A DNA stretch of 64,000 nucleotides from Escherichia phage BAU.Micro_ELP-22. The notes below the pieces were generated by a model. The model did not search any database and had not been told where the DNA came from. It saw only the letters and a program-made list of their open reading frames with translations. Shown here piece by piece: positions 1 to 64,000 of this stretch. The stretch's first letter is position 1. Every line of letters starts with the position of its first letter. The position numbers were made by a program, and so were the translations under genes. The DNA is taken from sequence record OR699282.2; one strand, given 5' to 3'.

Positions 1-226
1 ATAATTTAACCAGTATTGATATCAGTGAGTTGTACGCGTATTATCAAAGTGCATTAGAGATGCATAAGTTATTTTTGAGTACAGATTTTGTTCTAAATTA
101 CAATTTTGAGGAATTTAAAAATTATAATTTAGTACAGAAATATGTAGTAGCAAAGTACATGTACAATCAAGGAATCAAAGGTTGCATCGAATTCAATACC
201 GTTCTTGTTTTAGTTGAGGTAATTTT

Positions 227-733
227 ATGCACCGCATGTCTGATTTAGAGTTCAGTTTAGATGCAGCATTTAAATTTGTTCACAAAATAGAAACAATATA
301 CAGTACATTATGTGCAATAACATCAGTATCAAAAGAGCTTGATGTTGGTGAAAGGTATCAGGTGTGGAATAATTCATTTTTTAATAAAGAACATTCTTCG
401 ACGGCATTTTATATTTTAGCATTTAATCCCAGCAATTGTTACCCAGAGAAGCATGAACGTTATCCGAATGACGACATGTGGTTTGAGTACAAAGAAGATT
501 CTGATATGTCGTCAATTGTAGTTCCTGATGATTTTAATGCACAAGATTTAACAGAAGAGTGGTGGTTCCAGCAGAATTTAGTACATGATGATATTGATTT
601 ATTTTTCTATATTGCATTTAAAATGCTTTATCACAACAATATAGTTAAAGAAAGTGTATCGTTTTCATGTCTATATATTGATGATTTGTACAATGAAATT
701 CAAATAAACATGCCCAGAACGCCTGTATCGTAA
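227..733 (+). CDS. hypothetical protein, FQ-motif paralog family
   Basis: 168-aa ORF; C-terminal motif EEWWFQQNLVHDD fits family consensus [DE][DE]x[YF]FQxS-[LIV]-[YH]-D. Confidence 0.6.
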   Translation: MHRMSDLEFSLDAAFKFVHKIETIYSTLCAITSVSKELDVGERYQVWNNSFFNKEHSSTAFYILAFNPSNCYPEKHERYPNDDMWFEYKEDSDMSSIVVPDDFNAQDLTEEWWFQQNLVHDDIDLFFYIAFKMLYHNNIVKESVSFSCLYIDDLYNEIQINMPRTPVS

Positions 734-785
734 GATATGGGCTTTTTTCGTTTTGGTATTGACATAGAAGACCAAAGCTGTTATC

Positions 786-1328
786 ATGTGTATTCATTTT
801 AAAGGAGAACATATAGTGAGTTTCATAATCCCAAGTACATACGAAGATGCATCAAGTGCAGTTCATAAGATTCATTATATTTTTAATTTAATTATTAGAT
901 CTGCAAAAATTAAAATGTATGCACCTCTTGTGACAAATAATCGAAATGAAGAAATTTTTATTAGCACAGACAAAATTATTTTTCCATATTTCAATGAAGA
1001 TAGATTGTGGTTCATACATTTAGCTGCATTACAAAAATATAAGATGTCAATTCGTAATAATTTGGTTATACCGTTATATCATCCCGATATTGGAGAGGAT
1101 GAGTATTTTCAGTACAGCACAGTACACCGCCATGAAGATATCTTTGCTGCTATGCTTATTGCTAAATTGAACACCGTTGATTTGGAGCAGTACAAATACA
1201 ATAATAAATCATGTAAGATCATAATCCCTGCATTCATAGCTCTTTATGATTATGTGGTGCATAACAAAAAAGATGATACATATGCTTTCAATGAAGAGTA
1301 TTTGAATTTTTTTAAGGAGAAAATATGA
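786..1328 (+). CDS. hypothetical protein, FQ-motif paralog family
   Basis: 180-aa ORF; motif GEDEYFQYSTVHRHED. Confidence 0.6.
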   Translation: MCIHFKGEHIVSFIIPSTYEDASSAVHKIHYIFNLIIRSAKIKMYAPLVTNNRNEEIFISTDKIIFPYFNEDRLWFIHLAALQKYKMSIRNNLVIPLYHPDIGEDEYFQYSTVHRHEDIFAAMLIAKLNTVDLEQYKYNNKSCKIIIPAFIALYDYVVHNKKDDTYAFNEEYLNFFKEKI

Positions 1329-1864
1329 GCAGTACAACAGTATCAAAAGTACAGAAAGCAATGTCATTCAATGAAATTGGTACATTTAAAGATAAGATCA
1401 TTGATTGCCTTGAATACATGATTTGTAGTAATATCGAAAGTATCGAGATATTTAACAAGACAAATCGCTCTTACCATATGATGTACATTGCAAACAATAA
1501 TGGTATCATTCCATTTATTTCGGATAGTACAATATGGTACGCATGTGATACGAAAAAATACACAGCAGGTTCGTATAGCTTAGGGTCACATACGGAATTG
1601 ATTATTCCTGAGCATTGTATGCAAGAAGAAGAATATTTTCAAATGCAATGTATACATTCACCATTAGTGTTGTTTAGTTTATATATTATACCTTATATCA
1701 CCAAATGTGTTCATGAGAATAAAGCTCCGTGGAATCATGAATTTGTATCGTTGAAGTTATTGTATAATGTATTAGTAGAATATTATGATTACAGGCACAA
1801 TGGTACAATCAGTGATGTATGGGAATTTGAATCGCTAAGGGTGAAAACATACACAGGTGAATGA
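1325..1864 (+). CDS. hypothetical protein, FQ-motif paralog family
   Basis: 179-aa ORF, ATGA start/stop overlap with upstream gene; motif QEEEYFQMQCIH. Confidence 0.6.
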   Translation: MSSTTVSKVQKAMSFNEIGTFKDKIIDCLEYMICSNIESIEIFNKTNRSYHMMYIANNNGIIPFISDSTIWYACDTKKYTAGSYSLGSHTELIIPEHCMQEEEYFQMQCIHSPLVLFSLYIIPYITKCVHENKAPWNHEFVSLKLLYNVLVEYYDYRHNGTISDVWEFESLRVKTYTGE

Positions 1865-2480
1865 TATGACCAGAATTAAAATGTATGATTTGATGCAGTA
1901 CAGTAAAATTGCCATTCCAGTGCTTAATAAAGTGCTGGATGCATTCATTGCCAAATACCCTGAGAATTCAGTGTTATGTATTCCATTTAGTGTTCCAGAT
2001 AAAGATGATATATTCCAAGTGAATGTCAGTACACGTGGTATTACATTACAGCAGAAATACATGGATACGGAATATTATGGAATAAAGTTGGATTCAGTAC
2101 AGGGTTCAAAATCAGCCTATGATTTTTTTGTTCCTAATAATATAGAGTCATGGGAAACAAACATTTCAAAGAAAGATGAAAATGATGTTCCTATTAGTGG
2201 TGTGTTCAACAATAAAGTTTTTTATTATTACGAAACCGACAAATTCCCTGAAGAGTTATATTACAATTCAGAAATGAATGAAGATGTAGATGCATTCATG
2301 TTTCAATTATCTTTAGTACATGATATCATTGATGTTCAAGAGTTAAGAGCAGAAATCAATTTAGCTAAAGAGTTATCGGACATGCTGCCACCGTTTAGTA
2401 TGCTTTTTTGTGAAGGTGGTTATTTTTCAAAAGAAGTGTTTGAACATTTCGTAGATGTTGTAAAAGGGTTGGATATATAG
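1857..2480 (+). CDS. hypothetical protein, FQ-motif paralog family
   Basis: 207-aa ORF; motif DAFMFQLSLVHDIID. Confidence 0.6.
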   Translation: MNDMTRIKMYDLMQYSKIAIPVLNKVLDAFIAKYPENSVLCIPFSVPDKDDIFQVNVSTRGITLQQKYMDTEYYGIKLDSVQGSKSAYDFFVPNNIESWETNISKKDENDVPISGVFNNKVFYYYETDKFPEELYYNSEMNEDVDAFMFQLSLVHDIIDVQELRAEINLAKELSDMLPPFSMLFCEGGYFSKEVFEHFVDVVKGLDI

Positions 2481-2481
2481 T

Positions 2482-2676
2482 ATGCTTACAGTTGATGTTA
2501 AACAAAAATACCGTAAGTTTGATTGGTTCACCGACAGTTTCCAGCTTGAATTATTACATTTGAATATCTGTGAAACATTATGTGCAGAAACACAAGATGA
2601 ATTTGATGATAGAGTGATGAACATAGTAATGCTTTCTTGCTTTAAACATTTTGGTTATTTTTTCGGACAGAATTGA
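2482..2676 (+). CDS. small hypothetical protein
   Basis: 64-aa ORF filling the gap between neighbouring genes, same strand. Confidence 0.35.
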   Translation: MLTVDVKQKYRKFDWFTDSFQLELLHLNICETLCAETQDEFDDRVMNIVMLSCFKHFGYFFGQN

Positions 2677-2684
2677 GGTAAAAA

Positions 2685-3203
2685 ATGCATCAACACAAGC
2701 ATCATTCATATGATTTTGCAATTAACATTATGAAGTTCATTCGAGCGTTGGAGGATGGGAAGCTTAGTCATAAGTACAGAAAAGAGGGTAACAATTGGTT
2801 CAGAAATGATGATGATGAGTTCAGAAGTCATAAGATTGTTTACAGCAATAATTACAGTGCCAATTACCTACAAGATGTAGTGATGTGTTTTGAATACGTG
2901 TTGCAGTTCAGGGGTTCAATCCAGGATGAGTTGATGGAGCACATGTACATCAGATACCTTCCAATGCTCAAAGATGAAAATGTATTATTAAATTCAATAT
3001 ACCAACGAGTTCGTGAAATTGAGTGCAGGGATATATTAGATACAGAAGAATCGTATTTCCAGCAATCCCTGATTTATGCACCTGATTTATTACAGGTACA
3101 TAATTTGTTTAATACATTACGTCAAAACATCAGTACAGACATATTTTTGTCATTATCGGATTATGATACATTTGTCAAAGATTTAGAGGAAATAGGTTTA
3201 TGA
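2685..3203 (+). CDS. hypothetical protein, FQ-motif paralog family
   Basis: 172-aa ORF; motif TEESYFQQSLIYAPD. Confidence 0.65.
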   Translation: MHQHKHHSYDFAINIMKFIRALEDGKLSHKYRKEGNNWFRNDDDEFRSHKIVYSNNYSANYLQDVVMCFEYVLQFRGSIQDELMEHMYIRYLPMLKDENVLLNSIYQRVREIECRDILDTEESYFQQSLIYAPDLLQVHNLFNTLRQNISTDIFLSLSDYDTFVKDLEEIGL

Positions 3204-3544
3204 GTCAATTTTCGGTTTATATAGTAAACGTCAGTAAAGATGGTAGTTTAATTGAATTTGATGTAGTTGATAACAATGATAATTCATATGGTATTAAGGT
3301 ACAGGACAATGATGTACAGTTCAGTACAAGGACAAATTTTGAGAATCCAGTCCAAGTTCCGAATTTCATAGAAGATGAAGCTGCACGATTCCAATACGAA
3401 ACGGCATATGACAATGTACATATGCATATTATTATGCAAACGAGTTTAGTTCAATTAGTTCCTTTGTTCAGACAAAATATATATGTACATGAAGTGTCGA
3501 TTAATGGCATTCAAAGTTCCGTTTTGTTCGGTACAAATATGTAA
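3200..3544 (+). CDS. hypothetical protein, degenerate FQ-motif
   Basis: 114-aa ORF; weak motif EAARFQYETAYDN. Confidence 0.5.
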   Translation: MSQFSVYIVNVSKDGSLIEFDVVDNNDNSYGIKVQDNDVQFSTRTNFENPVQVPNFIEDEAARFQYETAYDNVHMHIIMQTSLVQLVPLFRQNIYVHEVSINGIQSSVLFGTNM

Positions 3545-3554
3545 GGAAAGTACA

Positions 3555-4106
3555 ATGAGTTCAATGAGTTTATTAGATACATTAGAAAAAGACAGAAGTG
3601 CAATTAAGCGTTTAAAAGAGCAAGTACAAAAGATTGTATACAACGTTGATAAGTTTGAAGTCCCAGGAAGATTTGGTGATATTTCCCATACGGAGATCAA
3701 ATCCCTTAAGTCAGATTTGTTGATTAAAAATAAAAATGGGTTGATTTTAGTTTTGAGTTCAGATATGATGGGGGCAACACATAGTTATAATGCAGTATCG
3801 GTGCGTTCAGAGTGTGAAGGTATATATCTATCACAGGGTTTCAATAGCGAGACACAGGTTTGTTTTTGTGATGCAGTACATGACCCTATGAAGTTCACGA
3901 GAAGTGAAGCCCAAGCGTTATTAGAGCTATCAGACGAGAGTTTGTTTCAGTACAGTACAATGTATGACAATGATAAGCTTCGTTGTATGTACGCTGTAAA
4001 GCATTATACACAGGAGTTTTCTGGATTTGCATACCTTTTAGTTAGAACCAATACCAGATATATTGATATGTTAGAAGATTACATCGATAAAGTTGTTAAT
4101 GTATGA
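3555..4106 (+). CDS. hypothetical protein, FQ-motif paralog family
   Basis: ORF track start 3483 overlaps upstream gene; internal ATG 3555 preceded by AAGGAAAG chosen; motif SDESLFQYSTMYDND. Confidence 0.6.
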   Translation: MSSMSLLDTLEKDRSAIKRLKEQVQKIVYNVDKFEVPGRFGDISHTEIKSLKSDLLIKNKNGLILVLSSDMMGATHSYNAVSVRSECEGIYLSQGFNSETQVCFCDAVHDPMKFTRSEAQALLELSDESLFQYSTMYDNDKLRCMYAVKHYTQEFSGFAYLLVRTNTRYIDMLEDYIDKVVNV

Positions 4107-4296
4107 TGTATTATTATGGGATGGGATAATGCTGATGAAAGAGTTATTTGAAGATCAGTTCAATACATATGTGGATAATATTCTTTATTCCAGCCGTGCT
4201 AGTCAACGAGGAAATCGTGCTTACAATATAGATTACCTATTAGTGGTGCTGAGTTCACAGTACACCTACGCTGTACAGAGGACATATTATGAATAA
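4093..4296 (+). CDS. small hypothetical protein
   Basis: 67-aa ORF, overlapping start/stop chain with neighbours. Confidence 0.35.
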   Translation: MLMYDVLLWDGIMLMKELFEDQFNTYVDNILYSSRASQRGNRAYNIDYLLVVLSSQYTYAVQRTYYE

Positions 4297-4492
4297 TTTT
4301 AGAGATGTTGCTAAGGAGAAGTTCAAGTGCAGTTTAGATTACGGTTTAAATGATTTTCTTACATGCACAATGTACAGGAATGATGATTATGAGCAATCCG
4401 TAATTTCGTTGCACAGATATTTCGAAATAATTTACGCAAGATATCTTAGAAGGTTAGATGGGATAGGGGATTGGAATTATGATTACGTTTGA
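4289..4492 (+). CDS. small hypothetical protein
   Basis: 67-aa ORF in tandem chain. Confidence 0.35.
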   Translation: MNNFRDVAKEKFKCSLDYGLNDFLTCTMYRNDDYEQSVISLHRYFEIIYARYLRRLDGIGDWNYDYV

Positions 4493-4688
4493 AGAGCCGG
4501 AAGTGTTAAGTTCGCATAGTATTAAGGGTTTTGAATACATGATGGATTTGATTTTGAAGGATACATATTTGGTTCAGAGTGTAGATAATACGGTACACCG
4601 AGTATTGAATTTATACGAGATGACGAGTCGAAGGCTTTGTGCGATGAAAAGGATTGAAGAAATCAAGCTTTCTAGGCTGAATAAATAG
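4479..4688 (+). CDS. small hypothetical protein
   Basis: 69-aa ORF in tandem chain. Confidence 0.35.
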   Translation: MITFEEPEVLSSHSIKGFEYMMDLILKDTYLVQSVDNTVHRVLNLYEMTSRRLCAMKRIEEIKLSRLNK

Positions 4689-4884
4689 AGACGTTTCATT
4701 TTTACAGGCCGCAGGGGGTCAAAAAAATTTCCGCTGAAAAACATGCTAAGGTATATGTTTAATATAAAGTTTTATATTGTGTTTTTCAGAGTACAGTCCA
4801 TGTTTCCTGAAACAAAAAATACCCCGCCCCCGCAACGTGCTCCTTATATTGGAGTTTACCTTATTAATTATAGTAGAGATTAAG

Positions 4885-5262
4885 ATGGAAATAAAATATA
4901 ATGAATTTTGTGCAAGGACATGGATGTACACTGGTGAGTTAGTTACGCACTCTAACTTATACAAGGGTGATTTAAACTACGCTAGGGACAAGATTTTAAA
5001 GTACTGGAATGCTGACTTTTATTTGATGGATTTTAGTACTGGGTTTCATGGGATATCTATCGAGATGCCGGACTATACAGTACTTGATGATGCTGCACTG
5101 TTCCAGGAGGCATTAGTATTTGATAAGAAGTACATCTGTACATTAGAAGAGATGATTGAATTACAGCGTAGAATTAAATGTATTCACAGGGAATGTATAG
5201 ATATCTGGTGCAGTACTGGTGAGGCCGATTTCTGGAAATTTTTTAATCTAGGAGAAGAGTGA
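4885..5262 (+). CDS. hypothetical protein, FQ-motif family (LFQEALVFDKKY subgroup)
   Basis: In-frame ATG 4885 (MEIKYNEF) after a non-coding stretch; motif DDAALFQEALVFDKKYICTLEEMIELQ. Confidence 0.6.
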   Translation: MEIKYNEFCARTWMYTGELVTHSNLYKGDLNYARDKILKYWNADFYLMDFSTGFHGISIEMPDYTVLDDAALFQEALVFDKKYICTLEEMIELQRRIKCIHRECIDIWCSTGEADFWKFFNLGEE

Positions 5263-5618
5263 TGGAATTTGATTTTTTAATATCAGTACATACTTTCAAG
5301 CACAGTTATCAGTACTTTTGTAATTTAAACAAAGGTGATTTAATGCACAGTGCGAATGAGTATGTTCATTACACTCAGGGTAAATTTACATTCATTGATT
5401 ACAGTTCATTACAGTATCCACACCAAGATATGCCGGACTATACATTAATGGATACCGCAGAACTATTCCAAGAATCATTAGTATTTGATAAGAAGTACTT
5501 GTGTACATTTGAAGAAGTTATTGCAATACAAAATGAAATGAAAGAGTATGCTGCTTTGCATAAACCCAATGCAAGTATTAATCAAGAATACAAATTCAAT
5601 TTAGGAATTCAAGAATGA
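5259..5618 (+). CDS. hypothetical protein, FQ-motif family (LFQESLVFDKKY subgroup)
   Basis: 119-aa ORF; motif DTAELFQESLVFDKKYLCTFEEVIAIQNEMK; close paralog of the 4885 and 5615 genes. Confidence 0.7.
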   Translation: MMEFDFLISVHTFKHSYQYFCNLNKGDLMHSANEYVHYTQGKFTFIDYSSLQYPHQDMPDYTLMDTAELFQESLVFDKKYLCTFEEVIAIQNEMKEYAALHKPNASINQEYKFNLGIQE

Positions 5619-5974
5619 CATATGATTATTCTATGTACTATTATAAGTTACCTAAAGGATGGGACTTGTGCTGTAATCTTATTAAGGGCGACTCGGAACA
5701 TGAGTTGAGTTTATATATGCATTACAAAGATTCTTGTTTTAAATTTATTCATGTATCACATGACGACTATGACTATGAATCTGAGAGTCTTATAGATTAT
5801 ACAGTACTGGACGATGGCGAACTATTTCAGGCTGCATTAGTGTTTGATAAGAATAAGTACTCCTGTACATTTGAAGAAATGGTTTCTTTGCAAAATGAAA
5901 TGAAGAGATTTGAAAAAGAAAACGTATTTAATCCATCCCCATCAAGAACGAATAATTATTATTTCAATATATGA
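5615..5974 (+). CDS. hypothetical protein, FQ-motif family (LFQxALVFDK subgroup)
   Basis: 119-aa ORF; motif DDGELFQAALVFDKNKYSCTFEEMVSLQNEMK. Confidence 0.7.
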   Translation: MTYDYSMYYYKLPKGWDLCCNLIKGDSEHELSLYMHYKDSCFKFIHVSHDDYDYESESLIDYTVLDDGELFQAALVFDKNKYSCTFEEMVSLQNEMKRFEKENVFNPSPSRTNNYYFNI

Positions 5975-5983
5975 GATTATAAA

Positions 5984-6475
5984 ATGACATTACAGAGTTC
6001 ATTGGAAAAAGCAAAGAAGATTCATGAGTACATGAATATGGCAAAAGAAGGTTCAGTTTACGGTGTTTTCAAAGACACAAGTACTCAATATTATGTACCG
6101 GATAACCTCCTTTATAATGACTGCTCAGATACAGAAACGTGCGTACTGGATACAGAAACGTGCATACTAGATACCGACCCTAATGATTATGAATGCTTCA
6201 TTAATATGCATAATGAGTACATGGTCTATATTAATGATACAGATACCATCAACAGTACTGACAGCGATTCCAATGACATTATAATTCCGAGTGAAGTACT
6301 GGAAGGTCCGTGGGATAGTGAAGAGTATTACTTCCAACAAAGTACTGTATATGATAATGAAGTACTTGATGTTATTATAATTATGTGGTACTTTAAAAGT
6401 ATTGGTTCTGGGAACTTCTATTTCGATTACAAATACGTAAAGAAAACTGTAGATAACGGTATTAACAGGGGTTGA
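5984..6475 (+). CDS. hypothetical protein, FQ-motif family (EEYYFQ/WYFK subgroup)
   Basis: 163-aa ORF; N-term MTLQSSLEKAKKIHEYM; C-term VLEGPWDSEEYYFQQSTVYDNEVLDVIIIMWYFKSIG; contains in-frame 21-bp tandem repeat. Confidence 0.75.
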   Translation: MTLQSSLEKAKKIHEYMNMAKEGSVYGVFKDTSTQYYVPDNLLYNDCSDTETCVLDTETCILDTDPNDYECFINMHNEYMVYINDTDTINSTDSDSNDIIIPSEVLEGPWDSEEYYFQQSTVYDNEVLDVIIIMWYFKSIGSGNFYFDYKYVKKTVDNGINRG

Positions 6476-6476
6476 A

Positions 6477-6947
6477 ATGAGTTTAGAAAGAGCATTAGAG
6501 ATTGCGAAGTTAATTGATTTATGCAGCAAAGAAATTGTAGCAAATTGTCTTAATGGATATCTATTCAAGGAAGGTAAATCTTATTGTCGAATGAGATACG
6601 ATGACAGTAGTGAGTACATTCACATGTATGAAGAAAACTTAGATTCTTCTGAAACAACACTCAATGGGTGTGATGTTAATTTGGAAGATAATTACATGTA
6701 CTTCTGTCGTGATGCTGATATTTTAATACAAGATTCTGACATTATATCTGGTGCAGCAGAGAAACATCTTCCGTATTCAGTACTGGATAATGACTGGGGA
6801 AGTGAAGAGTTCTACTTCCAGCAGAATACTATCTACGAGGAATATGTGCTTGACAAGCTTGTCATTCTGTGGTACTTTAATAATACCGATTGTCCTAGCT
6901 TCTATCTGGACTTGGATCTACTACGAGTTATTAAAGAGGATATATGA
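6477..6947 (+). CDS. hypothetical protein, FQ-motif family (EEYYFQ/WYF subgroup)
   Basis: 156-aa ORF; motif DNDWGSEEFYFQQNTIYEEYVLDKLVILWYF. Confidence 0.75.
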   Translation: MSLERALEIAKLIDLCSKEIVANCLNGYLFKEGKSYCRMRYDDSSEYIHMYEENLDSSETTLNGCDVNLEDNYMYFCRDADILIQDSDIISGAAEKHLPYSVLDNDWGSEEFYFQQNTIYEEYVLDKLVILWYFNNTDCPSFYLDLDLLRVIKEDI

Positions 6948-7384
6948 GTTTAGCAAGTGCACTTAAACTGGCACACAAAATACATCACTTCCACGATAAC
7001 ATAAAAAGTGGTTTCTATGGTGATAAAGTAAGTGCATTTGGTAATGAGTATTATCTATCAGGTATAAAGACATACTCTGATGATATTTTACTTATGGGCC
7101 ATGATAAAGACAATACTATACAGTACTCTTCATGTAGTCAATATACTAGTTTCTTTGTATATATTCCAGGTACTAAGATTACTTTTGACACATCAAATAC
7201 ACCTGTTGACTTCGGGGTACTTGATGGGCCGTGGGGTACTGAAGAGTATTACTTCCAACAGAGTCTTATTTTTAACCAAGAAATGCTTGATTCCTTGGTT
7301 GTTTTGTGGTACTTTAAGGAATTGAATTTTGAACCCTTCTTCCTTGACTGGGGAGCATGTGAATATTTAAGTACAGGGGATTAG
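6944..7384 (+). CDS. hypothetical protein, FQ-motif family (EEYYFQ/WYFK subgroup)
   Basis: 146-aa ORF; motif LDGPWGTEEYYFQQSLIFNQEMLDSLVVLWYFK. Confidence 0.75.
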   Translation: MSLASALKLAHKIHHFHDNIKSGFYGDKVSAFGNEYYLSGIKTYSDDILLMGHDKDNTIQYSSCSQYTSFFVYIPGTKITFDTSNTPVDFGVLDGPWGTEEYYFQQSLIFNQEMLDSLVVLWYFKELNFEPFFLDWGACEYLSTGD

Positions 7385-7386
7385 TA

Positions 7387-7878
7387 ATGTCATTAGAAAG
7401 TGCATTGAAAGAAGCAAAGAAGATTCATGAGTACATGATTATGGTACAAGAAGGTTCAGTGCCTGGTGTGTATAAAACATCTGATACTGAATTTTTTGTA
7501 AAAGACCGCGACGATTATGATGAGTCAGAGATACATGCAGAAACGTTAGTACTACACACTGATACGGGTGATACTGATGACTGTGAATATCATATGTACA
7601 ATCAGTACATTAGTTATTGTAGAGATGAAGATATTATAATTTACAGCCCTGATTACGATGATTATGACACAATCATTCCGTATTCAGTACTAGAAGGTCC
7701 GTGGGATAGTGAAGAATATTACTTCCAGAATAGTACGTTGTACAATGAAGAAGAATTAGATGTTATTGTAATTATGTGGTACTTTAAAAGTATTGGTTCT
7801 GATAGTTTCTATTTCGATTATGAATACGTAGAGAATACTGTAGGGGAAGATAATGTCATTACAAAGTGCTCTGGATAA
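7387..7878 (+). CDS. hypothetical protein, FQ-motif family (EEYYFQ/WYFK subgroup)
   Basis: 163-aa ORF; N-term MSLESALKEAKKIHEYM; motif LEGPWDSEEYYFQNSTLYNEEELDVIVIMWYFKSIG; about 100 nt near-identical to 6295-6410. Confidence 0.75.
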   Translation: MSLESALKEAKKIHEYMIMVQEGSVPGVYKTSDTEFFVKDRDDYDESEIHAETLVLHTDTGDTDDCEYHMYNQYISYCRDEDIIIYSPDYDDYDTIIPYSVLEGPWDSEEYYFQNSTLYNEEELDVIVIMWYFKSIGSDSFYFDYEYVENTVGEDNVITKCSG

Positions 7879-8296
7879 AGCAAAAGAACTACAGGTATAT
7901 ATTGAAGATATCAAGGCTGGGAAGTTCGAAGAAGTATACAAAGCCGAGAATGGTAACTACTACAAGGATAGTGATTTTGCTACAACTACAGTTATTCTTG
8001 GGTTGAATTCCAAAAGTCCCGCAGATTTTTCACAATACAATCCAGATGCAGAATTTATCAGTTATGCTTATGGTGGTGAAATCCGTTTTTATAATCGCAG
8101 CAGACCTTTAAAATTGAACTTTGAAGTACTGAAAGGTCCGTGGGATAGTGAAGAGTATTACTTTCAGAATAGTACTTTGTATGATGATGAAGTACTAGAT
8201 ACTTTAGTTATTATGTGGTACTTTAAAAGTATTGATAGTACAAGGTTTTATTTGGATTATGAATATGTACGTGCCGAACATAAGGGTAAACGATGA
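7853..8296 (+). CDS. hypothetical protein, FQ-motif family (EEYYFQ/WYFK subgroup)
   Basis: 147-aa ORF; N-term MSLQSALDKAKELQ; motif LKGPWDSEEYYFQNSTLYDDEVLDTLVIMWYFKSID. Confidence 0.7.
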   Translation: MSLQSALDKAKELQVYIEDIKAGKFEEVYKAENGNYYKDSDFATTTVILGLNSKSPADFSQYNPDAEFISYAYGGEIRFYNRSRPLKLNFEVLKGPWDSEEYYFQNSTLYDDEVLDTLVIMWYFKSIDSTRFYLDYEYVRAEHKGKR

Positions 8297-8607
8297 AATT
8301 ATTATACAGTATTCAGTACATTCCAGGTACAATTAGTTTAATGTATTTCTTCGATCATGATAATTTCCAGCACCTTGCCGTTAGAAGATGTAATGAATCT
8401 TTAATGATTGAATATCTTCACGATTGTGATTATCTTCCTGACTTCCTTGAATGTGATTACAGAGATGATCATGAATCATTTATTTTTCAGGAATCACTTG
8501 TATGGGATAAGAGAATTAATTTTTATGCTTTACTTGAGATACAAAAACATGTGAAGTACTACTGGGATTACTTAATTACCCAAAAATATATAGAGATTGA
8601 AATATAA
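8293..8607 (+). CDS. hypothetical protein, FQ-motif family
   Basis: 104-aa ORF; motif DHESFIFQESLVWDKRINF. Confidence 0.65.
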   Translation: MKLLYSIQYIPGTISLMYFFDHDNFQHLAVRRCNESLMIEYLHDCDYLPDFLECDYRDDHESFIFQESLVWDKRINFYALLEIQKHVKYYWDYLITQKYIEIEI

Positions 8608-9080
8608 TGTACGAAAGTGATCTTAAGCACGCTGAGGAATTAGTTAATATAGTAAAGTTCTTTCAAAATAATGTAAAGTACTTAGACGACAAAGGGGCAT
8701 ATATTAGTACTATAAGTGTTGGTACAGATATTCTAGGATTAGGTAATGAATATAAGTACGAGTCCCATGATTATGATTTGGAATTCAAGTACTTCGAATG
8801 GAATCCTGGAACTTTCTATTCAATCGATGAAAGTGGGAAATATTTTGAATTCACCGAAGAAGACGTACTATTCTTAAATTCAGAAGATGCTTACTTCCAG
8901 TACAGTACTATATACCCAAATAGTGCATTAAGATCTTTAGTAGTTTTTAATGCATTTCTGAAAGAGAACTTTAATAATTCTATATTCATTGATTTAAATT
9001 ATGTATATGAACTAAATCAGGTGATATATATGGAGTCCAGAAAAAATGAGTTACGAAAGTGCAATCAAGAAAGCAAATGA
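8607..9080 (+). CDS. hypothetical protein, FQ-motif family
   Basis: 157-aa ORF; motif SEDAYFQYSTIYPNSALRSLVVF; N-term IVKFFQNN shared with next gene. Confidence 0.65.
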   Translation: MYESDLKHAEELVNIVKFFQNNVKYLDDKGAYISTISVGTDILGLGNEYKYESHDYDLEFKYFEWNPGTFYSIDESGKYFEFTEEDVLFLNSEDAYFQYSTIYPNSALRSLVVFNAFLKENFNNSIFIDLNYVYELNQVIYMESRKNELRKCNQESK

Positions 9081-9492
9081 TATTCTAAAAGTTGTTAAGT
9101 TCTTCAAAGAAAATCCTGAATACGTAGATGATGAACGAAGAGAAGTTTCTAATGGCACGAAGATTACAATTGATTCTTTATTTGATACTAGCAACAACAA
9201 CTGTAGTACTATTGAATTAGCATACGATTATATTTCATTGAACAGAAAATATGATGAAGTTACGATAGAGCGTCATGAGAATGAAGAATCTTTTAAAATT
9301 TCTGATATTTTATCTCTGAGTACAGAAGAAGGGTACTTCCAGGGAAGTACTGTTTATAATGAAGGAACACTAGACAATCTATGTACATTTAGTGTACTAT
9401 ATCAGAAGTCAGTACTGGATATATTTTATCTAGACACTGAAAAACTTGATAGGTTAGTTGATTTCGTTACTATAGAAGAGGCATCCGTTTGA
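9046..9492 (+). CDS. hypothetical protein, FQ-motif family
   Basis: 148-aa ORF; motif TEEGYFQGSTVYNEGTLDNL; three AGTACTG copies within 60 nt just downstream (9560-9602). Confidence 0.65.
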   Translation: MSYESAIKKANDILKVVKFFKENPEYVDDERREVSNGTKITIDSLFDTSNNNCSTIELAYDYISLNRKYDEVTIERHENEESFKISDILSLSTEEGYFQGSTVYNEGTLDNLCTFSVLYQKSVLDIFYLDTEKLDRLVDFVTIEEASV

Positions 9493-10025
9493 GAAAAATT
9501 AACATTAATGATTATGATGCATTACAAGATTTATCAAAAAAGATTCGCACTATCGTACCAGTACTGAAGAAATGCAGTACTGGTTTAATCGATCCTAGTA
9601 CTGTTGTTAATGAGAAGTACAATTTTCATTATGTATTACAGGGTACTGGGGCATTCCAGAAGTGTGAGGTGCGTGAGACACACGTAATTGATACATCATT
9701 GTTTTCTATTGGTGCACCTGTGTCGAATAATACTATTTTCCTAGACAACGCTGGAAATATTCAACAATTAACATTTAAGAAAAGGAAAAAGAACAATAAC
9801 ATTGGTGTGTATGCGATGAAGTGGGGTCAACCTGATTTGAAGCGTGAAATTCACATCCCTAAGTACAATTACAATGCATTTGACGAACAGTGTTTTCAAC
9901 TATCGTGTACTGACCCTGACTATGCTATTATTCAGTTCTATATGGAATTGCAGATAGCATTTAACAGTAATTTGTATATTAACTTATTGGCGATGAACAT
10001 CGATGAAGTATTCAAAAACATTTAA
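9489..10025 (+). CDS. hypothetical protein, degenerate FQ-motif
   Basis: 178-aa ORF; motif FDEQCFQLSCTDPDY. Confidence 0.55.
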   Translation: MRKININDYDALQDLSKKIRTIVPVLKKCSTGLIDPSTVVNEKYNFHYVLQGTGAFQKCEVRETHVIDTSLFSIGAPVSNNTIFLDNAGNIQQLTFKKRKKNNNIGVYAMKWGQPDLKREIHIPKYNYNAFDEQCFQLSCTDPDYAIIQFYMELQIAFNSNLYINLLAMNIDEVFKNI

Positions 10026-10221
10026 TCGAATTGAATACATGAGAACTGTGAGTGCAGTGTGGGACATATGGTTCACTACTAAACCAAAAATGGATTACCA
10101 TGACTTTAAGCTCTTGTTCTTCGTTGGCTCTAACAAACAGGATGTTGCAATGAAGGGTTATATTCAGCACTTACAGGAACTAATCCAGAAGAGAATATAT
10201 GAAAATAATAGACCAAAATGA
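10003..10221 (+). CDS. small hypothetical protein
   Basis: 72-aa ORF between larger genes. Confidence 0.35.
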   Translation: MKYSKTFNRIEYMRTVSAVWDIWFTTKPKMDYHDFKLLFFVGSNKQDVAMKGYIQHLQELIQKRIYENNRPK

Positions 10222-10390
10222 CATTGCTAAACTATTCAATATATATTCTACTAGAATGATGCAAACAGACTCATATAGTACTGAATTCAAAGAGTTGAAA
10301 GTCCTGATGTACTTGGGAACCCAATATCAGGAACAAGTTATTTTGGAATATATTAATTCGCTGAAGAAGGATATCCGTTATGTACGATGA
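10199..10390 (+). CDS. small hypothetical protein
   Basis: 63-aa ORF between larger genes. Confidence 0.35.
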   Translation: MKIIDQNDIAKLFNIYSTRMMQTDSYSTEFKELKVLMYLGTQYQEQVILEYINSLKKDIRYVR

Positions 10391-10940
10391 TTTAGATCTT
10401 GCGTTTGAACGTATGGTAATTTTAATGCAATGTGCAGAAATGCATGAAACAATCCGTCGCACCAAAGGGATTGAATATACAAGTAAACTATTCTCATACG
10501 AAAGTCGTCGAGGGATGGATCATTTTTACTGCACTGATTGTTCAAAGTTTTCAGTACTGAAATATTATCATCCTACTGTTTCCAATAATAGTTTAATATC
10601 CACATATGACGGTGATCTGTTTAGTGTAATGTATGACACATTACATCCATCAATTTCAATCTATAAAGATTGCGATAGTAGTTTATCGTATATAATTGAA
10701 GATTACTTATCTCCTAATACTGAAGAGAATATTTTTCAGAACAGTGTGTTGTATGATGAATTAAGTATAAAATGCATCTATATGTTCAATAAGTTAAAAG
10801 AGTACGCCGATAATAATTACTTAATTGATAAGTTAGCAGTATTGTCTGTTTCCGTTTTTAATACAAATGACATTGATATGAAATACTATAATGAGATTTG
10901 TAAAGTACATCATATGTATAAGGAACTATTATGTCAATAA
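10380..10940 (+). CDS. hypothetical protein, FQ-motif paralog family
   Basis: 186-aa ORF; motif TEENIFQNSVLYDELSIKCIYMF. Confidence 0.6.
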   Translation: MYDDLDLAFERMVILMQCAEMHETIRRTKGIEYTSKLFSYESRRGMDHFYCTDCSKFSVLKYYHPTVSNNSLISTYDGDLFSVMYDTLHPSISIYKDCDSSLSYIIEDYLSPNTEENIFQNSVLYDELSIKCIYMFNKLKEYADNNYLIDKLAVLSVSVFNTNDIDMKYYNEICKVHHMYKELLCQ

Positions 10941-11533
10941 ATGCAAATAAATGTTGTAGTGCAGATGTGCATTTGTTTTTTAAGAAATTAGCAAATGATA
11001 TTATATATATGCAGGAAATGATTTATCACAAACGAGCGGATTTAGAAAAAGCATTAGTACAGTTCTCATTTATGCTTGATGGTGATATATTTCTAGAGAG
11101 TGATGCATTGCGAATAGTATTAGACAAAAATGCTAAAAGATTTTTATTTCATATAGATAATAAATTATGTTCCTCCGTATGTCGTACTTTTTATAATCGT
11201 GATTCGGACTTATATCAATTCCTTTATTCTAAAGGTGCAGTAGAAGCATCATATGGTGATGGTTATGCCCTAGGAAAGAGTATTCCATTTATGAAATCAT
11301 TTAAAATAGAACACATCAGTACTGATGAAGATGTAATGTTCACAAATGATATAACTATGGGACGTGAAGATGCAATGCGATATATTACAAATTCTATGCA
11401 TACATTCTTTCAACGAACAGAATTTGATAATGTATATATATCAAATGTAAATATTTTCAATGACCTGTGTCAGTACTTGAAAAGTGTTTGTGATTTTGAT
11501 GAAAGCTATTGTAAGCTATACACTGAGGTATAA
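10931..11533 (+). CDS. hypothetical protein
   Basis: 200-aa ORF, no clear motif. Confidence 0.5.
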   Translation: MSINANKCCSADVHLFFKKLANDIIYMQEMIYHKRADLEKALVQFSFMLDGDIFLESDALRIVLDKNAKRFLFHIDNKLCSSVCRTFYNRDSDLYQFLYSKGAVEASYGDGYALGKSIPFMKSFKIEHISTDEDVMFTNDITMGREDAMRYITNSMHTFFQRTEFDNVYISNVNIFNDLCQYLKSVCDFDESYCKLYTEV

Positions 11534-11538
11534 AACCA

Positions 11539-11901
11539 ATGAACACATTAAGTATTACATACTATACAACTAAAAAATTAGTTACTTGTTTAATATCATT
11601 GAAGACAAATCATGATGATATGTTTGATATGGCGGCATATGAATTAGAATTATCAGAAGATGGCTTCAAGAGCTATGAAGTATATAGCTATGTTCGTGAA
11701 GATGTAATTGACACTACACTAATGCAAGAGGATGAGTTATTCCAAGAAAGTTTAGTATGGGATAATAAGTACGATTGTAACTTTGATTTCTTATGTTTAA
11801 TCCAGAAAGAAATGAAAAGAATCTTTGATAATTATCCAGTGAAGAGATTGAGTACTGGACCGGAGCAGTACAGGAGAATTTTATTCCGTTATGAAGACTG
11901 A
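11539..11901 (+). CDS. hypothetical protein, FQ-motif family (LFQESLVWD subgroup)
   Basis: 120-aa ORF; motif QEDELFQESLVWDNKYDCNFDFLCLIQKEMK. Confidence 0.7.
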   Translation: MNTLSITYYTTKKLVTCLISLKTNHDDMFDMAAYELELSEDGFKSYEVYSYVREDVIDTTLMQEDELFQESLVWDNKYDCNFDFLCLIQKEMKRIFDNYPVKRLSTGPEQYRRILFRYED

Positions 11902-12226
11902 ATTAGTGAAAGTAATGTACGCTACTCATATTAAACTACTACTTGTGAAATTTGATTATAATAAAAAACATAATGATTTCTATACTTTAATTCGTGATGA
12001 AAATACATTCTCCTTGCGATGCAACAATATACCGTTGAAGATAAATGATTTTACTTCACTTGACGAGGGTGAATTATTTCAAGAATCATTAGTTTTTAAT
12101 AGTAATATAAAAATTGATATAGAAGTTATTAAAAAATACCAGATTTTATTGAACAAAATTATGAATTGTTATCCATGTGAAATAGGTGGTCATATGCAGT
12201 TCAAATCAAAAATGTATGAATTATGA
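11891..12226 (+). CDS. hypothetical protein, FQ-motif family
   Basis: 111-aa ORF; motif DEGELFQESLVFNSN. Confidence 0.65.
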   Translation: MKTELVKVMYATHIKLLLVKFDYNKKHNDFYTLIRDENTFSLRCNNIPLKINDFTSLDEGELFQESLVFNSNIKIDIEVIKKYQILLNKIMNCYPCEIGGHMQFKSKMYEL

Positions 12227-12233
12227 GGTTTAT

Positions 12234-12770
12234 ATGTTAGATGAAAAAATGAACAATGGAACACAATATAATCATCTTAAGTTAGATACATTCGAATCAG
12301 CTATCAGTACTGCACAAGATATAATTGATATTATCAAGTTCATTAAAGAAAATAAGTTCAAATGTTTGAAAATACTAAATCGTTCAATGTACCGTGATAA
12401 CAATATTCATGTATCAGTACGTAGACCGAAAGATAAAGAAAGTGGGAGAGATTTCTATAACAACAGTGAGCAGTTCGAATGTGAATATGATCCAGAATTC
12501 AGAGGCGGTTTCATGTGTTACAGTATAAAGGATACCTCACACATTGAGATACGTTCATCGAAAGGTGGCATACGTACATTAGAGTTCATTGATATAGTTT
12601 TAAATCAGGAATACTACTTTCAACTATCATTATTGTTTCCTGCATACGATTTAGGAGTTCTATTCATGTATAAGTACTTTTATGAGCACTGGAATGAAGA
12701 CTTCTATCTGGACTTAGAAGATTACCAATTAGTTTGGAAAGAAATGGTAGAACTTCGCAATCCCTCTTGA
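12234..12770 (+). CDS. hypothetical protein, FQ-motif paralog family
   Basis: In-frame ATG 12234 with GAGG 8 nt upstream preferred over track start 12186; motif NQEYYFQLSLLFPAYD. Confidence 0.6.
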   Translation: MLDEKMNNGTQYNHLKLDTFESAISTAQDIIDIIKFIKENKFKCLKILNRSMYRDNNIHVSVRRPKDKESGRDFYNNSEQFECEYDPEFRGGFMCYSIKDTSHIEIRSSKGGIRTLEFIDIVLNQEYYFQLSLLFPAYDLGVLFMYKYFYEHWNEDFYLDLEDYQLVWKEMVELRNPS

Positions 12771-12796
12771 CACCCACCGATTCTTTGTGATATAAT
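12767..12796 (+). promoter_or_regulatory. sigma70-like promoter with extended -10
   Basis: TTGACA (12767-12772), 18-nt spacer, TGaTATAAT (-10 hexamer 12791-12796); followed by inverted repeat CCCTTTA/TAAAGGG (12796-12818) in the leader. Confidence 0.6.
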
Positions 12797-12829
12797 CCCT
12801 TTATATTAATTGTAAAGGGTTATAACACA

Positions 12830-13306
12830 ATGTCCAAAGACCTATCATTTAGCAATGCACAAAAAATAGCAAAAGACATTATCAGGGTTTATAAATTCCT
12901 TGCGAATGTTACTGAAGATTTTTCCGTGGGGGAACATAAAGTTATTAAACGAAATGGATACCTTTCATTTATGGATGGGTTACTCTATAGTTCAGATGAA
13001 TCAACTTGTAGCATTAGAGTACTTGATGAAGTACCAAGTGGTGATTTTATTTCATACCATTTTCCAAGTTCAGATAATTTCAAATACTACAATCATCTTC
13101 TTATAAATGAAGCATTTAATACGATTGTAATTAACACTGAAGAAGAGTTCTTCCAGTACAGTACTGTGTATCCAGAGAGGATTGTTTTCAGTTCAGTGAT
13201 TTTAACAGCCCTTAAAAATGAACTAAATTCCGATAGTGATCATTTCTACTTGGACCTGAACAATGTCGATTGTATTATTGAGTACCTGGAGAAAAATGGT
13301 TTATGA
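12830..13306 (+). CDS. hypothetical protein, FQ-motif paralog family
   Basis: 158-aa ORF; motif TEEEFFQYSTVYPERIVF. Confidence 0.65.
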   Translation: MSKDLSFSNAQKIAKDIIRVYKFLANVTEDFSVGEHKVIKRNGYLSFMDGLLYSSDESTCSIRVLDEVPSGDFISYHFPSSDNFKYYNHLLINEAFNTIVINTEEEFFQYSTVYPERIVFSSVILTALKNELNSDSDHFYLDLNNVDCIIEYLEKNGL

Positions 13307-13788
13307 TTACTACAGAATATGATTACTATGGTGTTTTAGAATTTACAGAAAATATCTATCGCATTGCAAAGGAGTTCAGAAGTCCTAAGCCTTTTGGTGG
13401 AATGCCTTTTGGTGGTATGTTTCAATACGATGAGTTCAGTTCATCTAAAGGAAGACTAGCATTTACTAATGGTAGAGGTAATCAAATCTACGCGGAGTAC
13501 TTTGATGATAATGACTTTCATTACAAAGCCGAATACATTTCATATTGCCCTGGGTCTGATTTGAAGATTAATATTGATACATTTAGAGAAGCAGTATTTG
13601 TTCCGTATAATGATTTAGTCTTCATGTCAGAGGAAATGTACTTTCAGGGTTCTTGTATTCATGATGTAAAAGTACTTAATGCTATGTTATTTTATGGTGC
13701 ACTACTTAATCATTACAAATACAATCAACGATTCTTTTTAGATTTAGCAGTCTACTATAAATGCGTGGATTATTTGAATGCAAAATAA
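13303..13788 (+). CDS. hypothetical protein, FQ-motif paralog family
   Basis: 161-aa ORF; motif SEEMYFQGSCIHDVKVLN. Confidence 0.65.
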   Translation: MITTEYDYYGVLEFTENIYRIAKEFRSPKPFGGMPFGGMFQYDEFSSSKGRLAFTNGRGNQIYAEYFDDNDFHYKAEYISYCPGSDLKINIDTFREAVFVPYNDLVFMSEEMYFQGSCIHDVKVLNAMLFYGALLNHYKYNQRFFLDLAVYYKCVDYLNAK

Positions 13789-14140
13789 GAAAACAATTCA
13801 GTACATGACGGATGGCAATGAATGCTTTGCTTCAAGATATGAATTCAACAAGAACCATTTCGTAACCTATATCCCTGAATATAATCAGTTTTATCTACAG
13901 ATTTACCAAAATGATTCATATATGAATGAGATATATTCTGAAATAAAAATCCTGGATTATAGTACTTTATCAGAAGAGGAATTGTTTCAGCAGAGCACTA
14001 TCAGTACTGAAGATGTGTATGAAATAATGGAATACCAGAAGGTACTTAAATATTTCCATGAAGTTCAGGATATACAAATGGATAGTGTTAAAGCGTGGAA
14101 TTATAACACATACGAGGTAAATTATGTTCGAAATGATTAA
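13778..14140 (+). CDS. hypothetical protein, FQ-motif paralog family
   Basis: 120-aa ORF; motif SEEELFQQSTISTEDVYE. Confidence 0.6.
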   Translation: MQNKKTIQYMTDGNECFASRYEFNKNHFVTYIPEYNQFYLQIYQNDSYMNEIYSEIKILDYSTLSEEELFQQSTISTEDVYEIMEYQKVLKYFHEVQDIQMDSVKAWNYNTYEVNYVRND

Positions 14141-14537
14141 AATTATGCAACGATGTATTGTAGACCAACACGGGATATATGGATATAGTTTAAGTGCTCC
14201 TATTGACAAAAATAAAACAACCTATGTAAGCTATAATGCTGTACAAGGATTTGATATATTCATTGATGCCAACAATAAAATCAAACAAGCTAAGGATGTG
14301 TCTATAATGACCCCTGACGAGCTATTTCAGTACAGCTTAGTTCTGCCTACCTGTATTGATTTACAACGTCTAGGAGCTATACAGAAGGTTTTACGCGAAC
14401 ATAAAGTACAACCCAATAAAGTCACACACATTCCAGAAACAATCTTCAAAACCATAGAAGTAGAAACTCCTGATTATATGTTAAGTGATGATGAGTACTA
14501 CGAGAAACACTTCCCTGGTAAAGTTTGGAGAGACTAA
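14124..14537 (+). CDS. hypothetical protein, FQ-motif paralog family
   Basis: 137-aa ORF; motif TPDELFQYSLVLPTCIDL. Confidence 0.6.
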   Translation: MFEMIKIMQRCIVDQHGIYGYSLSAPIDKNKTTYVSYNAVQGFDIFIDANNKIKQAKDVSIMTPDELFQYSLVLPTCIDLQRLGAIQKVLREHKVQPNKVTHIPETIFKTIEVETPDYMLSDDEYYEKHFPGKVWRD

Positions 14538-15019
14538 TGAACCGAAAGTACAGAGAAACTATGAAGTTCGCTAAGGAGTGTTTAGAGACAGTTGATTTCA
14601 TTTTCGATAACAAAGACTCACTGGGTCATCACTTCGTAATTACAAAGAAAGAAGATAAGAGATACAAGTGTGAAAGATTAGGATACAGTATTGAGTTCTC
14701 CTTAATGATTGATGGAATGATAAACTCCTTATATGAATGTGGTAAGACTGATTACCTTTCATTTAGATCATGGAGTGAAGGTATCATGTTCTTGAGAACA
14801 AATGGAGTTTTATATCCGTTTCTTGATGATTTATCAGAAGAAAGTTACTTTCAAAATAGTTTAATTTACACAGAAAAAGAACTCAAGATGCTATTCATTA
14901 TGTCGTACTTTAAAAAGTACTGCAATTTTAAATCATTATCTTTTGAGATCTCTGCAATGAAAGTATTCATTAAAAATGTAAAAGAATTAAAGAGGATTTA
15001 CGATGTACATAGAAAATGA
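14525..15019 (+). CDS. hypothetical protein, FQ-motif paralog family
   Basis: 164-aa ORF; motif SEESYFQNSLIYTEKELKMLFIMSYFK. Confidence 0.65.
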   Translation: MERLMNRKYRETMKFAKECLETVDFIFDNKDSLGHHFVITKKEDKRYKCERLGYSIEFSLMIDGMINSLYECGKTDYLSFRSWSEGIMFLRTNGVLYPFLDDLSEESYFQNSLIYTEKELKMLFIMSYFKKYCNFKSLSFEISAMKVFIKNVKELKRIYDVHRK

Positions 15020-15545
15020 TAATGTAAAATGCATTGCCGACATTTGTATAAAATTAATGAAAATTTTCATTAACCCAAAATACAAGACTCGTTCTTTACG
15101 TCATAATATTGATGAGCATTGTACCATTAATATACTAGGTAGTATTCTTGATGTAAAATATGATGGTAAAATGTTATTCGGTATAAGAGAAGAGAAGATA
15201 GATGATGCATTCTTTTCTTCTAAAGATAAATTTGAACCTTCTGATTATAAAGTGATTATTCGTGATGATAGCATCTATATTAGTAGTGATTATTCAAATT
15301 ACTTCGATAAAATATACACTGAAAACGTTGACTACCATTATGAAATGATTGATTTACCAGTAACAGACATTGATATGGAGAGAATCAAATTTTCATTATC
15401 AGATAATGAGTACTTAGGTATACAAACATATTATTCACTACAAGGAAAGATTCCACCTGCTATGTATATAAGGATTGAGATTGGTAATGTATTCAATGAT
15501 AAGGTTATATCAATTGCTGATAAAATATTGAGGGTTGAATTATGA
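15003..15545 (+). CDS. hypothetical protein
   Basis: 180-aa ORF in array; motif not evident. Confidence 0.5.
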   Translation: MYIENDNVKCIADICIKLMKIFINPKYKTRSLRHNIDEHCTINILGSILDVKYDGKMLFGIREEKIDDAFFSSKDKFEPSDYKVIIRDDSIYISSDYSNYFDKIYTENVDYHYEMIDLPVTDIDMERIKFSLSDNEYLGIQTYYSLQGKIPPAMYIRIEIGNVFNDKVISIADKILRVEL

Positions 15546-16105
15546 ATATCAATGATTACCAATTTCATAGGCTTGAATTTCGTCATTGTGTTGCATTTGC
15601 AAAAACATTGATGTGCATCATTGACACTCTTTCATCCAAACAATTTCGTAAGGATAATGATTTATTTCTGAAAAAAGGTCGTGTAACATCATCCGATATC
15701 AGTGTTGAACTATTTGTTGATATCAGTGTTGATACCGGAGACAGTACAAGGGTTGGTTGTATAGGTCATATTGGTACACATTGCTTCACATGGAATCCAA
15801 ATACAAGTCAAGTACGAATTGATTATAGAAATTCACGTTGGGTTGATCTTAGTACTGAATCCGATTTAGAATCAGCTATGTTCCAGCTAAGTTTAATTCA
15901 CAATCCTAATGAACTTCTTTACATTATTACTTTCAGTTATCTGTTACAAAACTACGATAATCCATCAGGGTTTTTCATAGAATCGGATATAGAAGAAATT
16001 ATGGAAGAGTTTCCTAGTTTAAAGGATATTCTGGAAGAAAAAGATTTCTATGAAGACTTCAGAGATTTATACGACATGCACTTGGAGTTATTTAAGAATG
16101 GATAA
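15542..16105 (+). CDS. hypothetical protein, FQ-motif paralog family
   Basis: 187-aa ORF; motif ESDLESAMFQLSLIHNPNELLYII. Confidence 0.6.
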   Translation: MNINDYQFHRLEFRHCVAFAKTLMCIIDTLSSKQFRKDNDLFLKKGRVTSSDISVELFVDISVDTGDSTRVGCIGHIGTHCFTWNPNTSQVRIDYRNSRWVDLSTESDLESAMFQLSLIHNPNELLYIITFSYLLQNYDNPSGFFIESDIEEIMEEFPSLKDILEEKDFYEDFRDLYDMHLELFKNG

Positions 16106-16616
16106 AGATGATATTCTAATTAGACTAATTAAGAGTTTAATAAAGTTCTCAAATAATGATGTCGATACATACAAAGTAGGGGATATTGAATTCAAATCAT
16201 TTGGTATGTACGGTGAGGACAAAACATATTATGCGTCAATGAAAATTCAAGATTTTCACGAGATGTTAATATCGTTATCATATGAAGATGTTGATCCAAG
16301 ATGGAGTTCCAGTATTTCACTATCGAGAATGGTAATTCGTAGTAAGCATCGTTACATTTCGTCAAAGAATACTCCTAACTTGATTAATATTGTGTTGAAT
16401 GAAAATACCAATCCTATATCTAAACTTGATATCGTACCGTTAACCGATGAAGTACTTTTTCAATTGAGTACCATTTGTGATGAAGATGTGATATCATGTA
16501 TGAAAATTTATGAGACGGTTGGGAGTGATATTCCCATGAACTATTACCTAACGATAGATGGAACATACCTCAGAGATGAAGCTCTAGCGTACATTGACAG
16601 TGTTTTACCAAAATAA
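16098..16616 (+). CDS. hypothetical protein, FQ-motif paralog family
   Basis: In-frame ATG 16098 overlapping upstream stop; motif TDEVLFQLSTICDEDV. Confidence 0.55.
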   Translation: MDKDDILIRLIKSLIKFSNNDVDTYKVGDIEFKSFGMYGEDKTYYASMKIQDFHEMLISLSYEDVDPRWSSSISLSRMVIRSKHRYISSKNTPNLINIVLNENTNPISKLDIVPLTDEVLFQLSTICDEDVISCMKIYETVGSDIPMNYYLTIDGTYLRDEALAYIDSVLPK

Positions 16617-16637
16617 AGACCCTTATTGGGTCTTTTT
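16617..16637 (+). terminator. rho-independent terminator
   Basis: AGACCC-ttatt-GGGTCT hairpin followed by TTTTT. Confidence 0.7.
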
Positions 16638-16648
16638 GTGTTTACGTC

Positions 16649-16677
16649 TTTACAGTAGCATTCAGATGTGTTATAAT
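16649..16677 (+). promoter_or_regulatory. sigma70-like promoter with extended -10
   Basis: TTTACA, 17-nt spacer, TGtTATAAT (-10 hexamer 16672-16677); 28 nt upstream of ATG 16705. Confidence 0.6.
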
Positions 16678-16704
16678 CGCTTTTAATAGAGTACAGGAGA
16701 AGAT

Positions 16705-17271
16705 ATGAGTACTGAATTAATTAAAGAAGTTACCTTACTTCTGAAGCATTGTTTTAAGTTCATTCCTGATACTGGTTCACGCCAGTACATTAAAGTTAAT
16801 GAGAAATATAACATCAATATCCTTGTATCTGAAACTGCGAGCAGTTATGCTAACATTGAGTTGGATTCTGAAGAAAAATATACAGTATTACAAATCATAG
16901 CAGATGTACAACGTAAACAAGATTATCGTTCTTCATTTTACAACGATTATCTGTGTGTTTGCTCAAACTTCAGTGAGAATAAAATTGTGTATAAGAATTT
17001 ATACACACATGAAGTGATTGATACATATAATTATAAAATTTCATCTGATGAATACAATGTGCTAATGTTCAACGCAAACCTTTTGTATGATGCCAGTACT
17101 GTACGCTGTTTAGAGTTAGCATATAAAATTCCAAAGATCATGGAAAGAAAAGATTTGATTCACTTTAAAACTATTTTAAAATACAGTACAAAAGAATTAG
17201 AGGATTTAGTACAGGCTCTTAAGAATTTCATTAATGAACATGTACCTGTTAAATTCGAGGATGCACAATGA
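16705..17271 (+). CDS. hypothetical protein, degenerate FQ-motif
   Basis: 188-aa ORF with AGGAG RBS; weak motif NVLMFNANLLYDASTV. Confidence 0.6.
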   Translation: MSTELIKEVTLLLKHCFKFIPDTGSRQYIKVNEKYNINILVSETASSYANIELDSEEKYTVLQIIADVQRKQDYRSSFYNDYLCVCSNFSENKIVYKNLYTHEVIDTYNYKISSDEYNVLMFNANLLYDASTVRCLELAYKIPKIMERKDLIHFKTILKYSTKELEDLVQALKNFINEHVPVKFEDAQ

Positions 17272-17852
17272 ACCATATCAGAACTAAAATTTTGAGACTC
17301 ATGCATGACATTGCAGAACTTTCAGAGATTCATGACATTACAGAAATTGTTGAATTTGATGATTATCGACTGAAAATTGAAAACAAATCCAAACATCGTT
17401 TTGGATCAGTTCAGTTGGATGTATATAAAACTTATGAATTTTCTAAAAAAATTAAAAGTTCATGGGATACGATTACTATGTACATTCGCACATCCAGAAA
17501 TCGTGAACGTATTGGTTCTATTTCTTCTAATATGGTATTTGCGAATGCATTACATGAAAAAATGAATAAAATTGTAGAATCTGATTTCAGTGAAGATGAT
17601 GGTTTTATTGGGTTGGATGTTCCACCAGAATTAGACCAAAGTGAAGATATTCGAGATGCATTCATTTTCCAGAAATCATTGTTGGACAATTACAAAGAAT
17701 TCGAGTACTTAATGCTTTGTTACGATACTGCAAAAGTTCTTGATTGTGGTGAACTAGTTATGTACAATGATTTTATCAATTACAAGACTGATGTTCTGAA
17801 TACACTACTTCAAAATATAGAATCGGTTAAGGAAAAATATGAACGCTTATAG
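17268..17852 (+). CDS. hypothetical protein, FQ-motif paralog family
   Basis: 194-aa ORF; motif DIRDAFIFQKSLLDNYKEFEYLML. Confidence 0.6.
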   Translation: MNHIRTKILRLMHDIAELSEIHDITEIVEFDDYRLKIENKSKHRFGSVQLDVYKTYEFSKKIKSSWDTITMYIRTSRNRERIGSISSNMVFANALHEKMNKIVESDFSEDDGFIGLDVPPELDQSEDIRDAFIFQKSLLDNYKEFEYLMLCYDTAKVLDCGELVMYNDFINYKTDVLNTLLQNIESVKEKYERL

Positions 17853-18417
17853 TTATATGACAGAACGCCATCAGTTATTATATGATATCAGTACAAAAAT
17901 GTTATCAATTGTTAGTAGTGCAAAAGAAATTGAAAAACAATACCTCATCCGTGATGTAGCAATTTCATCTAAATGTTGGTCCAATGAATATTACGATCAC
18001 GGTATTCTTACTATTTCTGGGGCTAGAAATATTTGTATTGTAAAAAATAAAAATAAAAGTAATGAAGAGTGTGAGATTATAACCGATATACAAATTAAGG
18101 ATGATGGAAGTTTTTCACACCACCCATTCCATATTAGTACTATTGGTGTTTTATATAATATTAAAGTACTATTCGGTGATGAAGAGTATGTGTTAAAATC
18201 TATCAATCCAGAATCAAGTACAGTTGAAGAAGAACTGTTCCAGATGAGCACTGTTATACCTGAAGAGGTTCTTAGTACTGTTATTTTTTGTAGTTTAATT
18301 TATCATGAATACAAAAAGTACCAGTTCGATTTCCACATGTTAGGAACATACATCTTCAATAATTTGAATGTAGATCGTTTAACAGCATTAAATGCAGCAA
18401 TGGATAAGGTGCTATAA
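17839..18417 (+). CDS. hypothetical protein, FQ-motif paralog family
   Basis: 192-aa ORF; motif VEEELFQMSTVIPEEVL. Confidence 0.6.
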   Translation: MNAYSYMTERHQLLYDISTKMLSIVSSAKEIEKQYLIRDVAISSKCWSNEYYDHGILTISGARNICIVKNKNKSNEECEIITDIQIKDDGSFSHHPFHISTIGVLYNIKVLFGDEEYVLKSINPESSTVEEELFQMSTVIPEEVLSTVIFCSLIYHEYKKYQFDFHMLGTYIFNNLNVDRLTALNAAMDKVL

Positions 18418-18845
18418 TGACAAGAGATGATTGTTTGTACATATGGGATATAATTGAAACTACACTTTCAAATCCAGAAAATTATAAAACAAAAAAAAGA
18501 CAACGACACAAAATATGGATAGATTTGTTCGTTGAGGGCATACACGCAGTGACTATTTGGGATTCACCGAGGGCATCATCATCTACTCTGTTGGACAATG
18601 AATGCATTGATTGCATTAATTCCACTTTTCATCTCCACGGTACTACAATTTTTGGTACATTTCTGGATATTGAAAGTAAAGATGATATTGATTCACTTGC
18701 GTTACAATACCAAGTACTATATAATACTAAATTAATTTACGATTTAGTACTAGCTTCTTATGTGTATAAATTAATGATGAAATATAATCATATTTCTGTT
18801 TCAGTTTATACTAAGGATATTCTTTCATTAAGAGACAAAACATGA
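18417..18845 (+). CDS. hypothetical protein
   Basis: 142-aa ORF, start/stop coupled to neighbours. Confidence 0.5.
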   Translation: MTRDDCLYIWDIIETTLSNPENYKTKKRQRHKIWIDLFVEGIHAVTIWDSPRASSSTLLDNECIDCINSTFHLHGTTIFGTFLDIESKDDIDSLALQYQVLYNTKLIYDLVLASYVYKLMMKYNHISVSVYTKDILSLRDKT

Positions 18846-19351
18846 GTTTATTAAATGCACGCGAATTGGTTGAGATGTATGAGATTTTGTCTTCATATAA
18901 AAATTCTCCAAAAGATGTAATTCTAAACAAAAAGTTCCATGTCAGTGTTGAACATATAACAAATATAGATATGATTTCTTTGGTGGAAAGTAATAAGTCA
19001 GGTCTGGAGCGTGATATCATGCGTTTGATTTATATTCCTAAACCATCATATACTAATGATAGTACTATTAGCAATGAGACATTCATGTATAGTCCTGGTA
19101 CGGATTCTACTATAGTATCGCTGTCCAATAAATCAATGGATACTTTCCAATTCATCTATACCAGTACTGATAACATTGAAGAAATTGAATTTCAAAACAA
19201 TACATTAAGTCCATGTAGTAGTGTTATAACCTTTATGTCATATCTATGGTCAACTAAAACAAGTGCTGTTGTATATAGTTCAAATTATACACAAGATAGT
19301 ATTGTTGAATCATATAAAGTTCTAAAGGAATACTATGAAAATAACAAATGA
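18842..19351 (+). CDS. hypothetical protein, degenerate FQ-motif
   Basis: 169-aa ORF; motif IEEIEFQNNTLSP. Confidence 0.55.
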   Translation: MSLLNARELVEMYEILSSYKNSPKDVILNKKFHVSVEHITNIDMISLVESNKSGLERDIMRLIYIPKPSYTNDSTISNETFMYSPGTDSTIVSLSNKSMDTFQFIYTSTDNIEEIEFQNNTLSPCSSVITFMSYLWSTKTSAVVYSSNYTQDSIVESYKVLKEYYENNK

Positions 19352-19916
19352 TTTTATTAAAAGTGTAGTACACCCTATGCTTAGTATTATGAAAAAAATA
19401 CAGAATCTACCGGAAGATAACGATTACAAGTTTAATCGTTTTGATTCAGATGTGTTTTGTATTGAAATTGAAATTAATAACAATCGTAATTTACATTTAA
19501 AATTCAAAGAATCTTCGAGTCCGTACTACAACTTTGATATGAATTTTAAAATAGATACTGACATTGAAGAAAACGTAATATCAAATCATACTAGCAAAAA
19601 TGGTTTTATGCATAGAACTACTATGTACAATAATAAAAATAGTATTATATCTAAATGGAATCAACAATTCACTAAAATTTGTGAAATTGAATATAATGAT
19701 TTTGGTGAAGAACATTACTTTCAGTTAAGTACAATTCATGAACTTCCACCATATGATTATGTTAAAACATGGTTTGATATTCATAATATAATTGATGATG
19801 CAATCAAACTTCCATTTGGTGTGTCAATATCATATACTGCTCCTAAAACATTTGTTTTTACTGAAGATATGATTATGAAAAAGATATGGGCAATCATCCC
19901 ACTTATGATGGATTAA
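19335..19916 (+). CDS. hypothetical protein, FQ-motif paralog family
   Basis: 193-aa ORF; motif GEEHYFQLSTIHELPPYDY. Confidence 0.6.
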   Translation: MKITNDFIKSVVHPMLSIMKKIQNLPEDNDYKFNRFDSDVFCIEIEINNNRNLHLKFKESSSPYYNFDMNFKIDTDIEENVISNHTSKNGFMHRTTMYNNKNSIISKWNQQFTKICEIEYNDFGEEHYFQLSTIHELPPYDYVKTWFDIHNIIDDAIKLPFGVSISYTAPKTFVFTEDMIMKKIWAIIPLMMD

Positions 19917-19923
19917 ATTTGTA

Positions 19924-19949
19924 CCAGGGGTTGACTCTGGTTTTTTTGT
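19924..19949 (+). terminator. putative rho-independent terminator
   Basis: ACCAG-gggttgact-CTGGT hairpin followed by TTTTTTT. Confidence 0.5.
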
Positions 19950-19977
19950 ATGATACATTGTTCTCAAGGAGAATTTT

Positions 19978-20529
19978 ATGAACTACAATCATGATCTTTT
20001 TACATTATGTGCATCCAAATGTGTTGAAGGATGGGCAGATAAAATCAATACCATAATTCATCGATATCTCGTCTTTAGTTCCCGTGCACGAAGTGAGGGG
20101 GCTATGGATTTCAAATATACACTATCTATTGATGGTGTAACTATCCATGCAGACGAAGAACGTCTGAACATTAATTTGTATGATTCCTGTGTATTTGCTA
20201 TTCACCAAAAGATGGGGAAAGGATGGGGTTGTAATAACATTAACTCCAAAGCTATCTTTTGGGTTGGTCACCATCAGACAGTACTTGATCCTTCAATCAA
20301 ATCTAATCTTTTATCCGATAATATGGTTTATGATTTATTGTACTCCGAAGAACAACATTTTCAGTTAAGTACATTACATGATCTGGCACAGTACGAGGAT
20401 TGTTACAAAACATTAGAACTATGCCATTCCCTTGAACTTAAAGATAAATTGATACAAGTTTACCCTTCATTCTTTCATGAAGAAGTACAAAGTACACTAG
20501 ATCATATTTTATATGGATACGATAAATGA
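19978..20529 (+). CDS. hypothetical protein, FQ-motif paralog family
   Basis: 183-aa ORF with AGGAG RBS; motif SEEQHFQLSTLHDLAQYED. Confidence 0.65.
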   Translation: MNYNHDLFTLCASKCVEGWADKINTIIHRYLVFSSRARSEGAMDFKYTLSIDGVTIHADEERLNINLYDSCVFAIHQKMGKGWGCNNINSKAIFWVGHHQTVLDPSIKSNLLSDNMVYDLLYSEEQHFQLSTLHDLAQYEDCYKTLELCHSLELKDKLIQVYPSFFHEEVQSTLDHILYGYDK

Positions 20530-21128
20530 GAAAAAGTTATCAAGAAGCTATTGACTTAATTCGTGAAGTTATCAAGGTGGCTCCTGCTGCTATTGAGTTC
20601 AAGAAGTCCATATACAAGAAGTATGGTTCAATGTCGAGTATGTGCTTTCAAAAGAAACGTAGAGCATTCACTACCCAGTACTGGAATGATTCTATCATCC
20701 TGAGCAATGAGACTCAGCGTATTTTAACACTAGAATCTGAACCTAATGAGTACGGGGAAGGGAACATTTGTGTACCTGATTATGATGAAATTAACTTCAA
20801 CTGCGGTGATTTTGAAACAACATTATTACTTCATGAGGGTTATCCAGAAGGTGATGTATTAGCTGAGTACAATCCAAAAACTAAAATTCTCAAAAGAGGA
20901 ATCCAGTTCACTATTAATAACAAAGATGATGTTCAAGCAGCACTGATGCAACTGAGTACAAGTGAACCTATCACTATTAGTGTAGAAGAGTTATGGGGAA
21001 TTATTTCAGTACTCAATGAGTGCTACAAAGTAAAATCATTGCGTAAACACAGCATTATATTACATACCAATATGGCAAATATAAAATGTAAGCACATTCA
21101 AGAAATGGTGGTTCCAGATGGACTTTAA
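20526..21128 (+). CDS. hypothetical protein, degenerate FQ-motif
   Basis: 200-aa ORF; motif DDVQAALMQLSTSEP. Confidence 0.55.
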   Translation: MRKSYQEAIDLIREVIKVAPAAIEFKKSIYKKYGSMSSMCFQKKRRAFTTQYWNDSIILSNETQRILTLESEPNEYGEGNICVPDYDEINFNCGDFETTLLLHEGYPEGDVLAEYNPKTKILKRGIQFTINNKDDVQAALMQLSTSEPITISVEELWGIISVLNECYKVKSLRKHSIILHTNMANIKCKHIQEMVVPDGL

Positions 21129-21702
21129 AGAAATTGAAAGTAAATTAAAGTACTTCAAAGATATCAAACTTCTTTGGAAAAAGTATAAAGTTGATTACAA
21201 TTTCAGTGATGATGAGACAATAAAATACATTGAGATTAATATCAAAATCAAGTTCAAGAATAATAATTATGGTGAAGTAACCTTAAATCATACTGGTATA
21301 TCACTCAAGGACTATGATGGTACAACACTCGCATATTTTGACTTCACACCAGAACCAGGTGAAACACTACTTAGTGAGATAAATTCCTATGACATGGAAG
21401 TGTTCGGCGGGAATCCGTTACTGTTCCGACTTTCTGAAGAGTGGAGTGAAGAGTACTACACTTACAAAGATGGTGTAGTACTTGACATTCATGGAGAAGT
21501 TGTGAATGACTTGGAAGAACGTTTGTTCCAAGAATTGTGTGTTTCAAATACTTCATATGCATACAATCATATCCTTGACATGTTTGATTTATATAGTAAA
21601 ATAGATGCTGAAATGAAGGCACATGGTATTCATTACCTTACAATTAACGACTATGCTCAACTCGAAACCGCTGTGAAAGCATTGACTAAAGTACTGAAAT
21701 AG
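21118..21702 (+). CDS. hypothetical protein, degenerate FQ-motif
   Basis: 194-aa ORF; motif LEERLFQELCVSNTSY. Confidence 0.55.
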   Translation: MDFKEIESKLKYFKDIKLLWKKYKVDYNFSDDETIKYIEINIKIKFKNNNYGEVTLNHTGISLKDYDGTTLAYFDFTPEPGETLLSEINSYDMEVFGGNPLLFRLSEEWSEEYYTYKDGVVLDIHGEVVNDLEERLFQELCVSNTSYAYNHILDMFDLYSKIDAEMKAHGIHYLTINDYAQLETAVKALTKVLK

Positions 21703-21711
21703 GAATGAAAT

Positions 21712-22125
21712 ATGAAACTGTATCATGCGAGTACTGTAAAAATTGATAACTTTTATATCCCGTATGGTGGTCTTCATATGGGAGGTAAACACAGTGCTTT
21801 GGAAGCTGCATTACGCAAGCTGAGAAGCCCACTGAACGTAGTAGACGCATGTACAGTATACTTGCATACCTTAGAAGTTGATGTTGATAACGTGCTTCTG
21901 TGTGAAGATTTAGGCAGTGATGATGAGTGGCGTTCACTTATTGAGAATTGCACTGCTCAAGGTTATGATGCTGTTCAGTACAAAAATGATTACGAGCCAG
22001 ACAATGTTCCTAGCTTTATGATTTGGGATGCATCTAAAGTTCGCATCATTGAAGTTGATGCTATGCATATGGATGAAGCTGAAATGATTATCGAAGATTT
22101 TCTTGATGAATATGAAGGTGTATAA
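21712..22125 (+). CDS. hypothetical protein (no FQ motif, interrupts array)
   Basis: 137-aa ORF, acidic C-terminus, AGGAAT-type RBS. Confidence 0.55.
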   Translation: MKLYHASTVKIDNFYIPYGGLHMGGKHSALEAALRKLRSPLNVVDACTVYLHTLEVDVDNVLLCEDLGSDDEWRSLIENCTAQGYDAVQYKNDYEPDNVPSFMIWDASKVRIIEVDAMHMDEAEMIIEDFLDEYEGV

Positions 22126-22661
22126 TGACTGACCCGATGGTAGCACTGGCACGTACTAAGTTACTATTAAAGATTGGTGAGATTTTTACGGTTCTTCTGT
22201 CCAATAATATTGATATTACTGAGCTAGATATTAAGCAACCGTGGGAAGTGACTATGTTCTCGGCGTTCCACCGATTGTCATATAAAGGTGAAAGTGTTCT
22301 TGATTTTAACCCTAAAGCAAAATTCATAGATTATGCTGCGTTGTACAGAGAGTTGCACCGAAATATTTATTCCGGTTGTATAACCAATAACTTCAAAGAA
22401 ATTAAAGTTCAAACTGCATCACATGAGTTCAATGATTTACTTTATCCAGAATTTAATCTAACGGAAGAATTACTCTTTCAGTACTCGTTAATTCTCACAA
22501 ATCTCGAAACGCTAGAGTACTACAAAGAGTTAGTAGATATTTTTATGAATACACGTCTTTCAAAAGATATTGTGATATTCTGGTATACAGAGCATGTTAC
22601 GGAGGAATTGCTTACTGAATTTCTTCTAAATATGACAGCTATAAAGGAGAAGTTATGTTAG
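22125..22661 (+). CDS. hypothetical protein, FQ-motif paralog family
   Basis: 178-aa ORF; motif TEELLFQYSLILTNLETLEYY. Confidence 0.6.
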   Translation: MTDPMVALARTKLLLKIGEIFTVLLSNNIDITELDIKQPWEVTMFSAFHRLSYKGESVLDFNPKAKFIDYAALYRELHRNIYSGCITNNFKEIKVQTASHEFNDLLYPEFNLTEELLFQYSLILTNLETLEYYKELVDIFMNTRLSKDIVIFWYTEHVTEELLTEFLLNMTAIKEKLC

Positions 22662-23128
22662 ATATTTTAGGAAACATCGACACTGCAAATTATTTTATTC
22701 AAGATGCATTGTTTAATACAGTACAACAAGGTTTAGAAGTTCACCACAATGTTTATCAGGGTGATGGATATTTTGTTGATATTATCGAGACACGTAAAAA
22801 TACATTTAATGTTAACATTACGACGCTTGGAAGACAGAACATTGCACGAATTTTAGTAAGTAAAGATGAAATAGTACTGAGATACAGTGCTAAGTTTATG
22901 TTGACTTATAAGAAAAAAACTGATATGTTCAGTACTAATTTATTTGATGAGCCATTTGACCTTGAAGATATTGAAGCTACTTTCTTTACTCAAAGTACTA
23001 TGGTAAAATACACTGATGTTCAATTTTCTGCTGATGTAATGTCGGAAACATTACAAATGATCAAGGTATTATTTTATGCATTTGAGCAATTTAGAGAAGA
23101 AAGAAACAAGGTTAACAACCACAGATGA
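22655..23128 (+). CDS. hypothetical protein, degenerate FQ-motif
   Basis: 157-aa ORF; motif DIEATFFTQSTMVKYTD. Confidence 0.5.
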   Translation: MLDILGNIDTANYFIQDALFNTVQQGLEVHHNVYQGDGYFVDIIETRKNTFNVNITTLGRQNIARILVSKDEIVLRYSAKFMLTYKKKTDMFSTNLFDEPFDLEDIEATFFTQSTMVKYTDVQFSADVMSETLQMIKVLFYAFEQFREERNKVNNHR

Positions 23129-23489
23129 ACTAATAGAGGCGATCACTAAGGAGTCAAAATACCACAAAGGGATTCGTCTATATTTTATAGATATTGGTTC
23201 AATGGAAGGCATATACATTTATGGTTCACAATCTTTATCTTATGATGTAATGCCAAAAAAACATGTAAAAATCTTTTTAGGTTCAGATAAAAAAACTTTC
23301 TTGACAATTAATGATAAAAACGTTATTATGAATTCGTTGGGTCATGATAAGGTGGAAATTGATCTAAACACACTGGAGGATATTGATTTTTTTCAATACG
23401 AGTGTTTAGGTGTTGACTTACATGGCATTAGTAGCGATATGATAAAATCATTAATCAAATATTTCGAAGGTGTTCATAAATGTATCTAA
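23076..23489 (+). CDS. hypothetical protein, degenerate FQ-motif
   Basis: 137-aa ORF (start uncertain, overlaps upstream gene); motif LEDIDFFQYECLGVD. Confidence 0.45.
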   Translation: MHLSNLEKKETRLTTTDELIEAITKESKYHKGIRLYFIDIGSMEGIYIYGSQSLSYDVMPKKHVKIFLGSDKKTFLTINDKNVIMNSLGHDKVEIDLNTLEDIDFFQYECLGVDLHGISSDMIKSLIKYFEGVHKCI

Positions 23490-23977
23490 CTAAATCAATG
23501 AAAAATTCATTTGATAAAATCAAGAGTTGTCTTGATGGGGAAAATATTACAAGTGTTACACAAACTGCTGACCAAATTCAAAGCAGTTCAAGTGATTGTA
23601 CTGTTATTTTAGGTTTACATAGTCTACGTTTATCAATAGTAAATAATATTGACAACACTGCTATTGTAATCACACCATGCCATATTCAAAATGAGAATGG
23701 TGTATATCTTCATCACATGGGAACAGTATTTCATATTTTCAATACAAACGAAAACATTGTTAAGGAATACAAATCTCTTAATATTGATTCAGGTGAATTA
23801 TTTCAAATGAGTACTTTGTACTCATGTAATTTTACAGATACTTCATGTATTTTGCCATTTTTCTTGGAAATTATTAAGAAAATGGAAAATTTAAAACGTG
23901 AATACAATAAAGAAATGGTTCCTGAAGCTATATTAAATATTACTAATGCTATAGAGAAGTATAATGCAGTGACTTAA
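23480..23977 (+). CDS. hypothetical protein, FQ-motif paralog family
   Basis: 165-aa ORF; motif DSGELFQMSTLYSCNF. Confidence 0.6.
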   Translation: MYLTKSMKNSFDKIKSCLDGENITSVTQTADQIQSSSSDCTVILGLHSLRLSIVNNIDNTAIVITPCHIQNENGVYLHHMGTVFHIFNTNENIVKEYKSLNIDSGELFQMSTLYSCNFTDTSCILPFFLEIIKKMENLKREYNKEMVPEAILNITNAIEKYNAVT

Positions 23978-24019
23978 TAAAAACGCACATGGAGTGCATT
24001 AGAAGATCAAGGATAGATC

Positions 24020-24493
24020 ATGGAGATTAAAACTGTTGAAAATGGGAAAATTGATGACATTTTAGAGTTGGACGCATTCAAAGTTCATGATATAATGTTT
24101 AATGTGAAGGACATTATTCAATGTCTATTTTTGTGTAGCAAGACAATGCATGATTTTTTTCACAACCCAAATACTAACGTTTTTATACTAACAATCAGTA
24201 CTGAAAACTCGTTTATCATGGGTATGCCTATGAGTACAAATGAACAATATATTGATTGTGTTATTCGTAATAACGATAGTATTACGCCACAATCTGAAGT
24301 ACGTAAAAAGAAAAACACCTACACAATCAAAGATGATAAAATTATGATGTGCTGTAGTAAAGGGTTTATATTAGATAATTTTATCATCAAAGACAGTTAT
24401 CACGACTTTAAAGTGTCTGAAAATCAATCCAATGTAGTTCTTTATGCGAGTGACATAGAAAGTCTAACAGTTAAAGATCCCAGTTTGGAGTAA
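24020..24493 (+). CDS. hypothetical protein
   Basis: 157-aa ORF. Confidence 0.5.
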   Translation: MEIKTVENGKIDDILELDAFKVHDIMFNVKDIIQCLFLCSKTMHDFFHNPNTNVFILTISTENSFIMGMPMSTNEQYIDCVIRNNDSITPQSEVRKKKNTYTIKDDKIMMCCSKGFILDNFIIKDSYHDFKVSENQSNVVLYASDIESLTVKDPSLE

Positions 24494-24495
24494 GT

Positions 24496-24627
24496 ATGGC
24501 TAAGAAAGTAAACAATTTCGTACAGAAACACATGAATGAGTTTAACAAGCCTCAGACACATGTTGATCGTAAGAAAGAAATGAAAAATGGTAAAGTAAAA
24601 CACAAGTCGAGATTTATTCTCGACTAA
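24496..24627 (+). CDS. small basic hypothetical protein
   Basis: 43-aa ORF (MAKKVNNFVQKHMNEF...) not in the >=60-aa track; ends inside terminator hairpin. Confidence 0.3.
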   Translation: MAKKVNNFVQKHMNEFNKPQTHVDRKKEMKNGKVKHKSRFILD

Positions 24628-24634
24628 TTTTTTG
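24605..24634 (+). terminator. rho-independent terminator
   Basis: AGTCGAG-atttatt-CTCGACT hairpin followed by AATTTTTT. Confidence 0.65.
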
Positions 24635-24656
24635 TCTAAATTTATGGAGATTTTAT

Positions 24657-25508
24657 ATGTTAGATAGCACTGACTTTCGCAATTTCAAAAAGTATTCAGT
24701 TCTTGAACATATAAACGAATTTCTAAATTCTACTACACCATTTGGCATCAGTGCGTTCGACTCATACGATGGGTATAGAATCTTCTCATGCAATGACTTT
24801 CAAATTTCCGTCAAAAAAGGTTTTACAAAAGAAGTTGCAATTCGTGATGTAGTACTGTATAGCGATTCTTCCATTTCTTACTGTCATGATGCGAACAATT
24901 TTGAATCTCTTTCAACACCTAATTGTTCATACTACAAATCCCATGACACGATGATGTACAAAGAACAACATATCAATGGTGTTTCGTTCTATAAAACGAA
25001 CAGTGATAAGTCATATACATCGAGAGATGATTTTGGAAAGTACACATGTACTATGCACGCGGATAATGAAAAAACAAGCTACACACATTCATTCGAGTCC
25101 AAATTCAAAGAGAGTGACTTTTCAAATATCACTATTCAAGAACAAGTTACAGAAGAAGGTGTTGTATATCGTAGTACTGCATTCTTTCGCATGAAAGATA
25201 TTGTCACTGGTAGACCAATGATGTACAATATTGACATATATATGAAAGGTGATATATCCGAAGTAGTGATTAGTACTGGTTATCGTGAAAAATATACAGT
25301 TACGATGGAATCACCAGATGCATCACTAGTTCACCTCTTTAACAATTTATACACATTCCAATTCGAACTTAGTTTCGAACCCAATGAATATCAAATATTC
25401 GATGTATTAAAAAGTAATATTATTAATAAGTTAGAATATTACTACAAGTTAGGTGGGAAAATGAGCATAGTTAATACTATGTTACATAACATAAAAGAAA
25501 CATTATAA
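24657..25508 (+). CDS. hypothetical protein
   Basis: 283-aa ORF with GGAGA RBS; no recognisable motif. Confidence 0.6.
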   Translation: MLDSTDFRNFKKYSVLEHINEFLNSTTPFGISAFDSYDGYRIFSCNDFQISVKKGFTKEVAIRDVVLYSDSSISYCHDANNFESLSTPNCSYYKSHDTMMYKEQHINGVSFYKTNSDKSYTSRDDFGKYTCTMHADNEKTSYTHSFESKFKESDFSNITIQEQVTEEGVVYRSTAFFRMKDIVTGRPMMYNIDIYMKGDISEVVISTGYREKYTVTMESPDASLVHLFNNLYTFQFELSFEPNEYQIFDVLKSNIINKLEYYYKLGGKMSIVNTMLHNIKETL

Positions 25509-25523
25509 ATTGGAGGATTTGGG

Positions 25524-25817
25524 ATGGATACTAAATTCAAAGTTATATTTAAAACTAAGCCGTATATTCCGCATACAGCAGAACGTTTTATACCACATGG
25601 TGCAGAGGAAATTATTCACCATGATGGTACAAAGTTATATCTAGTGCCATGTTCATATGAACGTGCAGTAGAAATGTTACTCATGAATTCTAAATTATGT
25701 ACAAACAAGTACATTAGCTACTTATACAATGAACATATTTTAGATTTTAATGATGAAAATATGTTTATTCTAGCAATTGAAGATTTTAATAATTGGTACA
25801 ACATTATTAAAATCTGA
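25524..25817 (+). CDS. hypothetical protein
   Basis: 97-aa ORF with GGAGGA RBS. Confidence 0.55.
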   Translation: MDTKFKVIFKTKPYIPHTAERFIPHGAEEIIHHDGTKLYLVPCSYERAVEMLLMNSKLCTNKYISYLYNEHILDFNDENMFILAIEDFNNWYNIIKI

Positions 25818-25825
25818 TAAAAATA

Positions 25826-25864
25826 TTGTGAACATATTAAATCTTTATGATATAATGTTCACAT
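25826..25864 (+). promoter_or_regulatory. extended -10 promoter embedded in an inverted repeat
   Basis: TGaTATAAT (-10 hexamer 25851-25856) flanked by TGTGAACAT (25827-25835) and ATGTTCACA (25856-25864). Confidence 0.5.
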
Positions 25865-25887
25865 CTTTTTTGATAATGGAGATATAG

Positions 25888-26274
25888 ATGAATACAAGTT
25901 CAATCCTAAAAGCAATTGGTGGTGTTTTACTTATTGAAGTGAAAGGTGAACCAAAACTATGCTGTTTGGAAGATATGAAGAATACAAAACACTTCAGTAC
26001 TGGTCAGATTTTTAATGCCATTCGTGTTCTAAATGATAAATCAATCGCTGATTATGGTAAAGTTTGGCCTGTATATCAAAACGCAGAGGGTGATATCAGT
26101 TCTGACTGGAAAACCATCGAAGCAGTTCGACAAAGTTGCGATAGTGACTGGGACTTTATTGTCGAAGTATGTGATCAACTACAAGAAGATGTTCCAGAAA
26201 TTGTCGAACGAAAAGAAGTCCTAGCACGACTTGAAAAATTCCGTCACGGAACACTACAGTATGACACAATCTAA
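25888..26274 (+). CDS. hypothetical protein
   Basis: 128-aa ORF with GGAGA RBS. Confidence 0.55.
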   Translation: MNTSSILKAIGGVLLIEVKGEPKLCCLEDMKNTKHFSTGQIFNAIRVLNDKSIADYGKVWPVYQNAEGDISSDWKTIEAVRQSCDSDWDFIVEVCDQLQEDVPEIVERKEVLARLEKFRHGTLQYDTI

Positions 26275-26323
26275 TCTGCTTATTAAAAATATCTAATTAA
26301 CATTATATAAAAGGAATTTAAAA

Positions 26324-26629
26324 ATGGAAGACAATGGAATGAAATTTGATATGTTTGAAGGTGTACCAGAGTTCGATTTCAATAAACTTGAAAATGGTGA
26401 AGAATCAGAACTAGTAAGTGTTACACTAAAATCAGATACCAAAAAGAAATATTCCCCATCAGTTCGTTCACGTTCTCAAGAAGAATATGAAACCTTCATT
26501 GAGAGTATTCATTACGAAACGTTCCATCATGCAGATGGTACTCCGTATGAAGTTCGTGTTACAGTACTGAAGCCTGAAGTAAACCCAATGGAAAATCTAC
26601 GTCCTGTTTACTGCTGGGCAAGCCACTAA
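26324..26629 (+). CDS. hypothetical protein
   Basis: 101-aa ORF with AAGGAA RBS. Confidence 0.55.
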   Translation: MEDNGMKFDMFEGVPEFDFNKLENGEESELVSVTLKSDTKKKYSPSVRSRSQEEYETFIESIHYETFHHADGTPYEVRVTVLKPEVNPMENLRPVYCWASH

Positions 26630-26640
26630 TAAACCAAAGG

Positions 26641-26670
26641 ACGGGATATAATATCTCGTCTTTTTTTTTG
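26641..26670 (+). terminator. rho-independent terminator
   Basis: GACGGGAT-ataat-ATCTCGTC hairpin (one G-U pair) followed by T9. Confidence 0.65.
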
Positions 26671-26681
26671 TCTGGAGATAT

Positions 26682-27530
26682 ATGAAACTTTATCTAATCG
26701 TTGACTACAGTAAGGGTTATTATGACTACGCAGAAGAATCTGAAGGGTATTGCTCGTCTACTAATGTCAATGTACGCACCAGTAGTACACATGAGCATGA
26801 ATCTATTACAAACCTAAAAGATTTCATCGCATATCGAGCATTTGAAAAGAATTTCTGTCGTAGTAGATATTCGAAGTTTGAGTACCCGTTAATTGATGTT
26901 CCTGATGAATTGATGTTCCAGTTAATGCTCACTGGAGTACAAGATTATGATTACATCGCGTACAATCACATTACTAAGAAAATTTATATCGGTACGTCAA
27001 CACATGACATTTCTATGTATGCATCATGCCCCGATGATCGAATGAATGATAGAAAATCATACTATAGTGGATCAGTTGGTTCAAATGATTCATTAAATAA
27101 AAATTTATTCTTTGAGTACGAGTTTGATAATCATCGAGGGAAAAAAGACCGAGAAGATTATTGTACTGAAATTGATAGTACCAATGGATATGAAGAAGTG
27201 AAAGAAGCGATAATGCCATATATCCTTGACAAGTACTACAAAGATTTTCAGTACTGTAGTAATTTTCTAATCCGAAATTCTATCATAATCGGTCGTCAAA
27301 GTACTGCATTCTCTAAGTACTACAATGATTCCCCTGTTGCTGAAAATGAAAACTGTAATATTCTCTCAATCCCACGTGAAGATATGGTATTCATGTTCAC
27401 ATCTTTCATTGAAGATGATGAGTTGTATGTAAAAAACAAGCACAGGTTCATGCCAAGTAAGATTGAGGTTATGAGAAGCTTAAGTGCAGATATCTTAACT
27501 AATTTCACTGAAAAAACAGAATACAACTGA
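26682..27530 (+). CDS. hypothetical protein with FQ-like motif
   Basis: 282-aa ORF; motif VPDELMFQLMLTGVQDYDY in N-terminal third. Confidence 0.55.
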   Translation: MKLYLIVDYSKGYYDYAEESEGYCSSTNVNVRTSSTHEHESITNLKDFIAYRAFEKNFCRSRYSKFEYPLIDVPDELMFQLMLTGVQDYDYIAYNHITKKIYIGTSTHDISMYASCPDDRMNDRKSYYSGSVGSNDSLNKNLFFEYEFDNHRGKKDREDYCTEIDSTNGYEEVKEAIMPYILDKYYKDFQYCSNFLIRNSIIIGRQSTAFSKYYNDSPVAENENCNILSIPREDMVFMFTSFIEDDELYVKNKHRFMPSKIEVMRSLSADILTNFTEKTEYN

Positions 27531-27560
27531 GACATACCATAAGTTTATGATATAATGTAA

Positions 27561-27594
27561 GGTGACAGCAGAATATGTTGTCGCCTTTTTTTTT
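27561..27594 (+). terminator. putative rho-independent terminator
   Basis: GGTGAC...GTCGCC hairpin (one G-U pair) followed by T10; preceded by TGATATAAT at 27548-27556. Confidence 0.5.
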
Positions 27595-28132
27595 AATCCT
27601 GAAAGGTTCCATATGGAAATGATTAAAGCCTAATCCACTCGAAAAGTAGAGGGTAGATGAGTAGTCCTTTCAGTACGAACAGCAAATGAAACCCGTTAGA
27701 TGATGGCATAGTTTGAACCACTCACGGCAATGCGGCTGTATAAAGAACTCCAATAGGATAAAGAGAGTTCCTCGATAGACATATAAGGATCGCACCTTAC
27801 CAATTATCTAAGGGAGATTTCATGAGAAATTTGCGGTCGTAATTTATACAAAATAGTTGCGTCCAAAATTCGTGAAATCAAATACAAGTACTGGTCATAT
27901 GGTATTTGTATTATGTGTCGGGATGTTTAAGACCGACGACCGTTGCTACAAGAACCGCGATAGAGAGAAACAGAGCAACCCGCTTTCGTCTCGTAAGAGA
28001 ATTCGTGATATGAACTATGTGAAGGCCACCAGCGTCAAACTTTTTTGTTCTTTCCCCTGCGGGGGGATGAAATATGCTCAAGCAAACCCCGTCAATATTA
28101 ATTAAAAGAAAATAGTACTTGTAGAATTAGAC

Positions 28133-28753
28133 ATGCGTAGCATGGTAATTCTACTGATGTTGATGGAATCAACGTCACGTATATTCATTGATGTTTCCAT
28201 AGGAATAATGATGGCATTTATTAGAAAACAAAAAACTTTTACCTATAAGACTTTGGATTTTGTTGATTGTGAAAACCAATTACAAGATGAAGATAACTTT
28301 ACAGGATTTGTTGTTATTAAAGAAAAAGGATGCATTTCGTATATAAAGGAATTACAGAACGGCATTGAAGTTACTTCAGTCAAATTACTTCCTACACAAA
28401 AACCAACAATATTAAAAGCACAGTATGGTAATTATTTCGAGGAAAGATATAGTAATAATTTAATAAGTGTTAAGGCTCATATTATAAAAGGAGAACTAGA
28501 AGGAGAATATAGAAAATACAACCCACAAGGAAAATGTGTTTGGGTTAAATACTTCAATTCAGGAAATGATGTAACATCTGAAATAATTGAGTTTTTAGGT
28601 TTAACATGTACCCCTGAAACTCTTCATGATTACAAATTTAATACTGAAGAAGAGTTTAATCTGATGATGCGTTATGGTTCACATTTTAAATTTTTATATG
28701 AATATAACATTGACAGTAGTACTTTTGATAAGATAGTACAGAACTGTCTCTAA
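28133..28753 (+). CDS. hypothetical protein
   Basis: 206-aa ORF; true start may be the internal ATG at 28208 or 28211 after AGGAATA. Confidence 0.5.
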   Translation: MRSMVILLMLMESTSRIFIDVSIGIMMAFIRKQKTFTYKTLDFVDCENQLQDEDNFTGFVVIKEKGCISYIKELQNGIEVTSVKLLPTQKPTILKAQYGNYFEERYSNNLISVKAHIIKGELEGEYRKYNPQGKCVWVKYFNSGNDVTSEIIEFLGLTCTPETLHDYKFNTEEEFNLMMRYGSHFKFLYEYNIDSSTFDKIVQNCL

Positions 28754-28769
28754 CAAAAGGAATTATATA

Positions 28770-29291
28770 ATGTCGAAGAAGGATGCTTCGAAAAAACATT
28801 CAGTACATTTTAGTACTGGTAAAGATAACTGGACAACTCCAAAAGATTTCTTTGAAGAGTTAGATGAGTTATGGGGATTTACGCTTGATGCTGCTTGTGT
28901 TGATGAGACTGCATTATGTGAGAATTATTTTACACCAAATGATGATTCTCTTTCACAGGATTGGGGAAAGAATATAGTTTGGTTGAACCCTCCATATAGT
29001 GATTTGAAAACATGGTTATCTAAAGCAGTAGATGCGTATAATAAAGGAGCAACTGTATTAATTCTTGTACCATCAAGAACGGATACTATAGCCTTTCAGG
29101 ATTATGCTGCGAAAGTTTGTGATTGTATTTGTTTTATTAAGGGAAGGTTACGATTTGGTATCCCAGAAGAACCAGAGAAGAAAACAGATTCAGCACCATT
29201 TCCTTCGTGTCTGATAGTACTGGATAAGTACTTAACCACTGCTAAAATCAATTATCTTAAATCTCTTGGATTGGTGATGAAGAATTTATGA
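28770..29291 (+). CDS. DNA N6-adenine methyltransferase (phage Dam family)
   Basis: WTTPKDFFEELDELWGFTLDAACVDE, catalytic NPPY (VWLNPPYSD), LVPSRTDT and PFPS motifs typical of the phage N6A-MTase family. Confidence 0.8.
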   Translation: MSKKDASKKHSVHFSTGKDNWTTPKDFFEELDELWGFTLDAACVDETALCENYFTPNDDSLSQDWGKNIVWLNPPYSDLKTWLSKAVDAYNKGATVLILVPSRTDTIAFQDYAAKVCDCICFIKGRLRFGIPEEPEKKTDSAPFPSCLIVLDKYLTTAKINYLKSLGLVMKNL

Positions 29292-29821
29292 AAGAAACAT
29301 GCGTATTAACTTTTGGACGTGTTAATCCCGTACATCGTGGACATGGTTTAGTTTTTGAAAAGGCCAAAACATTACAAGAACAGTACAATGCTGATTTAAA
29401 AATATATCTAAGCACCAGTACTGACAATATAAAAAACCCACTCCCACCTGAACTAAAAATGTATTATACAGAGGGATTTTATCCTTCAGTGCAAGAGAAC
29501 ATCTACACAGAAGACAATCTGTTTGATATAATGAGAGAACTGGATGGAAAGTACTTAGATGTTCTTTTCATATGTGGTTCTGACCGTATTGATTCTTTTC
29601 AAAAAACTCTTGACATGTACAATGGTAAGTTGTATAATTTTTGTAGTATAAAAGTAATTCAAGCAGGTATTGACCGTAATGTAAGTCAATATAGCTCAAC
29701 ACAAATGCGTAACTTCGCAAAAAATGAAGATTTTGATAGTTTTCGTGAGTTTTTACCTGGAAATGACGAGAACTTAAAAATACAATTATTTGAAGACGTT
29801 ATAAAATACATGAGGAAATAA
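29288..29821 (+). CDS. nucleotidyltransferase, NMN/NaMN adenylyltransferase-like
   Basis: N-terminal HxGH motif (FGRVNPVHRGHG) and C-terminal SSTxxR-type motif (YSSTQMRNF) of the cytidylyl/adenylyltransferase fold; start overlaps MTase stop. Confidence 0.55.
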   Translation: MKETCVLTFGRVNPVHRGHGLVFEKAKTLQEQYNADLKIYLSTSTDNIKNPLPPELKMYYTEGFYPSVQENIYTEDNLFDIMRELDGKYLDVLFICGSDRIDSFQKTLDMYNGKLYNFCSIKVIQAGIDRNVSQYSSTQMRNFAKNEDFDSFREFLPGNDENLKIQLFEDVIKYMRK

Positions 29822-29823
29822 TT

Positions 29824-30117
29824 ATGTCAGTACTGTTCAAAACCAATCCAGTACTTTGGGATCAAAATGAGCAATCAGGATTTCGTTCCATCCATGTTGA
29901 ATACAAAGGTAATACTGTAGTTGCAATTATTGCTAACAAAACTCTAGGAAACTGGACTGCACAGGTTGTTCCTATGGGATATTCTTACACATCTGATGAG
30001 GTTCAATTCCTGGCTGAACTATATCGTCAAGTGCCGTTTATCATTAATGTACTAGAAGGTAATGATACATTATCACATGCAGATGTGATTAATTTTCTTG
30101 GAAACTTGCATGTGTGA
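29824..30117 (+). CDS. hypothetical protein
   Basis: 97-aa ORF. Confidence 0.5.
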   Translation: MSVLFKTNPVLWDQNEQSGFRSIHVEYKGNTVVAIIANKTLGNWTAQVVPMGYSYTSDEVQFLAELYRQVPFIINVLEGNDTLSHADVINFLGNLHV

Positions 30118-30397
30118 TGAAATAAATCTTACAGGATATTTTTTACAAGAATCAATGATTAAATTTAGTGATAAATTTTCAGTACTGGATGGTATCGAAA
30201 TGTGGCATGTCAAACCACTGTTCCACACTTTCAGTAAAGAGCACAAAATGTTATTGACTGAAGCGAGTAAATCAAATAACATATGTGAAATCAAAATTGG
30301 TGTAAATGTCTATAAAGGGATGGTTATCTTTTTTGACAATAACAGCAACTACTTTTATATTGTTAAGGAGCATTACGTTGACAAATACAAATACTAA
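30098..30397 (+). CDS. hypothetical protein
   Basis: 99-aa ORF. Confidence 0.45.
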   Translation: METCMCDEINLTGYFLQESMIKFSDKFSVLDGIEMWHVKPLFHTFSKEHKMLLTEASKSNNICEIKIGVNVYKGMVIFFDNNSNYFYIVKEHYVDKYKY

Positions 30398-30992
30398 TAC
30401 ATACTTCCGTTATCTTCGCTTAGGTCTTTCCCTACGTCCGATCCGTGGAAAGTGCGATTCACTCGCTGACCTTGACTATGCATATGCATTACATCATGAA
30501 GGTGTACAGTATGTATTGGGTGATTATGGTGAATTTGAAGAAACAAATGACAGTACTGGAATTAATGCTGGTGTAGAAAATCTTAACAACATTGCTAACA
30601 GTTCTCGCCATGACATTGTGTTACAGATTCAAAACTTTATTGAGCAGCACACAGGTAAACGTGTTTGGTGCTATGTCGGTACTGATGCACAAATGTCAAT
30701 TTCATTCGGTAACGATGAAGGATATGTTGCACAGCTTATTATGGATTTTGAATCTGAAGAGAAGTTTTTAGAATTCAAAGAAAAGATTATTCAGTCACTT
30801 GTTGATATGGGTATCCCCGAAGATAAAATGCCAGAAGTTCAAAACATTGATGAATTTGTTTTGATTCCATCTGATGAGAAATATGATGCAATGTTTACTG
30901 CCCTTAATATTCCAGGAGTTATTGTGGAGTACTTTGATGATGGTGATGATAGTATCTATATCGATCTAGATGACGATGACGACGATGAATAA
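30378..30992 (+). CDS. hypothetical acidic protein
   Basis: TTG start 30378 preceded by AAGGAG (7-nt spacing) chosen over track start 30306; poly-acidic C-terminus DLDDDDDDE. Confidence 0.5.
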   Translation: MTNTNTNTYFRYLRLGLSLRPIRGKCDSLADLDYAYALHHEGVQYVLGDYGEFEETNDSTGINAGVENLNNIANSSRHDIVLQIQNFIEQHTGKRVWCYVGTDAQMSISFGNDEGYVAQLIMDFESEEKFLEFKEKIIQSLVDMGIPEDKMPEVQNIDEFVLIPSDEKYDAMFTALNIPGVIVEYFDDGDDSIYIDLDDDDDDE

Positions 30993-30999
30993 TGTACAT

Positions 31000-31026
31000 A
31001 GCCCGACATAAGTTCGGGCTATTTTT
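31000..31026 (+). terminator. rho-independent terminator
   Basis: AGCCCGA-cataagt-TCGGGCT hairpin followed by ATTTTT. Confidence 0.7.
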
Positions 31027-31038
31027 GTAAGGGGATAT

Positions 31039-31314
31039 ATGAATTATAAAGTTCTACAATATACATACAGTGTTTTGTTTGATTTACATCACAATGGAAG
31101 ATATCTCAATACAATACGAGAAAACACATTCACTCATACTATCTGGATTAATCACTTAATAATGATACGTGAATATTTTGTTAATAGTGAGATAATCATT
31201 CGTGGTAAAAAACAGAAGATAGAACAAGTTAATAGTTTTGGTGGTAAATTAGTACTATCATTTATAGATAGTAATACTAATGAAAGATATAGTATAGATT
31301 TGGTGGACATATGA
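31039..31314 (+). CDS. hypothetical protein, small paralog family 2
   Basis: 91-aa ORF; N-term LQYTYSVLFDL pattern shared with the next six genes. Confidence 0.6.
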   Translation: MNYKVLQYTYSVLFDLHHNGRYLNTIRENTFTHTIWINHLIMIREYFVNSEIIIRGKKQKIEQVNSFGGKLVLSFIDSNTNERYSIDLVDI

Positions 31315-31577
31315 ATTATAAAGATTTCCTACTAACATACAAGATTATTCGAGATTTAGCACACGACAATGATAGCCCTAGTCTAGAAGACACATGCACT
31401 GAAATGATTCATACAATTCGTGGTAAGATTAAAAAAAAATTCAGTACTGTTATTATTGGTGATGACCATGCAGAATTTTCTGATATAATCATTAGACGTG
31501 ATGGTAAAGTTGAGGTTCAGTACTACACTGATTTTGGATTTACCAGTATTCCGTTGGAGATATTCCCTTGGGATTAA
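31311..31577 (+). CDS. hypothetical protein, small paralog family 2
   Basis: 88-aa ORF; LLTYKIIRDL N-term. Confidence 0.6.
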   Translation: MNYKDFLLTYKIIRDLAHDNDSPSLEDTCTEMIHTIRGKIKKKFSTVIIGDDHAEFSDIIIRRDGKVEVQYYTDFGFTSIPLEIFPWD

Positions 31578-31879
31578 ATTTAAATGATATACAATTCACT
31601 TATAAGATCCTATATGATTTGTATGATGTATACCTTGTTAGTAACAAAATAGGTTCACATAACCCATACAAAGAACAACCATTTATTGATTTATATATTG
31701 AGTACTTAGATTCAGTAGGTGAATATATAAAAAAGAATTACAGTACTTTTATCGATGGAAATGATAAATTCGATTTCTATGGTGTGCAATCATATAATGG
31801 TATAATCCATGTTCAATTTCAGGAAATAACCGATAGGGGATTTATCGAGATTAAAGTTGTGAAGTTGGTGAATTTATAA
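31568..31879 (+). CDS. hypothetical protein, small paralog family 2
   Basis: TTG start per ORF track; IQFTYKILYDL N-term. Confidence 0.5.
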   Translation: MGLNLNDIQFTYKILYDLYDVYLVSNKIGSHNPYKEQPFIDLYIEYLDSVGEYIKKNYSTFIDGNDKFDFYGVQSYNGIIHVQFQEITDRGFIEIKVVKLVNL

Positions 31880-31889
31880 GAGGTTACAT

Positions 31890-32201
31890 ATGTTATTAAA
31901 TGATATACAATTCACATACAAATTTTTGTATATCCAATACGCTACGGTTGATGCTGGAGAATATCTCTACAGTGAAATCTATCGTTCGGTATGGATAAAG
32001 TTTTTGGATGAATTACATGATTATTACCATGATTTGTGTATAGTTCGTGATAATAAAATATACAAATTCCGCGATATTGTTAGTCATAGCGGTAAGCTAC
32101 GATTGGAATTAAGTACTGATAGTGATGTTGATTGGATTGGTGTAAATTTACTGGAATTGAAGAATGAAAAACAACTTAAAGGAAATACAAGTATTTTATA
32201 A
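31890..32201 (+). CDS. hypothetical protein, small paralog family 2
   Basis: 103-aa ORF; IQFTYKFLY N-term. Confidence 0.6.
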   Translation: MLLNDIQFTYKFLYIQYATVDAGEYLYSEIYRSVWIKFLDELHDYYHDLCIVRDNKIYKFRDIVSHSGKLRLELSTDSDVDWIGVNLLELKNEKQLKGNTSIL

Positions 32202-32448
32202 ATTCTTATACTTATCATATGTAAAAGATGAGTACTATGAAAGTGTGTATTATTTTTTATGGCAACATTACCGTACTATAGTAAGAGATTTATATATAGG
32301 AAAATCTATCATATCCAATGGTGAAAAATGTATCTGTACGGATGTAGTTAGTTTTAATGGTTCTTTAACATTGTGTTTCAGATGCGATAATAATAGTGGA
32401 TCATTTTCATTAAACGTATATCAGTTAGAAGGAATAAATTTTGAATAA
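32164..32448 (+). CDS. hypothetical protein, small paralog family 2
   Basis: 94-aa ORF; IQVFYKFLYL N-term. Confidence 0.55.
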   Translation: MKNNLKEIQVFYKFLYLSYVKDEYYESVYYFLWQHYRTIVRDLYIGKSIISNGEKCICTDVVSFNGSLTLCFRCDNNSGSFSLNVYQLEGINFE

Positions 32449-32641
32449 ATGTCCATATTGTAACAGTACTCAATTAGCTCGTTTCCGTTTAGATTCAGAC
32501 TGGGCGACTGGTGCTGGTGATTTCTTCCCTATTAATGATGATGCAGAATACACCGAAGAACAGCACAAAGATTTTGATAAATCATGGCGACCTGACATTG
32601 AGTGCATTTATTGCCTTAATTGTGAGCGTGTTCATGACTAA
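32441..32641 (+). CDS. small zinc-ribbon protein
   Basis: 66-aa ORF with two CxxC pairs (CPYCNS ... CIYCLNC). Confidence 0.5.
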   Translation: MNKCPYCNSTQLARFRLDSDWATGAGDFFPINDDAEYTEEQHKDFDKSWRPDIECIYCLNCERVHD

Positions 32642-32897
32642 AGCTGAACTAATAGTTCATACATATAAAATGATATCAAGTACTGAGTTATCATATAGTG
32701 CAGATAATCCAGTACTGGATTATTTTGTTGAATTATTGAAAGAGCATTATATTGGTAAATCACTGATTCTTAATAATATTAATTTCACGGTAAAGGATGT
32801 AGCACCTGGAAAAAACGTACTAATAGTATGTGTTACTTCATCTGATAACCCAGTATACCCAATATCAATAATTTTTGAGATATTAGGAGATTTATGA
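32634..32897 (+). CDS. hypothetical protein, small paralog family 2
   Basis: In-frame ATG 32634 (ATGACTAA overlap with upstream stop) preferred over track start 32511. Confidence 0.5.
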   Translation: MTKAELIVHTYKMISSTELSYSADNPVLDYFVELLKEHYIGKSLILNNINFTVKDVAPGKNVLIVCVTSSDNPVYPISIIFEILGDL

Positions 32898-33184
32898 ATA
32901 TCATTTTAATGCAGAAAACATATGCTATATTGGTGAAAGATTATTCCATTACTTTCGATTCACAAGAAAGTGCTCTACATAACCTATACAAAAACGTAAC
33001 ACAAGAATACAGAAATATGTTTTCTGACTTAGTAGTAGGAAGGTATTTCAGTACTAGAAAATACCCAAAACTTCAAATAGTTGATGTTTCTTTTTATTTC
33101 AATGGTCATATTACTATTCATAGTTTAGACCAAGATTCAACAACGTACTTAAACTTTTCATTTGATGAGGTAACATTTTTATGA
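32894..33184 (+). CDS. hypothetical protein, small paralog family 2
   Basis: 96-aa ORF. Confidence 0.55.
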   Translation: MNIILMQKTYAILVKDYSITFDSQESALHNLYKNVTQEYRNMFSDLVVGRYFSTRKYPKLQIVDVSFYFNGHITIHSLDQDSTTYLNFSFDEVTFL

Positions 33185-33357
33185 GAACAGTATTTTTTAT
33201 CTGGAGTCTTTTTTCATTGGCAGTACTGACAGTATGTGGGATTTGTTTCCTTTCATCAATTAATACTTGGTATATCAATTTACTATTTCCATTTGTCGGT
33301 GTTGGTTTAGGGTTTACTTTGCATAGTGTATGTAAGGATTACAATGAGAACAAATGA
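33181..33357 (+). CDS. small membrane protein
   Basis: 58-aa ORF (MRTVFFIWSLFSLAVLTVCGICFL...), two hydrophobic segments; below ORF-track cutoff. Confidence 0.35.
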   Translation: MRTVFFIWSLFSLAVLTVCGICFLSSINTWYINLLFPFVGVGLGFTLHSVCKDYNENK

Positions 33358-33622
33358 AGTACTTATTGCTGAAACAATGAAGATGATTTACAATATCACG
33401 TCAGCACAGAATATGCCCTATCCAACTAAGTCTTTATTGAGGACTGTGTATCTGGGGATAGTACAGGAATACTACAAATCCAAGCACCGAAGCATTATTA
33501 GTGTTTATCGTGATTATGAAAGGATTCGTATTTTATTCTGGAACAAGAATCGAGTACGTTCTGAATGTGACCTAGTGGACTTTAAATTAGAGAATCTTTA
33601 TTGCTATAAACAGGGACAATAG
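33326..33622 (+). CDS. hypothetical protein
   Basis: 98-aa ORF; start may be 33344. Confidence 0.45.
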   Translation: MYVRITMRTNEVLIAETMKMIYNITSAQNMPYPTKSLLRTVYLGIVQEYYKSKHRSIISVYRDYERIRILFWNKNRVRSECDLVDFKLENLYCYKQGQ

Positions 33623-33640
33623 TTTAATTCATGATATAAT
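33613..33640 (+). promoter_or_regulatory. sigma70-like promoter with extended -10
   Basis: GGGACA (33613-33618), 16-nt spacer, TGaTATAAT (-10 hexamer 33635-33640); upstream of the 33681 gene. Confidence 0.5.
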
Positions 33641-33680
33641 AATGGGTAAGGAACAATAATTAACACAAGGAGTGTGTGAA

Positions 33681-34409
33681 ATGCTTGACCGTATCCGTTT
33701 CGCTACAGAGATGGCGAATGAATTAAACATGGCAAATTTCCAAATGTTAACATCAGTAATGGCTGAACATGCATGTGCTTATTCTGTAAGTGGTGTGCAG
33801 TGTGGTCAGGAGAATATGTTAGCAGATGTTTATAGTGAAGTGCAAAGTAAGCAATATAGTGTAAAGACATATAAGGATAAGTTTGTTAGTCTTTATATGA
33901 ACGAAGATATTGCCGAAGACCGTAAATTCACTGATTTTATTATTGAACGCCGAGTATCAGGTGTATCTAATCCTAATGCATCAAGCGAGGAAGTTTTTGC
34001 AGAAGTACTGAAAGATATATACGAAAATGAATTAAAAAGTAAGAATCATTACAATGTACGTGAAACTAACACAGTGCTCTTGGGATATGATGAAGACGAA
34101 GAATACTATTATTTTCGTATGACTGAAGTTCCTTTTGAATACAAATCTCCATATACAACTACAGTGAAAGAATTTACTGAAAAAAGTAAAAACTTCATGA
34201 AGCATGAAGGAAATCGTTGTAGTATAAATGGTTATGACGAAAATGGCATTCACATTTATGAATGGGTTCACCCAAATTGTCAGACATACACTCGTTGCTT
34301 GAAAAAACGTTATAATTTAGAAGAGCATGAATCATTCTATTTTAAAGTTAAGAAGCAAGGTTACACTCGCCCCGCCGATTCTGAATTGATGGGTATGATA
34401 TATTTCTAA
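33681..34409 (+). CDS. hypothetical protein
   Basis: ATG 33681 with AAGGAG RBS (track used GTG 33672); 242 aa, no recognisable motif. Confidence 0.6.
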   Translation: MLDRIRFATEMANELNMANFQMLTSVMAEHACAYSVSGVQCGQENMLADVYSEVQSKQYSVKTYKDKFVSLYMNEDIAEDRKFTDFIIERRVSGVSNPNASSEEVFAEVLKDIYENELKSKNHYNVRETNTVLLGYDEDEEYYYFRMTEVPFEYKSPYTTTVKEFTEKSKNFMKHEGNRCSINGYDENGIHIYEWVHPNCQTYTRCLKKRYNLEEHESFYFKVKKQGYTRPADSELMGMIYF

Positions 34410-34419
34410 GGAAACTTCT

Positions 34420-34701
34420 ATGGATTTTTATCTACACACATGGACATACGAACAATATATTACATTATATCTTGAAATTATTAACACAGAACCTAGGTGT
34501 GGTTGTTGGTTCGCAGATATCATAAAAGAGTATGCTGACGAGTTCGAGTTTGTGTATCTTGGGTCTGATATATTTGTAAAAAGTGTAGGTAAAACCGGAC
34601 GAATCACTGATATAGATTACGACACTGTTAGTGTGAATTTCTATGTTGATTTTCCTGATGCTGGAGTTGATGGTGTATATTGTCTTTATGAAATAATTTA
34701 A
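34420..34701 (+). CDS. hypothetical protein
   Basis: 93-aa ORF. Confidence 0.5.
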   Translation: MDFYLHTWTYEQYITLYLEIINTEPRCGCWFADIIKEYADEFEFVYLGSDIFVKSVGKTGRITDIDYDTVSVNFYVDFPDAGVDGVYCLYEII

Positions 34702-34707
34702 ATTCTT

Positions 34708-34732
34708 AGGCCAGCGTTTGCTGGTCTTTTTT
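34708..34732 (+). terminator. rho-independent terminator
   Basis: GGCCAGC-gttt-GCTGGTC hairpin followed by TTTTTT. Confidence 0.7.
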
Positions 34733-34745
34733 CGCAGGTACAAAG

Positions 34746-35048
34746 ATGTTCAGTATAGATTTAATTAACAGTACTATCAAAATGTTGGCTGATTTGGTGA
34801 GACAATCCAATGGAACTTTATATCCATCAATGTATAAAATGTTTGACCGATACATCAAGGATTGTAACATATCATTATATGGACTTACTGTTGATATAGA
34901 CGATTACTATGGAATTAATACTTCATATAAAACAGGAATTTTAATTGGTATTAATATAAAGATGGGGTATTTCCCTTATTACTGTATAGGATTACCAGAT
35001 AATACTTTGGTAGAATATCCAGCCAGTACTATTAAATTAAGAGGATAA
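34746..35048 (+). CDS. hypothetical protein
   Basis: 100-aa ORF. Confidence 0.5.
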   Translation: MFSIDLINSTIKMLADLVRQSNGTLYPSMYKMFDRYIKDCNISLYGLTVDIDDYYGINTSYKTGILIGINIKMGYFPYYCIGLPDNTLVEYPASTIKLRG

Positions 35049-35055
35049 AACTAAA

Positions 35056-35634
35056 ATGAATGTATTAGAATTAAGTACTAAGCTGATTAGTATGCGTAAT
35101 GAGTGGTACGATTGGTTTTATAATGGTACTGATATGGATTTTTCAAAATATCCATTTATGGAATCAGGATGTGATGCAAGATACCGCTGGTTGAGCAAAG
35201 ATTGTTCTGGTTTACATATTCTAGTTGACGATAGTGGTCAGGGAATTATAAAAGATTTACTTCAAGTTGAACAACTCGTCCATGATAATTGGTGTGATAA
35301 CGATCCATACCTTGGAAATATGATTTATGTAAGTGAAGATGATTGCATATTCGTTATCCAGCGTCATGGTAATTCTATGTTTTATGTAGCAGATAGCAGT
35401 ACTCCAGAAGGTGCAGCAGCCGATGGACTTATGCCTAAGATTGATATATTGGAATTTGGATTACCTGAGCACTTCCAGATTAGTACTTTATACGATATTC
35501 CACCACTTGAGTTCTTTGAAGAATTTAAATTGTACTACAATGATCTTCAAAAATTGAGTACTGATCGACGCATTGAAATAACTGTTAAGTACATGGACGG
35601 AACGAAATTAACTGATACGGGGATAGAATTTTGA
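35056..35634 (+). CDS. hypothetical protein with FQ-like motif
   Basis: 192-aa ORF; motif LPEHFQISTLYDIPPLEFF. Confidence 0.55.
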   Translation: MNVLELSTKLISMRNEWYDWFYNGTDMDFSKYPFMESGCDARYRWLSKDCSGLHILVDDSGQGIIKDLLQVEQLVHDNWCDNDPYLGNMIYVSEDDCIFVIQRHGNSMFYVADSSTPEGAAADGLMPKIDILEFGLPEHFQISTLYDIPPLEFFEEFKLYYNDLQKLSTDRRIEITVKYMDGTKLTDTGIEF

Positions 35635-36320
35635 TTAAAGATTTAGATAGAATTTTATATGTACTAAGGGGTGTAATTACATTACATCCACAAATCAATC
35701 GAATTGAAAGTACATTTCAGTTGGAGTCAAGAGAAACTCCATATTCACATATATCAAATGTAGTTGGTTCACTCAGTACTGAAGACTCGTCTTACGATAT
35801 TTGTGTATGTGAAGTACAACCAAGTTCGGATCTTGGATTTGCTATTTTTGATAAAGATCAAAATCTCATTAGTATGTTTCAGTGCAATAATCCTTTTTGG
35901 AAAACATGCCTGTATCCAGAGTGGGCTATGCTTGATCCAACCAAGAGTACCATTAAAGTTTATGACTCTAAAAATGATGAAGTCGTTATTGATTTGGATG
36001 AGTCAATGTCAGAGGAAGAACACTTTCAGCTAATGATGATGCGTGCTATGCCGGAATACAATGCAATGATTAACACTGTGCAATACATTAAGGATACCAT
36101 GCCAGCGTTGCGTACACATGAGTTTTGTCATCCGGTATTGTATGAACATCTAGATTTAGACTTCAGTACTATTAAATTTAAAGATAGTGTTAAAAAATAT
36201 ATTCAAGAGAATGTTAAATTTGATTTTATTAGTACTATGAACAATAATCCAAAAACTAATTTTAGGCATCAGTACAATGAATCTTTGTCTAATGGACGTG
36301 ATACCAGTTGGTGGAAATAA
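35631..36320 (+). CDS. hypothetical protein with FQ-like motif
   Basis: 229-aa ORF; motif SEEEHFQLMMMRAMPEY. Confidence 0.55.
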   Translation: MIKDLDRILYVLRGVITLHPQINRIESTFQLESRETPYSHISNVVGSLSTEDSSYDICVCEVQPSSDLGFAIFDKDQNLISMFQCNNPFWKTCLYPEWAMLDPTKSTIKVYDSKNDEVVIDLDESMSEEEHFQLMMMRAMPEYNAMINTVQYIKDTMPALRTHEFCHPVLYEHLDLDFSTIKFKDSVKKYIQENVKFDFISTMNNNPKTNFRHQYNESLSNGRDTSWWK

Positions 36321-36321
36321 T

Positions 36322-36585
36322 ATGAATATTCAAGATAGATTACAATTACTGTACACACTTGAACAGGCTGCTTATGATCTTGTTCGAAAAATCTCAGATG
36401 AACTACCTAAAGGAACTAAAGTTCGTGTACGTGAGATGAATTATTTTTCTGGAGTAATTGAAGAACAAGTACTAACAGTGAATAAAGTAACATACTATGA
36501 ATCTGAGTTGTCTATTCAGTGTGAATCTGATGATGGATTAATATCATATTATGGAACTGATGTAGATATAGAGGTAATAAAATGA
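36322..36585 (+). CDS. hypothetical protein, small paralog family 3
   Basis: ATG 36322 preferred over track start 36277; core DELPKGTKVRVREMNYFSGVI. Confidence 0.5.
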   Translation: MNIQDRLQLLYTLEQAAYDLVRKISDELPKGTKVRVREMNYFSGVIEEQVLTVNKVTYYESELSIQCESDDGLISYYGTDVDIEVIK

Positions 36586-37724
36586 CCCTTTTGCAAATAT
36601 ATGAAGATTTAATGCACTTATGTAATACAAACGATGCATTCTTTTATGTGGATCATAAAAGTCCTGCTGGTGGCACGTATCGTGTATTCAGTTATCGTCT
36701 AGCATCATACACTGATTTCATGCAACCAAATGCGTTGGAAACCCGTGGCTCTATGTGGGAAATTGATGAAGAAGGTGAAATGATACGTTGTGCAGCACGT
36801 ACAATGAAAAAGTTCTTCAATGCTTACGAGAATCCTGCTACAATGTTCCCTGCTAACACCACATGCGATGACATTGCGGTAGTGATGCCTAAGTTGGATG
36901 GTTCGATTATCAGTACTTACCGTGATAATGATGGTGAGATTCGTTGTAAATCACATACTGCATTGTATTCTGACCATGCGATTAACAGTACTCGACTTAT
37001 TAACGAGAACCAGAATTTGTATCAGTACATCGACGAAGCGGAACGTTTAGGTTACACAGTTAATATGGAGTATACAAGCCCAGAGTACCGAATTGTATTA
37101 CCATATCAGGTAGAACAACTGTTTGTACTGAACGTTCGTCATCGTGTGAGTGGTGAGTTGCTATGTGGTAAAGCACTACGTGATAAGTTTCCATGTCTTG
37201 CACAGTACAGTACTAATATGACTGGAAAAGATATTCATCACACTTTTCCGGTACGAAATACCTTCCGTGAAAGCGTGGAGGAAGTTCATAAAATGCTTGA
37301 TATTGAGGGTTTTGTGTGCATCCTAAATAATGGGACAATGTGTAAAATAAAGACTGACTGGTACAGTTCATTACATCTTACAAAAGATAGTATTATTATT
37401 GATTCTCATTTATATGAAGCAGTATTAAATGGTTCAAGTGATGATTTAAAACAATTGTTCAGTACTGATGAATATGCTATGCAAAAGATATTAAGAATGG
37501 AACAATTGGTATTTTCGTGCTATAATGCATTACAAGATGAAGTAGAAAGCTTCGTCAAGGAACACAAGCACTTGGAGCGAAAGGAATTCGCAATGAAGGT
37601 TCAGGAGTGTTTAACTAATGAACTGAATCGTCAGGGCTTGGCCTTTGCAATGTATAACAATAAGAAAGTTGATTACAAAGAGACTCTTATAAAATACATG
37701 AAAATTGTACTAAAGGATTTTTAG
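36582..37724 (+). CDS. rnlA: RNA ligase 1
   Basis: 380-aa ORF aligning from memory with T4 RnlA: FFYVDHKSPAGGTYRVFSYRLASY...ALETRGSMWEIDEEGE...KKFFNAYENP and nucleotidyl-transfer lysine motif KLDGS. Confidence 0.85.
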   Translation: MTLLQIYEDLMHLCNTNDAFFYVDHKSPAGGTYRVFSYRLASYTDFMQPNALETRGSMWEIDEEGEMIRCAARTMKKFFNAYENPATMFPANTTCDDIAVVMPKLDGSIISTYRDNDGEIRCKSHTALYSDHAINSTRLINENQNLYQYIDEAERLGYTVNMEYTSPEYRIVLPYQVEQLFVLNVRHRVSGELLCGKALRDKFPCLAQYSTNMTGKDIHHTFPVRNTFRESVEEVHKMLDIEGFVCILNNGTMCKIKTDWYSSLHLTKDSIIIDSHLYEAVLNGSSDDLKQLFSTDEYAMQKILRMEQLVFSCYNALQDEVESFVKEHKHLERKEFAMKVQECLTNELNRQGLAFAMYNNKKVDYKETLIKYMKIVLKDF

Positions 37725-37754
37725 TACTATCTAGCCTAAGCACAAGGAGAAGTG

Positions 37755-38009
37755 ATGGCTAAACCTAAGTATAAAAATGACGGTTCCCTTTCTCCGACTG
37801 AGTTCAGGAAAATACAAGAAGAAATCGATGAATTACAGCACAAACGCTCAATGAAAGGTGTGAAGATAAGTAAGAAACGAATCGAGAATACCTTCGGATG
37901 TAGTAGTACTGAATACAAGAAGAAAAGGAAACCAAAAGGTGTTAAGCCGAGAATACATGATGTAACTCGCTATACATCGAAACGTGAAAATAAATTCGAC
38001 CCACTATAA
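37755..38009 (+). CDS. small basic hypothetical protein
   Basis: ATG 37755 with AAGGAG RBS; lysine/arginine-rich. Confidence 0.5.
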   Translation: MAKPKYKNDGSLSPTEFRKIQEEIDELQHKRSMKGVKISKKRIENTFGCSSTEYKKKRKPKGVKPRIHDVTRYTSKRENKFDPL

Positions 38010-38018
38010 GGAGTTCAT

Positions 38019-38255
38019 ATGAAAGTTGAAGTTCAGCATAGTATTGTTCAGGATATGTCAGTAGTTAAATTTCTTTCCTTGAAAGATTATTTCAGATGTA
38101 TCAAGTTCCTAGAAGAATCTCAATTACAGTGGACCCCATTAAAGTACAGTTCATCCAATGATACTGCTAGTATTCGTTGTGATGAATCTGTACTTGTGAA
38201 AATCTCCAAGCGATTTGGGATTGGGAAATACAATGATAAACAATGCACAAAGTAA
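38019..38255 (+). CDS. hypothetical protein
   Basis: 78-aa ORF. Confidence 0.45.
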   Translation: MKVEVQHSIVQDMSVVKFLSLKDYFRCIKFLEESQLQWTPLKYSSSNDTASIRCDESVLVKISKRFGIGKYNDKQCTK

Positions 38256-38544
38256 TTTACTATATATAAAGTCAGTAGAAGCTGAAATTAAAAATTCAGT
38301 ACAAACTATCGTCGATGAAATGATTGACAAATACAAGAGCAATCTTATTGGGAAGAAAGTCAGATGTTGGGATTACACATTCAAACACTGGTACGATTCC
38401 GAGATTGTGAAAGTTGATGTGAATACTGATAGTAATGGTCTAATTAATGGTATTGCGTATATTGGTGTTTTAATACGCAAGGGAACACCACAGGAATGGC
38501 TAACTTATCATAATATAGAGCATGTTAAATTTTTAGAGGATTAA
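38233..38544 (+). CDS. hypothetical protein, small paralog family 3
   Basis: ATG 38233 preferred; core KSNLIGKKVRCWDYTFKHWYDSEIVKVDV. Confidence 0.5.
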   Translation: MINNAQSNLLYIKSVEAEIKNSVQTIVDEMIDKYKSNLIGKKVRCWDYTFKHWYDSEIVKVDVNTDSNGLINGIAYIGVLIRKGTPQEWLTYHNIEHVKFLED

Positions 38545-38547
38545 AGG

Positions 38548-39480
38548 ATGCCAACTATCACACTAACAGTTGGATTGCCTGGGTGTGGTAAAACTACATG
38601 GGCAGTGCAAGAGATTAAAAACGCCAAATCCAAGACTATCAACATCAACCGTGATGATATTCGTGAATCTATGGCTGGGTCACATGATGCTTACAAATTC
38701 AACGATGCTAATGAGAAGTACGTAACTAATTTACAGTTCAGTGCAGCAAATTCAGCAGCAGAGAATGGTTGGAACATCATCATATCCGATACGAACCTTA
38801 AACAACATTTCCGTAATCTATGGAAAGTATGGGCTAAAGATAATGGCTATGATTACAAAGAAAAGAACTTCTATGATGATTTTGTACCTAATGAAGACCG
38901 TGGTGCAGATGTTCATGAATTCTTTAAGATTAAAGAGTTCGTAAAACTTTGCAAGAAATATAATCTCCAGCGTGAGCGTTCAGTACAAGATAATATCATT
39001 GACACTATGGCAGATACGTACTATTATAGTAAAGCATTGCACATTGGTTACTATGGTAATTCACGAGAAGCTGCTATTATCGTTGATATCGACGGTACTC
39101 TTGCTCATAAATGGGGTCGTAATCCTTACGATGAAAGTACTGTTCTTCAGGATACACCTGATGAAGAAGTTATTTTGTCTATTATCGCTGAAGCAGTTTT
39201 TCATAAACGCAAGATTATCGTCATGAGTGGGCGTACTGAAGGGTGTCGTGCTGATACCGAACAGTGGCTTAAGAATTGGGGTGTTCCTTACGATGCATTG
39301 TTTATGCGAGATATCGATGATAAACGTCCTGATGATGTTGTAAAATTCGACCTGTACATGAAAAATGTGGTTGATCATTACGATGTTAAAAAGGTATATG
39401 ATGACCGCGATCAAGTTGTATTCATGTGGCGTAAACTACTTGGGTTGAAAGTTTTCCAAGTGGCTGAAGGAAATTTCTAA
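38548..39480 (+). CDS. pseT: polynucleotide 5'-kinase/3'-phosphatase
   Basis: Walker A P-loop GLPGCGKTTW at N-terminus; HAD-type phosphatase motif VDIDGTLA; tail DDRDQVVFMWRKLLGLKVFQVAEGNF parallels T4 Pnk C-terminus. Confidence 0.85.
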   Translation: MPTITLTVGLPGCGKTTWAVQEIKNAKSKTININRDDIRESMAGSHDAYKFNDANEKYVTNLQFSAANSAAENGWNIIISDTNLKQHFRNLWKVWAKDNGYDYKEKNFYDDFVPNEDRGADVHEFFKIKEFVKLCKKYNLQRERSVQDNIIDTMADTYYYSKALHIGYYGNSREAAIIVDIDGTLAHKWGRNPYDESTVLQDTPDEEVILSIIAEAVFHKRKIIVMSGRTEGCRADTEQWLKNWGVPYDALFMRDIDDKRPDDVVKFDLYMKNVVDHYDVKKVYDDRDQVVFMWRKLLGLKVFQVAEGNF

Positions 39481-39484
39481 TACA

Positions 39485-39516
39485 AAAGGGATCATATATT
39501 GGTCCCTTTTTCTTTT
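39485..39516 (+). terminator. rho-independent terminator
   Basis: AAAGGGATC-atatatt-GGTCCCTTT hairpin followed by T-run. Confidence 0.65.
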
Positions 39517-39705
39517 AAGGTACATTATAGTGAATGTAACAACACAGATGTTATTACGAAAAGACTACTTAGAAAATATAGAACGATACTATAGATTGTC
39601 TTTGTATGAAAATAAGCATAAAAATTATAGTTTTGATAAACTACTAAATTCCAGTACTGATGATTATCTATTTTCATCAATGTTTTATGTGAGAGGTTTA
39701 TTATA

Positions 39706-39966
39706 ATGGATAAATTTCACACAGATATAACACAGATAGGTAATCTTATCAATAGTCTAATTACTGATTTAGAAGAAAAGTACTTAGGTCGAAATGTATA
39801 CGTAGAAATGTATGAAACATATGGTGTTATTGATATGATTTATTACAGTGCATTGAAGTGTGAAATACGTTTAACAATATGTTTGTTTGAAAAAAATACA
39901 TTCAACAGAAGTACTGCAATTCGCCAAGTTGGAGTTGATGATATAGAATTATACGAGGAACAATAA
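39706..39966 (+). CDS. hypothetical protein, small paralog family 3
   Basis: 86-aa ORF; core LITDLEEKYLGRNVYVEMYE. Confidence 0.55.
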   Translation: MDKFHTDITQIGNLINSLITDLEEKYLGRNVYVEMYETYGVIDMIYYSALKCEIRLTICLFEKNTFNRSTAIRQVGVDDIELYEEQ

Positions 39967-40217
39967 TGTTTGAGCAGGACTTAGAGATATTCAAAAGTCA
40001 TATTGATTACTTGACTATATTAGAAAATGATTTAACTACAAAGTACAAAGGCATTCGTGTTCTGTGCTGGTATGATGATTGGGATTATAAACGTGAACTC
40101 ACGATTGATCGAATTTATTTCAGTGACGGTGTACTAAATGTACATGGTGTAAATGATTTTGGTCATTCATATACATATTCTAATAATGCTAAATTTAAAA
40201 GGATCTACAATGAATGA
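39966..40217 (+). CDS. hypothetical protein, small paralog family 3
   Basis: 83-aa ORF; core LENDLTTKYKGIRVLCWYDDWDY. Confidence 0.55.
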   Translation: MFEQDLEIFKSHIDYLTILENDLTTKYKGIRVLCWYDDWDYKRELTIDRIYFSDGVLNVHGVNDFGHSYTYSNNAKFKRIYNE

Positions 40218-40512
40218 ATATTATCATAATTTATTCGATTACATAAAACTAATAGATGATCTTTCTTTTGAATTTCTCAGTACTGAAAAAGTTCTTGAAC
40301 CTCTCTATTATGATTGTATTAGTTCACTATGTTTAGATGAAAAAGAGATATTAGCAAACAACTTACCATCCACGGTCTGTACAATCAATGGTTCCAAGGC
40401 ATTAGTGTGCGAGGTTAATTTTCATAAATCACTTAATACAATTGTTTACAAGTTCGATAACACTTGGGTAAATCATGTAACCAGTAATATTAAATCTGTG
40501 AGATTTTTATGA
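40210..40512 (+). CDS. hypothetical protein
   Basis: ATG 40210 (MNEYYHNLF) preferred over track start 40153. Confidence 0.5.
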   Translation: MNEYYHNLFDYIKLIDDLSFEFLSTEKVLEPLYYDCISSLCLDEKEILANNLPSTVCTINGSKALVCEVNFHKSLNTIVYKFDNTWVNHVTSNIKSVRFL

Positions 40513-40805
40513 ATATAAAAAAATTATTTGAACAAGTAAATTTATTGTACTGGTGTTCAGACGGTTCAGATAAGGAATATAGTGAAGTTTATTTAGAACT
40601 GTTTAGAACTGAAATTCATCAAATTCGAAGATACCTAATTGATAACAAAACTAAAGTACAAGTAAGATACCATAACGGTACGTTAAAGAATGGTGTAATT
40701 ATTGGATTGATAGTTACACGAATGTCTAATAATATTAAAGTTGCAGTTAGATTAATGACTGATGATGGTGTCTACACAATAGAAGCTAGTGAGATTATAT
40801 ATTAA
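40509..40805 (+). CDS. hypothetical protein, small paralog family 3-like
   Basis: 98-aa ORF; core NKTKVQVRYHNGTLKNGVIIGL. Confidence 0.5.
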   Translation: MNIKKLFEQVNLLYWCSDGSDKEYSEVYLELFRTEIHQIRRYLIDNKTKVQVRYHNGTLKNGVIIGLIVTRMSNNIKVAVRLMTDDGVYTIEASEIIY

Positions 40806-41111
40806 ATGGATATACAAACATTCAATAAACTTAAGTACTATGATGATGGTTTTGCATTAATAATTAACGAACTTGATGGAATACCATACGAATATCATAA
40901 TCAAGTAATGAAGATAATAAAATGTATATGTGAAGAATTAAAAAGTATATTTAAAAATGAATATGTTTATGATTTAGGTAATAGTAGCAAAAAACTATAC
41001 ATAAAGAAATTCTGGGGAACGCATTGCGGTTTGATGGTCGATTTAGGTTTAAGTTTAGACGATAATTCTGAATCATGTTCATTATATATAGATGAAATGC
41101 GAATATCATGA
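40806..41111 (+). CDS. hypothetical protein
   Basis: 101-aa ORF. Confidence 0.5.
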   Translation: MDIQTFNKLKYYDDGFALIINELDGIPYEYHNQVMKIIKCICEELKSIFKNEYVYDLGNSSKKLYIKKFWGTHCGLMVDLGLSLDDNSESCSLYIDEMRIS

Positions 41112-41151
41112 GACGTATCAGAATTCGGTGATATAATTTGATTACATCACC
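41109..41151 (+). promoter_or_regulatory. extended -10 promoter flanked by inverted repeat
   Basis: TGaTATAAT (-10 hexamer 41132-41137) between GGTGAT (41127-41132) and ATCACC (41146-41151); GGGAGA RBS follows. Confidence 0.5.
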
Positions 41152-41168
41152 AATAGGGAGAAGTTGAA

Positions 41169-41495
41169 GTGAATGGTTCGTTTTTAACAATATTAGAAAA
41201 GACAACCGAGATGCTTTCTAGCTCGTTAATGCAGATTTTCAGTACTAATAATTTATACAATACCCAGGTGTTAGATTCAATTAATAATAACTATGTGGTA
41301 AGTATATCTGATGAAATATGTCCATTTAACGCGTATTCAATTTATAGTGTAGAAGAGTTTCATATATCCGAGATTCGATGTGGTTTTGGTGCTTGGTTAG
41401 TTCTAAATGAACGTTCAGGGTTGTCTTTATACATCGAAGAAGTTAGTAAATTTATATACAAAGGAGTAGAATATGTTAACCCCAATTATTCTTAG
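41169..41495 (+). CDS. hypothetical protein
   Basis: GTG start with GGGAGA RBS 8 nt upstream; 108 aa. Confidence 0.5.
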   Translation: MNGSFLTILEKTTEMLSSSLMQIFSTNNLYNTQVLDSINNNYVVSISDEICPFNAYSIYSVEEFHISEIRCGFGAWLVLNERSGLSLYIEEVSKFIYKGVEYVNPNYS

Positions 41496-42102
41496 CAGTG
41501 CATATGTAATCGGTATTATTATTTCTGGTATGCTTGCATATAACTATAACAGAAGTGTTCTAGGTTATGTAGTACTTGGTACAGTACTAAGTCCAGTGAT
41601 TGCCATTGGTCTTCTTGTTATGCTAGGTGAGAAAAATACAAGCTTCTTTATTACTAAAGAACTTGATAAAATCACTCCAGCACCAGAAACAGTTATTCCA
41701 GAAGTTAAAGAAGAAGTTAAAGAAGTTGAAGTTCAAATGCAAGTTAAAGTGTATAATACACTTGAAGAAACTGATCCTAAAGTTGTAGTGAATGTAGTTC
41801 CAGTAGTTGAAGATGTGAAACCAAAAGCTCCTAAAGTACAGAAAAATACTAAAACTGCAAAGAAAGCTCGTTACACTAAAGGTAAGAACAAAGGTAAATC
41901 TAAGGATGAACCACAACTAGGTGTTCATGACCATACTGCACAAATTGCAACGGCAGCGACCGCAGCAGCAATCGTAACATCACCAATCTACAACAATGAT
42001 GATTACAGTGATTATAGCCGTCACAGCAGTTCTTCCTCTGATTCTTGTTCCTATGATAGCTCTAGTTCTGATTCAAGTTCATCGTCTGGAAGTTGTGATT
42101 AA
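41473..42102 (+). CDS. membrane protein with Ser/Asp-rich C-terminal tail
   Basis: N-terminal hydrophobic helices, central KEEVKEVEVQ region, C-terminus SSSSSDSCSYDSSSSDSSSSSGSCD. Confidence 0.55.
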   Translation: MLTPIILSSAYVIGIIISGMLAYNYNRSVLGYVVLGTVLSPVIAIGLLVMLGEKNTSFFITKELDKITPAPETVIPEVKEEVKEVEVQMQVKVYNTLEETDPKVVVNVVPVVEDVKPKAPKVQKNTKTAKKARYTKGKNKGKSKDEPQLGVHDHTAQIATAATAAAIVTSPIYNNDDYSDYSRHSSSSSDSCSYDSSSSDSSSSSGSCD

Positions 42103-42431
42103 TGTCAATGAAACCACTAATTCAACATAATATTTTTTATAGGTCATTATTCAAAATTCAAGATGATTTTTATCAGACGTTGAGTAATGATCTTATAGGT
42201 AAAACTGTACGATATTCGGAACAATACATCAAACGTATGACAAGTGAGTATATTGACCCTGAATACGAATACGACATTGAACACATTAATCCCAATACTA
42301 GAATGAAAATCATTGAGATATTTAAGAATGGGAGAACTATAGGTGCTGAAATTGAGTACTTGAATTGTGATTGTTACATAGATACCGAGTTAAGTTTGGA
42401 TTATCTTGTTTTAGTGGATGATGAGGAATAA
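42102..42431 (+). CDS. hypothetical protein, small paralog family 3
   Basis: 109-aa ORF; core LSNDLIGKTVRYSEQY. Confidence 0.55.
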   Translation: MSMKPLIQHNIFYRSLFKIQDDFYQTLSNDLIGKTVRYSEQYIKRMTSEYIDPEYEYDIEHINPNTRMKIIEIFKNGRTIGAEIEYLNCDCYIDTELSLDYLVLVDDEE

Positions 42432-42433
42432 TT

Positions 42434-42649
42434 ATGATAACATTTTTTGCAATATATGGTTTTGTAGCATTTGTTACATTTATAACCAACTTTCTAGTAC
42501 TTAATTGGGGTTGTTTTAAAGATGAAATCATGATTATCATGAATCTCCAAACAGCAGCACTGATGGCTATTATTTGGCCTGTAACATTAGTATATATTTT
42601 TATTTCACTTACCCAAGATATTATTAACAAATATAAGAGAAAGAAATAA
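42434..42649 (+). CDS. small membrane protein
   Basis: 71-aa ORF, two hydrophobic segments. Confidence 0.5.
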   Translation: MITFFAIYGFVAFVTFITNFLVLNWGCFKDEIMIIMNLQTAALMAIIWPVTLVYIFISLTQDIINKYKRKK

Positions 42650-42900
42650 TGTTCAACACTGACTTATCACATTTGCGATATCTTATGTCTTTGGCTGATG
42701 ATTTTATAAATGATCTGAAGCCAAAATATATTGGTCAAGAAGTACGATTAATAAACTCCAGAGGGTATGGAAAGTATATTATTACTGATATGTATATTAG
42801 TGGTGGTGAATGGCGTTTTAAAATTAATACTTATCTTAAAGATGGTTCTTTTGCTGGAACACAAGTTACTAAACACACTAATATTATATGGTTGGAGTAA
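42649..42900 (+). CDS. hypothetical protein, small paralog family 3
   Basis: 83-aa ORF; core INDLKPKYIGQEVRLINSRGYGKYIITDMY. Confidence 0.55.
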   Translation: MFNTDLSHLRYLMSLADDFINDLKPKYIGQEVRLINSRGYGKYIITDMYISGGEWRFKINTYLKDGSFAGTQVTKHTNIIWLE

Positions 42901-42902
42901 TA

Positions 42903-43646
42903 ATGAAACACTTCTTAGAAGTAACTGTACCTGATGATAAAGATTTATACATTGTAGGTGATTTGCATGGTAATGGTAAACTATGGGATGCTACAGTGAA
43001 AGAATTTGGTATTACACACAATGATTATGTTTTCAGTGTAGGTGATATTATCGACCGTGGAGAACAAAATTCAAAGCTCCTTTTTGAATTTTTGTTCGGA
43101 GAAAATCGTTACATGATTGCGGGTAATCATGAGATGATGTGCGTTGATTCGGAAACACTTCGAGATTGGTATCATTGTTGGATAAGTAATGGTGGTGATA
43201 AATTCCTTGATGAAGTTGGAGGAACAGGCATTCAATTCTTTCGTCAGTACTTAAAGGATCTCCCTATGATTATCCAAATCAATCACCGAGGATTGAAGAT
43301 TGGGTTAGTTCATGCTGGAGTTCCGTTGGAATATACAACATGGGAACGATTTGTTAATGGGACAAAATCACTTAGTGCTGATATAATTGATAAGTGCTTG
43401 TGGGATAGAAAAACATTCGATTATTGTAGAACTAATAATACATATTATGCACCTAAGTTAGATGGAGTGCATTGTGTCTTTAGTGGACATACAGCAGTTA
43501 CAGACCCACTCATTTACGGTAATCGCATTTGGATTGATAGTCAGTTCTTGACGGGTGACTTAACTCTCGCTACTCCACAAAGTGGTGGGATGAGATATTT
43601 ACGTAAAGAAAAAGATGAGTACTCATTCAATCGTTTCAAAAGGTAA
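42903..43646 (+). CDS. Ser/Thr protein phosphatase (PPP-family metallophosphoesterase)
   Basis: Motifs GDLHGN, GDIIDRGE, GNHEMM in canonical order; ATG 42903 with GGAG RBS preferred over track start 42888. Confidence 0.75.
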   Translation: MKHFLEVTVPDDKDLYIVGDLHGNGKLWDATVKEFGITHNDYVFSVGDIIDRGEQNSKLLFEFLFGENRYMIAGNHEMMCVDSETLRDWYHCWISNGGDKFLDEVGGTGIQFFRQYLKDLPMIIQINHRGLKIGLVHAGVPLEYTTWERFVNGTKSLSADIIDKCLWDRKTFDYCRTNNTYYAPKLDGVHCVFSGHTAVTDPLIYGNRIWIDSQFLTGDLTLATPQSGGMRYLRKEKDEYSFNRFKR

Positions 43647-43651
43647 TAATT

Positions 43652-43921
43652 ATGCATGATGTAGTTAAAAAATATTTGAATGATAGATATATTATGAAAA
43701 AATCTATTAATTCTATCCTAAAAGACCATGCAAATCAAATACGTGAGATTCTATCAAATAAACTTATTGGTTGTTCAGTTGAGTTCAACTACAAAAAGAA
43801 TGTCGTGAAGGTTGGAGTTATTAAACGTGTAGTTGCTGTTTATGACCAAGATGTATATGTTGAAATAGAATATGATGATAAATTATCACAATTAAGTACT
43901 GAAGATTTAACATTTTTATAA
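43652..43921 (+). CDS. hypothetical protein, small paralog family 3
   Basis: 89-aa ORF; core LSNKLIGCSVEFNYKKNVVKVGVI. Confidence 0.55.
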   Translation: MHDVVKKYLNDRYIMKKSINSILKDHANQIREILSNKLIGCSVEFNYKKNVVKVGVIKRVVAVYDQDVYVEIEYDDKLSQLSTEDLTFL

Positions 43922-43931
43922 GGAAATAGAA

Positions 43932-44159
43932 ATGAAAGTAATTCAAGTTATGGTAGAAAAATACCAAACTGAAGATGGTCGTATTTTTGATTCAGCTAAA
44001 CAAGCTGAACACCATGAACGTATTATTTCTGGTGCACGTAAAGTATGTCCTACATGTAATGGAACACAACAAGTACCGTCAGAAGATTACCGCAGCTTTT
44101 ATGCTTGTCCACACTGTGATGGTAAAGGGTTTTTAGAAAAACAAGAGGTATGGAAATGA
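43932..44159 (+). CDS. small zinc-ribbon protein
   Basis: 75 aa; CPTCNG ... CPHCDG (two CxxC pairs, DnaJ-like zinc finger spacing). Confidence 0.5.
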   Translation: MKVIQVMVEKYQTEDGRIFDSAKQAEHHERIISGARKVCPTCNGTQQVPSEDYRSFYACPHCDGKGFLEKQEVWK

Positions 44160-44569
44160 AATTGTATTGCTTAACTAATATGTACTGTCAAGGTGTCCAA
44201 GCTGGCATTCAAGCATTCCATGCTGGTGTTAAACTAATTAAAGAGTATGAAGGTTCTGCTTTCAGTACTATTATTGATGAATGGTACTATGAACACGAAA
44301 CTATTGTAGTACTAAATGCTGGTGGACATGATAAGTTAAATTCTTATTATAACAACCTTAGCAAACAGGGAAAAGTTCCGTTTGCCAAATTCAATGAAGC
44401 TGGATTGAATGATGCTATTACCTGTGTAGCAGTACTGTGTACGTCTGAAATGATTGAAGACATGGCTGTTATGCGTATGAATCTTCCTGCTGGTGATCAA
44501 CTAATGCAAGTAAAATATGGTGCATTGTTTGACACATTAAAAGCAATCAGCACAATGAGGACAATTTGA
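44150..44569 (+). CDS. hypothetical protein
   Basis: 139-aa ORF. Confidence 0.5.
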   Translation: MEMKLYCLTNMYCQGVQAGIQAFHAGVKLIKEYEGSAFSTIIDEWYYEHETIVVLNAGGHDKLNSYYNNLSKQGKVPFAKFNEAGLNDAITCVAVLCTSEMIEDMAVMRMNLPAGDQLMQVKYGALFDTLKAISTMRTI

Positions 44570-45768
44570 TGGATTTTCCAGAGAAGTTATTTGTTGCACG
44601 TTCCTATGTAAACCACAACCAAGTTGATGGTTTTATTATCGATGCAACAAAATCACATACAAAAGCGTTTGAAACAAAGAAAGAGAGAGCAGAGTACTGG
44701 GCAAAGAAGAACAATCTTCCATCGTTATATATTGACAACGTTCCAACTACGGGATTTTGTGTAGTTGATAAATTAACAACTCATGCACGAGAAACATATT
44801 TCACGATCCGTCACCCAGAAGGATTTGAATTTATGATTAGTGCAAAAAACATGAATGATTTAATTATCAATAACGATATAATCAAAGGTGTTTTTGTAGA
44901 CCCAATGTTTTTCAACAATAACTTAGAATTAATTAATGGTAAAACAAAAACGTTTGCTAAGTTAGTTGAAAAAGAAAATAAAAAAGAACAACAAAAAGAA
45001 ACTGTAGCAGGTCTTAAAGTTGGTGATGGTTTCACTTATCTTAAAGAAGATTACTATTACTGCGGTAAAGTACATGCAATTTGTATAAAGAAAACTAAAG
45101 AATTTGCATATCCAGACAAAAGTTCAGTTTATCATTTACTTTTTAACAGTACTCGTGGAACTTATGCATTGAATCAACGTTTGGATAATTACAATCTTGA
45201 ACCTCGTGCACTCTTGAATAAGAAGACTACAGCAGATGAAGAAATTAAACTTGCTAATGAATTTTGGCAAAGCTATAGAACAAACAGACATAACCCATTA
45301 GGTGAATCTAACATTCCAGTACTGGTACACAATAAATCATTTAAAGCAAAAGACCTTAAAATTAAATACGAAGAAATAAATGTTGATGATCTTATGAATA
45401 ATGGACGTTTCAACGAGAACGTACCATTTATGACTAAAGATAATGAACAAACATATCGCGTATTTTTTGGTGTAAGTAATAATACAACGCGTAGTTATTA
45501 TGGGCGTAGTGGAGATTATAATATCCATTATAATGATAAATTTGAACGCTTTAGTGCATATCCAGTTCAAATTGATGATAATGGGATTATGGTAATGGAT
45601 GTTGATATTAATGAACACTCATCATTTAGTACATGGAATGGCTATCGTTCCCCATTCTTCCCACCAAATGAACGCAAAACATCAAGCACTCGTTACTACC
45701 AAGACAAACCATGTCACGTTCAACTATCAATTAGTAATCCACTTTATATTGGAAAGTATTATCTATAA
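44566..45768 (+). CDS. hypothetical protein
   Basis: 400-aa ORF, lysine-rich central segment; no recognisable motif. Confidence 0.6.
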   Translation: MMDFPEKLFVARSYVNHNQVDGFIIDATKSHTKAFETKKERAEYWAKKNNLPSLYIDNVPTTGFCVVDKLTTHARETYFTIRHPEGFEFMISAKNMNDLIINNDIIKGVFVDPMFFNNNLELINGKTKTFAKLVEKENKKEQQKETVAGLKVGDGFTYLKEDYYYCGKVHAICIKKTKEFAYPDKSSVYHLLFNSTRGTYALNQRLDNYNLEPRALLNKKTTADEEIKLANEFWQSYRTNRHNPLGESNIPVLVHNKSFKAKDLKIKYEEINVDDLMNNGRFNENVPFMTKDNEQTYRVFFGVSNNTTRSYYGRSGDYNIHYNDKFERFSAYPVQIDDNGIMVMDVDINEHSSFSTWNGYRSPFFPPNERKTSSTRYYQDKPCHVQLSISNPLYIGKYYL

Positions 45769-45779
45769 AGGAATATACA

Positions 45780-47198
45780 ATGAGCATTTTAGCAATTCTT
45801 GAAAGCATTAAAAATACTAGCAGTACTCTGGGCAAAAAGGCTATTCTTGAACAAAATAAAGATAATGTAACTTTACAAAAAGTACTGAAATATACACTAG
45901 ACCCTTCTATCGTAAGTGGCTATAAGAAGCTCCCTGACGCTGATGACGTATATCAACATATGACGTTAGATGAAGCAATTGATAAGCTAGAATGCATTTA
46001 CAAGCGTGATGTGACAGGAAATGCGGGGCGTGATTTCATTGCTTCAGTACTGGGTTCTGTATCAGAAGATGACCAAGAAGTTCTTCGTAAAATGCTCACG
46101 AAGAACCTTGATTGTGGTATTCAAGAAAAGAACTGCAATGATGTATTTGGTAAAGGATTCATCAAAGACGAACCATATATGCGTTGTTCTTTGATTGACA
46201 AAAAGACTGCAAAGAACATCAACTTCAAAGATTATGGTTACGCTATATCAGAAGTGAAAATGGATGGTCAGTACTTGAACCACGTTGTCATTAATGGTTC
46301 ATTAACTTCTACATCCCGTAATGGTAAACTATACGACTTCCTGGGTTGTCGTGATGGTGAGATGGCAGGTCTTGCTCACATCATCCAAAGTAAAGATGAA
46401 CGTTTTAGTAGTGGTGTGGTCTTTATGGGGGAAGGTGTAGTACTGGACAATGATGGAGAAACCATTCTCCCACGCACTACTGGCAACGGTATAATTCAGA
46501 AAGCTGGTAAAGATAGCATCAGTCAGAATGAAGCAATGCGTACTGTATTCGTTCTATGGGATGTTGTTCCATATGATGCATTTTGTGAAGGTGTATGGGA
46601 TGTAAAACGTAAAGAACGTCGCGAGATCTTAGTAGATGCAATTAACGAACTCAATAGTGATTTTGTTCGTATGGTTGGATTCCGTAAAGTTCTAAACATC
46701 AAAGAAGCATTTGAGTACAATAGTGAACTAATGAACGAAGGTGAAGAGGGTTCAGTACTGAAATGCGAAGATGGTATCTGGAAATCTCACACTTCTCCTA
46801 AGCAGTTGAAAATGAAACTTAAGATGCAATTGGATTTGCGTATTGTTGGTTTCAATGAAGGTGAAGGGAAGCGTAAAGGTAGCCTTGGTTCTTTACAACT
46901 GGAAAGTGCATGTGGCACATTGAAAGTTAATGTAGGTACAGGCATCCGTGAAAAAGATGCCGAATGGACGTTTAAAACCATTTGGGAAAGAATGCAAGAA
47001 CTTATTGGTAAAGTGGTTACAGTTGAGTGTAATGACATTGTATTCGAGAAGCGTACTGGTGAGCCATCACTGTTCTTACCAGTGTTTATTGAATTTAGAT
47101 TTGACAAAAACACTTGTGACGACTATACTCGTATTTTAGAAATTCGTGATAGTGCTGTTGAGGTGTTCTCAAACAGTATCATTGAATCACTTGGCTAA
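45780..47198 (+). CDS. ATP-dependent DNA ligase (T4 gp30-like)
   Basis: N-term ILAILESIKNTSSTLGKKAILEQNKDN parallels T4 ligase ILKILNEIASIGSTKQKQAILEKNKDN; adenylation lysine motif EVKMDGQ; LKMKLKMQLDLRIVGF near C-terminus. Confidence 0.85.
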   Translation: MSILAILESIKNTSSTLGKKAILEQNKDNVTLQKVLKYTLDPSIVSGYKKLPDADDVYQHMTLDEAIDKLECIYKRDVTGNAGRDFIASVLGSVSEDDQEVLRKMLTKNLDCGIQEKNCNDVFGKGFIKDEPYMRCSLIDKKTAKNINFKDYGYAISEVKMDGQYLNHVVINGSLTSTSRNGKLYDFLGCRDGEMAGLAHIIQSKDERFSSGVVFMGEGVVLDNDGETILPRTTGNGIIQKAGKDSISQNEAMRTVFVLWDVVPYDAFCEGVWDVKRKERREILVDAINELNSDFVRMVGFRKVLNIKEAFEYNSELMNEGEEGSVLKCEDGIWKSHTSPKQLKMKLKMQLDLRIVGFNEGEGKRKGSLGSLQLESACGTLKVNVGTGIREKDAEWTFKTIWERMQELIGKVVTVECNDIVFEKRTGEPSLFLPVFIEFRFDKNTCDDYTRILEIRDSAVEVFSNSIIESLG

Positions 47199-47217
47199 AC
47201 ACTTATAGGAGGTAATT

Positions 47218-48009
47218 ATGAAATTTGTTGTAACGTCTGACGTACACGGTGGTACTGATTACCTCCATAGTGGTGATTACAGTGATACAGTACTGATTAT
47301 TGCTGGGGATTTTGATGAAGTTAAACGTAGTCGTTATCGTACTGGCATTGAATCCCTGTGTAAACAGTTTAAGAATGTAGTACTGGTTCCTGGCAATCAT
47401 GAATATTATGGTTCCAATATCCACAAAACGCATAAAGTACTGTCCGATATGCAAGATGAGATTCCAAATTTCATCTTTTTGCAAAACAAATTTGTATGGC
47501 TGGATGGAGTACTGCTTGTTGGTAGTACTCTGTGGACAGACTTCGATAAAGGTAATTCTTTGACGAAGTTTGATGCTTGTCAGAAGATGAACGATTACAA
47601 ACATATCCGTCATGGAACAACATCAGAGCCTTGGCGTAAGAAACTGACACCAGATGATACTGAGTTTATGCATCACAAAGATAAACAATTTATCAAAAAT
47701 TCTATTGACACAGTTCGCTTTATGCATGATAATGATTTCAAGGTCATCGTGGTTACCCATCACGCACCAAGTTATCAAAGTGTTTCACCAAAATATAAAA
47801 ATGATTCACTGAATGGTTGTTACTGTTCCGATATGGATCAGTACATTGAAGATTTGGGTGCTGATGTTTGGATTCATGGTCATGTTCATAGTAGCTTTGA
47901 CTACCACATTGGTAAGACACGTATCATTTGTAATCCACGAGGCTATGAATCATACAGTGGAGCTTGTGAGAATTTTGATTACAATCCTAAATTTGTATTT
48001 GAAATTTAA
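47218..48009 (+). CDS. calcineurin-like metallophosphoesterase
   Basis: Motifs VVTSDVHGG, IIAGDFDE, VPGNHEYYG, VVTHHAP, WIHGHVHSS. Confidence 0.75.
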   Translation: MKFVVTSDVHGGTDYLHSGDYSDTVLIIAGDFDEVKRSRYRTGIESLCKQFKNVVLVPGNHEYYGSNIHKTHKVLSDMQDEIPNFIFLQNKFVWLDGVLLVGSTLWTDFDKGNSLTKFDACQKMNDYKHIRHGTTSEPWRKKLTPDDTEFMHHKDKQFIKNSIDTVRFMHDNDFKVIVVTHHAPSYQSVSPKYKNDSLNGCYCSDMDQYIEDLGADVWIHGHVHSSFDYHIGKTRIICNPRGYESYSGACENFDYNPKFVFEI

Positions 48010-48021
48010 TGAGAGGATATT

Positions 48022-48405
48022 GTGTCATTAATTTATTTTGAACTACCAGAATATACCAATTATCCAAGCCGAGTTATTTGCTCAGTTTATAGTAATGCAT
48101 ATCATCACTTGTTAGTGAATAGTAATAAAGCTGTGCATTATTATCGAAATAAAGAACCACGTACATTAAAGAATCGTTATGGGTTTGACCCAACTAACAC
48201 TGAAGTTGAACTCTGTGATCTGTTCGGGGAAGTAATGGTGGTGTTGAAACGAGATATTCATCTTTTCCATACATACAAACTTAATCAGTACTTTATGGAA
48301 ACACTGTCTATACGTTCCCATGCTCCGATGATTAAAGTTGATTTGAATTATGTTGATGATAAATTGAAATATGATTTCATTAATTCACTTGTTTATTTGG
48401 AGTAA
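48022..48405 (+). CDS. hypothetical protein
   Basis: GTG start with GAGAGGA RBS; 127 aa. Confidence 0.45.
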   Translation: MSLIYFELPEYTNYPSRVICSVYSNAYHHLLVNSNKAVHYYRNKEPRTLKNRYGFDPTNTEVELCDLFGEVMVVLKRDIHLFHTYKLNQYFMETLSIRSHAPMIKVDLNYVDDKLKYDFINSLVYLE

Positions 48406-48406
48406 T

Positions 48407-48811
48407 ATGAATATACGTTCAGTACGAATATTTTCATTTGTTGATATGAATAAAAAACACTCTTATGTGTTTGAAAATGTCAATAAGTTAAATCCTCATA
48501 CGGCAAAAATGATTGAAACCATGAAGAACTTGAGTTTACATATAGAAGTTTACTATCTTCATGACGATTCTGTTTATGTATATGATGATGGATGGTATGA
48601 CGGTGTGTTTTATGATGACATTAGCACTACTGCTGATTACTACTTTCTAGTGAGTAATCCACTATTCAGTACTAAAACTTTGTTTGACATTACCGATACA
48701 AGCGTGTATGATACAAGTCATGTTGAGTTACTTAAGTTTGATCCAGTATTATTCAACAAAGAGACGGCGTATTGGATGACTGATTTCTTTTCAAATATTC
48801 CAGTAAAATAG
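48407..48811 (+). CDS. hypothetical protein
   Basis: ATG 48407 with GGAG RBS preferred over track start 48371. Confidence 0.5.
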   Translation: MNIRSVRIFSFVDMNKKHSYVFENVNKLNPHTAKMIETMKNLSLHIEVYYLHDDSVYVYDDGWYDGVFYDDISTTADYYFLVSNPLFSTKTLFDITDTSVYDTSHVELLKFDPVLFNKETAYWMTDFFSNIPVK

Positions 48812-48812
48812 T

Positions 48813-48841
48813 TTGGACATTTTAAATCTTAGTGATATAAT
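48813..48841 (+). promoter_or_regulatory. sigma70-like promoter with extended -10
   Basis: TTGGAC (48813-48818), 17-nt spacer, TGaTATAAT (-10 hexamer 48836-48841); upstream of clpP. Confidence 0.6.
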
Positions 48842-48875
48842 ACTCACAACAACGAAATAATAGAGGAAATTAATA

Positions 48876-49571
48876 ATGGTTGAACAATTCATGTTTGGTG
48901 GTTATGCTAATGGCGAAGTACGTAACATTTCTATTCCTTACGTAGTTGAGAAAGTTAATGGTTCAGAACGTACATATGATCTAGCATCTCGTATGATGCA
49001 AGACCGTATCATTTTCCTTGATACTGATTTCAATGATCAAATGGCACATATCATCAAACAACAATTGGTATGGTTAGACTCACAAGGTGATTCCCCTATT
49101 ACATTCTACATTAGTTCACCGGGTGGTTCAGTACACGCAGGTTTGGGTATTGCAGATGTTGCTAAGTCTTGTATTTCTCCAATTCGCACTGTAGTAATGG
49201 GCTATGCAGCATCAATGGGTTGCTATACACAATCTGTAATTGGCACTAAAGGTTTCCGTTTAGGTGGTAAGCGTTCTTATTTCATGTGTCACCAAGTAAG
49301 TTCTGGTACACAAGGTCTAATTACTGACCAGAAGATTTCACTTAAACATTCTGATGCCCTAAACACTCTATTGACTAAAGAAATTGCAGAAGCAGTTGGT
49401 GTAACACACGAACAACTACTTAAAGATGCAGACCGTGATTTGTGGTTAAATGCAGAAGAAGCTCTTGAATATGGTGAACATGGTTTCATCGATGGTATTA
49501 TTCTTGGGCCACGCAATGAAGAAGGTAAGTACTTAGTTAAGCGTCGCGGTGGCGTGGAAGAGTGGGTGTAA
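48876..49571 (+). CDS. clpP: ATP-dependent Clp protease proteolytic subunit (ClpP homolog)
   Basis: RIIFLDTDFNDQMAHIIKQQLVWLD, ISSPGGSVHAGLGIAD, catalytic Ser context GYAASMGC, His context MCHQVSSGTQG and Asp in DADRDLWL all align with bacterial ClpP. Confidence 0.85.
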   Translation: MVEQFMFGGYANGEVRNISIPYVVEKVNGSERTYDLASRMMQDRIIFLDTDFNDQMAHIIKQQLVWLDSQGDSPITFYISSPGGSVHAGLGIADVAKSCISPIRTVVMGYAASMGCYTQSVIGTKGFRLGGKRSYFMCHQVSSGTQGLITDQKISLKHSDALNTLLTKEIAEAVGVTHEQLLKDADRDLWLNAEEALEYGEHGFIDGIILGPRNEEGKYLVKRRGGVEEWV

Positions 49572-49619
49572 GATAGATTTTGATGCCTCAATATGGGGCA
49601 TCATCTTTGTGGAGATTAT

Positions 49620-49910
49620 ATGAAAGTACTAGTACGTAATAATACGGAAGTAGCAAATGTATTAGAAGATTCCGATTTTATTAATGTTGCGTTCGATCAA
49701 ATTAGTGCAGTAGCACTTGAATTAAAAAATGTAGATGAATCTGAGCGTGTGCTGAATGGTTTTGCAATTGTACTTGAATTAATGAAAGAAGTACTAATTA
49801 AAAAGAACATTAATCCAGTTGATGCGGTTCAACATGCAGAAGCTGTGCGTAAAGAACACGGTACATTCTCTGACAAAAAATACATTCAAACTGATGAGGT
49901 AAAAGAATAA
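49620..49910 (+). CDS. hypothetical protein
   Basis: ATG 49620 with GGAG RBS; 96 aa. Confidence 0.5.
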   Translation: MKVLVRNNTEVANVLEDSDFINVAFDQISAVALELKNVDESERVLNGFAIVLELMKEVLIKKNINPVDAVQHAEAVRKEHGTFSDKKYIQTDEVKE

Positions 49911-49911
49911 T

Positions 49912-50358
49912 ATGTCCAATGCACAATATAAAGATGGTTATGACGCATACAAAGCAAAAGTAGTTCTAAGTGCTGAACAGCTAAAAATGCAGCATCCATT
50001 ATATCGTCAGGGCTATCGTGCAGCACAAGCAGAAGCAATGAAGAAAAATAATGTAACTTTTCCTACTACACTATATGATATTCCAAAACGTCCACACATT
50101 TTTAAAGCTGAATGGACTGATATTATGGCAGCGACAAAGCGTCCACGCTTTGCTAAATTACACACCGATGAAGGTCGCTGGTTGCTAATGGGGATTATGA
50201 AAGCAGTTGAGAATCAATCTCATAAGATTGTTCGTTATAAAGATGTTGTTGCTATGGTTGATAAAGCATTTGACCTTGTACTTCAATATGGTTATGATGA
50301 AGGTGTTCTAACTGTCGCTGATTGTGAAAAATATCAGTACACCCCATATCAAAAATAA
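49912..50358 (+). CDS. hypothetical protein
   Basis: 148-aa ORF. Confidence 0.55.
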   Translation: MSNAQYKDGYDAYKAKVVLSAEQLKMQHPLYRQGYRAAQAEAMKKNNVTFPTTLYDIPKRPHIFKAEWTDIMAATKRPRFAKLHTDEGRWLLMGIMKAVENQSHKIVRYKDVVAMVDKAFDLVLQYGYDEGVLTVADCEKYQYTPYQK

Positions 50359-50368
50359 TATTGTGAAA

Positions 50369-50397
50369 AGGAATCCTATCATGGGATTCCTATTTTT
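50369..50397 (+). terminator. rho-independent terminator
   Basis: AGGAATCC-tatcatg-GGATTCCT hairpin followed by ATTTTT. Confidence 0.75.
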
Positions 50398-50484
50398 ATT
50401 GCTGTATATCAATTTTCCATTGATCATATTTTGATCTATATGAGCTAAATACCCAAGGAATCATTGTTACTAGGGTAGGTGAAT

Positions 50485-51033
50485 ATGCAGCAATATAATT
50501 TAACTGAAGAACAAAGTGATATTTTTTACCATCATATGTTTTTAATTGATGAATTTGCTTTAAAAATTAATTCTGAAGCAATTGATATATTGAAGAAATG
50601 GTATAGTTGTTATAATAAAAACAAAAAGTGGTATTGGTTTAATAGAAATATAAAATCATTTCTAAAAACAATCACACACACTGATAGTATTGAGTTAATA
50701 CATAGTTCTATTGGATATAGTTACTTAACTAAACACAACAGTACTATGATGTTATCAGGGTTTAAAGTTGAAAGAATTTCCAAGTTAACAGGTTTATCAT
50801 TAGAAACAATTCTATATGATATTGAGAAAATTTGGAAAACTATAGAATTAATGCATAAAAATATGTCATTCATATATAGAAATTATGATATATTCACTGA
50901 TGTAAGACAATATCATAATAAACCGTATGTATTGGATGAAAAGTACTATAATCATATGGAAGTTTGTTCTAAACTCGTTGATGATTGGAATCTAGAGGGA
51001 CATAATGAAATACACACACCTAAGTATAGATGA
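50485..51033 (+). CDS. hypothetical protein
   Basis: ATG 50485 (track used GTG 50479); 182 aa. Confidence 0.55.
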   Translation: MQQYNLTEEQSDIFYHHMFLIDEFALKINSEAIDILKKWYSCYNKNKKWYWFNRNIKSFLKTITHTDSIELIHSSIGYSYLTKHNSTMMLSGFKVERISKLTGLSLETILYDIEKIWKTIELMHKNMSFIYRNYDIFTDVRQYHNKPYVLDEKYYNHMEVCSKLVDDWNLEGHNEIHTPKYR

Positions 51034-51529
51034 TACTAATATCTGGTTAGATAACATAATCAAGACATTAGAATTAATTAAACTTACATTACAAAAAACT
51101 ACTGATATTGAAATTAAAATTAAACAAGAAATATTAAACTATTATCATAGAAACAAATATAGCACGTTTATCTCTAAATTAATTTATGGATTATATGATA
51201 TTGAAGATATTTGCATCGGTTACAGTACTGGTATTTGCTTCACAGTTAATGGTTTAAAAAATGATTTAAATTTCAGACTTTCCGATGAAGAGCAAGATTT
51301 TCGTAGATTTTGTGATAATATTATGGATACAGATAAAATTACATTTGTTATTGAATTAAATCAAACGTGGTCTACATATGCAGATAAACCATTTGAAATT
51401 AATGAAACAGATGTGTTAAACTATATTCGAGTTATGAAAATTCATGATTTGTGTAAAAACGCATTGTTAAGTATTGGAGCTTATAATGAAACATACGACT
51501 TGGTTGAAGATAGCAGAAGTAGTTGCTGA
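51005..51529 (+). CDS. hypothetical protein
   Basis: 174-aa ORF. Confidence 0.5.
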   Translation: MKYTHLSIDDTNIWLDNIIKTLELIKLTLQKTTDIEIKIKQEILNYYHRNKYSTFISKLIYGLYDIEDICIGYSTGICFTVNGLKNDLNFRLSDEEQDFRRFCDNIMDTDKITFVIELNQTWSTYADKPFEINETDVLNYIRVMKIHDLCKNALLSIGAYNETYDLVEDSRSSC

Positions 51530-51965
51530 GGAAAGTAAATGTATTTCACAAAAAGTTGGTTGTGTTATTGTTAAAAATAACCGAGTATTGAGTACTGGAT
51601 ACAATGGTACTCCATCAAAACAACCAAATTGTTGTGATGTGAATCAACACTTAGTCAATGATGGACGTTTTCAAGACTGGGTTAGTGATGAAGCAAAGCA
51701 TGAACATCATGAGTGGAGTAATATTCATGAAATCCATGCTGAAATGAACGCTTTACTCTATAGTTCTCCTGCTGAACGTCAAGGTGCTACTCTTTACACA
51801 ACACTACAACCATGTTATACTTGTTCTAAGTTGATCGCAGGTAGTGGGATTTCACGTGTAATTTATCTCAAAAATTATCCTCGTACACCACCAGAAGCTA
51901 TTAAAGTACTGGAAGATGCTGGAATTATTGTTAATTGCATTTATGATAAGGGTCTTGATAAATGA
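51486..51965 (+). CDS. cd: deoxycytidylate (dCMP) deaminase
   Basis: ESKCISQKVGCVIVKNNRVLSTGYNGTP, zinc ligand motifs HAEMNAL and PCYTCSKLI; closely parallels T4 Cd; ATG 51486 with GGAG RBS. Confidence 0.85.
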   Translation: MKHTTWLKIAEVVAEESKCISQKVGCVIVKNNRVLSTGYNGTPSKQPNCCDVNQHLVNDGRFQDWVSDEAKHEHHEWSNIHEIHAEMNALLYSSPAERQGATLYTTLQPCYTCSKLIAGSGISRVIYLKNYPRTPPEAIKVLEDAGIIVNCIYDKGLDK

Positions 51966-52219
51966 CAGTAATAATTATTATTGCTTTTCTAATAACAGTG
52001 TTTTTTATTTTTATGTTATATATAGTTGCTATGGATGAACCTAATACTTCTTTTCGAAATTATGAAGTTCGTTTTTCTGCACAAAATAATAAGTACTATA
52101 TTGTAAACTGTATACAGCGTAGTGAGAAAAGGGTAACAAGTAGATTTGGATTTACCATTTATTATAAAGACCGAGTAGAAGCTGATATGATTTGTCAGAA
52201 GCTTAATACTGTAGAATAA
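51962..52219 (+). CDS. small membrane protein
   Basis: 85 aa, N-terminal TM helix (IIIIAFLITVFFIFMLYIVAM). Confidence 0.5.
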   Translation: MTVIIIIAFLITVFFIFMLYIVAMDEPNTSFRNYEVRFSAQNNKYYIVNCIQRSEKRVTSRFGFTIYYKDRVEADMICQKLNTVE

Positions 52220-52246
52220 AAAAAGGAGCCGTATGGCTCCTTTTTT
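52217..52246. terminator. bidirectional rho-independent terminator
   Basis: A-run, GGAGCC-gtat-GGCTCC hairpin, T-run; sits between convergent + and - strand genes. Confidence 0.75.
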
Positions 52247-52247
52247 G

Positions 52248-52625
52248 TTAACCAGGGAGGTTACAATAATACAAATCCCAAGGGTGATATTTCATCGCAC
52301 CAGTACTCAATTTAATTTTATGAAACTGGAATGATTCGGCAAATGCACTATCGTCAATCTTAATACAAAAAGTGTTTTTGGCTAGAGTTGGTGCAATTTC
52401 CAATGCTGTTTTAGATGCATCTAATCTAATTTTATCTTTATCATAACTAGTGATAGTTACAAAACGATAAACATTAAAATCAGTATCAATGAGATCGTAA
52501 ACACAACTAGAACGTTGATTAAAGATGTTCAAGTTATATTTCAATTCACCGTTTATATTAGCTGCGGTTACACAAAACCCGCCGATATTGAATGGTAGTT
52601 TACCTTGTGCTGCGATAGCTTTCAT
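52248..52625 (-). CDS. hypothetical protein (only minus-strand gene in window)
   Basis: 125-aa ORF on - strand bounded by the bidirectional terminator. Confidence 0.5.
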   Translation of the reverse strand: MKAIAAQGKLPFNIGGFCVTAANINGELKYNLNIFNQRSSCVYDLIDTDFNVYRFVTITSYDKDKIRLDASKTALEIAPTLAKNTFCIKIDDSAFAESFQFHKIKLSTGAMKYHPWDLYYCNLPG

Positions 52626-52695
52626 ATTTTATTTCCTTTTTTAAATATAAGTATGAAATATATTTGTTTTTTACATCAGATGCACCATGAACTAG

Positions 52696-52724
52696 TTGAC
52701 AAAACATCAGTGGTATGATATGAT
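52696..52724 (+). promoter_or_regulatory. sigma70-like promoter
   Basis: TTGACA (52696-52701), 17-nt spacer, TGaTATGAT (52719-52724); TTAAGT(A/G) triple repeat follows at about 52770-52810. Confidence 0.5.
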
Positions 52725-52850
52725 CTGTTATAAACTGTACACCTTAAGTTTTATTTTTAAAAATTTGAGTTAAGTACAGAAAAAGTTTGACTTAAGTGTT
52801 TAAGTACTATATTATTTATATCTTCCTAAACAAAATTGAGGACTTGTTAT

Positions 52851-53459
52851 ATGAAAAGACTATGGCTTGAAGTGATACAAGCAGCGATGTTTCTATTGTT
52901 AATAAATTTTCCAGCCAGTGCTGGTATTGAAAGTAAAAATGTGATAAAGTATAATCCTGAAACCCGAAATGTATATTTCATATCAGATATTACAGATGGG
53001 TCGCTCAAGAGAATGATAGAGTTGTATGATAAAGAACACTATGATACCATCACAATTACATCTCCTGGTGGTGATTTTGATGCAGGTATTCGAATGGCAA
53101 ACTTTGTTAGAGACAATGGGATAAATTTAATTGTTTCTAGGTATTGCAATTCAGCATGTACTGTGGTATTCTTTAGTGTATCTCCCGAAAAGCGATATAT
53201 GACAAATCGCTCAGTACTGGGTCTTCATAACATTTCGATTAAAAGTAATGTTACTGATGGTGATAATTCATTTGTGTCTGTAAGACAGTTATCAACTTTT
53301 ACCGAAGAAATGGCAACAAAGGTAGGTTTCCTTTTTTCACTATATGCAGCAAATGGAATCCCACCAGAAGTACTATTTAGAGTTAGTCGTTCTCGTGGTG
53401 AAGATGTTGTAATATTAACAAAACCAGAACTGGTTTTTTACGGTTCAGTCAAACAATAA
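52851..53459 (+). CDS. secreted ClpP/S49-fold serine peptidase-like protein
   Basis: Signal peptide MKRLWLEVIQAAMFLLLINFPASAG; ITSPGGDFDAGIRMANFV and CNSACTVVFF resemble the ClpP SPGG and active-site Ser segments. Confidence 0.5.
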   Translation: MKRLWLEVIQAAMFLLLINFPASAGIESKNVIKYNPETRNVYFISDITDGSLKRMIELYDKEHYDTITITSPGGDFDAGIRMANFVRDNGINLIVSRYCNSACTVVFFSVSPEKRYMTNRSVLGLHNISIKSNVTDGDNSFVSVRQLSTFTEEMATKVGFLFSLYAANGIPPEVLFRVSRSRGEDVVILTKPELVFYGSVKQ

Positions 53460-53529
53460 AAATAATTAAAATAACAGGATGATTATGATGTACTTCCTTT
53501 GTTATTAATTATATTGAGATTATATAACT

Positions 53530-53790
53530 ATGACAAACATCCAAAACTTGACATCTATTATTTTTTATGCTACTGTAGTAATGTATGCTACAGTTATTTT
53601 TCTAACAGTTTTCATTTACAAAGATTATCGTAATGGCTTTATTGATCCAACTACAATGAAGTTCAATTCAAAATTCGAAGCAATAATTTATTATGTACTA
53701 TCAACTTCATACTTGGTGTGCCTAATGTTGTTAGGAGCACTAATTTATATCTTATACACAACATTATTTGCAATTGGAGCTATTTTATGA
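53530..53790 (+). CDS. small membrane protein
   Basis: 86 aa, two to three hydrophobic segments. Confidence 0.5.
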   Translation: MTNIQNLTSIIFYATVVMYATVIFLTVFIYKDYRNGFIDPTTMKFNSKFEAIIYYVLSTSYLVCLMLLGALIYILYTTLFAIGAIL

Positions 53791-54380
53791 CCTGTATTAT
53801 TGCACACACTGACGGAGTAAGTTCTTTTATTGCTGGGGATAAGTTAGGAAGCAATGGATTTACAAAAACTGTTCAAACTGAGCCAAAGGTATTCGAGAAA
53901 GAATTTATCAAGTTACATGATGATGGACTAACTAGAACTAAAGAAGTAATGGCATTGGGTTATACTACATCATTTCGTATGGGTCAGTTGTTAAATTATA
54001 ACCTTAATTTACCTGAACAAGATGCTAGTCAAACATTTTCACAATATTTGGTTCTTAAAGTTATTCCAATTATTCGTCAAATGTTTAAAGAAGAATGGGG
54101 TGCACGAGATGCATCACAAGATGTAGGTGGTGGACAATTTATCATTCTCCACAATCATACAATCTATGAAGTTCAAGAAGACTTTTCAGTACTACAACCT
54201 AAAACAAGAATTACCGCAGTAGGTAGTGGGACATATCATGCAATTGCAGCAATGCAAGCATATATTGAAGTTGAGAACGAATCTAAAAAACCACTACACG
54301 AACGTATCAAATCAATTTTTAAAATTGTTAGTGATAATGTAACAAGCGTAAGCGAAGAGTTTGATGTTTTAAAATATTAA
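53787..54380 (+). CDS. HslV/proteasome beta-like Ntn hydrolase
   Basis: ATG 53787 (ATGA overlap) gives M-TCIIAHTDGVSSFIAGDKLG resembling the HslV N-terminus TTIVSVRRNGHVVIAGDGQ with Thr nucleophile; ITAVGSGTYHAIAAM matches LIAIGSGGPYAQAAA. Confidence 0.6.
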   Translation: MTCIIAHTDGVSSFIAGDKLGSNGFTKTVQTEPKVFEKEFIKLHDDGLTRTKEVMALGYTTSFRMGQLLNYNLNLPEQDASQTFSQYLVLKVIPIIRQMFKEEWGARDASQDVGGGQFIILHNHTIYEVQEDFSVLQPKTRITAVGSGTYHAIAAMQAYIEVENESKKPLHERIKSIFKIVSDNVTSVSEEFDVLKY

Positions 54381-54407
54381 AAGTACTAATATTATAAGAG
54401 AGAATAG

Positions 54408-54602
54408 ATGATGGCATACACAATTTATGAATGGGTTTTGAGTTTTTTTATAGTTTTTTCTATTGTTGTAATTTATAACAATGCTAAATGCTTATATAGG
54501 GACTTGAAATCCAATGGTTATCACAAAGATAATAATTTTATGTATGCCTATCATATTGGAATCATTCTGTTATTATCAATATATTTAATTGTTTTTTTAT
54601 AA
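54408..54602 (+). CDS. small membrane protein
   Basis: 64 aa, two hydrophobic segments. Confidence 0.45.
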   Translation: MMAYTIYEWVLSFFIVFSIVVIYNNAKCLYRDLKSNGYHKDNNFMYAYHIGIILLLSIYLIVFL

Positions 54603-54611
54603 GGATTGAAT

Positions 54612-55364
54612 ATGATATCAGAAAAATTTATAAGCAATGAAGGTAAAAAGCGATTACTGATTATATCAGGTGCAGGACTTTCTGTTGAAAGTGGTATGGA
54701 ACCTTTTCGATTTGATGATGGTTTGTGGGATACATTTAAAATTAATGATGTATGTAACATTGCTAGTTTAACTACAAAATATCATGTTGTTCATTCTTTC
54801 TATAATACATTACGTGTAAAATTGGGACAATGCGAACCCAATGCAATGCATTATTTTATAAAATCGTTAGAAGATCAATATGGTGATTGCTTCCTTCATA
54901 TGACTTCTAACATGGATGATCTTTATACTCGTATCGGTGGTCATGAGCTTAAACTTCATGGAAACTTGTGCGAAGTTATTGAAAATTATAGTATCAATTC
55001 TGATGATTATAATGTTATTAACTGCGGATACGAACCATACATACCAAAACATGATGTTTTTGCTAAACCAAATGTAGTAATGATTGGAGAATATCATCGT
55101 TATGTTGATGGTATTCGCTTACCAATTTACGAAGAACGAAATAATGTGTTGAAATCTCTTAATGAAAATGATACAGTTATTGTAATTGGTAGTAGCGATA
55201 CAGTACTGGTGTGGTCGAGATTAGCAGCAGCATTGCCATGTTATAGTGTTAATGTTAACATTCGTAAAAATGATAATGATTTTTTGTTTAATGAAAAAGT
55301 TATCAAGCCAGCAACCAAAGCAATACCTCAACTAGAGACTATAATTAAGGAACGTATGAAATGA
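54612..55364 (+). CDS. Sir2-family NAD-dependent deacylase/ADP-ribosyltransferase-like protein
   Basis: LLIISGAGLSVESGMEPFRFDDGLW (NAD-binding GAGxSxxSGIxxFR), catalytic-His context ELKLHGN, VIVIGSSDTV; ATG 54612 with AAGGA RBS. Confidence 0.65.
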   Translation: MISEKFISNEGKKRLLIISGAGLSVESGMEPFRFDDGLWDTFKINDVCNIASLTTKYHVVHSFYNTLRVKLGQCEPNAMHYFIKSLEDQYGDCFLHMTSNMDDLYTRIGGHELKLHGNLCEVIENYSINSDDYNVINCGYEPYIPKHDVFAKPNVVMIGEYHRYVDGIRLPIYEERNNVLKSLNENDTVIVIGSSDTVLVWSRLAAALPCYSVNVNIRKNDNDFLFNEKVIKPATKAIPQLETIIKERMK

Positions 55365-55912
55365 GTGTTAAAGAAGTTCCCTTTGGTGAATATGGCACAC
55401 GTGCAAATTTTGTATTTTGCTATTTCTTTGCAAGAAAATGCAACCCTTACGAAAACTATGAGTTAAATGATATACCAGAAGTAAATCTGGTATTACTACA
55501 ATTACGATGGGATGGTCTTCTTGGTGGATGTGGTGGAACCGTAGAAAGTACTGATATCTCACTAGAAGATGCGTTGCGTCGTGAAGTTCAAGAAGAAATG
55601 GATTACAATATTTTTGTTTCCCATCTTCGACCACTCAAAACTTTTGAAATTTACCCAGGTGCAAACAGTCATAGTTTTAGCTATGAAGTGAGCTATGACG
55701 AGTTGAAACACATTAGAGATGGATACACTAATGCTAAACATGCAAGTGCAGAAGTGGCTGGTGTAAATTTATGTCATATTTCTCGTTATTCTAAGGGACA
55801 AAATCGAGAAGCGGGATATAATAATCTTATGACACAGAACTTCATCGGTACAGCAAAACAAGAATTGGAGTATCTGGTTCAAAAAGAAAACTTACTAATT
55901 AGTTATCTATAG
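55361..55912 (+). CDS. putative Nudix hydrolase (divergent Nudix box)
   Basis: GGCGGTVESTDISLEDALRREVQEEMDY resembles Gx5Ex7REUxEExGU but with a longer E-to-RE spacer. Confidence 0.45.
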   Translation: MSVKEVPFGEYGTRANFVFCYFFARKCNPYENYELNDIPEVNLVLLQLRWDGLLGGCGGTVESTDISLEDALRREVQEEMDYNIFVSHLRPLKTFEIYPGANSHSFSYEVSYDELKHIRDGYTNAKHASAEVAGVNLCHISRYSKGQNREAGYNNLMTQNFIGTAKQELEYLVQKENLLISYL

Positions 55913-55921
55913 GAGTTTAAC

Positions 55922-56242
55922 ATGTCTTACTCAATGTTTTTGGATGATATTCGTGATGCAAATCTATATTATCCAAACCAAGATATGGTGGTATGTCGTG
56001 ACTTTAAAAGTGCATGTGAATATGTTATTGAAAATGGAATTCCAGCATTTGTATCATTCGACCATGACTTGGGTGATGTGAGCGAAGACGAAAAGACTGG
56101 ATATTCTTTTGCTAAGTTTCTTATTGATTATATGTTTGATAATAATATTAAAGAACCGTTTGAGTACTTTGTTCACAGTAGTAATCCTGTTGGTAAAATT
56201 AATATTGAAACATACTTAAACAATGGATTTAACGCATTATGA
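55922..56242 (+). CDS. hypothetical protein
   Basis: 106-aa ORF with GGAG RBS. Confidence 0.55.
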   Translation: MSYSMFLDDIRDANLYYPNQDMVVCRDFKSACEYVIENGIPAFVSFDHDLGDVSEDEKTGYSFAKFLIDYMFDNNIKEPFEYFVHSSNPVGKINIETYLNNGFNAL

Positions 56243-56541
56243 TTCAAACACACATCAAAAGTCTTATTTGTACTGTTCTGTTAGGTGCAGGAGTTCTTTG
56301 GTTCGGACAGTATCACGAGAACACTAAGCGTACCAACATTCACTACAATACCGCAGAAGTTGTTAGTTTAGGACAATGTAGCGAGTCCAAATGTTCATTT
56401 ATGTATAAAACCCAAAATGGTGAAGTACGTAATGGACTATCAAGAGAACCAGTTTCAATTGGTCAACTTGTTTACCAGGAGTGCTGGGAAGAAAAGGTTC
56501 GAGGTTCACGTTGCTATGTTGAATACGAACCAAATATGTAA
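56239..56541 (+). CDS. hypothetical membrane-anchored protein
   Basis: 100 aa; N-terminal hydrophobic segment LICTVLLGAGVLWF. Confidence 0.5.
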   Translation: MIQTHIKSLICTVLLGAGVLWFGQYHENTKRTNIHYNTAEVVSLGQCSESKCSFMYKTQNGEVRNGLSREPVSIGQLVYQECWEEKVRGSRCYVEYEPNM

Positions 56542-56601
56542 TAATCCGAGTCAATAACATTAGTCGAGTACAAGGATGTACTCATAACTCAAGGATGTTT
56601 T

Positions 56602-58041
56602 ATGAAAAAATATACAATTGACACAAACGTACTACTATCTGACCCTAATGCATCTATTGCTTTTGATGGTGCTGCAATCATTCTACCATTTACAGTACTG
56701 GAAGAATTGGATTCAATTAAGAGTCGTAATGTAGATGTTTCACGCGATGCTCGTGTTGCTATTCGTAACATTGAAGCAATTATTGCAGATGCATCACATG
56801 ATGAGATTAGTAGTACTGGTGTTAATATTGCTGATGTTCATACCAATATGAATCCTGATAGCAAATTGTTTGTTATTACAAACGAAGAAGCTGAAGCACT
56901 AATTCGTACTAAAGGTTCAGAAGAGAAAGTTCAAACCCTTCTCAAAAGCACAGTACCTGATGATAAAATCATTCTGGTAGCTTTAGCAACAGAATCAGTA
57001 CTGGTAACTCGTGATATCAACATGCGTATCAAAGCACTAAGTTATGGTGTCGAGGTACAAGATTATCGCCATGATATTGTTATTGGTGATAGTGATTTGA
57101 TTCACATTGGTCAACACCATTTGGAAATTAATTTTTGGGAAGTATATAGCAACTTAACCAATACTAATATTCAATCCGAACAAGTTGGTCGTCGTTTGTA
57201 TCATTACATTTCTAAAAGCTTGATTGAACATTTGCTTCCACAAAATCTATGCATCGGTGATTATCTATATGATGATGCAGACGTATTATTTGTGTACGAA
57301 GGTCAATCAGCAATTGAGGAAGATGATGGAACACTAACACCAGAAGATATTTTGGTATTCCAAGATATTGGACAATCAGTAGCTTTACGTGCTAAAGTAT
57401 GGGATATTAAAGCAAAGAATATCCAACAAGCACTCGCCATCAACAGTATTCTCGATCCTGATGTACATCTAACAGTACTGCTAGGTTCTGCTGGTACTGG
57501 TAAAACACTAATTACGATTGCTACTGCATTAGAATTAGTACTGGAAAAACGTAAATACGACCGAATCATCTTCTCTAAAACTCAAGACTCACAGTTTGAA
57601 GATATTGGTTTCTTGCCAGGTTCAGAAGCAGAAAAAGTGATTCCATTCTGTGGAGCCGCAATTGACGCGTTAGAGTTTCTTCATAAAGATGATGCTAACC
57701 CACAAGGTAGTATTGAAGAGATTATGAAACGTAATGTTATTCAATTTAAAGCACTAAACTTTGTACGTGGACGTTCATTCACCAACACTATTCTAGTAGT
57801 TGATGAATTCCAAAACATTACACCTGCACAAGCCAAAACAATCTTGACACGAGCAGGATTAAACTGTAAAGTAGTAATTATGGGTAACTTGAGTCAGATT
57901 GACAGTAAGTTTATTAGTCCTGTTAACAGTGGTTTGACATATGTAACTGAGAAGTTTAAAGATTGGGCAGGTTGTCGTGTCATCGAACTAGAAGGTGTTG
58001 TTCGTTCACCACTTGCAGAATTTGCTGAAGAAAATATGTAA
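56602..58041 (+). CDS. phoH: PIN-domain / PhoH-like ATPase fusion protein
   Basis: N-terminal PIN-like YTIDTNVLLSDP...LEELD; C-terminal Walker A LLGSAGTGKTLITIA and Walker B-like ILVVDEFQN. Confidence 0.75.
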   Translation: MKKYTIDTNVLLSDPNASIAFDGAAIILPFTVLEELDSIKSRNVDVSRDARVAIRNIEAIIADASHDEISSTGVNIADVHTNMNPDSKLFVITNEEAEALIRTKGSEEKVQTLLKSTVPDDKIILVALATESVLVTRDINMRIKALSYGVEVQDYRHDIVIGDSDLIHIGQHHLEINFWEVYSNLTNTNIQSEQVGRRLYHYISKSLIEHLLPQNLCIGDYLYDDADVLFVYEGQSAIEEDDGTLTPEDILVFQDIGQSVALRAKVWDIKAKNIQQALAINSILDPDVHLTVLLGSAGTGKTLITIATALELVLEKRKYDRIIFSKTQDSQFEDIGFLPGSEAEKVIPFCGAAIDALEFLHKDDANPQGSIEEIMKRNVIQFKALNFVRGRSFTNTILVVDEFQNITPAQAKTILTRAGLNCKVVIMGNLSQIDSKFISPVNSGLTYVTEKFKDWAGCRVIELEGVVRSPLAEFAEENM

Positions 58042-58045
58042 TATT

Positions 58046-58078
58046 GTATGGGACATAATGTCCCATACATGATATAAT
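58046..58078 (+). promoter_or_regulatory. perfect palindrome overlapping extended -10 promoter
   Basis: GTATGGGACAT-a-ATGTCCCATAC (58046-58068), then TGaTATAAT (-10 hexamer 58073-58078); GGGACA sits at the -35 position. Confidence 0.5.
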
Positions 58079-58109
58079 GTTGTTATCATAATACAGAAGG
58101 AGATATAAA

Positions 58110-58307
58110 ATGGCTAAACAACCTAAGAAACAAGAACCAGTAGCAAAAGTTAAGAAAGAGAAAGTTATTCAATCTAAAGAACAACGTATGTACGAACAAC
58201 GTAAGAGTGAAACCCTATCCGGTCTACAAGCTCTACGCAAACAAGGTGTACTAACTCGTGCTCAATACCGTGAGATAGTAGCACAAAAAGGTTATTGGGG
58301 CATTTGA
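58110..58307 (+). CDS. small basic hypothetical protein
   Basis: 65 aa with AAGGAG RBS; lysine-rich. Confidence 0.55.
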   Translation: MAKQPKKQEPVAKVKKEKVIQSKEQRMYEQRKSETLSGLQALRKQGVLTRAQYREIVAQKGYWGI

Positions 58308-58401
58308 AGCAATAAACTGGAGTTCATGATAAATACTTTCATAAGAATAATAATACTTTTTATTAATTTAAAAAGAACTCCATGTGTTATTTCAGTTTTT
58401 C

Positions 58402-58429
58402 ATCCCTGTCTTTTGGCAGGGATTTTTTA
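58402..58429 (+). terminator. rho-independent terminator
   Basis: ATCCCTG-tcttttgg-CAGGGAT hairpin followed by TTTTTT. Confidence 0.7.
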
Positions 58430-58524
58430 TATCTATATCTTGACAAAAGGAACAAATCATGAGAACATGTATTAAAGGAAGAATGACTTTCCATTAGGTT
58501 ATTTTAACTTAAAGGAGATTTCAT

Positions 58525-59082
58525 ATGTTTTTTGACCAAACATTTACGTTGTATCACGATTCTGGTAAAGTTGAGATTATTGATAATCTGTTAGAGTACA
58601 TTGCGGAACATGACGGTATAGACCGTTTCCACAGTAAGATGAAATTCGATTTAGCTGAATTCAACAAAAAGAATCGTGAAACATTTTGGAAGAACCGTTT
58701 CTATTACGAAATGTTTCCAGAAAAGTTTGTGGGTTATTATCTTTGTACTGAAAAAGGATTACTTGTATCTCCTGATTTACTTATGGGTGAATACATGATA
58801 CTCTATAATGAGTACTGGGAACATAAACGTAAAGCTCGTGATACTGAATGGCGACATAAGCGTTCGTATATGTACAAACATAACCACTCACGATACAAGC
58901 GTCCTAAGACTCAACAAGAGCGTCGTATGGCTTGTGCAGTACTGAAGGATGAGGGGGAACCTGAAATACGTGGAAGACGTAAGATGCGTTCATTACCATC
59001 GTATTGGGACGATATCAGAACAAGACATAGTACTGGCTGGAAATACAGTACTAAACGTAAACATCAATACAAAGGGAGCTAA
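58525..59082 (+). CDS. hypothetical basic protein
   Basis: 185 aa with AAGGAG RBS; Arg/Lys-rich C-terminal half. Confidence 0.55.
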   Translation: MFFDQTFTLYHDSGKVEIIDNLLEYIAEHDGIDRFHSKMKFDLAEFNKKNRETFWKNRFYYEMFPEKFVGYYLCTEKGLLVSPDLLMGEYMILYNEYWEHKRKARDTEWRHKRSYMYKHNHSRYKRPKTQQERRMACAVLKDEGEPEIRGRRKMRSLPSYWDDIRTRHSTGWKYSTKRKHQYKGS

Positions 59083-59100
59083 TGCTCCCTAATTTTATAG

Positions 59101-59439
59101 GTGAACTTTATGAACAAAATTGACGTTACTGTAGTGATTGGTTATATTGAAATTGAACCGTGTGGCATTGATACCTTTATTGACACTCTTAATAAGTATC
59201 GTGCTGAATATAACGGTCCCATTAGTCTTTCACCAGACGGTGGTTACGGCGGGTTCGATGGATACAATGTAATTTGGACCAGAGAAGAAACTGACGAAGA
59301 ATATAATACACGAATTGAAGCTGAATCTAAAAGATGTGAAGAAATTGAACGTCAAGAAATGAAACACTTAATGAACAAGAAATCATTAAGTACCGAAGAG
59401 AAATCTAAACTGCTAAAATACATCAAGGATTACATGTAA
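59101..59439 (+). CDS. hypothetical protein
   Basis: GTG 59101 per track (ATG 59110 alternative). Confidence 0.5.
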   Translation: MNFMNKIDVTVVIGYIEIEPCGIDTFIDTLNKYRAEYNGPISLSPDGGYGGFDGYNVIWTREETDEEYNTRIEAESKRCEEIERQEMKHLMNKKSLSTEEKSKLLKYIKDYM

Positions 59440-60089
59440 TGAAAAATGTAACTCAAGAAAAGATTCTGTACCTTGCAAAGTACAATGGTGGTTTCAATAT
59501 CATTAGCCGTGAGTACAGTGGTAATTTGGCTAAGTTGATTGACAGTTTGTTAGAATTTGATTTCATTAAATGGGAAACTAATGAACTTTGGTACGAATAT
59601 GCTGGTCAGAAATGGGAAAGTGATTATGATAATGCAATACATTCATACACTATCACCAAAGCAGGTGAAGTTCGATTAGCCATTATGCGTTGTGCATATA
59701 CTTACAAAAATCATAAAGGTGAAGAAAAACATATTCGCAGAAATGAAGAGCTATTACTTCTCATGGAAGCAGCAAAAGTTACAATGCATGATTTGTTCCA
59801 CCACCCACGTTGGTATGAAAATCTAACAAAAGCAGAGTACAAAGCTTTACGTTACATTGATGAACAAAACAACAACCCAGTTGAAGTTGATGATGTTAGT
59901 GATGACGAACTAAGCCTCAAAAATGTATTTGAAAGTACCAGTACTGAAAGTATTACAGACATTTCTGTACAGATGGCACTAAAAGCAATGGAACTTTTCA
60001 AGACACAATATGAAGGACACAGTGCTGAAGAAGTAGAGCGTGAGTTCATTACACGCGTACAGATTGCATTGTTCCAATCGAAAAAGTAG
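59439..60089 (+). CDS. hypothetical protein
   Basis: 216-aa ORF. Confidence 0.55.
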   Translation: MKNVTQEKILYLAKYNGGFNIISREYSGNLAKLIDSLLEFDFIKWETNELWYEYAGQKWESDYDNAIHSYTITKAGEVRLAIMRCAYTYKNHKGEEKHIRRNEELLLLMEAAKVTMHDLFHHPRWYENLTKAEYKALRYIDEQNNNPVEVDDVSDDELSLKNVFESTSTESITDISVQMALKAMELFKTQYEGHSAEEVEREFITRVQIALFQSKK

Positions 60090-60293
60090 GATGATATGAA
60101 ATATGAACATCCGTGATGGGTTATCATATAAAGAAGCAGGTAAAGATGGTGTCAAAGTCTTTGCATTTGTGCACTTGACATGTTCGCTTTGTAATGCGAT
60201 AATATAAGTTCAGAAGAGATGGAACGTGAGTTCCTTACTTACATGAATGTTAAACTAGCCAAATGGCGTAAATCAATTCAATAGGTATTTTAA

Positions 60294-61265
60294 ATGAAAA
60301 CTAAAATTATTTCTGAACAAAAAATTGGCAATACTACAGTACTGAATCTTGAAGTTCAAGGTCTTAGTAATGTTCGTTCTCTTACGGTTTGTACTCAGAG
60401 AGATGATTTGACTGATTTCTATAGCTCAGAATACATGTCAGAAGAACCTTGGGATATGGGATGGTTGGACGGTAGTAGTTATATCAGTTCACGTTATAGT
60501 TTTGGTTCTCATGAAAATATTGAACAATTAAAAAATGAGTATATTAAACTCAGTGATACTATTGAAATGAAAGAAGAAGATTGTGTAGAACTTTTCATTT
60601 TTGAATTCGATGCCGGAAATGGTAATTCATTACTAGTAAGTAATATTGAAGAACATTTAATGTATCATGAAATTGAAGATGTAGATTTTGAAAGTATTAA
60701 AAATGTTGTTCATATGGTTGGTGGTAGTATTACTGATGATTCAGATATCGGTCATAATATTTCACTTTGCTTAATTTCTCATCCAAAAACTCGTGGTTTT
60801 AAAGTTCCACAAGATGAAACTTACGTGTCTGAAACTGCTGATGAAGGAATTTATCCTTGGAATGATTATGTAGAATACTATGGTCATTTCTGTTCTGATA
60901 CAAAAGAACTGAAAAAAGGCGAACAATATTTTGATATGTTCCGTGCTGCACAGCGTTTAGTACTGAATAATACTGAACTATTTCCTGATCGCGGCGAAGA
61001 AAATATGATTGATATTATCTTCAAGAACTATGATTATGTACAGAACATTCCTGATAATGTACATTTGGAATATGTTCACGGTTCTTCAAACAAATTCTAT
61101 AATATTGAATTGAATGCTCCAGTGTGTGAAGTAATTATTGAGTACGGTGCTATTGGTAAAACCAGTACTACTGATGGTGAAGAATTCGAAACTATTGAAG
61201 AAGCACGTAAGTTCTTCGAGAAGAAAGTAATTTCCAAAATTAAAAGTGGTTATAGCCCAAAATGA
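60294..61265 (+). CDS. hypothetical protein with C-terminal WGR-like domain
   Basis: C-terminal ~80 aa (YVHGSSNKFYNIELNAPVCEVIIEYGAIGKTSTTDGEEFETIEEARKFFEKKV) resembles the WGR domain of PARP-type proteins. Confidence 0.45.
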   Translation: MKTKIISEQKIGNTTVLNLEVQGLSNVRSLTVCTQRDDLTDFYSSEYMSEEPWDMGWLDGSSYISSRYSFGSHENIEQLKNEYIKLSDTIEMKEEDCVELFIFEFDAGNGNSLLVSNIEEHLMYHEIEDVDFESIKNVVHMVGGSITDDSDIGHNISLCLISHPKTRGFKVPQDETYVSETADEGIYPWNDYVEYYGHFCSDTKELKKGEQYFDMFRAAQRLVLNNTELFPDRGEENMIDIIFKNYDYVQNIPDNVHLEYVHGSSNKFYNIELNAPVCEVIIEYGAIGKTSTTDGEEFETIEEARKFFEKKVISKIKSGYSPK

Positions 61266-61642
61266 AAATCACACGCTTTGGTAAAACCTTTGAACTAAAC
61301 ATTGTTTCTGTTTATAAAAAAGGAAAATCAGGAAAGTTAAGCACTGATAATATTAGATTTGTTATTAGTGATTATTATGATATGTTTAATCAGGCATTTG
61401 AAGAAAATAAATTTGGTTTGATTTTATGTAAACCACAAAAACCGGAATTAGGTATTTTGGATTTAAGAACTGATAAGTCTGATTTTATTGGTAATCTTGA
61501 TATTATTGAATTTAAAGTTGATATATCAAAAGAACATTTTAGAGTTAAAAACTATAATTATTACAAAGTTGATATTAATTCTATCGAAGTACAAAACGTA
61601 CTTGATGAACTTATCAGTAATAATTCGTGTTTTACTAAATGA
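61262..61642 (+). CDS. hypothetical protein
   Basis: 126-aa ORF. Confidence 0.5.
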   Translation: MKITRFGKTFELNIVSVYKKGKSGKLSTDNIRFVISDYYDMFNQAFEENKFGLILCKPQKPELGILDLRTDKSDFIGNLDIIEFKVDISKEHFRVKNYNYYKVDINSIEVQNVLDELISNNSCFTK

Positions 61643-61887
61643 GAAAAAATATCATGAAAAATATATTCATTACATTAACAATATTTGTATCCATTATTCT
61701 CTGTGGTTGTGCTCCTAAAGTTGATGAGATGGATGCTGAAATCATCCGTCAAGGTTTAACAAAACTAAATCACCAAGGAACACTATACGCATGTCATACT
61801 ATGCGTCATGGACAAGATCTTAATCTCATGTGCAGGAAGATTGTGAATCGCAAACGTCTTAATACTGTTCCGAAGGATGCACAATGA
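61639..61887 (+). CDS. putative lipoprotein
   Basis: Hydrophobic leader then cysteines (IFITLTIFVSIILCGCAPK), lipobox-like. Confidence 0.45.
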   Translation: MRKNIMKNIFITLTIFVSIILCGCAPKVDEMDAEIIRQGLTKLNHQGTLYACHTMRHGQDLNLMCRKIVNRKRLNTVPKDAQ

Positions 61888-62053
61888 AAGAAGTAATTGG
61901 CTACAAATGTAAAAATTGTGGCAAAGATAAGGGTAAGCATTCAGTACAAGGAATGGCTTGCCCGAATCCAGGTCGTGGTAATTTCAGAGGGTTCAGTACT
62001 GAAAAGTCTTACGAGCCGGATCATACCAAACCTGTAATGGGTTATAAATTATG
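61884..62053 (+). CDS. small cysteine-rich (zinc-ribbon-like) protein
   Basis: 56-aa ORF below track cutoff (MKEVIGYKCKNCGK...MACPNPG), start/stop coupled on both sides. Confidence 0.35.
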
Positions 62054-62410
62054 AGTGATTATGTAGCATTTCTTCATCGCTTTGGAGAAGCTAAAGAAAA
62101 ACATATTATCCGTATGCCATTATATGGTGAAAAAGACTGGTACAAAAGTACTATCAGTGTAGGTGCATTTCGTGACCGTGAAGCTGGATTCTTTCTGGGT
62201 AAGAAACATGAACGAGAGGTACTTTGCTCACTGTGGCGTTTGGATGAATGGGATAGTGAGAACGTAAGAACTGCTGAATCAATGCTGGCTATTGTTGGTA
62301 TTGCGAACTATCAGCATCCATATGACCTATTACCTACATTTGAACATGCTTCTTTGTTTGACTTTTACAAAGCAGTAGGGTATGATTATAAAAAGAAACG
62401 TTACATTTAA
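62051..62410 (+). CDS. hypothetical protein
   Basis: 119-aa ORF. Confidence 0.5.
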   Translation: MSDYVAFLHRFGEAKEKHIIRMPLYGEKDWYKSTISVGAFRDREAGFFLGKKHEREVLCSLWRLDEWDSENVRTAESMLAIVGIANYQHPYDLLPTFEHASLFDFYKAVGYDYKKKRYI

Positions 62411-62455
62411 TATCAGTACTGTCATAATGGCAGTACTTTTTAATTGGAGATTACT

Positions 62456-63070
62456 ATGACTACATCGGAAAAGTACTGGTGGATTTTGGCTCATCCCAAA
62501 TTCATAAACAAAGATATGGTTCCAGCTAGGATTGATATAGAACCTCATGATGTGTGTCCAATGACAAATCGAATTGAAGATTTCAAAGCATTGAATACAA
62601 AGACTCAATTTTGGGTAGAATTTCTTTCACCAATGTATATTGAGCAAGACGACGAATGGGTACAAGCACATGATTATCAATTGGATTGTGGTGGTGATAC
62701 GTATGAAGAGGCGATTGAAAAATTATACAAAAATGTGCTAAACACATATGGTAATTACACCCAACAAGAAGCAGATAACACATTTAATAAGATCCATGCA
62801 TTCAAATCTACTCCATCAATTTTTAATCCCACTAAAACTGTTTGGGAGGAACGACACAGTTGGAGTTCATGTGTAATCGATGAAGAAACCAAAGAAAAAA
62901 TCATCGATGATATAAAAAATTTAAAAAATACGATAGAAGCCTTGCGTGAATTCATAATGTCTTGTACAATAGAACAACAGAAAGAGGCAAAGATACATTT
63001 GGAGAGTGAAGAATGTAAACTTTGGGTTCTAGAGAAATCTATTGAAAAGGGTATAGACTTAGACTTATGA
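62456..63070 (+). CDS. hypothetical protein
   Basis: ATG 62456 with GGAG RBS preferred over track start 62444. Confidence 0.5.
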   Translation: MTTSEKYWWILAHPKFINKDMVPARIDIEPHDVCPMTNRIEDFKALNTKTQFWVEFLSPMYIEQDDEWVQAHDYQLDCGGDTYEEAIEKLYKNVLNTYGNYTQQEADNTFNKIHAFKSTPSIFNPTKTVWEERHSWSSCVIDEETKEKIIDDIKNLKNTIEALREFIMSCTIEQQKEAKIHLESEECKLWVLEKSIEKGIDLDL

Positions 63071-63435
63071 ATAGTAAATTGGAGAAACTAATCGAAGAAT
63101 TACGCCAGATGCCACCTATTGAACAAGTAGGAAATTACAAACGGTATCGTGTTATTGCTCGTGCACTTGATAAAAAAGGTAGAGTACTGGCAACTCGCAC
63201 AAATTCTTATACACAGACTCACCCAGTACAGAAGGGTTTCGCCATTCGTGCTGGGCGACCGCAAGGTGAGTTTCTTCATGCTGAAATTTCATGTTTACTG
63301 GCTGCTCGTACTGATGTTCATACTTTACTGATTGCACGGATAAGTAAAGATGGAATTCCTGTTCCGGCTAAACCATGTGAAATTTGCTCATTAGCAATAA
63401 AAGAATATGGGGTGAAAGAGATTATCCACACATGA
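63067..63435 (+). CDS. small CDA-fold zinc-dependent deaminase-like protein
   Basis: Zinc-ligand signature HAE (FLHAEISCLLAA) and PCxxC (PAKPCEICSLAI) with spacing typical of the cytidine/dCMP deaminase fold; 122 aa. Confidence 0.55.
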   Translation: MNSKLEKLIEELRQMPPIEQVGNYKRYRVIARALDKKGRVLATRTNSYTQTHPVQKGFAIRAGRPQGEFLHAEISCLLAARTDVHTLLIARISKDGIPVPAKPCEICSLAIKEYGVKEIIHT

Positions 63436-63653
63436 AAATTGAAAGATATGCTAAGCATACTGTTGGGTGTGTAAATGATATATTCTATTATTATATTTTT
63501 GCACCTGAACTACGTTTTCAAATCACAACATACAATGATGGCAGATTTAAAGATACAAACTTCCTCATAACCGACTTAGCAAAGTATGCGAATACAGAAC
63601 ATTTTAATCATTTAGTATTTGTGTACTGTATACCAAACCCAAATAAAAAGTAG
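63432..63653 (+). CDS. hypothetical protein
   Basis: ATG 63432 overlapping upstream stop (ATGA). Confidence 0.45.
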   Translation: MKIERYAKHTVGCVNDIFYYYIFAPELRFQITTYNDGRFKDTNFLITDLAKYANTEHFNHLVFVYCIPNPNKK

Positions 63654-63663
63654 GAGATTAAAA

Positions 63664-64000
63664 ATGGCTAAAACAATTTCTTTAAAAAATGAAAATGTAG
63701 GACAACGCAAAGATGGTTTCTTTGGTTTTTCTTGGACAACATTATTCTTTGGACCGTTCCCTGCATTGTTTCGTGGTGACTTTATTACGTTCATCGGTGC
63801 ATTTGTAATTTACTTCATCCTCAACGCAGTGTCATTTTGGATTGTGGGTACAATTGCAATGGTTGTATGGGCATTTCTTTATAATAAGTACTACACCGTG
63901 AATCTCATCAAGAATGGGTATAAATTCAATGGCACACATGAAGAAAATGCTGAAGCTGCAATGGCTTTGCAAATTGATTTGAATAAAAACAACACAGTTG
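63664..64000 (+). CDS. membrane protein (3'-truncated at window end)
   Basis: AGGAG RBS 7 nt upstream of ATG 63664; open to window end; hydrophobic segments. Confidence 0.55.
   Translation, partial: MAKTISLKNENVGQRKDGFFGFSWTTLFFGPFPALFRGDFITFIGAFVIYFILNAVSFWIVGTIAMVVWAFLYNKYYTVNLIKNGYKFNGTHEENAEAAMALQIDLNKNNTV

Follow-up and report, generated by a model that had tools for sequence, protein, structure and literature searches.

We argue, with moderate confidence, that the inverted repeats around a recurrent promoter sequence of this phage most plausibly represent RNA hairpins in transcripts that come from upstream, superimposed on sigma-70-type promoters. The phage is an Asteriusvirus, a RaK2-like jumbo coliphage that reuses the host-type sequence TGATATAAT ahead of many genes. 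The window is the whole stretch of 64,000 nucleotides that was analysed (Escherichia phage BAU.Micro_ELP-22, OR699282.2). With gaps of only 50-70 nt, the hairpin and the promoter come to lie on top of each other. Each hairpin would belong functionally to the transcript arriving from the upstream unit. A polymerase reading through from upstream would transcribe both arms, and the hairpin would then form. It would end or cap the upstream RNA at 27548 (a canonical terminator), 25848 (a hairpin plus U-run) and 58070 (the place of the phoH terminator), and at 12788 it would bury the ribosome-binding site of the next gene. A polymerase initiating at the embedded promoter would start ~7 nt past the -10, inside or beyond the repeat. 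Its RNA would therefore lack the 5' arm, escape termination and be translatable. That transcription starts about 7 nt past the -10 is an established rule, and all predicted starts given here were placed solely by it.

The initial annotation had listed TGATATAAT at positions 12788, 25848, 27548, 33632, 41129, 48833 and 58070 of the window, and it is present at all seven. The search for all copies that it called for, run on the window, adds five exact ones: 24088, 29524, 31481 and 43379 on the + strand and 54660 on the - strand. The count of 12 compares with 3.35 +/- 1.65 in dinucleotide shuffles of the window, and 0 of 100 shuffles reached it. The + (coding) strand carries 11 of the 12. A related extended -10, TGTTATAAT, lies at 16669 in addition to these exact sites. 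Eight copies are in short intergenic gaps or have a -35-like element, TG(G/A)GACA or TTGACA, 16-18 bp upstream, and the promoter-like copies stand 36-49 nt from the next start codon. There are 10 sites with xxGACA or TTGACA at the 16-18 bp spacing. If a -35 match of 4/6 or better is required, 22 extended -10 sites lie on the + strand and 6 on the - strand. A generic sigma-70 consensus scan of the window is not enriched over shuffles (121 vs 126; 102 vs 110), so only the specific TGATATAAT class is informative. The promoters persist at orthologous junctions of four diverged clades (A4, Turkey5/JNE01, EcMJ and slurp01/G17) whose flanking DNA is 73-92% identical. The DNA upstream of the promoters is A/T-rich, and they would be used, in early or middle infection, at the head of early-type blocks of small ORFs. 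Strand-specific, intergenic, with a -35-like element at 16-18 bp and conserved at orthologous junctions, these promoter-like elements do form one recurrent class, as had been proposed. Judged by its sequence, TGATATAAT serves as extended -10 (TGn + TATAAT) in a promoter class of sigma-70 type that recurs in this phage. The predicted promoters appear to begin new transcription units in an array of closely packed genes on a single strand. It must be noted that each site has only a small set of 3-8 distinct ortholog sequences, and that the CMSTMSU record, which has many frameshifts, carried no weight in comparisons. Distant junctions were taken from BLAST matches, and a related-locus search with a 128-aa protein gave only 121Q.

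T4 early promoters are of the sigma-70 extended -10 (TGnTATAAT) type and have GTTTAC as their -35. The promoters of this phage resemble them in having TG at -15/-14, a perfect TATAAT and a -35-like element at 16-18 bp. They differ in the -35, which is mostly TG(G/A)GACA rather than TTGACA or GTTTAC. T1 and T2 of TTGACA are usually replaced here, and extended -10 promoters tolerate such replacement. The phage lineage encodes an RpoD-like sigma that is a candidate user of the class beside host sigma-70. A literature search for a promoter or transcript study of an Asteriusvirus found none, only predictions for CBB. In this Pectobacterium phage a 'Promoter 1' (divergent RpoD-like, TGAAACG...TGnTATAAT) and a 'Promoter 2' (RpoD-like) rest on MEME prediction only, and the Promoter 1 class was noted in Cronobacter phage GAP32 too (PMC5259590). 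The CBB authors tied the 'divergent RpoD-like' class to DNA-metabolism genes (PMC5259590), and the -35 variant of the window matches that class. CBB is of the same lineage and has TGAAAC(G/A) or TTGACA, 13-14 nt to TG, then TATAAT; several of its entries are TGATATAAT. The CBB and GAP32 orthologs of our junctions carry CBB-class motifs. The Asteriusvirus -35 variant is intermediate between the two CBB classes. The CBB publication is silent on overlapping hairpins and on RNA genes behind these promoters.

Some copies carry a promoter signature and little else. P33632 (33613-33640, +) is GGGACA-16-TGATATAAT with a 40-nt conserved leader ahead of the ATG at 33681. P48833 (48813-48841, +), TTGGACA...TGATATAAT, stands ahead of a ClpP-like gene (48876), has no hairpin, and is conserved as TAGACA...TGATATAAT in four other clades. 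Other copies lie within genes. At 24069-24096 (+), TTGGAC(G)-TGATATAAT falls within the ORF 24020-24493 (codons H-D-I-M), which is annotated as a CDS in G17. Its -35 and -10 are invariant in five clades despite synonymous changes in the spacer, and the copy is possibly an internal promoter. At 43359-43387 (+), GGGACA-17-TGATATAAT falls within a Ser/Thr phosphatase gene (42888-43646). A4 has TGATACAAT there and Turkey5 has GGAACA, structure is absent (z = +0.15), and the copy appears to be under weak or no selection. We set aside as chance the copy at 29524-29532 (+), which lies inside a cytidylyltransferase gene and lacks a -35 at any usable spacing, and that at 31481-31489 (+), a case of the same kind. 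The sole minus-strand copy (54660-54668), within a + strand gene, was also rejected as chance.

All three inverted repeats of the initial annotation exist in the window. Their chance level was taken from random 89-nt windows of the same sequence, with loops limited to 30 nt. Of these, 2% contain a perfect repeat of 9 bp or longer and 0.3% one of 11 bp or longer. Two of the nine promoter windows contain such repeats, one of 9 and one of 12 bp. The mean best arm is 7.1 in promoter windows and 5.4 in random ones (resampling P ~0.002). RNA folding z-scores are -4.5 at 12788, -2.1 at 25848, -2.9 at 27548 and -2.9 at 58070, and are weak at 41129 (-1.0; -0.96), 33632 (-0.75) and 48833 (+0.7). By this measure a significant hairpin is absent at three of eight intergenic promoters (33632, 41129 and 48833). 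On the chance-level rates and the z-scores, we credit about half of the promoters with a non-random repeat. The statement that repeats bracket several copies is right to that extent and fails at 41129, which is indistinguishable from chance. P41129 (41108-41151, +) has TGAGACG at 41109-41115, containing a stop TGA, and TGATATAAT at 41129-41137. Its GGTGAT/ATCACC (41127-41151) is present as 6 perfect bp and extends to imperfect 11-nt arms with one mismatch (GGTGATATAAT / ATTACATCACC). That is a chance-level repeat. Its 3' arm is degraded to ATTACAACACT in EcMJ, and the junction is present in only two clades. We rejected this repeat as a functional element on its chance-level z and poor conservation.

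The junction after phoH (58045-58078, +) links a hairpin to the upstream gene. The perfect palindrome reported at 58046-58068 is present, with arms of 12 bp rather than 11 (TGTATGGGACAT / ATGTCCCATACA, 58045-58069, one central base). It begins 4 nt past the phoH stop codon (-15.7 kcal/mol). The 5' arm supplies the -35 GGGACA (58050-58055), and the 3' arm is directly followed by TGATATAAT (58070-58078). Transcription is predicted to start at ~58085; the gene starts at 58110. In Turkey5 (GCGTCCA...TGGACGC) and A4 (GTGTTCA...TGAACAC) the orthologous repeat brackets the -10, unlike the upstream position in the window, and the arms of these two differ by two compensatory double changes. A hairpin or terminator stands right after phoH in every relative, and a canonical terminator stands directly past the phoH stop in 12 of 12 distant phoH loci. 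In JNE01, where phoH and the promoter lie apart because of a 1.3-kb insertion, the hairpin has remained behind phoH and the relocated promoter lacks one. The 58070 repeat is best read as a probable terminator-position hairpin of the phoH transcript.

At 25848 the promoter and its repeat occupy 25827-25871 (+), with the left arm as -35 region and TGATATAAT at 25848-25856. The repeat had been drawn from 25827 to 25864, one base too far: TGTGAACAT (25827-25835) pairs with ATGTTCACA (25855-25863), giving 9 perfect bp with 19 nt between the arms. A T-run, TCTTTTTT, follows directly 3' of the right arm (25864-25871). The predicted start is ~25863 and the gene start 25888. The stem is A/U-rich, with dG of -4.5 to -11 kcal/mol (-10 in the window). 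Across six distinct orthologs 98% of cells are paired and the changes are one-sided G·U only; four of the six are asymmetric as duplex DNA yet pair as + strand RNA. The T-run is present in every Asteriusvirus ortholog. Arms and T-run co-occur only in Asteriusvirus, while Munch and GAP32 have the promoter without repeat or T-run. Double compensatory changes are absent from the stem in all six orthologs, and constraint on the -35 plus the initial transcribed sequence could thus account for the conservation of the stem. The repeat is best read as what looks like a terminator-like hairpin plus U-run.

The hairpin at 12788 has a different relation to the next gene. P12788 (12767-12796, +) has its -35 TTGACA at 12767-12772, overlapping the stop codon TGA of the upstream gene (12768-12770), then an 18-bp spacer and TGATATAAT at 12788-12796. 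Its predicted start is ~12803, and its ortholog is present in slurp01, vB_Ec-M-J and A4. The RNA hairpin spans 12786-12829 (+; MFE -17.6 kcal/mol, z = -4.5). Its 5' arm (12786-12806) holds the -10 and the predicted +1 region. The Shine-Dalgarno AAAGGG (12814-12819) of the next gene, which starts at 12830, falls within its 3' arm. EcMJ and A4 preserve the stem through two compensatory pairs and G·U changes. CCCTTTA/TAAAGGG in the window corresponds to CTTTTTC/GAAAAGG in A4, whose 18-bp stem (-19.1 kcal/mol) covers the AUG as well as the Shine-Dalgarno. By the folding model, only RNA that reads through from upstream would have its ribosome site hidden by this hairpin. Such pairing of Shine-Dalgarno or AUG in the 3' arm is found solely here, and not at 25848, 41129 or 58070. 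T4 genes e, soc, 49 and I-TevI have an inhibitory hairpin whose 5' strand is encoded by DNA that contains a promoter, and proximal transcripts escape the hairpin (PMC3014915). The 12788 junction is alike in having the promoter in the 5' arm and the Shine-Dalgarno (plus the AUG in A4) in the 3' arm, if the start is where we infer it. It differs in that its internal promoter is of sigma-70 type and not T4 late (TATAAATA), and the arrangement is predicted at one junction only.

P27548 (27528-27556, +) has TGAGACA at 27528-27534 and TGATATAAT at 27548-27556. Its -35-like element contains the upstream stop codon TGA, and its predicted start is ~27561-27565. All Asteriusvirus clades have this promoter, and seven further genera have it in the form TGAAAC(G/A)...TG(N)TATAAT. 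An intrinsic terminator (27559-27594, +; 12-pair stem, 5-nt loop, T9), annotated as a terminator in G17, begins 2-4 nt past the -10; the predicted start falls inside its 5' arm. The stem (27559-27587) has ~-17 kcal/mol in the window. Among 13 phages its sequence is wholly different, with full covariation and dG of -9.5 to -17.5 kcal/mol, and it always forms, a constant 4-5 nt from the -10 and always with a T-run. If transcription began at 27561-27562, the RNA would retain a 9-10-bp stem plus U9 and might still be terminated.

The hairpins can be compared with Rho-independent terminators. The one at 27559-27594 is canonical, 25827-25871 has a stem and U-run, and 58045-58069 is in the place of the phoH terminator. 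Each of the three has a stable stem-loop that follows a stop codon. The hairpins at 58070 (ATGATATAAT...) and 12788 (TTATAACAC) have no U-tract 3' of the stem, so intrinsic termination at these two is only putative. In usual terminator-promoter junctions the hairpin lies upstream and is not interleaved with the -35, -10 or +1 as it is here. The window has a conventional junction of this kind at 16615-16677 (+), an intrinsic terminator (16615-16635) and then TTTACA-17-TGTTATAAT (16649-16677), conserved in slurp01, EcMJ and Turkey5.

Directly downstream of the 27548 terminator lies an unannotated structured RNA candidate of ~510 nt (27595-28104, +). It has >91% identity between clades, compared with 73-81% for the flanking genes. 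Compensatory changes occur at 40 of 81 predicted pairs, and 0 of 500 shuffles reach 40. Rfam searches with this RNA (gathering, E<=1 and E<=10) gave no match, and no tRNA or tmRNA was found. It has no detectable similarity to the RNA-seq-defined ncRNA001, 002 and 004 of PA5oct. Each genome has 2-5 dispersed copies, each behind its own promoter of the TGATATAAT class. In eight genera the same promoter class stands ahead of all 23 complete copies of this ORF-less RNA gene. The 27548 promoter thus precedes a candidate multi-copy RNA supported by covariation. One can imagine a wider scenario, which we offer as a tentative possibility. TG(R)(R)AC(R)-N13/14-TG(N)TATAAT would define a promoter class particular to the lineage of RaK2-like jumbo phages, with the phage RpoD-like sigma and not host sigma-70 as its possible reader. 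One conserved job of the class would be driving the dispersed ~510-nt RNA family absent from Rfam. The promoter inside a terminator at 27548, kept across eight genera, would then be a selected insulator or attenuator of that RNA, beyond compaction.

The repeats had also been suggested to be RNA hairpins at transcript 5' ends. That is partly right: they would be RNA hairpins, formed in RNA that arrives from upstream. By geometry they cannot open the transcript of the promoter itself, since the 5' arm is at or upstream of the predicted start. A scenario in which they are 5'-terminal stem-loops that stabilise the RNA, or in which 27548 is an attenuator read through via a phage factor (lambda-Q-like), is unlikely in our view. 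The constant 4-5 nt between -10 and hairpin at 27548 in eight genera fits an extreme-5'-end hairpin equally well, and a strong promoter with an immediate terminator is the layout of lambdoid late promoters, which also counts for this scenario. However, at 25848, 58070, 12788 and 41129 the 5' arm is at or upstream of the -10 and is excluded from the promoter's RNA. The paralogous RNA genes have the same promoter class without such a hairpin; their terminator lies conventionally upstream of the -35.

It is about as improbable that the repeats have no function and are by-products of a partly self-complementary consensus, A/T-rich DNA and hairpin-prone intergenic regions. The -35 ...GACAT faces TATAATGT..., so ACAT/ATGT complementarity follows from the consensus itself. 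The DNA is 68% A+T, and intergenic regions naturally contain hairpins. The repeat at 41129 and the 6-7-bp repeats at other copies are indeed at chance level, the 25848 stem has no double compensatory change, and a TATAAT in the loop of the terminator at 26636-26664, which we also considered, is not conserved. Against this, two of the nine sites have repeats (9 and 12 bp) whose background rates are 2% and 0.3%, and z-scores run from -2.1 to -4.5 at four junctions. Compensatory changes are found at 12788, 27548 and 58070, and arms and T-run appear together at 25848.

We consider it very improbable that the repeats are operators, that is, dyad binding sites for different regulators gating otherwise identical promoters. 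They do overlap the -35, -10 or +1 region, where repressors act, and the phage encodes hundreds of uncharacterised small proteins. A dyad over the core promoter recalls lambda OR/OL, LexA boxes and CRP sites, and 25848 even has the CRP-like TGTGA and TCACA. A CRP site there (TGTGA...TCACA) is ruled out by a spacing of 27 nt between half-sites rather than 6, and the 28-bp centre-to-centre spacing is atypical for an operator. The repeats differ in sequence, as had been noted. Each has its own sequence and register, and no dyad or half-site is common to two promoters. Among close relatives the sequence of the arms is not kept: they covary or take up another register to the -10. Wherever a stem position departs from Watson-Crick pairing, it is G·U on the + strand, and four of the six 25848 orthologs are asymmetric as duplex. 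The JNE01 hairpin segregates with the upstream gene. No less improbable is a cruciform or hairpin extruded from supercoiled DNA that exposes the -10 single-stranded and tunes strength or marks origins: the N4 virion RNA polymerase offers an analogy in its hairpin promoters, and the -10 is in the loop between the arms at 25848 and in the Turkey5 and A4 orthologs of 58070, but stems of 7-12 bp with loops of up to 19 nt make extrusion unfavourable, G·U-only substitutions point to RNA, the position of the repeat relative to the -10 is not constant, and the promoters have a full sigma-70 consensus and not the N4-type hairpin motif.

With the repeats read as hairpins of upstream transcripts, the overlap of hairpin and promoter is ordinary phage gene organisation. 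The operator idea, which implies a set of unknown regulators, can be put aside. In the enterobacterial members of this jumbo-phage lineage most genes are unannotated, and the promoter class together with the hairpin logic would, if validated, give testable transcription-unit boundaries. Tracing one promoter also exposed an unannotated, strongly covarying RNA gene family. The same hairpin logic would also show how a 350-kb phage can insulate adjacent units within gaps of 50-70 nt.

The recurrent extended -10 element TGATATAAT (TGn plus TATAAT) is found 12 times in the window. Dinucleotide shuffles have 3.35 +/- 1.65 copies, and 0 of 100 reach 12. Eleven of the 12 copies are on the + strand. The seven copies listed by the initial annotation (starting at 12788, 25848, 27548, 33632, 41129, 48833 and 58070) are all present, and it missed those at 24088, 29524, 31481, 43379 and 54660(-). 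Those seven are the ones in short intergenic gaps. Each has a -35-like hexamer ending GACA 16-18 bp 5' of it (the heptamers are TGAGACA, TGAGACG, TGGGACA, AGGGACA, TTGGACA, GTGAACA and CTTGACA). A start codon with a Shine-Dalgarno is found 40-49 nt 3' of each, except at 27548, which an RNA element follows. Sites at 779, 52716 and 16669 (TTTACA-17-TGTTATAAT, start codon 36 nt on) belong to the class too, differing at one or two positions. The intra-ORF copies at 24088 and 43379 also have a -35, and those at 29524, 31481 and 54660(-) are probably chance occurrences. A generic TTGACA/TATAAT scan of the window found no enrichment, so the promoter evidence comes from this particular class. Counting extended -10 sites whose -35 matches at 4/6 positions or more gives 22 on the + strand versus 6 on the - strand.

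Around the finding, 6 kb of sequence matches Escherichia phage SP27 at 95.8% identity and PBECO4, 121Q and G17 at 93-95%. All four phages are RaK2-like jumbo myoviruses (Asteriusvirus, ~350 kb). Syntenic stretches of 40-70 kb were taken from A4, Turkey5, JNE01, vB_Ec-M-J, slurp01 and part of G17, which have 74-92% identity to the window at 25.5-26.3 kb. Wherever one of these relatives has the junction, it keeps the -35-like element and TG(N)TATAAT, and the divergence is in the spacer and flanks (16669, 24088, 25848, 27548, 33632, 41129, 48833 and 58070). The 12788 promoter is kept in slurp01, vB_Ec-M-J and A4, and Turkey5 has no promoter at the syntenic position examined. Orthologous junctions in other genera have GGGACA-14-TGATATAAT (Munch) and TGAAACA-13-TGGTATAAT (Cronobacter phage GAP32). 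MEME predicted two classes in Pectobacterium phage CBB, one RpoD-like and one "divergent RpoD-like" (TGAAACG...TGnTATAAT), the second also in GAP32, and these junction motifs match the two classes (PMC5259590). Enrichment, strand, position and retention at orthologous junctions, together with this match, make the promoter claim well supported, for a kind of promoter already described. It must be noted that the "early" timing given to them is not established. No transcript data for Asteriusvirus were found in the literature. These phages encode their own RpoD-like sigma.

Three sites deserve separate mention. The site at 24069-24096 (TTGGACG-TGATATAAT) lies in ORF 24020-24493, where it is read as H-D-I-M. 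Its -35 and -10 do not vary among five clades, its spacer has synonymous substitutions, and it is possibly an internal promoter. The 40-nt leader after the 33632 promoter (33641-33680, …ggaacaataattaacacaaggagtgtgtgaa) hardly varies across the five clades, unlike the promoter spacer and upstream gene. This conservation exceeds the need of a Shine-Dalgarno alone. After the polynucleotide-kinase terminator (39484-39529; 41870-41915 of A4 segment L002) A4 has an exact TGATATAAT; the 3' arm and U-run of the terminator take the place of a -35, so it has none. At that spot the window shows just TACATTATA. Comparison of the two points to promoter gain or loss at terminator junctions within the genus.

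The three inverted repeats reported at these promoters all exist, and only some exceed chance. The repeat at 25848 has 9 perfect bp (25827-25835/25855-25863), the one at 58070 has 12 perfect bp each side of one base (58045-58069), and the one at 41129 has 6 perfect bp, extending to 11 if one mismatch is allowed (41127-41151). Among random 89-nt windows, 2% contain a perfect repeat of 9 bp or more and 0.3% one of 11 bp or more. Folding z-scores of the + strand RNA are -4.5 at 12788, -2.1 at 25848, -2.9 at 27548 and -2.9 at 58070, and ~-1 to +0.7 at 41129, 33632, 48833, 24088 and 43379. Three intergenic promoters have no hairpin. The initial annotation overlooked the strongest hairpin, at 12788, and the canonical terminator (12 pairs + T9) 2-4 nt after the -10 at 27548, which the G17 authors annotated. 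A TATAAT look-alike (GGGATATAATATC) in the loop of the strong terminator at 26636-26664 is not conserved in G17 or A4 and was rejected as coincidental.

The modal +1 of E. coli RNA polymerase is seven bases after the -10. This rule predicts starts at ~12803, 25863, 27561-27565, 41144 and 58085. The 5' arm is upstream of the predicted start in every case, and at 27548 is truncated by it; if transcription begins at 27561-27562, the terminator there would stay largely intact. This implies that the promoter's own RNA cannot form the full hairpin and that upstream read-through RNA can. We argue that the hairpins would have two uses. Those at 27548, 25848 and 58070 would end or cap the upstream RNA. 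The first is a true terminator, the second a stem plus TCTTTTTT, and the third a hairpin that takes the position of the phoH terminator; no U-tract is present there or at 12788. At 25848 every Asteriusvirus clade has the arms and T-run, and Munch and GAP32 have the promoter with neither. The 25848 stem is weak, with a 19-nt loop and no double compensatory change. The hairpin at 12788 would instead hide the next gene's ribosome site. The Shine-Dalgarno is in its 3' arm, and in A4 an 18-bp stem (-19.1 kcal/mol) covers the AUG too. T4 genes e, soc, 49 and I-TevI have a promoter within the DNA for the 5' strand of an inhibitory structure, which is the same logic (PMC3014915).

Scarce space would be what interleaves hairpin and promoter. 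The + strand carries essentially all window genes, most of them small and abutting or overlapping, and only ~30 inter-ORF gaps reach at least 30 nt. G+C is 29-38%, mostly 30-36%. The -35 often overlaps the upstream stop codon, the TGA doubling as part of TTGACA (12768-12770), TGAGACA (27528-27530) or TGAGACG (41109-41111). Where room exists the conventional order, terminator then promoter, is found (16615-16677 and the paralogous RNA-gene copies). Within the 616-nt gap at 52220-52835, A- and T-runs flank a hairpin (~52222-52245), like a bidirectional terminator. The gap also contains the one sizeable minus-strand ORF (52248-52625) and, at 52696-52724, the consensus promoter TTGACA-17-TGATATGAT. 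A4 has extra minus-strand genes at its counterpart (5814-9021 of segment L003), two annotated as putative structural proteins.

One can imagine a scenario where the repeats are 5' hairpins or attenuators of the promoter's own transcript. We consider this unlikely given where the other 5' arms lie. The repeats could also have no function, as ACAT/ATGT complementarity is inherent in the class consensus (-35 ...GACAT, -10 TATAATGT); we give this a low probability. In the small ortholog sets of each junction, pairing is kept without sequence. The 12788 stem is CCCTTTA/TAAAGGG in the window versus CTTTTTC/GAAAAGG in A4. The 27548 stem differs wholly in sequence among 13 phages of eight genera and always folds (-9.5 to -17.5 kcal/mol). 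At 58070 the hairpin is between -35 and -10 in the window and vB_Ec-M-J, and a different one brackets the -10 in Turkey5 (GCGTCCA-tgctataa-TGGACGC) and A4 (GTGTTCA-ttgctataa-TGAACAC), these two being two compensatory double substitutions apart. At 25848, 98% of cells are paired across six distinct sequences, and two pairs vary U-A/U-G and A-U/G-U, which makes those repeats asymmetric as duplex DNA. Non-Watson-Crick positions in these stems are G·U on the + strand, with no A·C pair seen, and no half-site recurs between promoters.

The hairpin also follows the upstream gene. A canonical terminator is a few bases after the phoH stop in 12/12 distant loci, and a promoter follows it in RaK2 and two metagenomic phages. 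Between phoH and the small downstream gene JNE01 has a 1.3-kb insertion, a 426-aa Cys-rich ORF absent from the window and other clades (38375-39655 of segment L020), which may be mobile or homing-type. A GC-rich hairpin is still directly after the phoH stop, and the promoter is now 3' of the insertion without a hairpin. This is a natural experiment separating the two. Conserved pairing without conserved sequence, G·U positions, the lack of a shared half-site and the upstream-gene linkage leave the operator-like binding sites of the initial annotation unsupported and very improbable. A DNA cruciform is hardly credible either. The sequences favour RNA hairpins over operators, and the terminator-overlap model with its T4 precedent, which replaces the operator reading, is somewhat better than an even bet as a composite.

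Relatives have no annotation in the 550-700 nt after the 27548 promoter and terminator. The ~510-nt element there (27595-28104, + strand) has 91-99% identity across Asteriusvirus clades, with 1-2-nt indels, versus 73-81% for neighbouring genes. It is found at 67-76% identity, almost always unannotated, in Mimasvirus, Eneladusvirus, Munch-like, Erwinia, Serratia, Yersinia and Xanthomonas jumbo phages. In a 12-sequence alignment 81 pairs are predicted, and 96% of their cells are paired. Compensatory changes are in 40/81 pairs, versus 22 +/- 2.3 in shuffles (0/500) and 6-11 in slid controls. Rfam gave no match even at E<=10, no tRNA or tmRNA was found, and the abundant ncRNAs in PA5oct RNA-seq have no detectable similarity. 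A search pattern made of two invariant blocks picks up 2-3 scattered copies in each genome (~90, 193 and 327 kb in 121Q) and BLAST 4-5 places, across eight genera of RaK2-like jumbo phages (orthologs L023-L030, at ~200-740 of each segment; paralogs L036, L038, L033, L050, L040, L039 and L049). TG(N)TATAAT precedes 23/23 complete copies, with TGAAAC or TGAGAC upstream in nearly all. The conserved 5' helix of the paralogs begins 9-25 nt after the -10, which implies the promoter is dedicated to the RNA. Only at the 12 loci of the window-type ortholog do a hairpin and T-run separate the -10 from the RNA, at a constant 4-5 nt past the -10.

These promoters and their hairpins are an ordinary kind of feature, made a little more notable by how deeply the promoter-inside-terminator layout is conserved and by the RNA family. 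The element is a candidate for a new large structured RNA family. It lies outside the initial claim, is the most novel thing seen, and adds independent evidence for the promoter class.

Follow-up and report, generated by a model that had tools for sequence, protein, structure and literature searches.

Gene and feature content of the locus

The window analyzed here, a 64,000-nt stretch of the Escherichia phage BAU.Micro_ELP-22 record (OR699282.2), contains a 677-nt gap between the stop codon (27530) of a gene coding for a 282-aa protein and the likely start of the next gene (ATG 28208; Table 1), a start backed by both the slurp01 annotation and a PHROG match. The only open reading frames (ORFs) inside this gap are short and non-conserved, and GC content measured in 200-nt windows across 27600-28099 is 0.375-0.455 versus 0.28-0.35 in both flanks. 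A prior sequence-only reading had described a GC-enriched, ORF-poor gap lacking any credible ORF, with a hairpin at about 28054-28068 and no tRNA cloverleaf apparent by eye; these claims held, with a slight adjustment of the coordinates of the gap and with the hairpin (CCCCTGCGGGGGG) now placed at 28054-28066. It had also called a terminator at 27561-27594. Here the hairpin is real (27559-27587, followed by a T-run), but the reading has changed: the element's own promoter precedes it, so that it probably forms the transcript's 5′ stem-loop, although no transcript data exist, and it might additionally halt read-through from the upstream gene.

The predicted promoter is the top-ranked promoter-like site found at the locus, and its -35 box overlaps the stop codon of the upstream gene. 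Every copy of the family described below is likewise preceded by a strong promoter (TGAAAC or TGAGAC, 17 nt, TGnTATAAT), and the same promoter class recurs across the + strand of the window. Transcription is predicted to start near 27563, an inference from sequence alone in the absence of transcript data for this phage clade. In all A-type orthologues, the promoter is followed by the hairpin and U-run and then by the conserved core; the E type has a hairpin here but no clean U-run, and the B, C, and D types have no hairpin at this position.

Table 1. Features of the element and its surroundings, in window coordinates.
Feature	Position	Strand	Remarks
RNA promoter (predicted)	27528-27556	+	-35 TGAGAC 27528-27533, 17-nt spacer, TG-extended -10 TGATATAAT 27548-27556
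Terminator-like hairpin and U9	27559-27594	+	between -10 box and conserved core
Conserved core, A-type member	27595-28101	+	family profile match, covariation
Domain 1, three-way junction	27599-27673	+	conserved joiner AGAUGAGUAG
H1	27599-27606 with 27666-27673	+	96% paired, 4 covarying pairs
H2 hairpin	27607-27618	+	covaries
H3 hairpin	27630-27656	+	conserved loop GAAAAGUA; covaries
Domain 2	27679-27739	+	invariant blocks GAAACCCGUUAG and CACGGCAAUGCGGC
H4	27679-27683 with 27735-27739	+	100% paired, 3 covarying pairs
H5	27693-27696 with 27724-27727	+	100% paired
H5b	27704-27706 with 27718-27720	+	Domain 2
H6, variable hairpin (GAACU with AGUUC)	27745-27770	+	5/5 pairs compensatory, 95.6% of cells paired
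H7 hairpin	27784-27788 with 27795-27799	+	within 27784-27837
Pseudoknot PKc	H7 loop AUCGCA 27789-27794 with UGCGGU 27832-27837	+	by inspection
H8 module	27838-27861	+	family consensus ACAAUAUAGAUCCGUCCAAAAUUUGA; 59.5% paired in MAFFT alignment
82-aa ORF	27857-28105	+	TTG start; spurious, open only in Asteriusvirus A-type copies
Long hairpin HL	27881-27891 with 27902-27912	+	89.5% paired, 10 covarying pairs
Pseudoknot PKb	HL loop UCAUAU 27895-27900 with AUAUGA 28008-28013	+	92.6% paired, 4 covarying pairs
Hairpin Hs (GUCGG with CCGAC)	27917-27937	+	89.7% paired, 5 covarying pairs
3′ core	27942-28013	+	contains CGACCGUUG, GAUAGNGAGAAAC, CAACCCGCUU
Pseudoknot PKa	GUUGC 27942-27946 with GCAAC 27975-27979	+	crosses H10
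H9	27956-27960 with 28003-28007	+	3′ core
H10	27963-27967 with 27983-27987	+	3′ core
H11	27990-27992 with 27997-27999	+	3′ core
Site 1, CGUCAA	28033-28038	+	first of two direct-repeat motifs
U-rich tract (UUUUUUGUUCUUU)	28041-28053	+	from alignments
C/G hairpin UUCCCC-UGC-GGGGGG	28052-28066	+	97.2% paired; conserved AUGAAA follows
Site 2, CGUCAA	28090-28095	+	inside conserved CAAACCCCGUCAAUA
Type-specific leader with local hairpins	28102-28207	+	reaches ribosome-binding site and ATG 28208 of the 181-aa gene
181-aa downstream gene	ATG 28208	+	phrog_16210, unknown function

A family of ancient paralogues in RaK2-like jumbo phages

Searches with blastn using the intergenic segment alone recovered 61 jumbo-phage records, with matches in 4-5 places in each. 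In genera other than Asteriusvirus only the segment itself remains detectable, at ~70% identity, the flanking genes no longer aligning as DNA. Within Asteriusvirus the 536-nt segment is 97-99% identical versus ~93% for a 1-kb query that includes the coding flanks; the element evolves more slowly than its protein-coding flanks. A family profile run with nhmmer recognizes 27595-28101 with 382 bits (E 7e-115). The segment on the + strand is a member of a previously uncatalogued family of 470-610-nt RNAs; what is shown is a family of sequences that share invariant joining blocks and a covarying fold, and its transcription is inferred from the promoters. There are 4-5 copies per genome in Asteriusvirus, Eneladusvirus, Mimasvirus, Munch-like, and Xanthomonas phages; RaK2 itself has diverged copies, and 4-5 diverged copies were present in every RaK2-like jumbo phage examined. 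The literature on the RaK2-like clade (ncRNA, ribozyme, transcriptome) yielded no description of the element.

Copies of the same type in different genomes share a mean identity of 80%, compared to a mean of 68% for copies of different types in one genome; the paralogues are therefore ancient. Their positions are not scattered but keep synteny from genus to genus. When viral, metagenome, and genome collections were scanned with patterns, true members turned up only on contigs of the jumbo-phage type, with the matches to a pattern built on the 3′ core being confined to contigs of the RaK2-like clade, and a scan of a plasmid collection found no family copy. A 14-mer scan of viral contigs (CACGGCAATGCGGC) gave matches that were mostly due to chance and was replaced by gapped two-block patterns. 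The single match in the genome collection, a Terriglobus MAG (L154), and two metagenome matches (L180 and L184) are not recognized by the family profile and are consistent with chance.

A covarying, pseudoknotted fold without a conserved reading frame

On an alignment of 36 non-redundant members (A3), we proposed 99 base pairs in 18 helices, including long-range pseudoknots. These are 89.7% paired, whereas shuffles reach 72.2% and register-shifted controls no more than 44%; 72 pairs changed on both sides (52.8 in shuffles), and compensatory cells numbered 566 (180 in shuffles), with none of 500 shuffles reaching the observed value on any of five measures. In a second alignment (A2), 97.7% of cells are paired versus 80% in shuffles. 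RNAalifold predicts 53 pairs, 27 of which are compensatory. The family thus satisfies the generic criterion for a structured RNA, namely compensatory pairing beyond controls. No fewer than 18 helices covary; two of the pseudoknots were scored on the alignment, and the third was identified by inspection. The 3′-core helices numbered 14, 15, and 16 are each 100% paired with 4-5 covarying pairs, and the two strands of PKb change together across members (e.g., UUCAUG/CAUGAA and AUUGUA/UACAAU). Because some pairs vary only by G-U substitution, the fold can be assigned to the + strand. The single-sequence folding energy is unremarkable and not informative (z = -1.72 for the + strand and -0.60 for the - strand).

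The third pseudoknot, PKc, has the invariant UAAGGGAG between its two strands, and its loop and partner change in concert (AUCGCA/UGCGAU, AUACUA/UAGUAU, AUGCAU/AUGCAU, AUACA/UGUAU, AUAAC/GUUAU, and GCAUA/UAUGC). It rests on such inspection of sequences, because counting on the alignment gives a poor 44.6%, MAFFT having misaligned the variable region, and an alignment-free test, itself badly anchored, did not discriminate (own-sequence mean 5.3 versus cross-sequence mean 5.1). The adjacent H8 module is variable in its placement: A-, B-, and D-type copies have it 5′ of the long hairpin and E-type copies 3′ of the AACCCGC block, whereas it occupies both positions in F-type copies and in a copy from an Escherichia coli genomic island (see below).

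No conserved reading frame was found in any of the six frames, each of which has at least four stops in 32/32 members. The 82-aa ORF was rejected as a protein-coding gene, its frame not being kept in relatives: outside the Asteriusvirus A-type copies it is interrupted by stop codons and frame-shifting indels in all other members, and each relative outside Asteriusvirus has 4-11 indel runs across it that are not multiples of three. Several database records annotate small hypothetical proteins across the element.

These data bear on the alternative that the element does not act as RNA at all, but is a repeated DNA element (a mobile repeat or protein-binding region) or an unrecognized protein-coding gene. 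Its multi-copy nature and the hypothetical proteins placed across it by some depositors could be cited in support. Against this, paired positions change in a compensatory manner with a G-U asymmetry, which indicates a transcript folded on the + strand; the copies keep their synteny between genera and lack terminal inverted repeats; and no open frame is kept in relatives. We regard this alternative as highly improbable. The sequence-only reading had proposed a candidate structured non-coding RNA that would be refuted by a conserved protein-coding frame in relatives or by the absence of conserved structure. Its proposal is supported: such a frame was looked for and not found, and 18 helices covary, pseudoknots included. 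It is refined in that the RNA is one member of a multi-copy family and in that its transcription is inferred from promoters.

The family matches no catalogued RNA class

The Rfam/Infernal check suggested in that reading matched no family: none of the 4227 covariance models of Rfam 15 gave a hit anywhere in the window at gathering thresholds, a relaxed search of 27597-28132 (E up to 10) gave only a single chance-level Hatchet match, and nothing recurrent was found on the element over 12 homologous loci. ARAGORN detected no tRNA or tmRNA genes (0) in the window; the 5′ and 3′ ends of the element are not complementary and its GC hairpin has a 3-nt loop. A group I intron was rejected, given that the element is intergenic, has its own promoter and different neighbors in each copy, and gives no Intron_gpI match; by our comparison, the strands of its 3′ pseudoknot run X, Y, X′, Y′ with a hairpin after them, unlike the P3-P7 core of group I introns, in which P8 lies between the 3′ strands of P3 and P7. 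Bacterial RNase P RNA was rejected in the absence of an RNaseP model match, by-eye likenesses such as ACAGAGCAACCCGC failing to extend, and membership in ROOL, GOLLD, or OLE was rejected for want of a covariance-model match. Further by-eye likenesses to the hammerhead (CUGAUGAG), RNase P CR-II/CR-V, a tmRNA tag frame, C/D-box kink-turns, and CsrA-type GGA loops all failed on alignment or Rfam.

Paired CGUCAR motifs and a terminator-like region at the 3′ end

The 3′ part of the element is marked by two CGUCAR sites, and family conservation stops about 6 nt past the second. The two sites carry the same motif variant (CGUCAA, CGUCAG, or CUUCAAG), which is also shared by nearly all paralogues within a genome lineage, and no conserved cis complement (TGACG) of the sites was found. 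The sites appear to be recognized by a factor from the same genome, an inference that rests on sequence alone. A competing model is a self-processing ribozyme that cleaves, or cleaves and ligates, at the two sites, either freeing the large RNA and defining the 5′ end of the downstream mRNA or excising the 55-100-nt segment between them. In its favor, a discrete segment is flanked by two short, identical motifs that change in step, and the pseudoknots together with the invariant single-stranded joiners are reminiscent of a catalytic core. However, no Rfam ribozyme family matched even at E up to 10, and, with no complementary cis guide present, a motif that changes by lineage and throughout the genome is better explained by a trans factor than by self-recognition; we hence consider this model very unlikely.

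Between the two sites lie the U-rich tract and the C/G hairpin. A hairpin before the U-tract produces the canonical shape of an intrinsic terminator in the C, E, and F types, in the E. coli island copy, and in the RaK2 copy L187; in the E type, site 1 forms one arm of this hairpin (GUCAGA with UCUGAC). The A, B, and D types, including the window copy, have no canonical terminator between the RNA and the next gene. Another ~60 nt downstream of the terminator-like position are strongly conserved. All changes in the C/G hairpin are from C-G to U-G and are therefore compatible only with a + strand RNA, and its G-run can pair with either an upstream C-run or a downstream CYCYC.

Genomic neighborhoods and a lone copy in an E. 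coli island

The flanking genes, all of unknown function, are kept within orthologous groups but show no relationship from one paralogue type to another, and no gene family recurs alongside the RNA across its copies. Most copies have the same orientation as the next gene and lie 90-160 nt upstream of it. Beyond the phages, an intact copy with its own promoter occurs alone in an E. coli integrative genomic island that has nothing else in common with them: the island proteins showed no similarity to the phage loci analyzed. The island lies next to ffs and is carried by E. coli LR-29-1 and EEC_W5. This copy adjoins a DuOB-DUF488-mSLOG/DUF4326 cassette, and ~700 nt of unannotated DNA separate the RNA from the next gene. 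As a separate observation, the sigma-factor gene upstream of copy B appears complete from a reading of its C-terminal sequence.

These neighborhoods and the terminator-like region raise the possibility of a cis-acting transcription leader, in which the nascent RNA would modify the polymerase or switch an internal terminator so as to permit read-through into the operon. Precedents for such processive antitermination or attenuation are the HK022 put RNA, the EAR RNA, and riboswitches. Consistent with this, the element always directly follows a strong promoter and is mostly co-oriented with the gene shortly downstream; several types have a canonical hairpin and U-run within the element, one of them using site 1 as an arm; the G-run has alternative partners; the A, B, and D types reach the next gene without a terminator; and intrinsic terminators otherwise punctuate co-directional genes in these genomes. 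Against it, known riboswitches and cis-acting antiterminators are all far smaller than this element of ~500 nt with several pseudoknots, the genes that follow it bear no relation to one another across paralogue types, the island copy is followed by a long unannotated stretch, and strong conservation persists past the terminator position. We regard this model as unlikely, though it remains open.

Still less likely, albeit also open, is that the copies are replication origins, at which the structured transcript would form a persistent RNA-DNA hybrid at the U-tract and G-run and prime DNA synthesis; the 4-5 dispersed copies would then be the phage origins, with the E. coli island copy exploiting phage replication. 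The copies are indeed dispersed, syntenic, and conserved in orientation (in Eneladusvirus at roughly 30, 93, 174, and 335 kb), and a mobile island with this element only is the expected look of a satellite borrowing a cis-acting site. With its size of ~0.5 kb and an invariant G6 run close to the 3′ end, the element is reminiscent of ColE1 RNA II. However, the conserved tertiary architecture goes beyond what R-loop priming is known to require, no iterons, AT-rich unwinding element, or initiator gene are associated with the element, and direct evidence is lacking.

A stand-alone structured RNA as the favored interpretation

We favor, with a probability of about 0.6, the interpretation that 27563-28101 (+) is the gene for a stand-alone, highly structured non-coding RNA that serves as an RNA-protein scaffold, an RNA-only assembly, or a ribozyme; its transcription is inferred from the promoters and its role is assigned by analogy. 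As predicted from the sequence, RNA polymerase with a sigma-70-type factor would initiate at the element's own strong promoter (~27563), the 5′ stem-loop would emerge first, and the multi-domain pseudoknotted body would then fold, its release taking place either at the U-tract/terminator position (28041-28053) or through cleavage at both CGUCAR sites. Once folded, the RNA would by analogy work in its own right, as a protein scaffold, an RNA-only assembly, or a ribozyme, and would not be the regulator of one particular neighboring gene. Its independence from its neighbors is suggested because the flanking genes are unrelated between types and because a lone intact copy exists in the E. coli island.

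Certain points weigh against this interpretation. Expression, ends, and stability of the RNA are all inferred, the folding energy of the single sequence does not stand out, and the ~60 nt of conservation past the terminator-like position are unexpected for a simple terminated RNA gene. Because the A, B, and D types have no canonical terminator before the next gene, the window RNA may conceivably exist solely as a long 5′ leader; even then it would be, to our knowledge, the largest conserved cis-acting transcription element in phages. No partner protein, target, or catalytic motif has been identified for the RNA.

A bolder version of the stand-alone interpretation, which we offer only as a possibility, is that the family represents a large RNA machine of a new class, one found only in RaK2-like jumbo phages. 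Here, the paralogues would represent one core with differing peripheral helices and a differing placement of one module, acting together as a hetero-oligomeric RNA assembly or as a ribozyme or ribonucleoprotein directed at phage or host nucleic acid. A co-evolving factor from the same genome would recognize the two CGUCAR motifs. The copy in the E. coli island would have been captured, and the host or a satellite would employ it to combat the phage or to exploit it.

Relationship to known systems

Very few large (≥450 nt) RNAs that conserve a pseudoknotted architecture are known from bacteria or phages. Among them are the ribosomal RNAs, RNase P, tmRNA, group I/II introns, OLE, GOLLD, ROOL, HEARO, and raiA, and each has revealed new biochemistry or remains a prominent open problem. 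The present family stands out in its several ancient paralogues per genome, movable module, lineage-specific paired motifs, and lone copy in a bacterial island. It offers the practical advantage of culturable hosts, the phages being those of E. coli, Salmonella, Erwinia, Yersinia, and Klebsiella, and its covariation is already deep enough for a detailed secondary-structure model. Its recognition also corrects the existing annotation of hypothetical proteins across the element in databases.

In the related Pseudomonas jumbo phage PA5oct, RNA-seq has identified intergenic, ORF-free transcripts of 236-619 nt (ncRNA001-004), two of which account for 2-5% of phage reads at some time points (PMC7318152). 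We considered ncRNA001, 002, and 004 as expressed homologues and rejected them for lack of similarity: the family profile gave no match to ncRNA001 or ncRNA002, and ncRNA001, 002, and 004 are without the conserved blocks of the family.

Among regulatory RNAs, HK022 put and other processive-antitermination RNAs share with the family the order of promoter, structured RNA, terminator, and operon, a likeness of position only; unlike put (~70 nt, two stem-loops), the element spans ~500 nt with several pseudoknots. The replication primers of ColE1 (RNA II) and T4 (oriF and oriG) are similar in being ~0.5-kb structured transcripts from a strong promoter with a G-run near the 3′ end, a T4-like genome also having several dispersed sites, but the structural conservation of the family is far greater and no origin function has been shown for it. 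OLE RNA (~600 nt), which forms a ribonucleoprotein with the Oap proteins, resembles it in size and in its ornate conserved structure, and by analogy the family RNA may likewise need partners, though none has been identified. In contrast to the family, which shows no homology to it, OLE has dedicated neighboring protein genes.

The closest parallels are ROOL (RF03087) and GOLLD (RF01998), which are comparable to the family in being 0.5-0.8-kb non-coding RNAs with many helices and conserved joining nucleotides, in their association with phage genomes (often phages and prophages in the case of ROOL and GOLLD), and in having no known biochemical function; both build RNA-only homo-oligomers (PMC12286853). 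The family differs from them in lacking any sequence or covariance-model similarity, in its occurrence in enterobacterial and Xanthomonas jumbo phages rather than in Firmicutes and lake metagenomes, in having 4-5 diverged paralogues per genome that are not beside tRNA genes, and in the location of each copy between a strong promoter and a gene. With its biochemical function yet to be established, we view this RNA, which matches no catalogued family, as being by analogy comparable in kind to ROOL and GOLLD.

A conserved non-coding locus in Asteriusvirus

The window comes from an Asteriusvirus jumbo phage matching Escherichia phage vB_Eco_slurp01 (135199–136197) at 99% identity, and in it 677 nt with only short ORFs separate the stop of a 282-aa gene (27530) from the probable ATG of the next gene (28208). 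This ATG agrees with the slurp01 annotation, has an AGGA ribosome-binding site in front and gives a full-length PHROG match; it yields a 181-aa product of unknown function (phrog_16210) and fits better than the mechanical ORF start at 28133, which is probably wrong. GC content is 0.375–0.455 over 27600–28099 versus 0.28–0.35 in both flanks. The sequence-only reading had described an ORF-poor, GC-enriched gap with a GC-rich hairpin and a preceding terminator, and had proposed a structured non-coding RNA. The description was accurate and the proposal is supported; the 'terminator', however, is a hairpin with a U-run characteristic of the A type (the paralogue type of the window copy) and is located downstream of the element's promoter (see table).

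Coordinates of the element, its features and its bacterial copies
Feature	Position	Strand	Remark
Conserved core of the element	27595–28101	+	A type
Promoter	27528–27533 and 27548–27556	+	predicted start near 27563
Terminator-like hairpin, then T-run	27559–27587 (hairpin)		
CCCCTGCGGGGGG hairpin	28054–28066		
CGUCAR site 1	28033–28038		
CGUCAR site 2	28090–28095		
Copy in E. coli LR-29-1	L188 (island extract): 11963–12545; NZ_AP027515.1 about 3478971–3479553	−	
Copy in E. coli EEC_W5	L189 (island extract): 7001–7540		

The alternative that the element is a protein gene or a DNA repeat is disfavored, and we regard it as very unlikely. Among the 32 aligned members, no reading frame has fewer than four stop codons. 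The 82-aa ORF (27857–28105), which starts with TTG, was rejected as a gene, being open only in Asteriusvirus and broken by 4–11 frame-shifting indel runs in relatives outside the genus. One to four small hypothetical proteins are annotated across RNA copies in JP4, E9.1, SHEFM2K, WPEC3, WPEC5 and SD-series phages, as are g159 and g160 of Yen9-04 and ORF014w of RaK2; in view of the reading-frame analysis above, these are probably spurious.

Covariation supports a large pseudoknotted fold

The single-sequence folding energy is unremarkable (z = −1.72), and the case for an RNA therefore depends on comparative evidence. RNAalifold predicted 53 pairs from 32 members, and compensatory double changes occur in 27 of these pairs; in an independent count on this model 97.7% of cells were paired, whereas shuffles gave 80.1% and sliding the partner no more than 48%. 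To these helices we added further ones, together with pseudoknots, by reading the alignments, which gave an extended model of 99 pairs in 18 helices, scored on 36 non-redundant members. Here 89.7% of cells were paired (72.2% in shuffles, 37–44% when slid), 72 pairs changed on both sides (52.8 in shuffles) and compensatory cells numbered 566 (180 in shuffles). None of 500 shuffles reached any of the five measures used, two of which seldom surpass shuffles unless the structure is true; helices 4, 5, 14, 15 and 16 are 100% paired. On this comparative sequence evidence, expression not having been shown, we consider it close to certain that the element encodes a large pseudoknotted RNA.

Support is good for two of the pseudoknots: PKa, which pairs GUUGY with RCAAC and crosses helix H10, and PKb, which joins the loop of a long hairpin to a strand about 110 nt downstream (e.g., UUCAUG/CAUGAA, AUUGUA/UACAAU). 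A third, PKc, between the H7 loop and the segment after UAAGGGAG, rests on direct reading only, with at least six distinct compensating sequence pairs; it is 44.6% paired in the MAFFT alignment, which handles this region poorly, and an alignment-free test was uninformative. The pairs of the C/G hairpin, like several others, vary solely from C-G to U-G or from A-U to G-U, changes that would be C-A mismatches on the opposite strand, which assigns the fold to the plus strand. A conserved module, ACAAUAUAGAUCCGUCCAAAAUUUGA, differs in position among types and is duplicated in some. Separately, a second small covarying stem (GUAAAUnnn, a loop of about 30 nt with GAACGnAACGnnAGUGAAG, nnnAUUUAC) lies 3′ of the large RNA at A-type loci of Mimasvirus and Eneladusvirus (e.g., 20500–20600 of compared sequence L002 and 2010–2110 of L004); the window's Asteriusvirus A-type copy does not have it, and related AACG...GUGA motifs come after many other copies.

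Distribution and paralogy of the family

Using the 536-nt intergenic segment alone as query, blastn matched 61 phage records, all RaK2-like jumbo phages (Asteriusvirus, Eneladusvirus, Mimasvirus, Munch-like Salmonella phages, Xanthomonas XbC2 and XaC1, and Klebsiella fENko-Kae01), with 4–5 separate copies per genome. Within Asteriusvirus the segment is 97–99% identical versus about 93% for a 1-kb query with coding flanks, so the non-coding part evolves more slowly than its neighbors; in other genera alignment is limited to the segment (query 27–521, about 70% identity) and the flanks do not align. Profile searches recovered the diverged RaK2 copies (E = 1e-48 and 4e-32). Gapped pattern scans of a viral-contig collection hit only jumbo-phage-type contigs, and a metagenome pattern scan gave 29 profile-confirmed members plus two matches that the family profile does not recognize. 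Nor does the profile recognize the single match among 185,579 species genomes, which is consistent with chance.

GAP32, CBB, BF, Munch and RaK2 share the order 260–290-aa gene, element, ~175–200-aa gene, Dam methylase, followed in the first four by a cytidylyltransferase/nucleotidyltransferase gene. In the window, the Dam-type N6-adenine methyltransferase gene (28770–29291) and the cytidylyltransferase-like gene (29288–29821) both lie downstream of the RNA; the former keeps its position in every genus checked, RaK2 included, and in Yen9-04 a different paralogue is directly upstream of another adenine methyltransferase gene. Other located copies, none within the window, include those of slurp01 at 29460–29947, just past the phage sigma-factor gene, and at about 188021–188569, and a further type in 121Q (L131). 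The first of these slurp01 copies is a B-type paralogue, and at its locus (LT603033.1 28430–29947, L127) the sigma-factor gene directly upstream is RpoD-like.

Flanking genes, which match only families of unknown function, are conserved inside each orthologous group and unrelated across paralogue types (A–F). Mean identity is 80% for one type across genomes versus 68% for different types in one genome; the paralogues are therefore older than at least the Eneladusvirus–Mimasvirus radiation. Unlike this core divergence, the CGUCAR variant is, within a lineage, common to both sites and almost all paralogues: CGUCAA in each of the four Asteriusvirus types and in Munch-like phages, CGUCAG in Eneladusvirus, Mimasvirus and relatives (with two exceptions), and in RaK2 CUUCAAG at both sites of one copy, the other copy having CUUCAAG at the first site and CUUCAA at the second. 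No complementary sequence was found in cis, and we infer that the sites are recognized by a nuclease, binding protein or RNA that the same genome encodes.

Promoter, predicted transcript ends and the leader alternative

A strong promoter of one shared layout (TGAAAC or TGAGAC, 17 nt, TGnTATAAT) stands ahead of each copy. Extended −10 boxes of this kind, many with a related −35, recur on the window's plus strand; the element's promoter is thus the phage's ordinary strong type. Such promoters (−35 such as GGGACA, TGAACA or GAGACA, about 17 nt, TGnTATAAT) stand before many genes, at 24088, 25848, 33632, 37518, 41129, 43379, 48833, 58070 and others, and at several sites (e.g., 12788, 25848, 58070) a hairpin follows the −10 box directly or an inverted repeat overlaps the promoter. 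In types B and D and in most C-type copies, about 7–10 nt separate the −10 box from the start of the conserved core; one additional hairpin intervenes in types A and E. Conservation at the 3′ end runs through the first CGUCAR site, a U-rich tract, the C/G hairpin, AUGAAA and CAAAYCYCGUCAR, where it ends. A canonical terminator shape (hairpin before U-tract) is seen in the C, E and F types, the RaK2 copy L187 and the E. coli copy; none precedes the next gene, 90–160 nt on, in the A, B and D types, the window copy included. As a separate observation, a second clean intrinsic terminator (26636–26664) lies between the 101-aa and 282-aa genes; phages of this clade often have such terminators separating co-directional genes (e.g., in the GAP32 annotation).

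The main rival, which remains possible, is a cis-acting leader controlling an internal terminator or the polymerase; the promoter-RNA-terminator-gene layout and the A, B and D types without a 3′ terminator speak for it.

A lone copy in an E. coli island

Among 5,426 complete E. coli genomes, two (LR-29-1 and EEC_W5) contain a full-length member that is preceded by a TGTGATATAAT promoter of its own and scores 362 bits against the family profile; the plasmid collection has no copy. It occupies a 1.4-kb unannotated gap of a ~10-kb island inserted between ffs and ybaA, which encodes an IS3-disrupted tyrosine integrase, several hypothetical proteins, a DuOB-DUF488-mSLOG/DUF4326 cassette and a serine recombinase. 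Among the phage members, the Eneladusvirus C-type copy comes closest (about 80% identity). In DNA comparisons with the phage collection nothing of the island but the RNA region matches, and no island protein matches the compared phage loci. An intact copy standing alone in an island with no other link to the phages indicates that the RNA is a portable, self-contained module; the island itself is possibly a satellite or defense island.

Function and relation to known RNAs

We favor, at a probability of about 0.6, a stand-alone functional RNA (a ribonucleoprotein scaffold, RNA-only assembly or ribozyme) over the cis-acting leader, because its size and architecture, usual for RNAs of this kind, would be untypical of a cis regulator, every copy has its own promoter, it is independent of any neighboring gene family and it survives alone in a bacterial island. 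This remains an inference, with function and transcript ends not shown. Two other readings, that the RNA serves as a replication primer or origin, or that it is a self-processing ribozyme, are possible but unlikely.

Rfam 15 gave no match in the whole window at gathering thresholds; at E up to 10 it gave a single chance-level Hatchet match within the element and nothing recurrent over the element in twelve homologous loci. ARAGORN found no tRNA or tmRNA. The RNA-seq-defined ncRNA001, 002 and 004 of the related phage PA5oct were checked as homologues and rejected, with no detectable homology, and the literature searched on this phage clade and on phage structured RNAs does not describe the element, which appears to represent an undescribed RNA class. 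Membership failed for every RNA family tested, ROOL, GOLLD and OLE included; these three are nevertheless the known systems closest in kind to the family.

Follow-up and report, generated by a model that had tools for sequence, protein, structure and literature searches.

Among the closest described counterparts of the methyltransferase considered here are the small phage "Dams" of T1-like, Stx-converting, and HP1-type phages (PF05869/TIGR01712), which like it comprise about 170 amino acids, carry an NPPY loop, have no separate target-recognition domain (TRD), and are orphans without a partner endonuclease. The T1, HP1, and VT-2/Stx phage members of PF05869 are DNA GATC methylases. The small "DAMs" of jumbo phages, exemplified by AMM43637.1, have been described as closest to PCIF1, and it was suggested that they might act on RNA (Iyer et al. 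2021, PMC7824862); PCIF1 (CAPAM) is the eukaryotic cap-specific mRNA m6Am methyltransferase. The nucleotidyltransferase encoded beside our methyltransferase shares its domain, at 32-39% identity, with the cyanomyovirus "cytitidyltransferase" (T4-GC_534; phrog_3041/395), whose versions differ in length (385-510 aa), in their uncharacterised C-terminal extensions, in occurring as tandem paralogues, and in having no adjacent methyltransferase. The two genes have also been annotated together: as gp417 "DNA methyltransferase" and gp418 "cytidyltransferase" in 121Q, as "dam: methylase" and "putative cytitidyltransferase" in RaK2, and again in PBECO4, CBB, and dozens of other records. The sequence-only reading of this DNA did not recognise the pairing as a standard arrangement, which was mistaken; the pair is familiar from dozens of jumbo-phage records, where both genes carry names, and its description adds nothing to the public annotation.

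We analyzed a 64,000-nt stretch of Escherichia phage BAU.Micro_ELP-22 (OR699282.2; hereafter the window), which belongs to a RaK2-like jumbo coliphage (Asteriusvirus). Over the 3.5 kb around the gene pair, identity was 99.4% to slurp01, 96-97% to 121Q, PBECO4, JP4, and other Asteriusvirus jumbo myoviruses, and 60-80% to related phages of Klebsiella, Salmonella, Erwinia, Yersinia, Serratia, Pectobacterium, and Xanthomonas; at least 80% of this 3.5-kb query was covered in 32 records, and the annotation carried was "DNA methyltransferase" followed by "cytidyltransferase". Both genes lie on the plus strand. The coding sequence at 28770..29291 specifies a small orphan N6-adenine methyltransferase of 173 aa (PF05869 "Dam", phrog_111, by ORF, Pfam, and PHROG), and that at 29288..29821 a 177-aa HxGH (HIGH-type) nucleotidyltransferase of the phage "cytitidyltransferase" family phrog_3041/395, by ORF, PHROG, and predicted structure. 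The junction reads AATTTATGAAAG, in which the nucleotidyltransferase ATG and the methyltransferase TGA share 4 nt (ATGA, 29288..29291). The two ORFs, their stop/start overlap, and the NPPY and HxGH motifs were all found as the earlier reading had described them.

Consensus scans detected intrinsic-terminator-like hairpins with T-runs on either side of the pair, both on the plus strand: one at about 27559..27597 (a 12-pair stem, then TTTTTTT) and one at about 30998..31032. These hairpins are probably the upstream and downstream boundaries, respectively, of the transcription unit that contains the pair. Between them lie six genes, namely 28133-28753, the methyltransferase, the nucleotidyltransferase, 29824-30117, 30098-30397, and 30306-30992, which on the consensus scans would form one operon. 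An Rfam scan of the upstream non-coding gap of about 600 nt gave no match.

The arrangement was compared among related phages. The methyltransferase gene is followed directly by the nucleotidyltransferase gene in 121Q, RaK2, Muenster, Munch, Serratia BF, and CBB, and also in K64-1, an Alcyoneusvirus like RaK2 and Muenster, and in GAP32, and the GenBank pairs (RaK2, 121Q, PBECO4, slurp01, and CBB_72/CBB_73) agree with ours in families, order, strand, and flanking genes, with no difference of substance. The junction itself varies: the overlap is 4 nt in Muenster (Alcyoneusvirus) and 8 nt in Munch-like Salmonella phages, GAP32 has a short spacer, a gap of 21-39 nt (as annotated) replaces the overlap in CBB and BF, and four genes separate the two in Xanthomonas XaC1. 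The PA5oct-like phage Deifobo and the cyanophages have the nucleotidyltransferase alone, and the close nucleotidyltransferase alignment gave eight loci from IMG/VR, with no methyltransferase in their flanks except in 121Q itself. The conserved block also keeps in order an upstream hypothetical gene, a downstream 97-aa gene, and then RNA ligase 1, polynucleotide kinase, and Ser/Thr phosphatase genes. Since these flanking genes are equally syntenic, the adjacency is part of a general synteny and offers no argument for a specific partnership. Moreover, 17 of the 43 same-strand neighbouring pairs (40%) in the surrounding 19.5 kb overlap in the 121Q annotation, six of them by exactly 4 nt. The proposed translational coupling stands in so far as the genes are contiguous and probably co-translated, but a 4-nt overlap is routine here, and Serratia BF, CBB, and XaC1 have lost it. 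With an overlap that is not conserved, and with so many overlapping pairs nearby, we take the pairing to reflect a gene order passed on by descent, together with co-expression. Co-expression of the two genes is likely from their layout; a functional partnership of the two enzymes is possible, with no indication of one in the data.

The methyltransferase matched Pfam PF05869 with an E-value of 6e-32 (111.1 bits against a cut-off of 28.1; profile positions 7-149 of 169) and phrog_111 with 1.9e-56, and fell just short of the NCBIfam equivalog TIGR01712 phage_N6A_met (92.8 bits, cut-off 97.05); this near miss therefore places it in a related subfamily. Its protein sequence matched the counterparts in slurp01 and JP4 at 100% identity and the RaK2 and 121Q enzymes at 63-95%, whereas the T1-like and Stx-phage Dams showed only about 30-36% identity; by tblastn, homologues occurred in 2156 phage records, T1-like and Stx phages among them. 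The protein carries LNPPYSD, with the catalytic motif IV NPPY at residues 73-76 (codons at 28986..28997, plus strand). In an alignment of 45 homologues, N73, P75, and Y76 were invariant and P74 was at least 90% conserved; W21, T23, P24, F37, D40, R103, T104, G125, R126, and an APFPS stretch were invariant as well. The stretch F37-T-L-D40 (28878..28889, plus strand), with F37 and D40 both invariant, presumably provides the AdoMet-binding acidic residue and would be the equivalent of motif I. The AlphaFold (AF2) model (pLDDT 86; residues 1-17 disordered) predicted a bare Rossmann-type methyltransferase core with no separate TRD. These features support the assignment of the gene product as a putative stand-alone N6-adenine methyltransferase with a catalytic NPPY.

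The best structural match of this model was PCIF1, an RNA cap methyltransferase, at 15% identity; the methyltransferase-domain fold was similar, but the accessory cap/RNA-binding domains of PCIF1 are missing from the phage protein (173 aa vs 482 aa in the solved PCIF1 chain). A direct sequence search of the PDB gave no meaningful match. AMM43637.1 is CBB_72, the orthologue of our methyltransferase, and adjoins the "cytitidyltransferase" CBB_73 in the CBB record; the kinship to PCIF1 indicated by our model independently reproduces the remark of Iyer et al. (2021, PMC7824862). Such structural kinship is what common ancestry predicts, and the substrate is not settled by the fold. The Paenibacillus phage Lily and the Acinetobacter phage XC1 carry their homologues amid genes for a helicase, an m5C methylase, an exonuclease, and RuvC, a DNA-metabolism context that is indirect evidence of adenine methylation in DNA. 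The label "Dam-family" given in the sequence-only reading accordingly holds for Pfam PF05869 (111.1 bits, NPPY) but does not extend to EcoDam and T4 Dam, as neither sequence nor fold, including the DNA-binding hairpin/TRD, placed the protein among the orthodox, GATC-specific alpha-class enzymes. The non-specific phage adenine methylases of the Hia5/Hin1523 type were rejected as relatives, for their DPPY, FxGxG, and divergent TRD mark a different family (PMC3299994), and papers on Phytophthora DAMT that cite PF05869 were uninformative, DAMT enzymes belonging to a different domain family. In phage Sharanji, a second "methyltransferase" has been reported six genes from the Dam gene (PMC11895373); no methyltransferase domain was found in the window ORFs at 23480-25817.

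We then consider the nucleotidyltransferase. It contains GRVNPVHRGHG near the N-terminus, with the nucleotide-binding HxGH motif at H16-R-G-H19 (codons at 29333..29344, plus strand), and YSSTQMR near the C-terminus, with S136-S-T-Q-M-R141 (29693..29710, plus strand) corresponding to SxTxxR, the second nucleotide-binding motif of NMNAT/PPAT-type enzymes. In homologue alignments, H16, G18, and H19 were invariant among close relatives, and H19 was invariant across the wider family, in which R141 was also invariant and S136 at least 90% conserved; SxTxxR aligned to the ISSTxIR of NadD and PPAT. The protein matched phrog_3041 (E 2.8e-58, residues 2-176) and phrog_395 (2.4e-25), both labelled "cytidyltransferase", and scored 17.3 bits against Pfam PF01467 CTP_transf_like, below the cut-off of 21. 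Among the longer family members, 27 of 70 reached PF01467 at E<=1e-4, and the family therefore belongs to this superfamily. The AlphaFold model (pLDDT 88.7) showed the canonical HxGH Rossmann-like fold, on which both motifs are present. These matches bear out that the second ORF is not a member of some unrelated family, and they identify it as an HxGH enzyme of a large phage-specific family with conserved motifs of its own (KNPL, GSDR, and YNGxxYNF).

The word-indexed homologue search returned close RaK2-like relatives only, and an exhaustive search revealed the full extent of this family, with 2740 cluster representatives at E<=1e-3. Among the best 150 representatives, 84 were at least 380 aa long, usually with the nucleotidyltransferase domain N-terminal. 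Their C-terminal extensions were mostly without a Pfam domain, apart from DUF5824 in 12 of 70 and an occasional P-loop kinase (Zeta_toxin/AAA_33), DUF6267, or Hint; the fusion partners were considered as clues to function, and none was decisive. The family occurred in 565 phage records, about 460 of which are T4-like cyanophages; these carry tandem genes of 385 and 510 aa and no methyltransferase nearby. Nothing relevant to the function of the cyanophage "cytitidyltransferase" was found in the literature.

Regarding its nearest relatives, Foldseek placed NadD/NMNAT and PPAT equidistant from the model (TM 0.55-0.63, 12-19% identity), and a profile of 44 family sequences reached S. aureus NadD at 2e-6, PPATs at 6e-6 to 3e-5, archaeal NMNAT at 2e-4, and GCT only at 0.43; a direct PDB sequence search gave no match. 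The similarity to NadD/NadM/NadR and PPAT (CoaD) remained at 12-19% identity, the phage protein stayed below every curated family threshold, and its own KNPL, GSDR, and YNGxxYNF motifs set it apart from them. Against the NadD equivalog TIGR00482, it scored 20 bits where the cut-off is 112.45, with no single stretch passing. The true cytidylyltransferases (GCT/TagD, CCT, and ECT) were not the closest relatives in fold or sequence; with adenylyltransferase-like relatives near and GCT far off, the name "cytidyltransferase" used in databases is thus inherited from the Pfam label. The protein is probably an adenylyltransferase, for which sequence and model leave NMNAT and PPAT inseparable. Thus, of the NMNAT-like HxGH nucleotidyltransferase proposed earlier, the HxGH (class I aaRS-like) fold and the place of NMN/NaMN adenylyltransferases among the nearest solved relatives were sustained, but PPAT is equally close. 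No Nampt, Nudix fusion, RNK, or PnuC gene was found near the pair in the window, and no Nampt, NadR, or PnuC names appeared in the slurp01 annotation. CBB encodes separately recognised NMNATs (CBB_113 and CBB_361) and a Nampt (CBB_115) (PMC5259590), and its orthologue of our protein, CBB_73, is annotated "cytitidyltransferase" and lies apart from these genes. The nucleotidyltransferase therefore represents a distinct family and is probably not simply the NAD-salvage NMNAT of the phage.

The excess of AGTACT that had been remarked on was borne out: the window contains 197 sites, compared with 16.75 +/- 4.05 expected from 100 dinucleotide-preserving shuffles, none of which reached 197 (shuffle maximum <=27). 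Five of these sites lie within the methyltransferase and nucleotidyltransferase genes. Enrichment over base composition in the window rose stepwise from 2.7-fold for GTAC to 4.9-fold for AGTAC and 9.2-fold for AGTACT. More than 20 G+C-containing 6-bp palindromes were absent from the window, and GATC, the specificity of the T1, HP1, and VT-2 Dams, was depleted (85 sites vs 190 expected). The AGTACT sites fell in all codon phases (76/42/62) and at a similar density in non-coding DNA; the signal lies at the DNA level. A composite of slurp01 and the window, used for genome-wide counts, contained 903 AGTACT sites where 118 were expected and 192 copies of the 8-bp palindrome CAGTACTG where 3.4 were expected; in the flanks of the sites, C was preferred at -1 (0.43) and G at +6 (0.47). 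Tandem 60-bp repeats, each with ATTCAGTACTGA, occur in a non-coding part of slurp01; the 14-bp palindrome ATTCAGTACTGAAT recurs in these repeats and in promoter spacers, and some AGTACT sites of slurp01 lie within sigma-70-like promoter spacers. Compared with Ecwhy_1 (84% identity), AGTACT was conserved at 116 of 154 sites (75%), as against 48% for hexamers of the same composition (2861 occurrences), so that AGTACT is under purifying selection.

Around the orthologous locus of Asteriusvirus, Muenster, Munch, XaC1, BF, and CBB, AGTACT was likewise 9-13-fold in excess. No excess was found at nine nucleotidyltransferase loci with no methyltransferase in the flanks covered (Deifobo, one cyanophage, and seven metagenomic viral contigs), where 2.5-4 kb on each side of the nucleotidyltransferase gene was covered, or in the DNA around the Lily and XC1 homologues, which are 40-44% identical to our methyltransferase. 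The co-occurrence of AGTACT and methyltransferase is complete in this sample, yet all of the positives belong to one clade and thus count as a single phylogenetic event. We found no description of AGTACT over-representation in phages in the literature, and the excess of AGTACT and CAGTACTG is a strong and conserved signal at the DNA level that has apparently gone unreported. RaK2 DNA has been reported to resist methylation-sensitive enzymes, and nothing more was reported on this point (PMC3622015).

The distribution of the motif is also polar in places. Window positions 1-4999 contain no AGTACT and 27 AGTACA (1.8 expected), in all codon phases, and SP27 and PBECO4 show the same AGTACT-free, AGTACA-rich pattern. 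In slurp01, the AGTACA domain extends over about 104-112 kb and is mirrored at about 96-101 kb by a domain in which the reverse complement TGTACT alone occurs; the genes that contain the two domains are on the plus strand. A replication origin behind these domains was considered and rejected, since cumulative GC skew in the slurp01 composite tracks the orientation of the genes, without a switch near 96-112 kb.

Taken together, the reading that we favour, and hold to be fairly probable, is that both early genes are ordinary ones for a RaK2-like jumbo myovirus (Asteriusvirus), passed down together within a long block of conserved genes and co-expressed from a single transcription unit. Soon after infection, the minimal AdoMet-dependent N6-adenine methyltransferase would most likely methylate the phage's own DNA, and this methylation could serve as protection against restriction or as a mark of phage DNA. 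From its fold and motifs, the nucleotidyltransferase most likely moves AMP from ATP to a small phosphorylated acceptor of the NMN/NaMN or phosphopantetheine kind. The ATGA overlap would give co-translation, as in a large fraction of the gene pairs of this genome, and is by itself no sign of a shared pathway. Several observations run against this reading. The adjacency persists across Escherichia, Klebsiella, Salmonella, Serratia, and Pectobacterium phages at 33-67% protein identity, which could mean selection for co-expressed partners rather than inertia. PCIF1 is the best structural match of the methyltransferase, and RNA methylation has been suggested for the jumbo-phage family (PMC7824862). 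The AGTACT signal accompanies the methyltransferase in every sampled lineage, which hints at a more specific role.

Two other readings concern the enzymes themselves. The nucleotidyltransferase may be a genuine NMN/NaMN adenylyltransferase that boosts or restores NAD+, either for metabolic demand or against NAD+-depleting defences, with no functional relation to the methyltransferase. We regard this as rather doubtful, given that PPAT scores essentially equally well, that the TIGR00482 score lies far below its threshold (20 vs 112.45 bits), that the KNPL and YNGxxYNF motifs have no counterpart assignable to NMN binding, that slurp01 has no Nampt, NadR, or PnuC names, and that CBB has CBB_73 besides its NMNATs and Nampt (PMC5259590). 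Both enzymes could, alternatively, act at RNA 5' ends in a shared pathway, where the nucleotidyltransferase would make an adenine-containing dinucleotide of the NAD or dephospho-CoA type as a non-canonical initiator and the PCIF1-like methyltransferase would methylate the cap-proximal adenosine. This proposal is speculative and seems highly improbable to us: the additional domains of PCIF1 are missing from the 173-aa protein, the PF05869 members of T1, HP1, and Stx phages methylate GATC in DNA, homologues in other phages lie within DNA replication modules, and the kinship to PCIF1 is expected from common ancestry and is silent on the substrate.

The remaining readings connect the methyltransferase to the palindrome. 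It may read AGTACT and place m6A in the GTAC of (C)AGTACT(G), thereby creating a dense epigenetic self-mark that might, for instance, protect phage DNA or let other phage proteins recognise it, with the nucleotidyltransferase a mere neighbour. The chlorovirus enzyme M.CviQI, which methylates GTm6AC, is a precedent for adenine methylation of this core. The size of the excess in the window (197 vs 16.8), in the genome (903 vs 118), and for CAGTACTG (192 vs 3.4) is consistent with such a role, as are its phase-independent and non-coding distribution, its conservation against Ecwhy_1 (75% vs 48%), its occurrence in every sampled methyltransferase lineage and at none of the nine nucleotidyltransferase loci with no methyltransferase in the flanks covered, and the depletion of GATC, the classical small phage Dam target. 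However, these lineages form a single clade and the negative loci covered 2.5-4 kb per side; the closest homologues outside the RaK2 group, in Lily and XC1, lie in DNA with no excess; and a 173-aa enzyme with no TRD is unlikely to read 6-8 bp. The recurrence of ATTCAGTACTGAAT in the 60-bp repeats and promoter spacers resembles an operator, and a dimeric DNA-binding protein fits it equally. Other phage methyltransferases exist too, as slurp01 is annotated with a HaeIII-like methyltransferase and CBB has three methylation genes (PMC5259590). We judge it unlikely that the methyltransferase reads the palindrome in this way. A fuller version, which we hold to be quite unlikely, is that about 900 (C)AGTACT(G) sites per genome are kept by purifying selection, that the PCIF1-like methyltransferase writes on them an m6A self-mark read by phage factors, and that the AGTACT-free CAGTACAG domains, in one orientation, are deliberately unmarked or hemi-marked, with or without a part for the co-translated nucleotidyltransferase. 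The link between methyltransferase and AGTACT is thus a reasonable hypothesis, albeit an improbable one.

In summary, the observation behind the sequence-only reading was confirmed and its interpretation was partly right, and the functional coupling that it proposed is unsupported; we retain the reading of two ordinary, co-inherited, and co-expressed early genes. For annotation, the database labels of the nucleotidyltransferase are unreliable ("cytitidyltransferase", "ribonucleotide reductase A/NrdB", and "phosphopantetheine adenylyltransferase"), and they concern a family of at least 2740 cluster representatives that is present in most cyanomyoviruses, while the methyltransferase family is a phage relative of PCIF1. 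The AGTACT motif is the more interesting object than the gene pair. Should the methyltransferase account for the AGTACT excess, the phages would have a self-mark of a new kind; otherwise, the motif is a pointer to an unidentified DNA-binding protein.

The hexamer AGTACT was strongly over-represented across the whole window (positions 5000-64000 are an example), in which 197 copies were counted against about 17-21 expected (a 9-fold excess). In the composite genome, in which the window is combined with the 99.4% identical relative vB_Eco_slurp01 (slurp01), the 8-bp palindrome CAGTACTG occurred 192 times genome-wide against 3.4 expected, an excess of approximately 56-fold. The AGTACT sites were represented in all codon phases and were also present in non-coding DNA, and 75% of them were conserved in the related phage Ecwhy_1 (84% identical), whereas conservation of control hexamers was 48%. 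RaK2-like phages from six host genera had this excess in common, and no description of it was found in the literature searched.

AGTACT was completely absent from an 8-kb domain that includes window positions 1-4999 (slurp01 ~104-112 kb). In this domain, the plus strand alone carried AGTACA, with 4-8 copies per kb, frequently within CAGTACAG. A mirror domain of 5 kb at slurp01 ~96-101 kb carried only TGTACT, the reverse complement of AGTACA. Both domains lie within plus-strand genes and both were retained in the related phages SP27 and PBECO4, and no GC-skew switch was detected between them. Outside the window, tandem repeats of 60 bp and ~53 bp were observed at slurp01 76.3-76.6 kb and 78.0-78.2 kb, in a 2-kb non-coding stretch, and every repeat includes (ATT)CAGTACTGA(AT). 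These repeats resemble arrays of operators or iterons to which a dimeric DNA-binding protein would bind.

A non-coding gap of ~600 nt (27531-28132; 612 nt in phage 121Q) lies before the gene that precedes the methyltransferase gene (28770-29291), and a strong hairpin of terminator type (27559-27587) is located at the start of this gap. No Rfam match was found in this gap, and the equivalent region of phage JP4 is annotated with tiny minus-strand ORFs only. Within the nucleotidyltransferase gene (29288-29821), a perfect sigma-70 consensus (TTGACA, 17 nt, TATAAT; 12/12) was located at 29610-29638; genes further downstream might be transcribed from it as an internal promoter, and the total of promoter-like matches in the surrounding region was not above chance. 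Directly downstream of the probable terminator closing the methyltransferase unit, at least seven paralogous genes of ~90-100 aa form a tandem array (31039-33184), with N-terminal patterns such as DIQFTYK.LYDLY in common.

Among the best 150 representatives of the nucleotidyltransferase family, more than half were proteins of 380-1427 aa, in which the nucleotidyltransferase domain was mostly N-terminal and the extensions were mostly long and uncharacterized, some of them with many basic residues. Occasional extra modules were DUF5824, a Zeta-toxin/AAA_33 P-loop kinase, DUF6267, and Hint/intein. Among the GenBank labels of the homologues, annotation errors have spread between records: "ribonucleotide reductase A / NrdB" is used in 121Q, Ecwhy_1, S-MbCM25, and 7t3, and other homologues are labeled "phosphopantetheine adenylyltransferase," "bifunctional NadR-like protein," "DNA helicase," or, as a misspelling, "cytitidyltransferase." Distinct from the nucleotidyltransferase gene of the window, a cluster at slurp01 199.1-200.9 kb, outside the window, encodes NUDIX, glutaredoxin, and Macro-domain proteins, adjoins a CCA-adding enzyme gene, and possibly constitutes an ADP-ribose/NAD-related counter-defence module.

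Across the whole window, more than 20 G+C-containing 6-bp palindromes had zero counts, including GGATCC, CTGCAG, GAGCTC, CCATGG, GGTACC, and CGTACG (expectation ~5 for most, and ~1 for the all-G+C ones), and GATC was present at 0.45 of expectation. Taken together, these depletions indicate that, beside the AGTACT excess, restriction sites are broadly avoided in the window.
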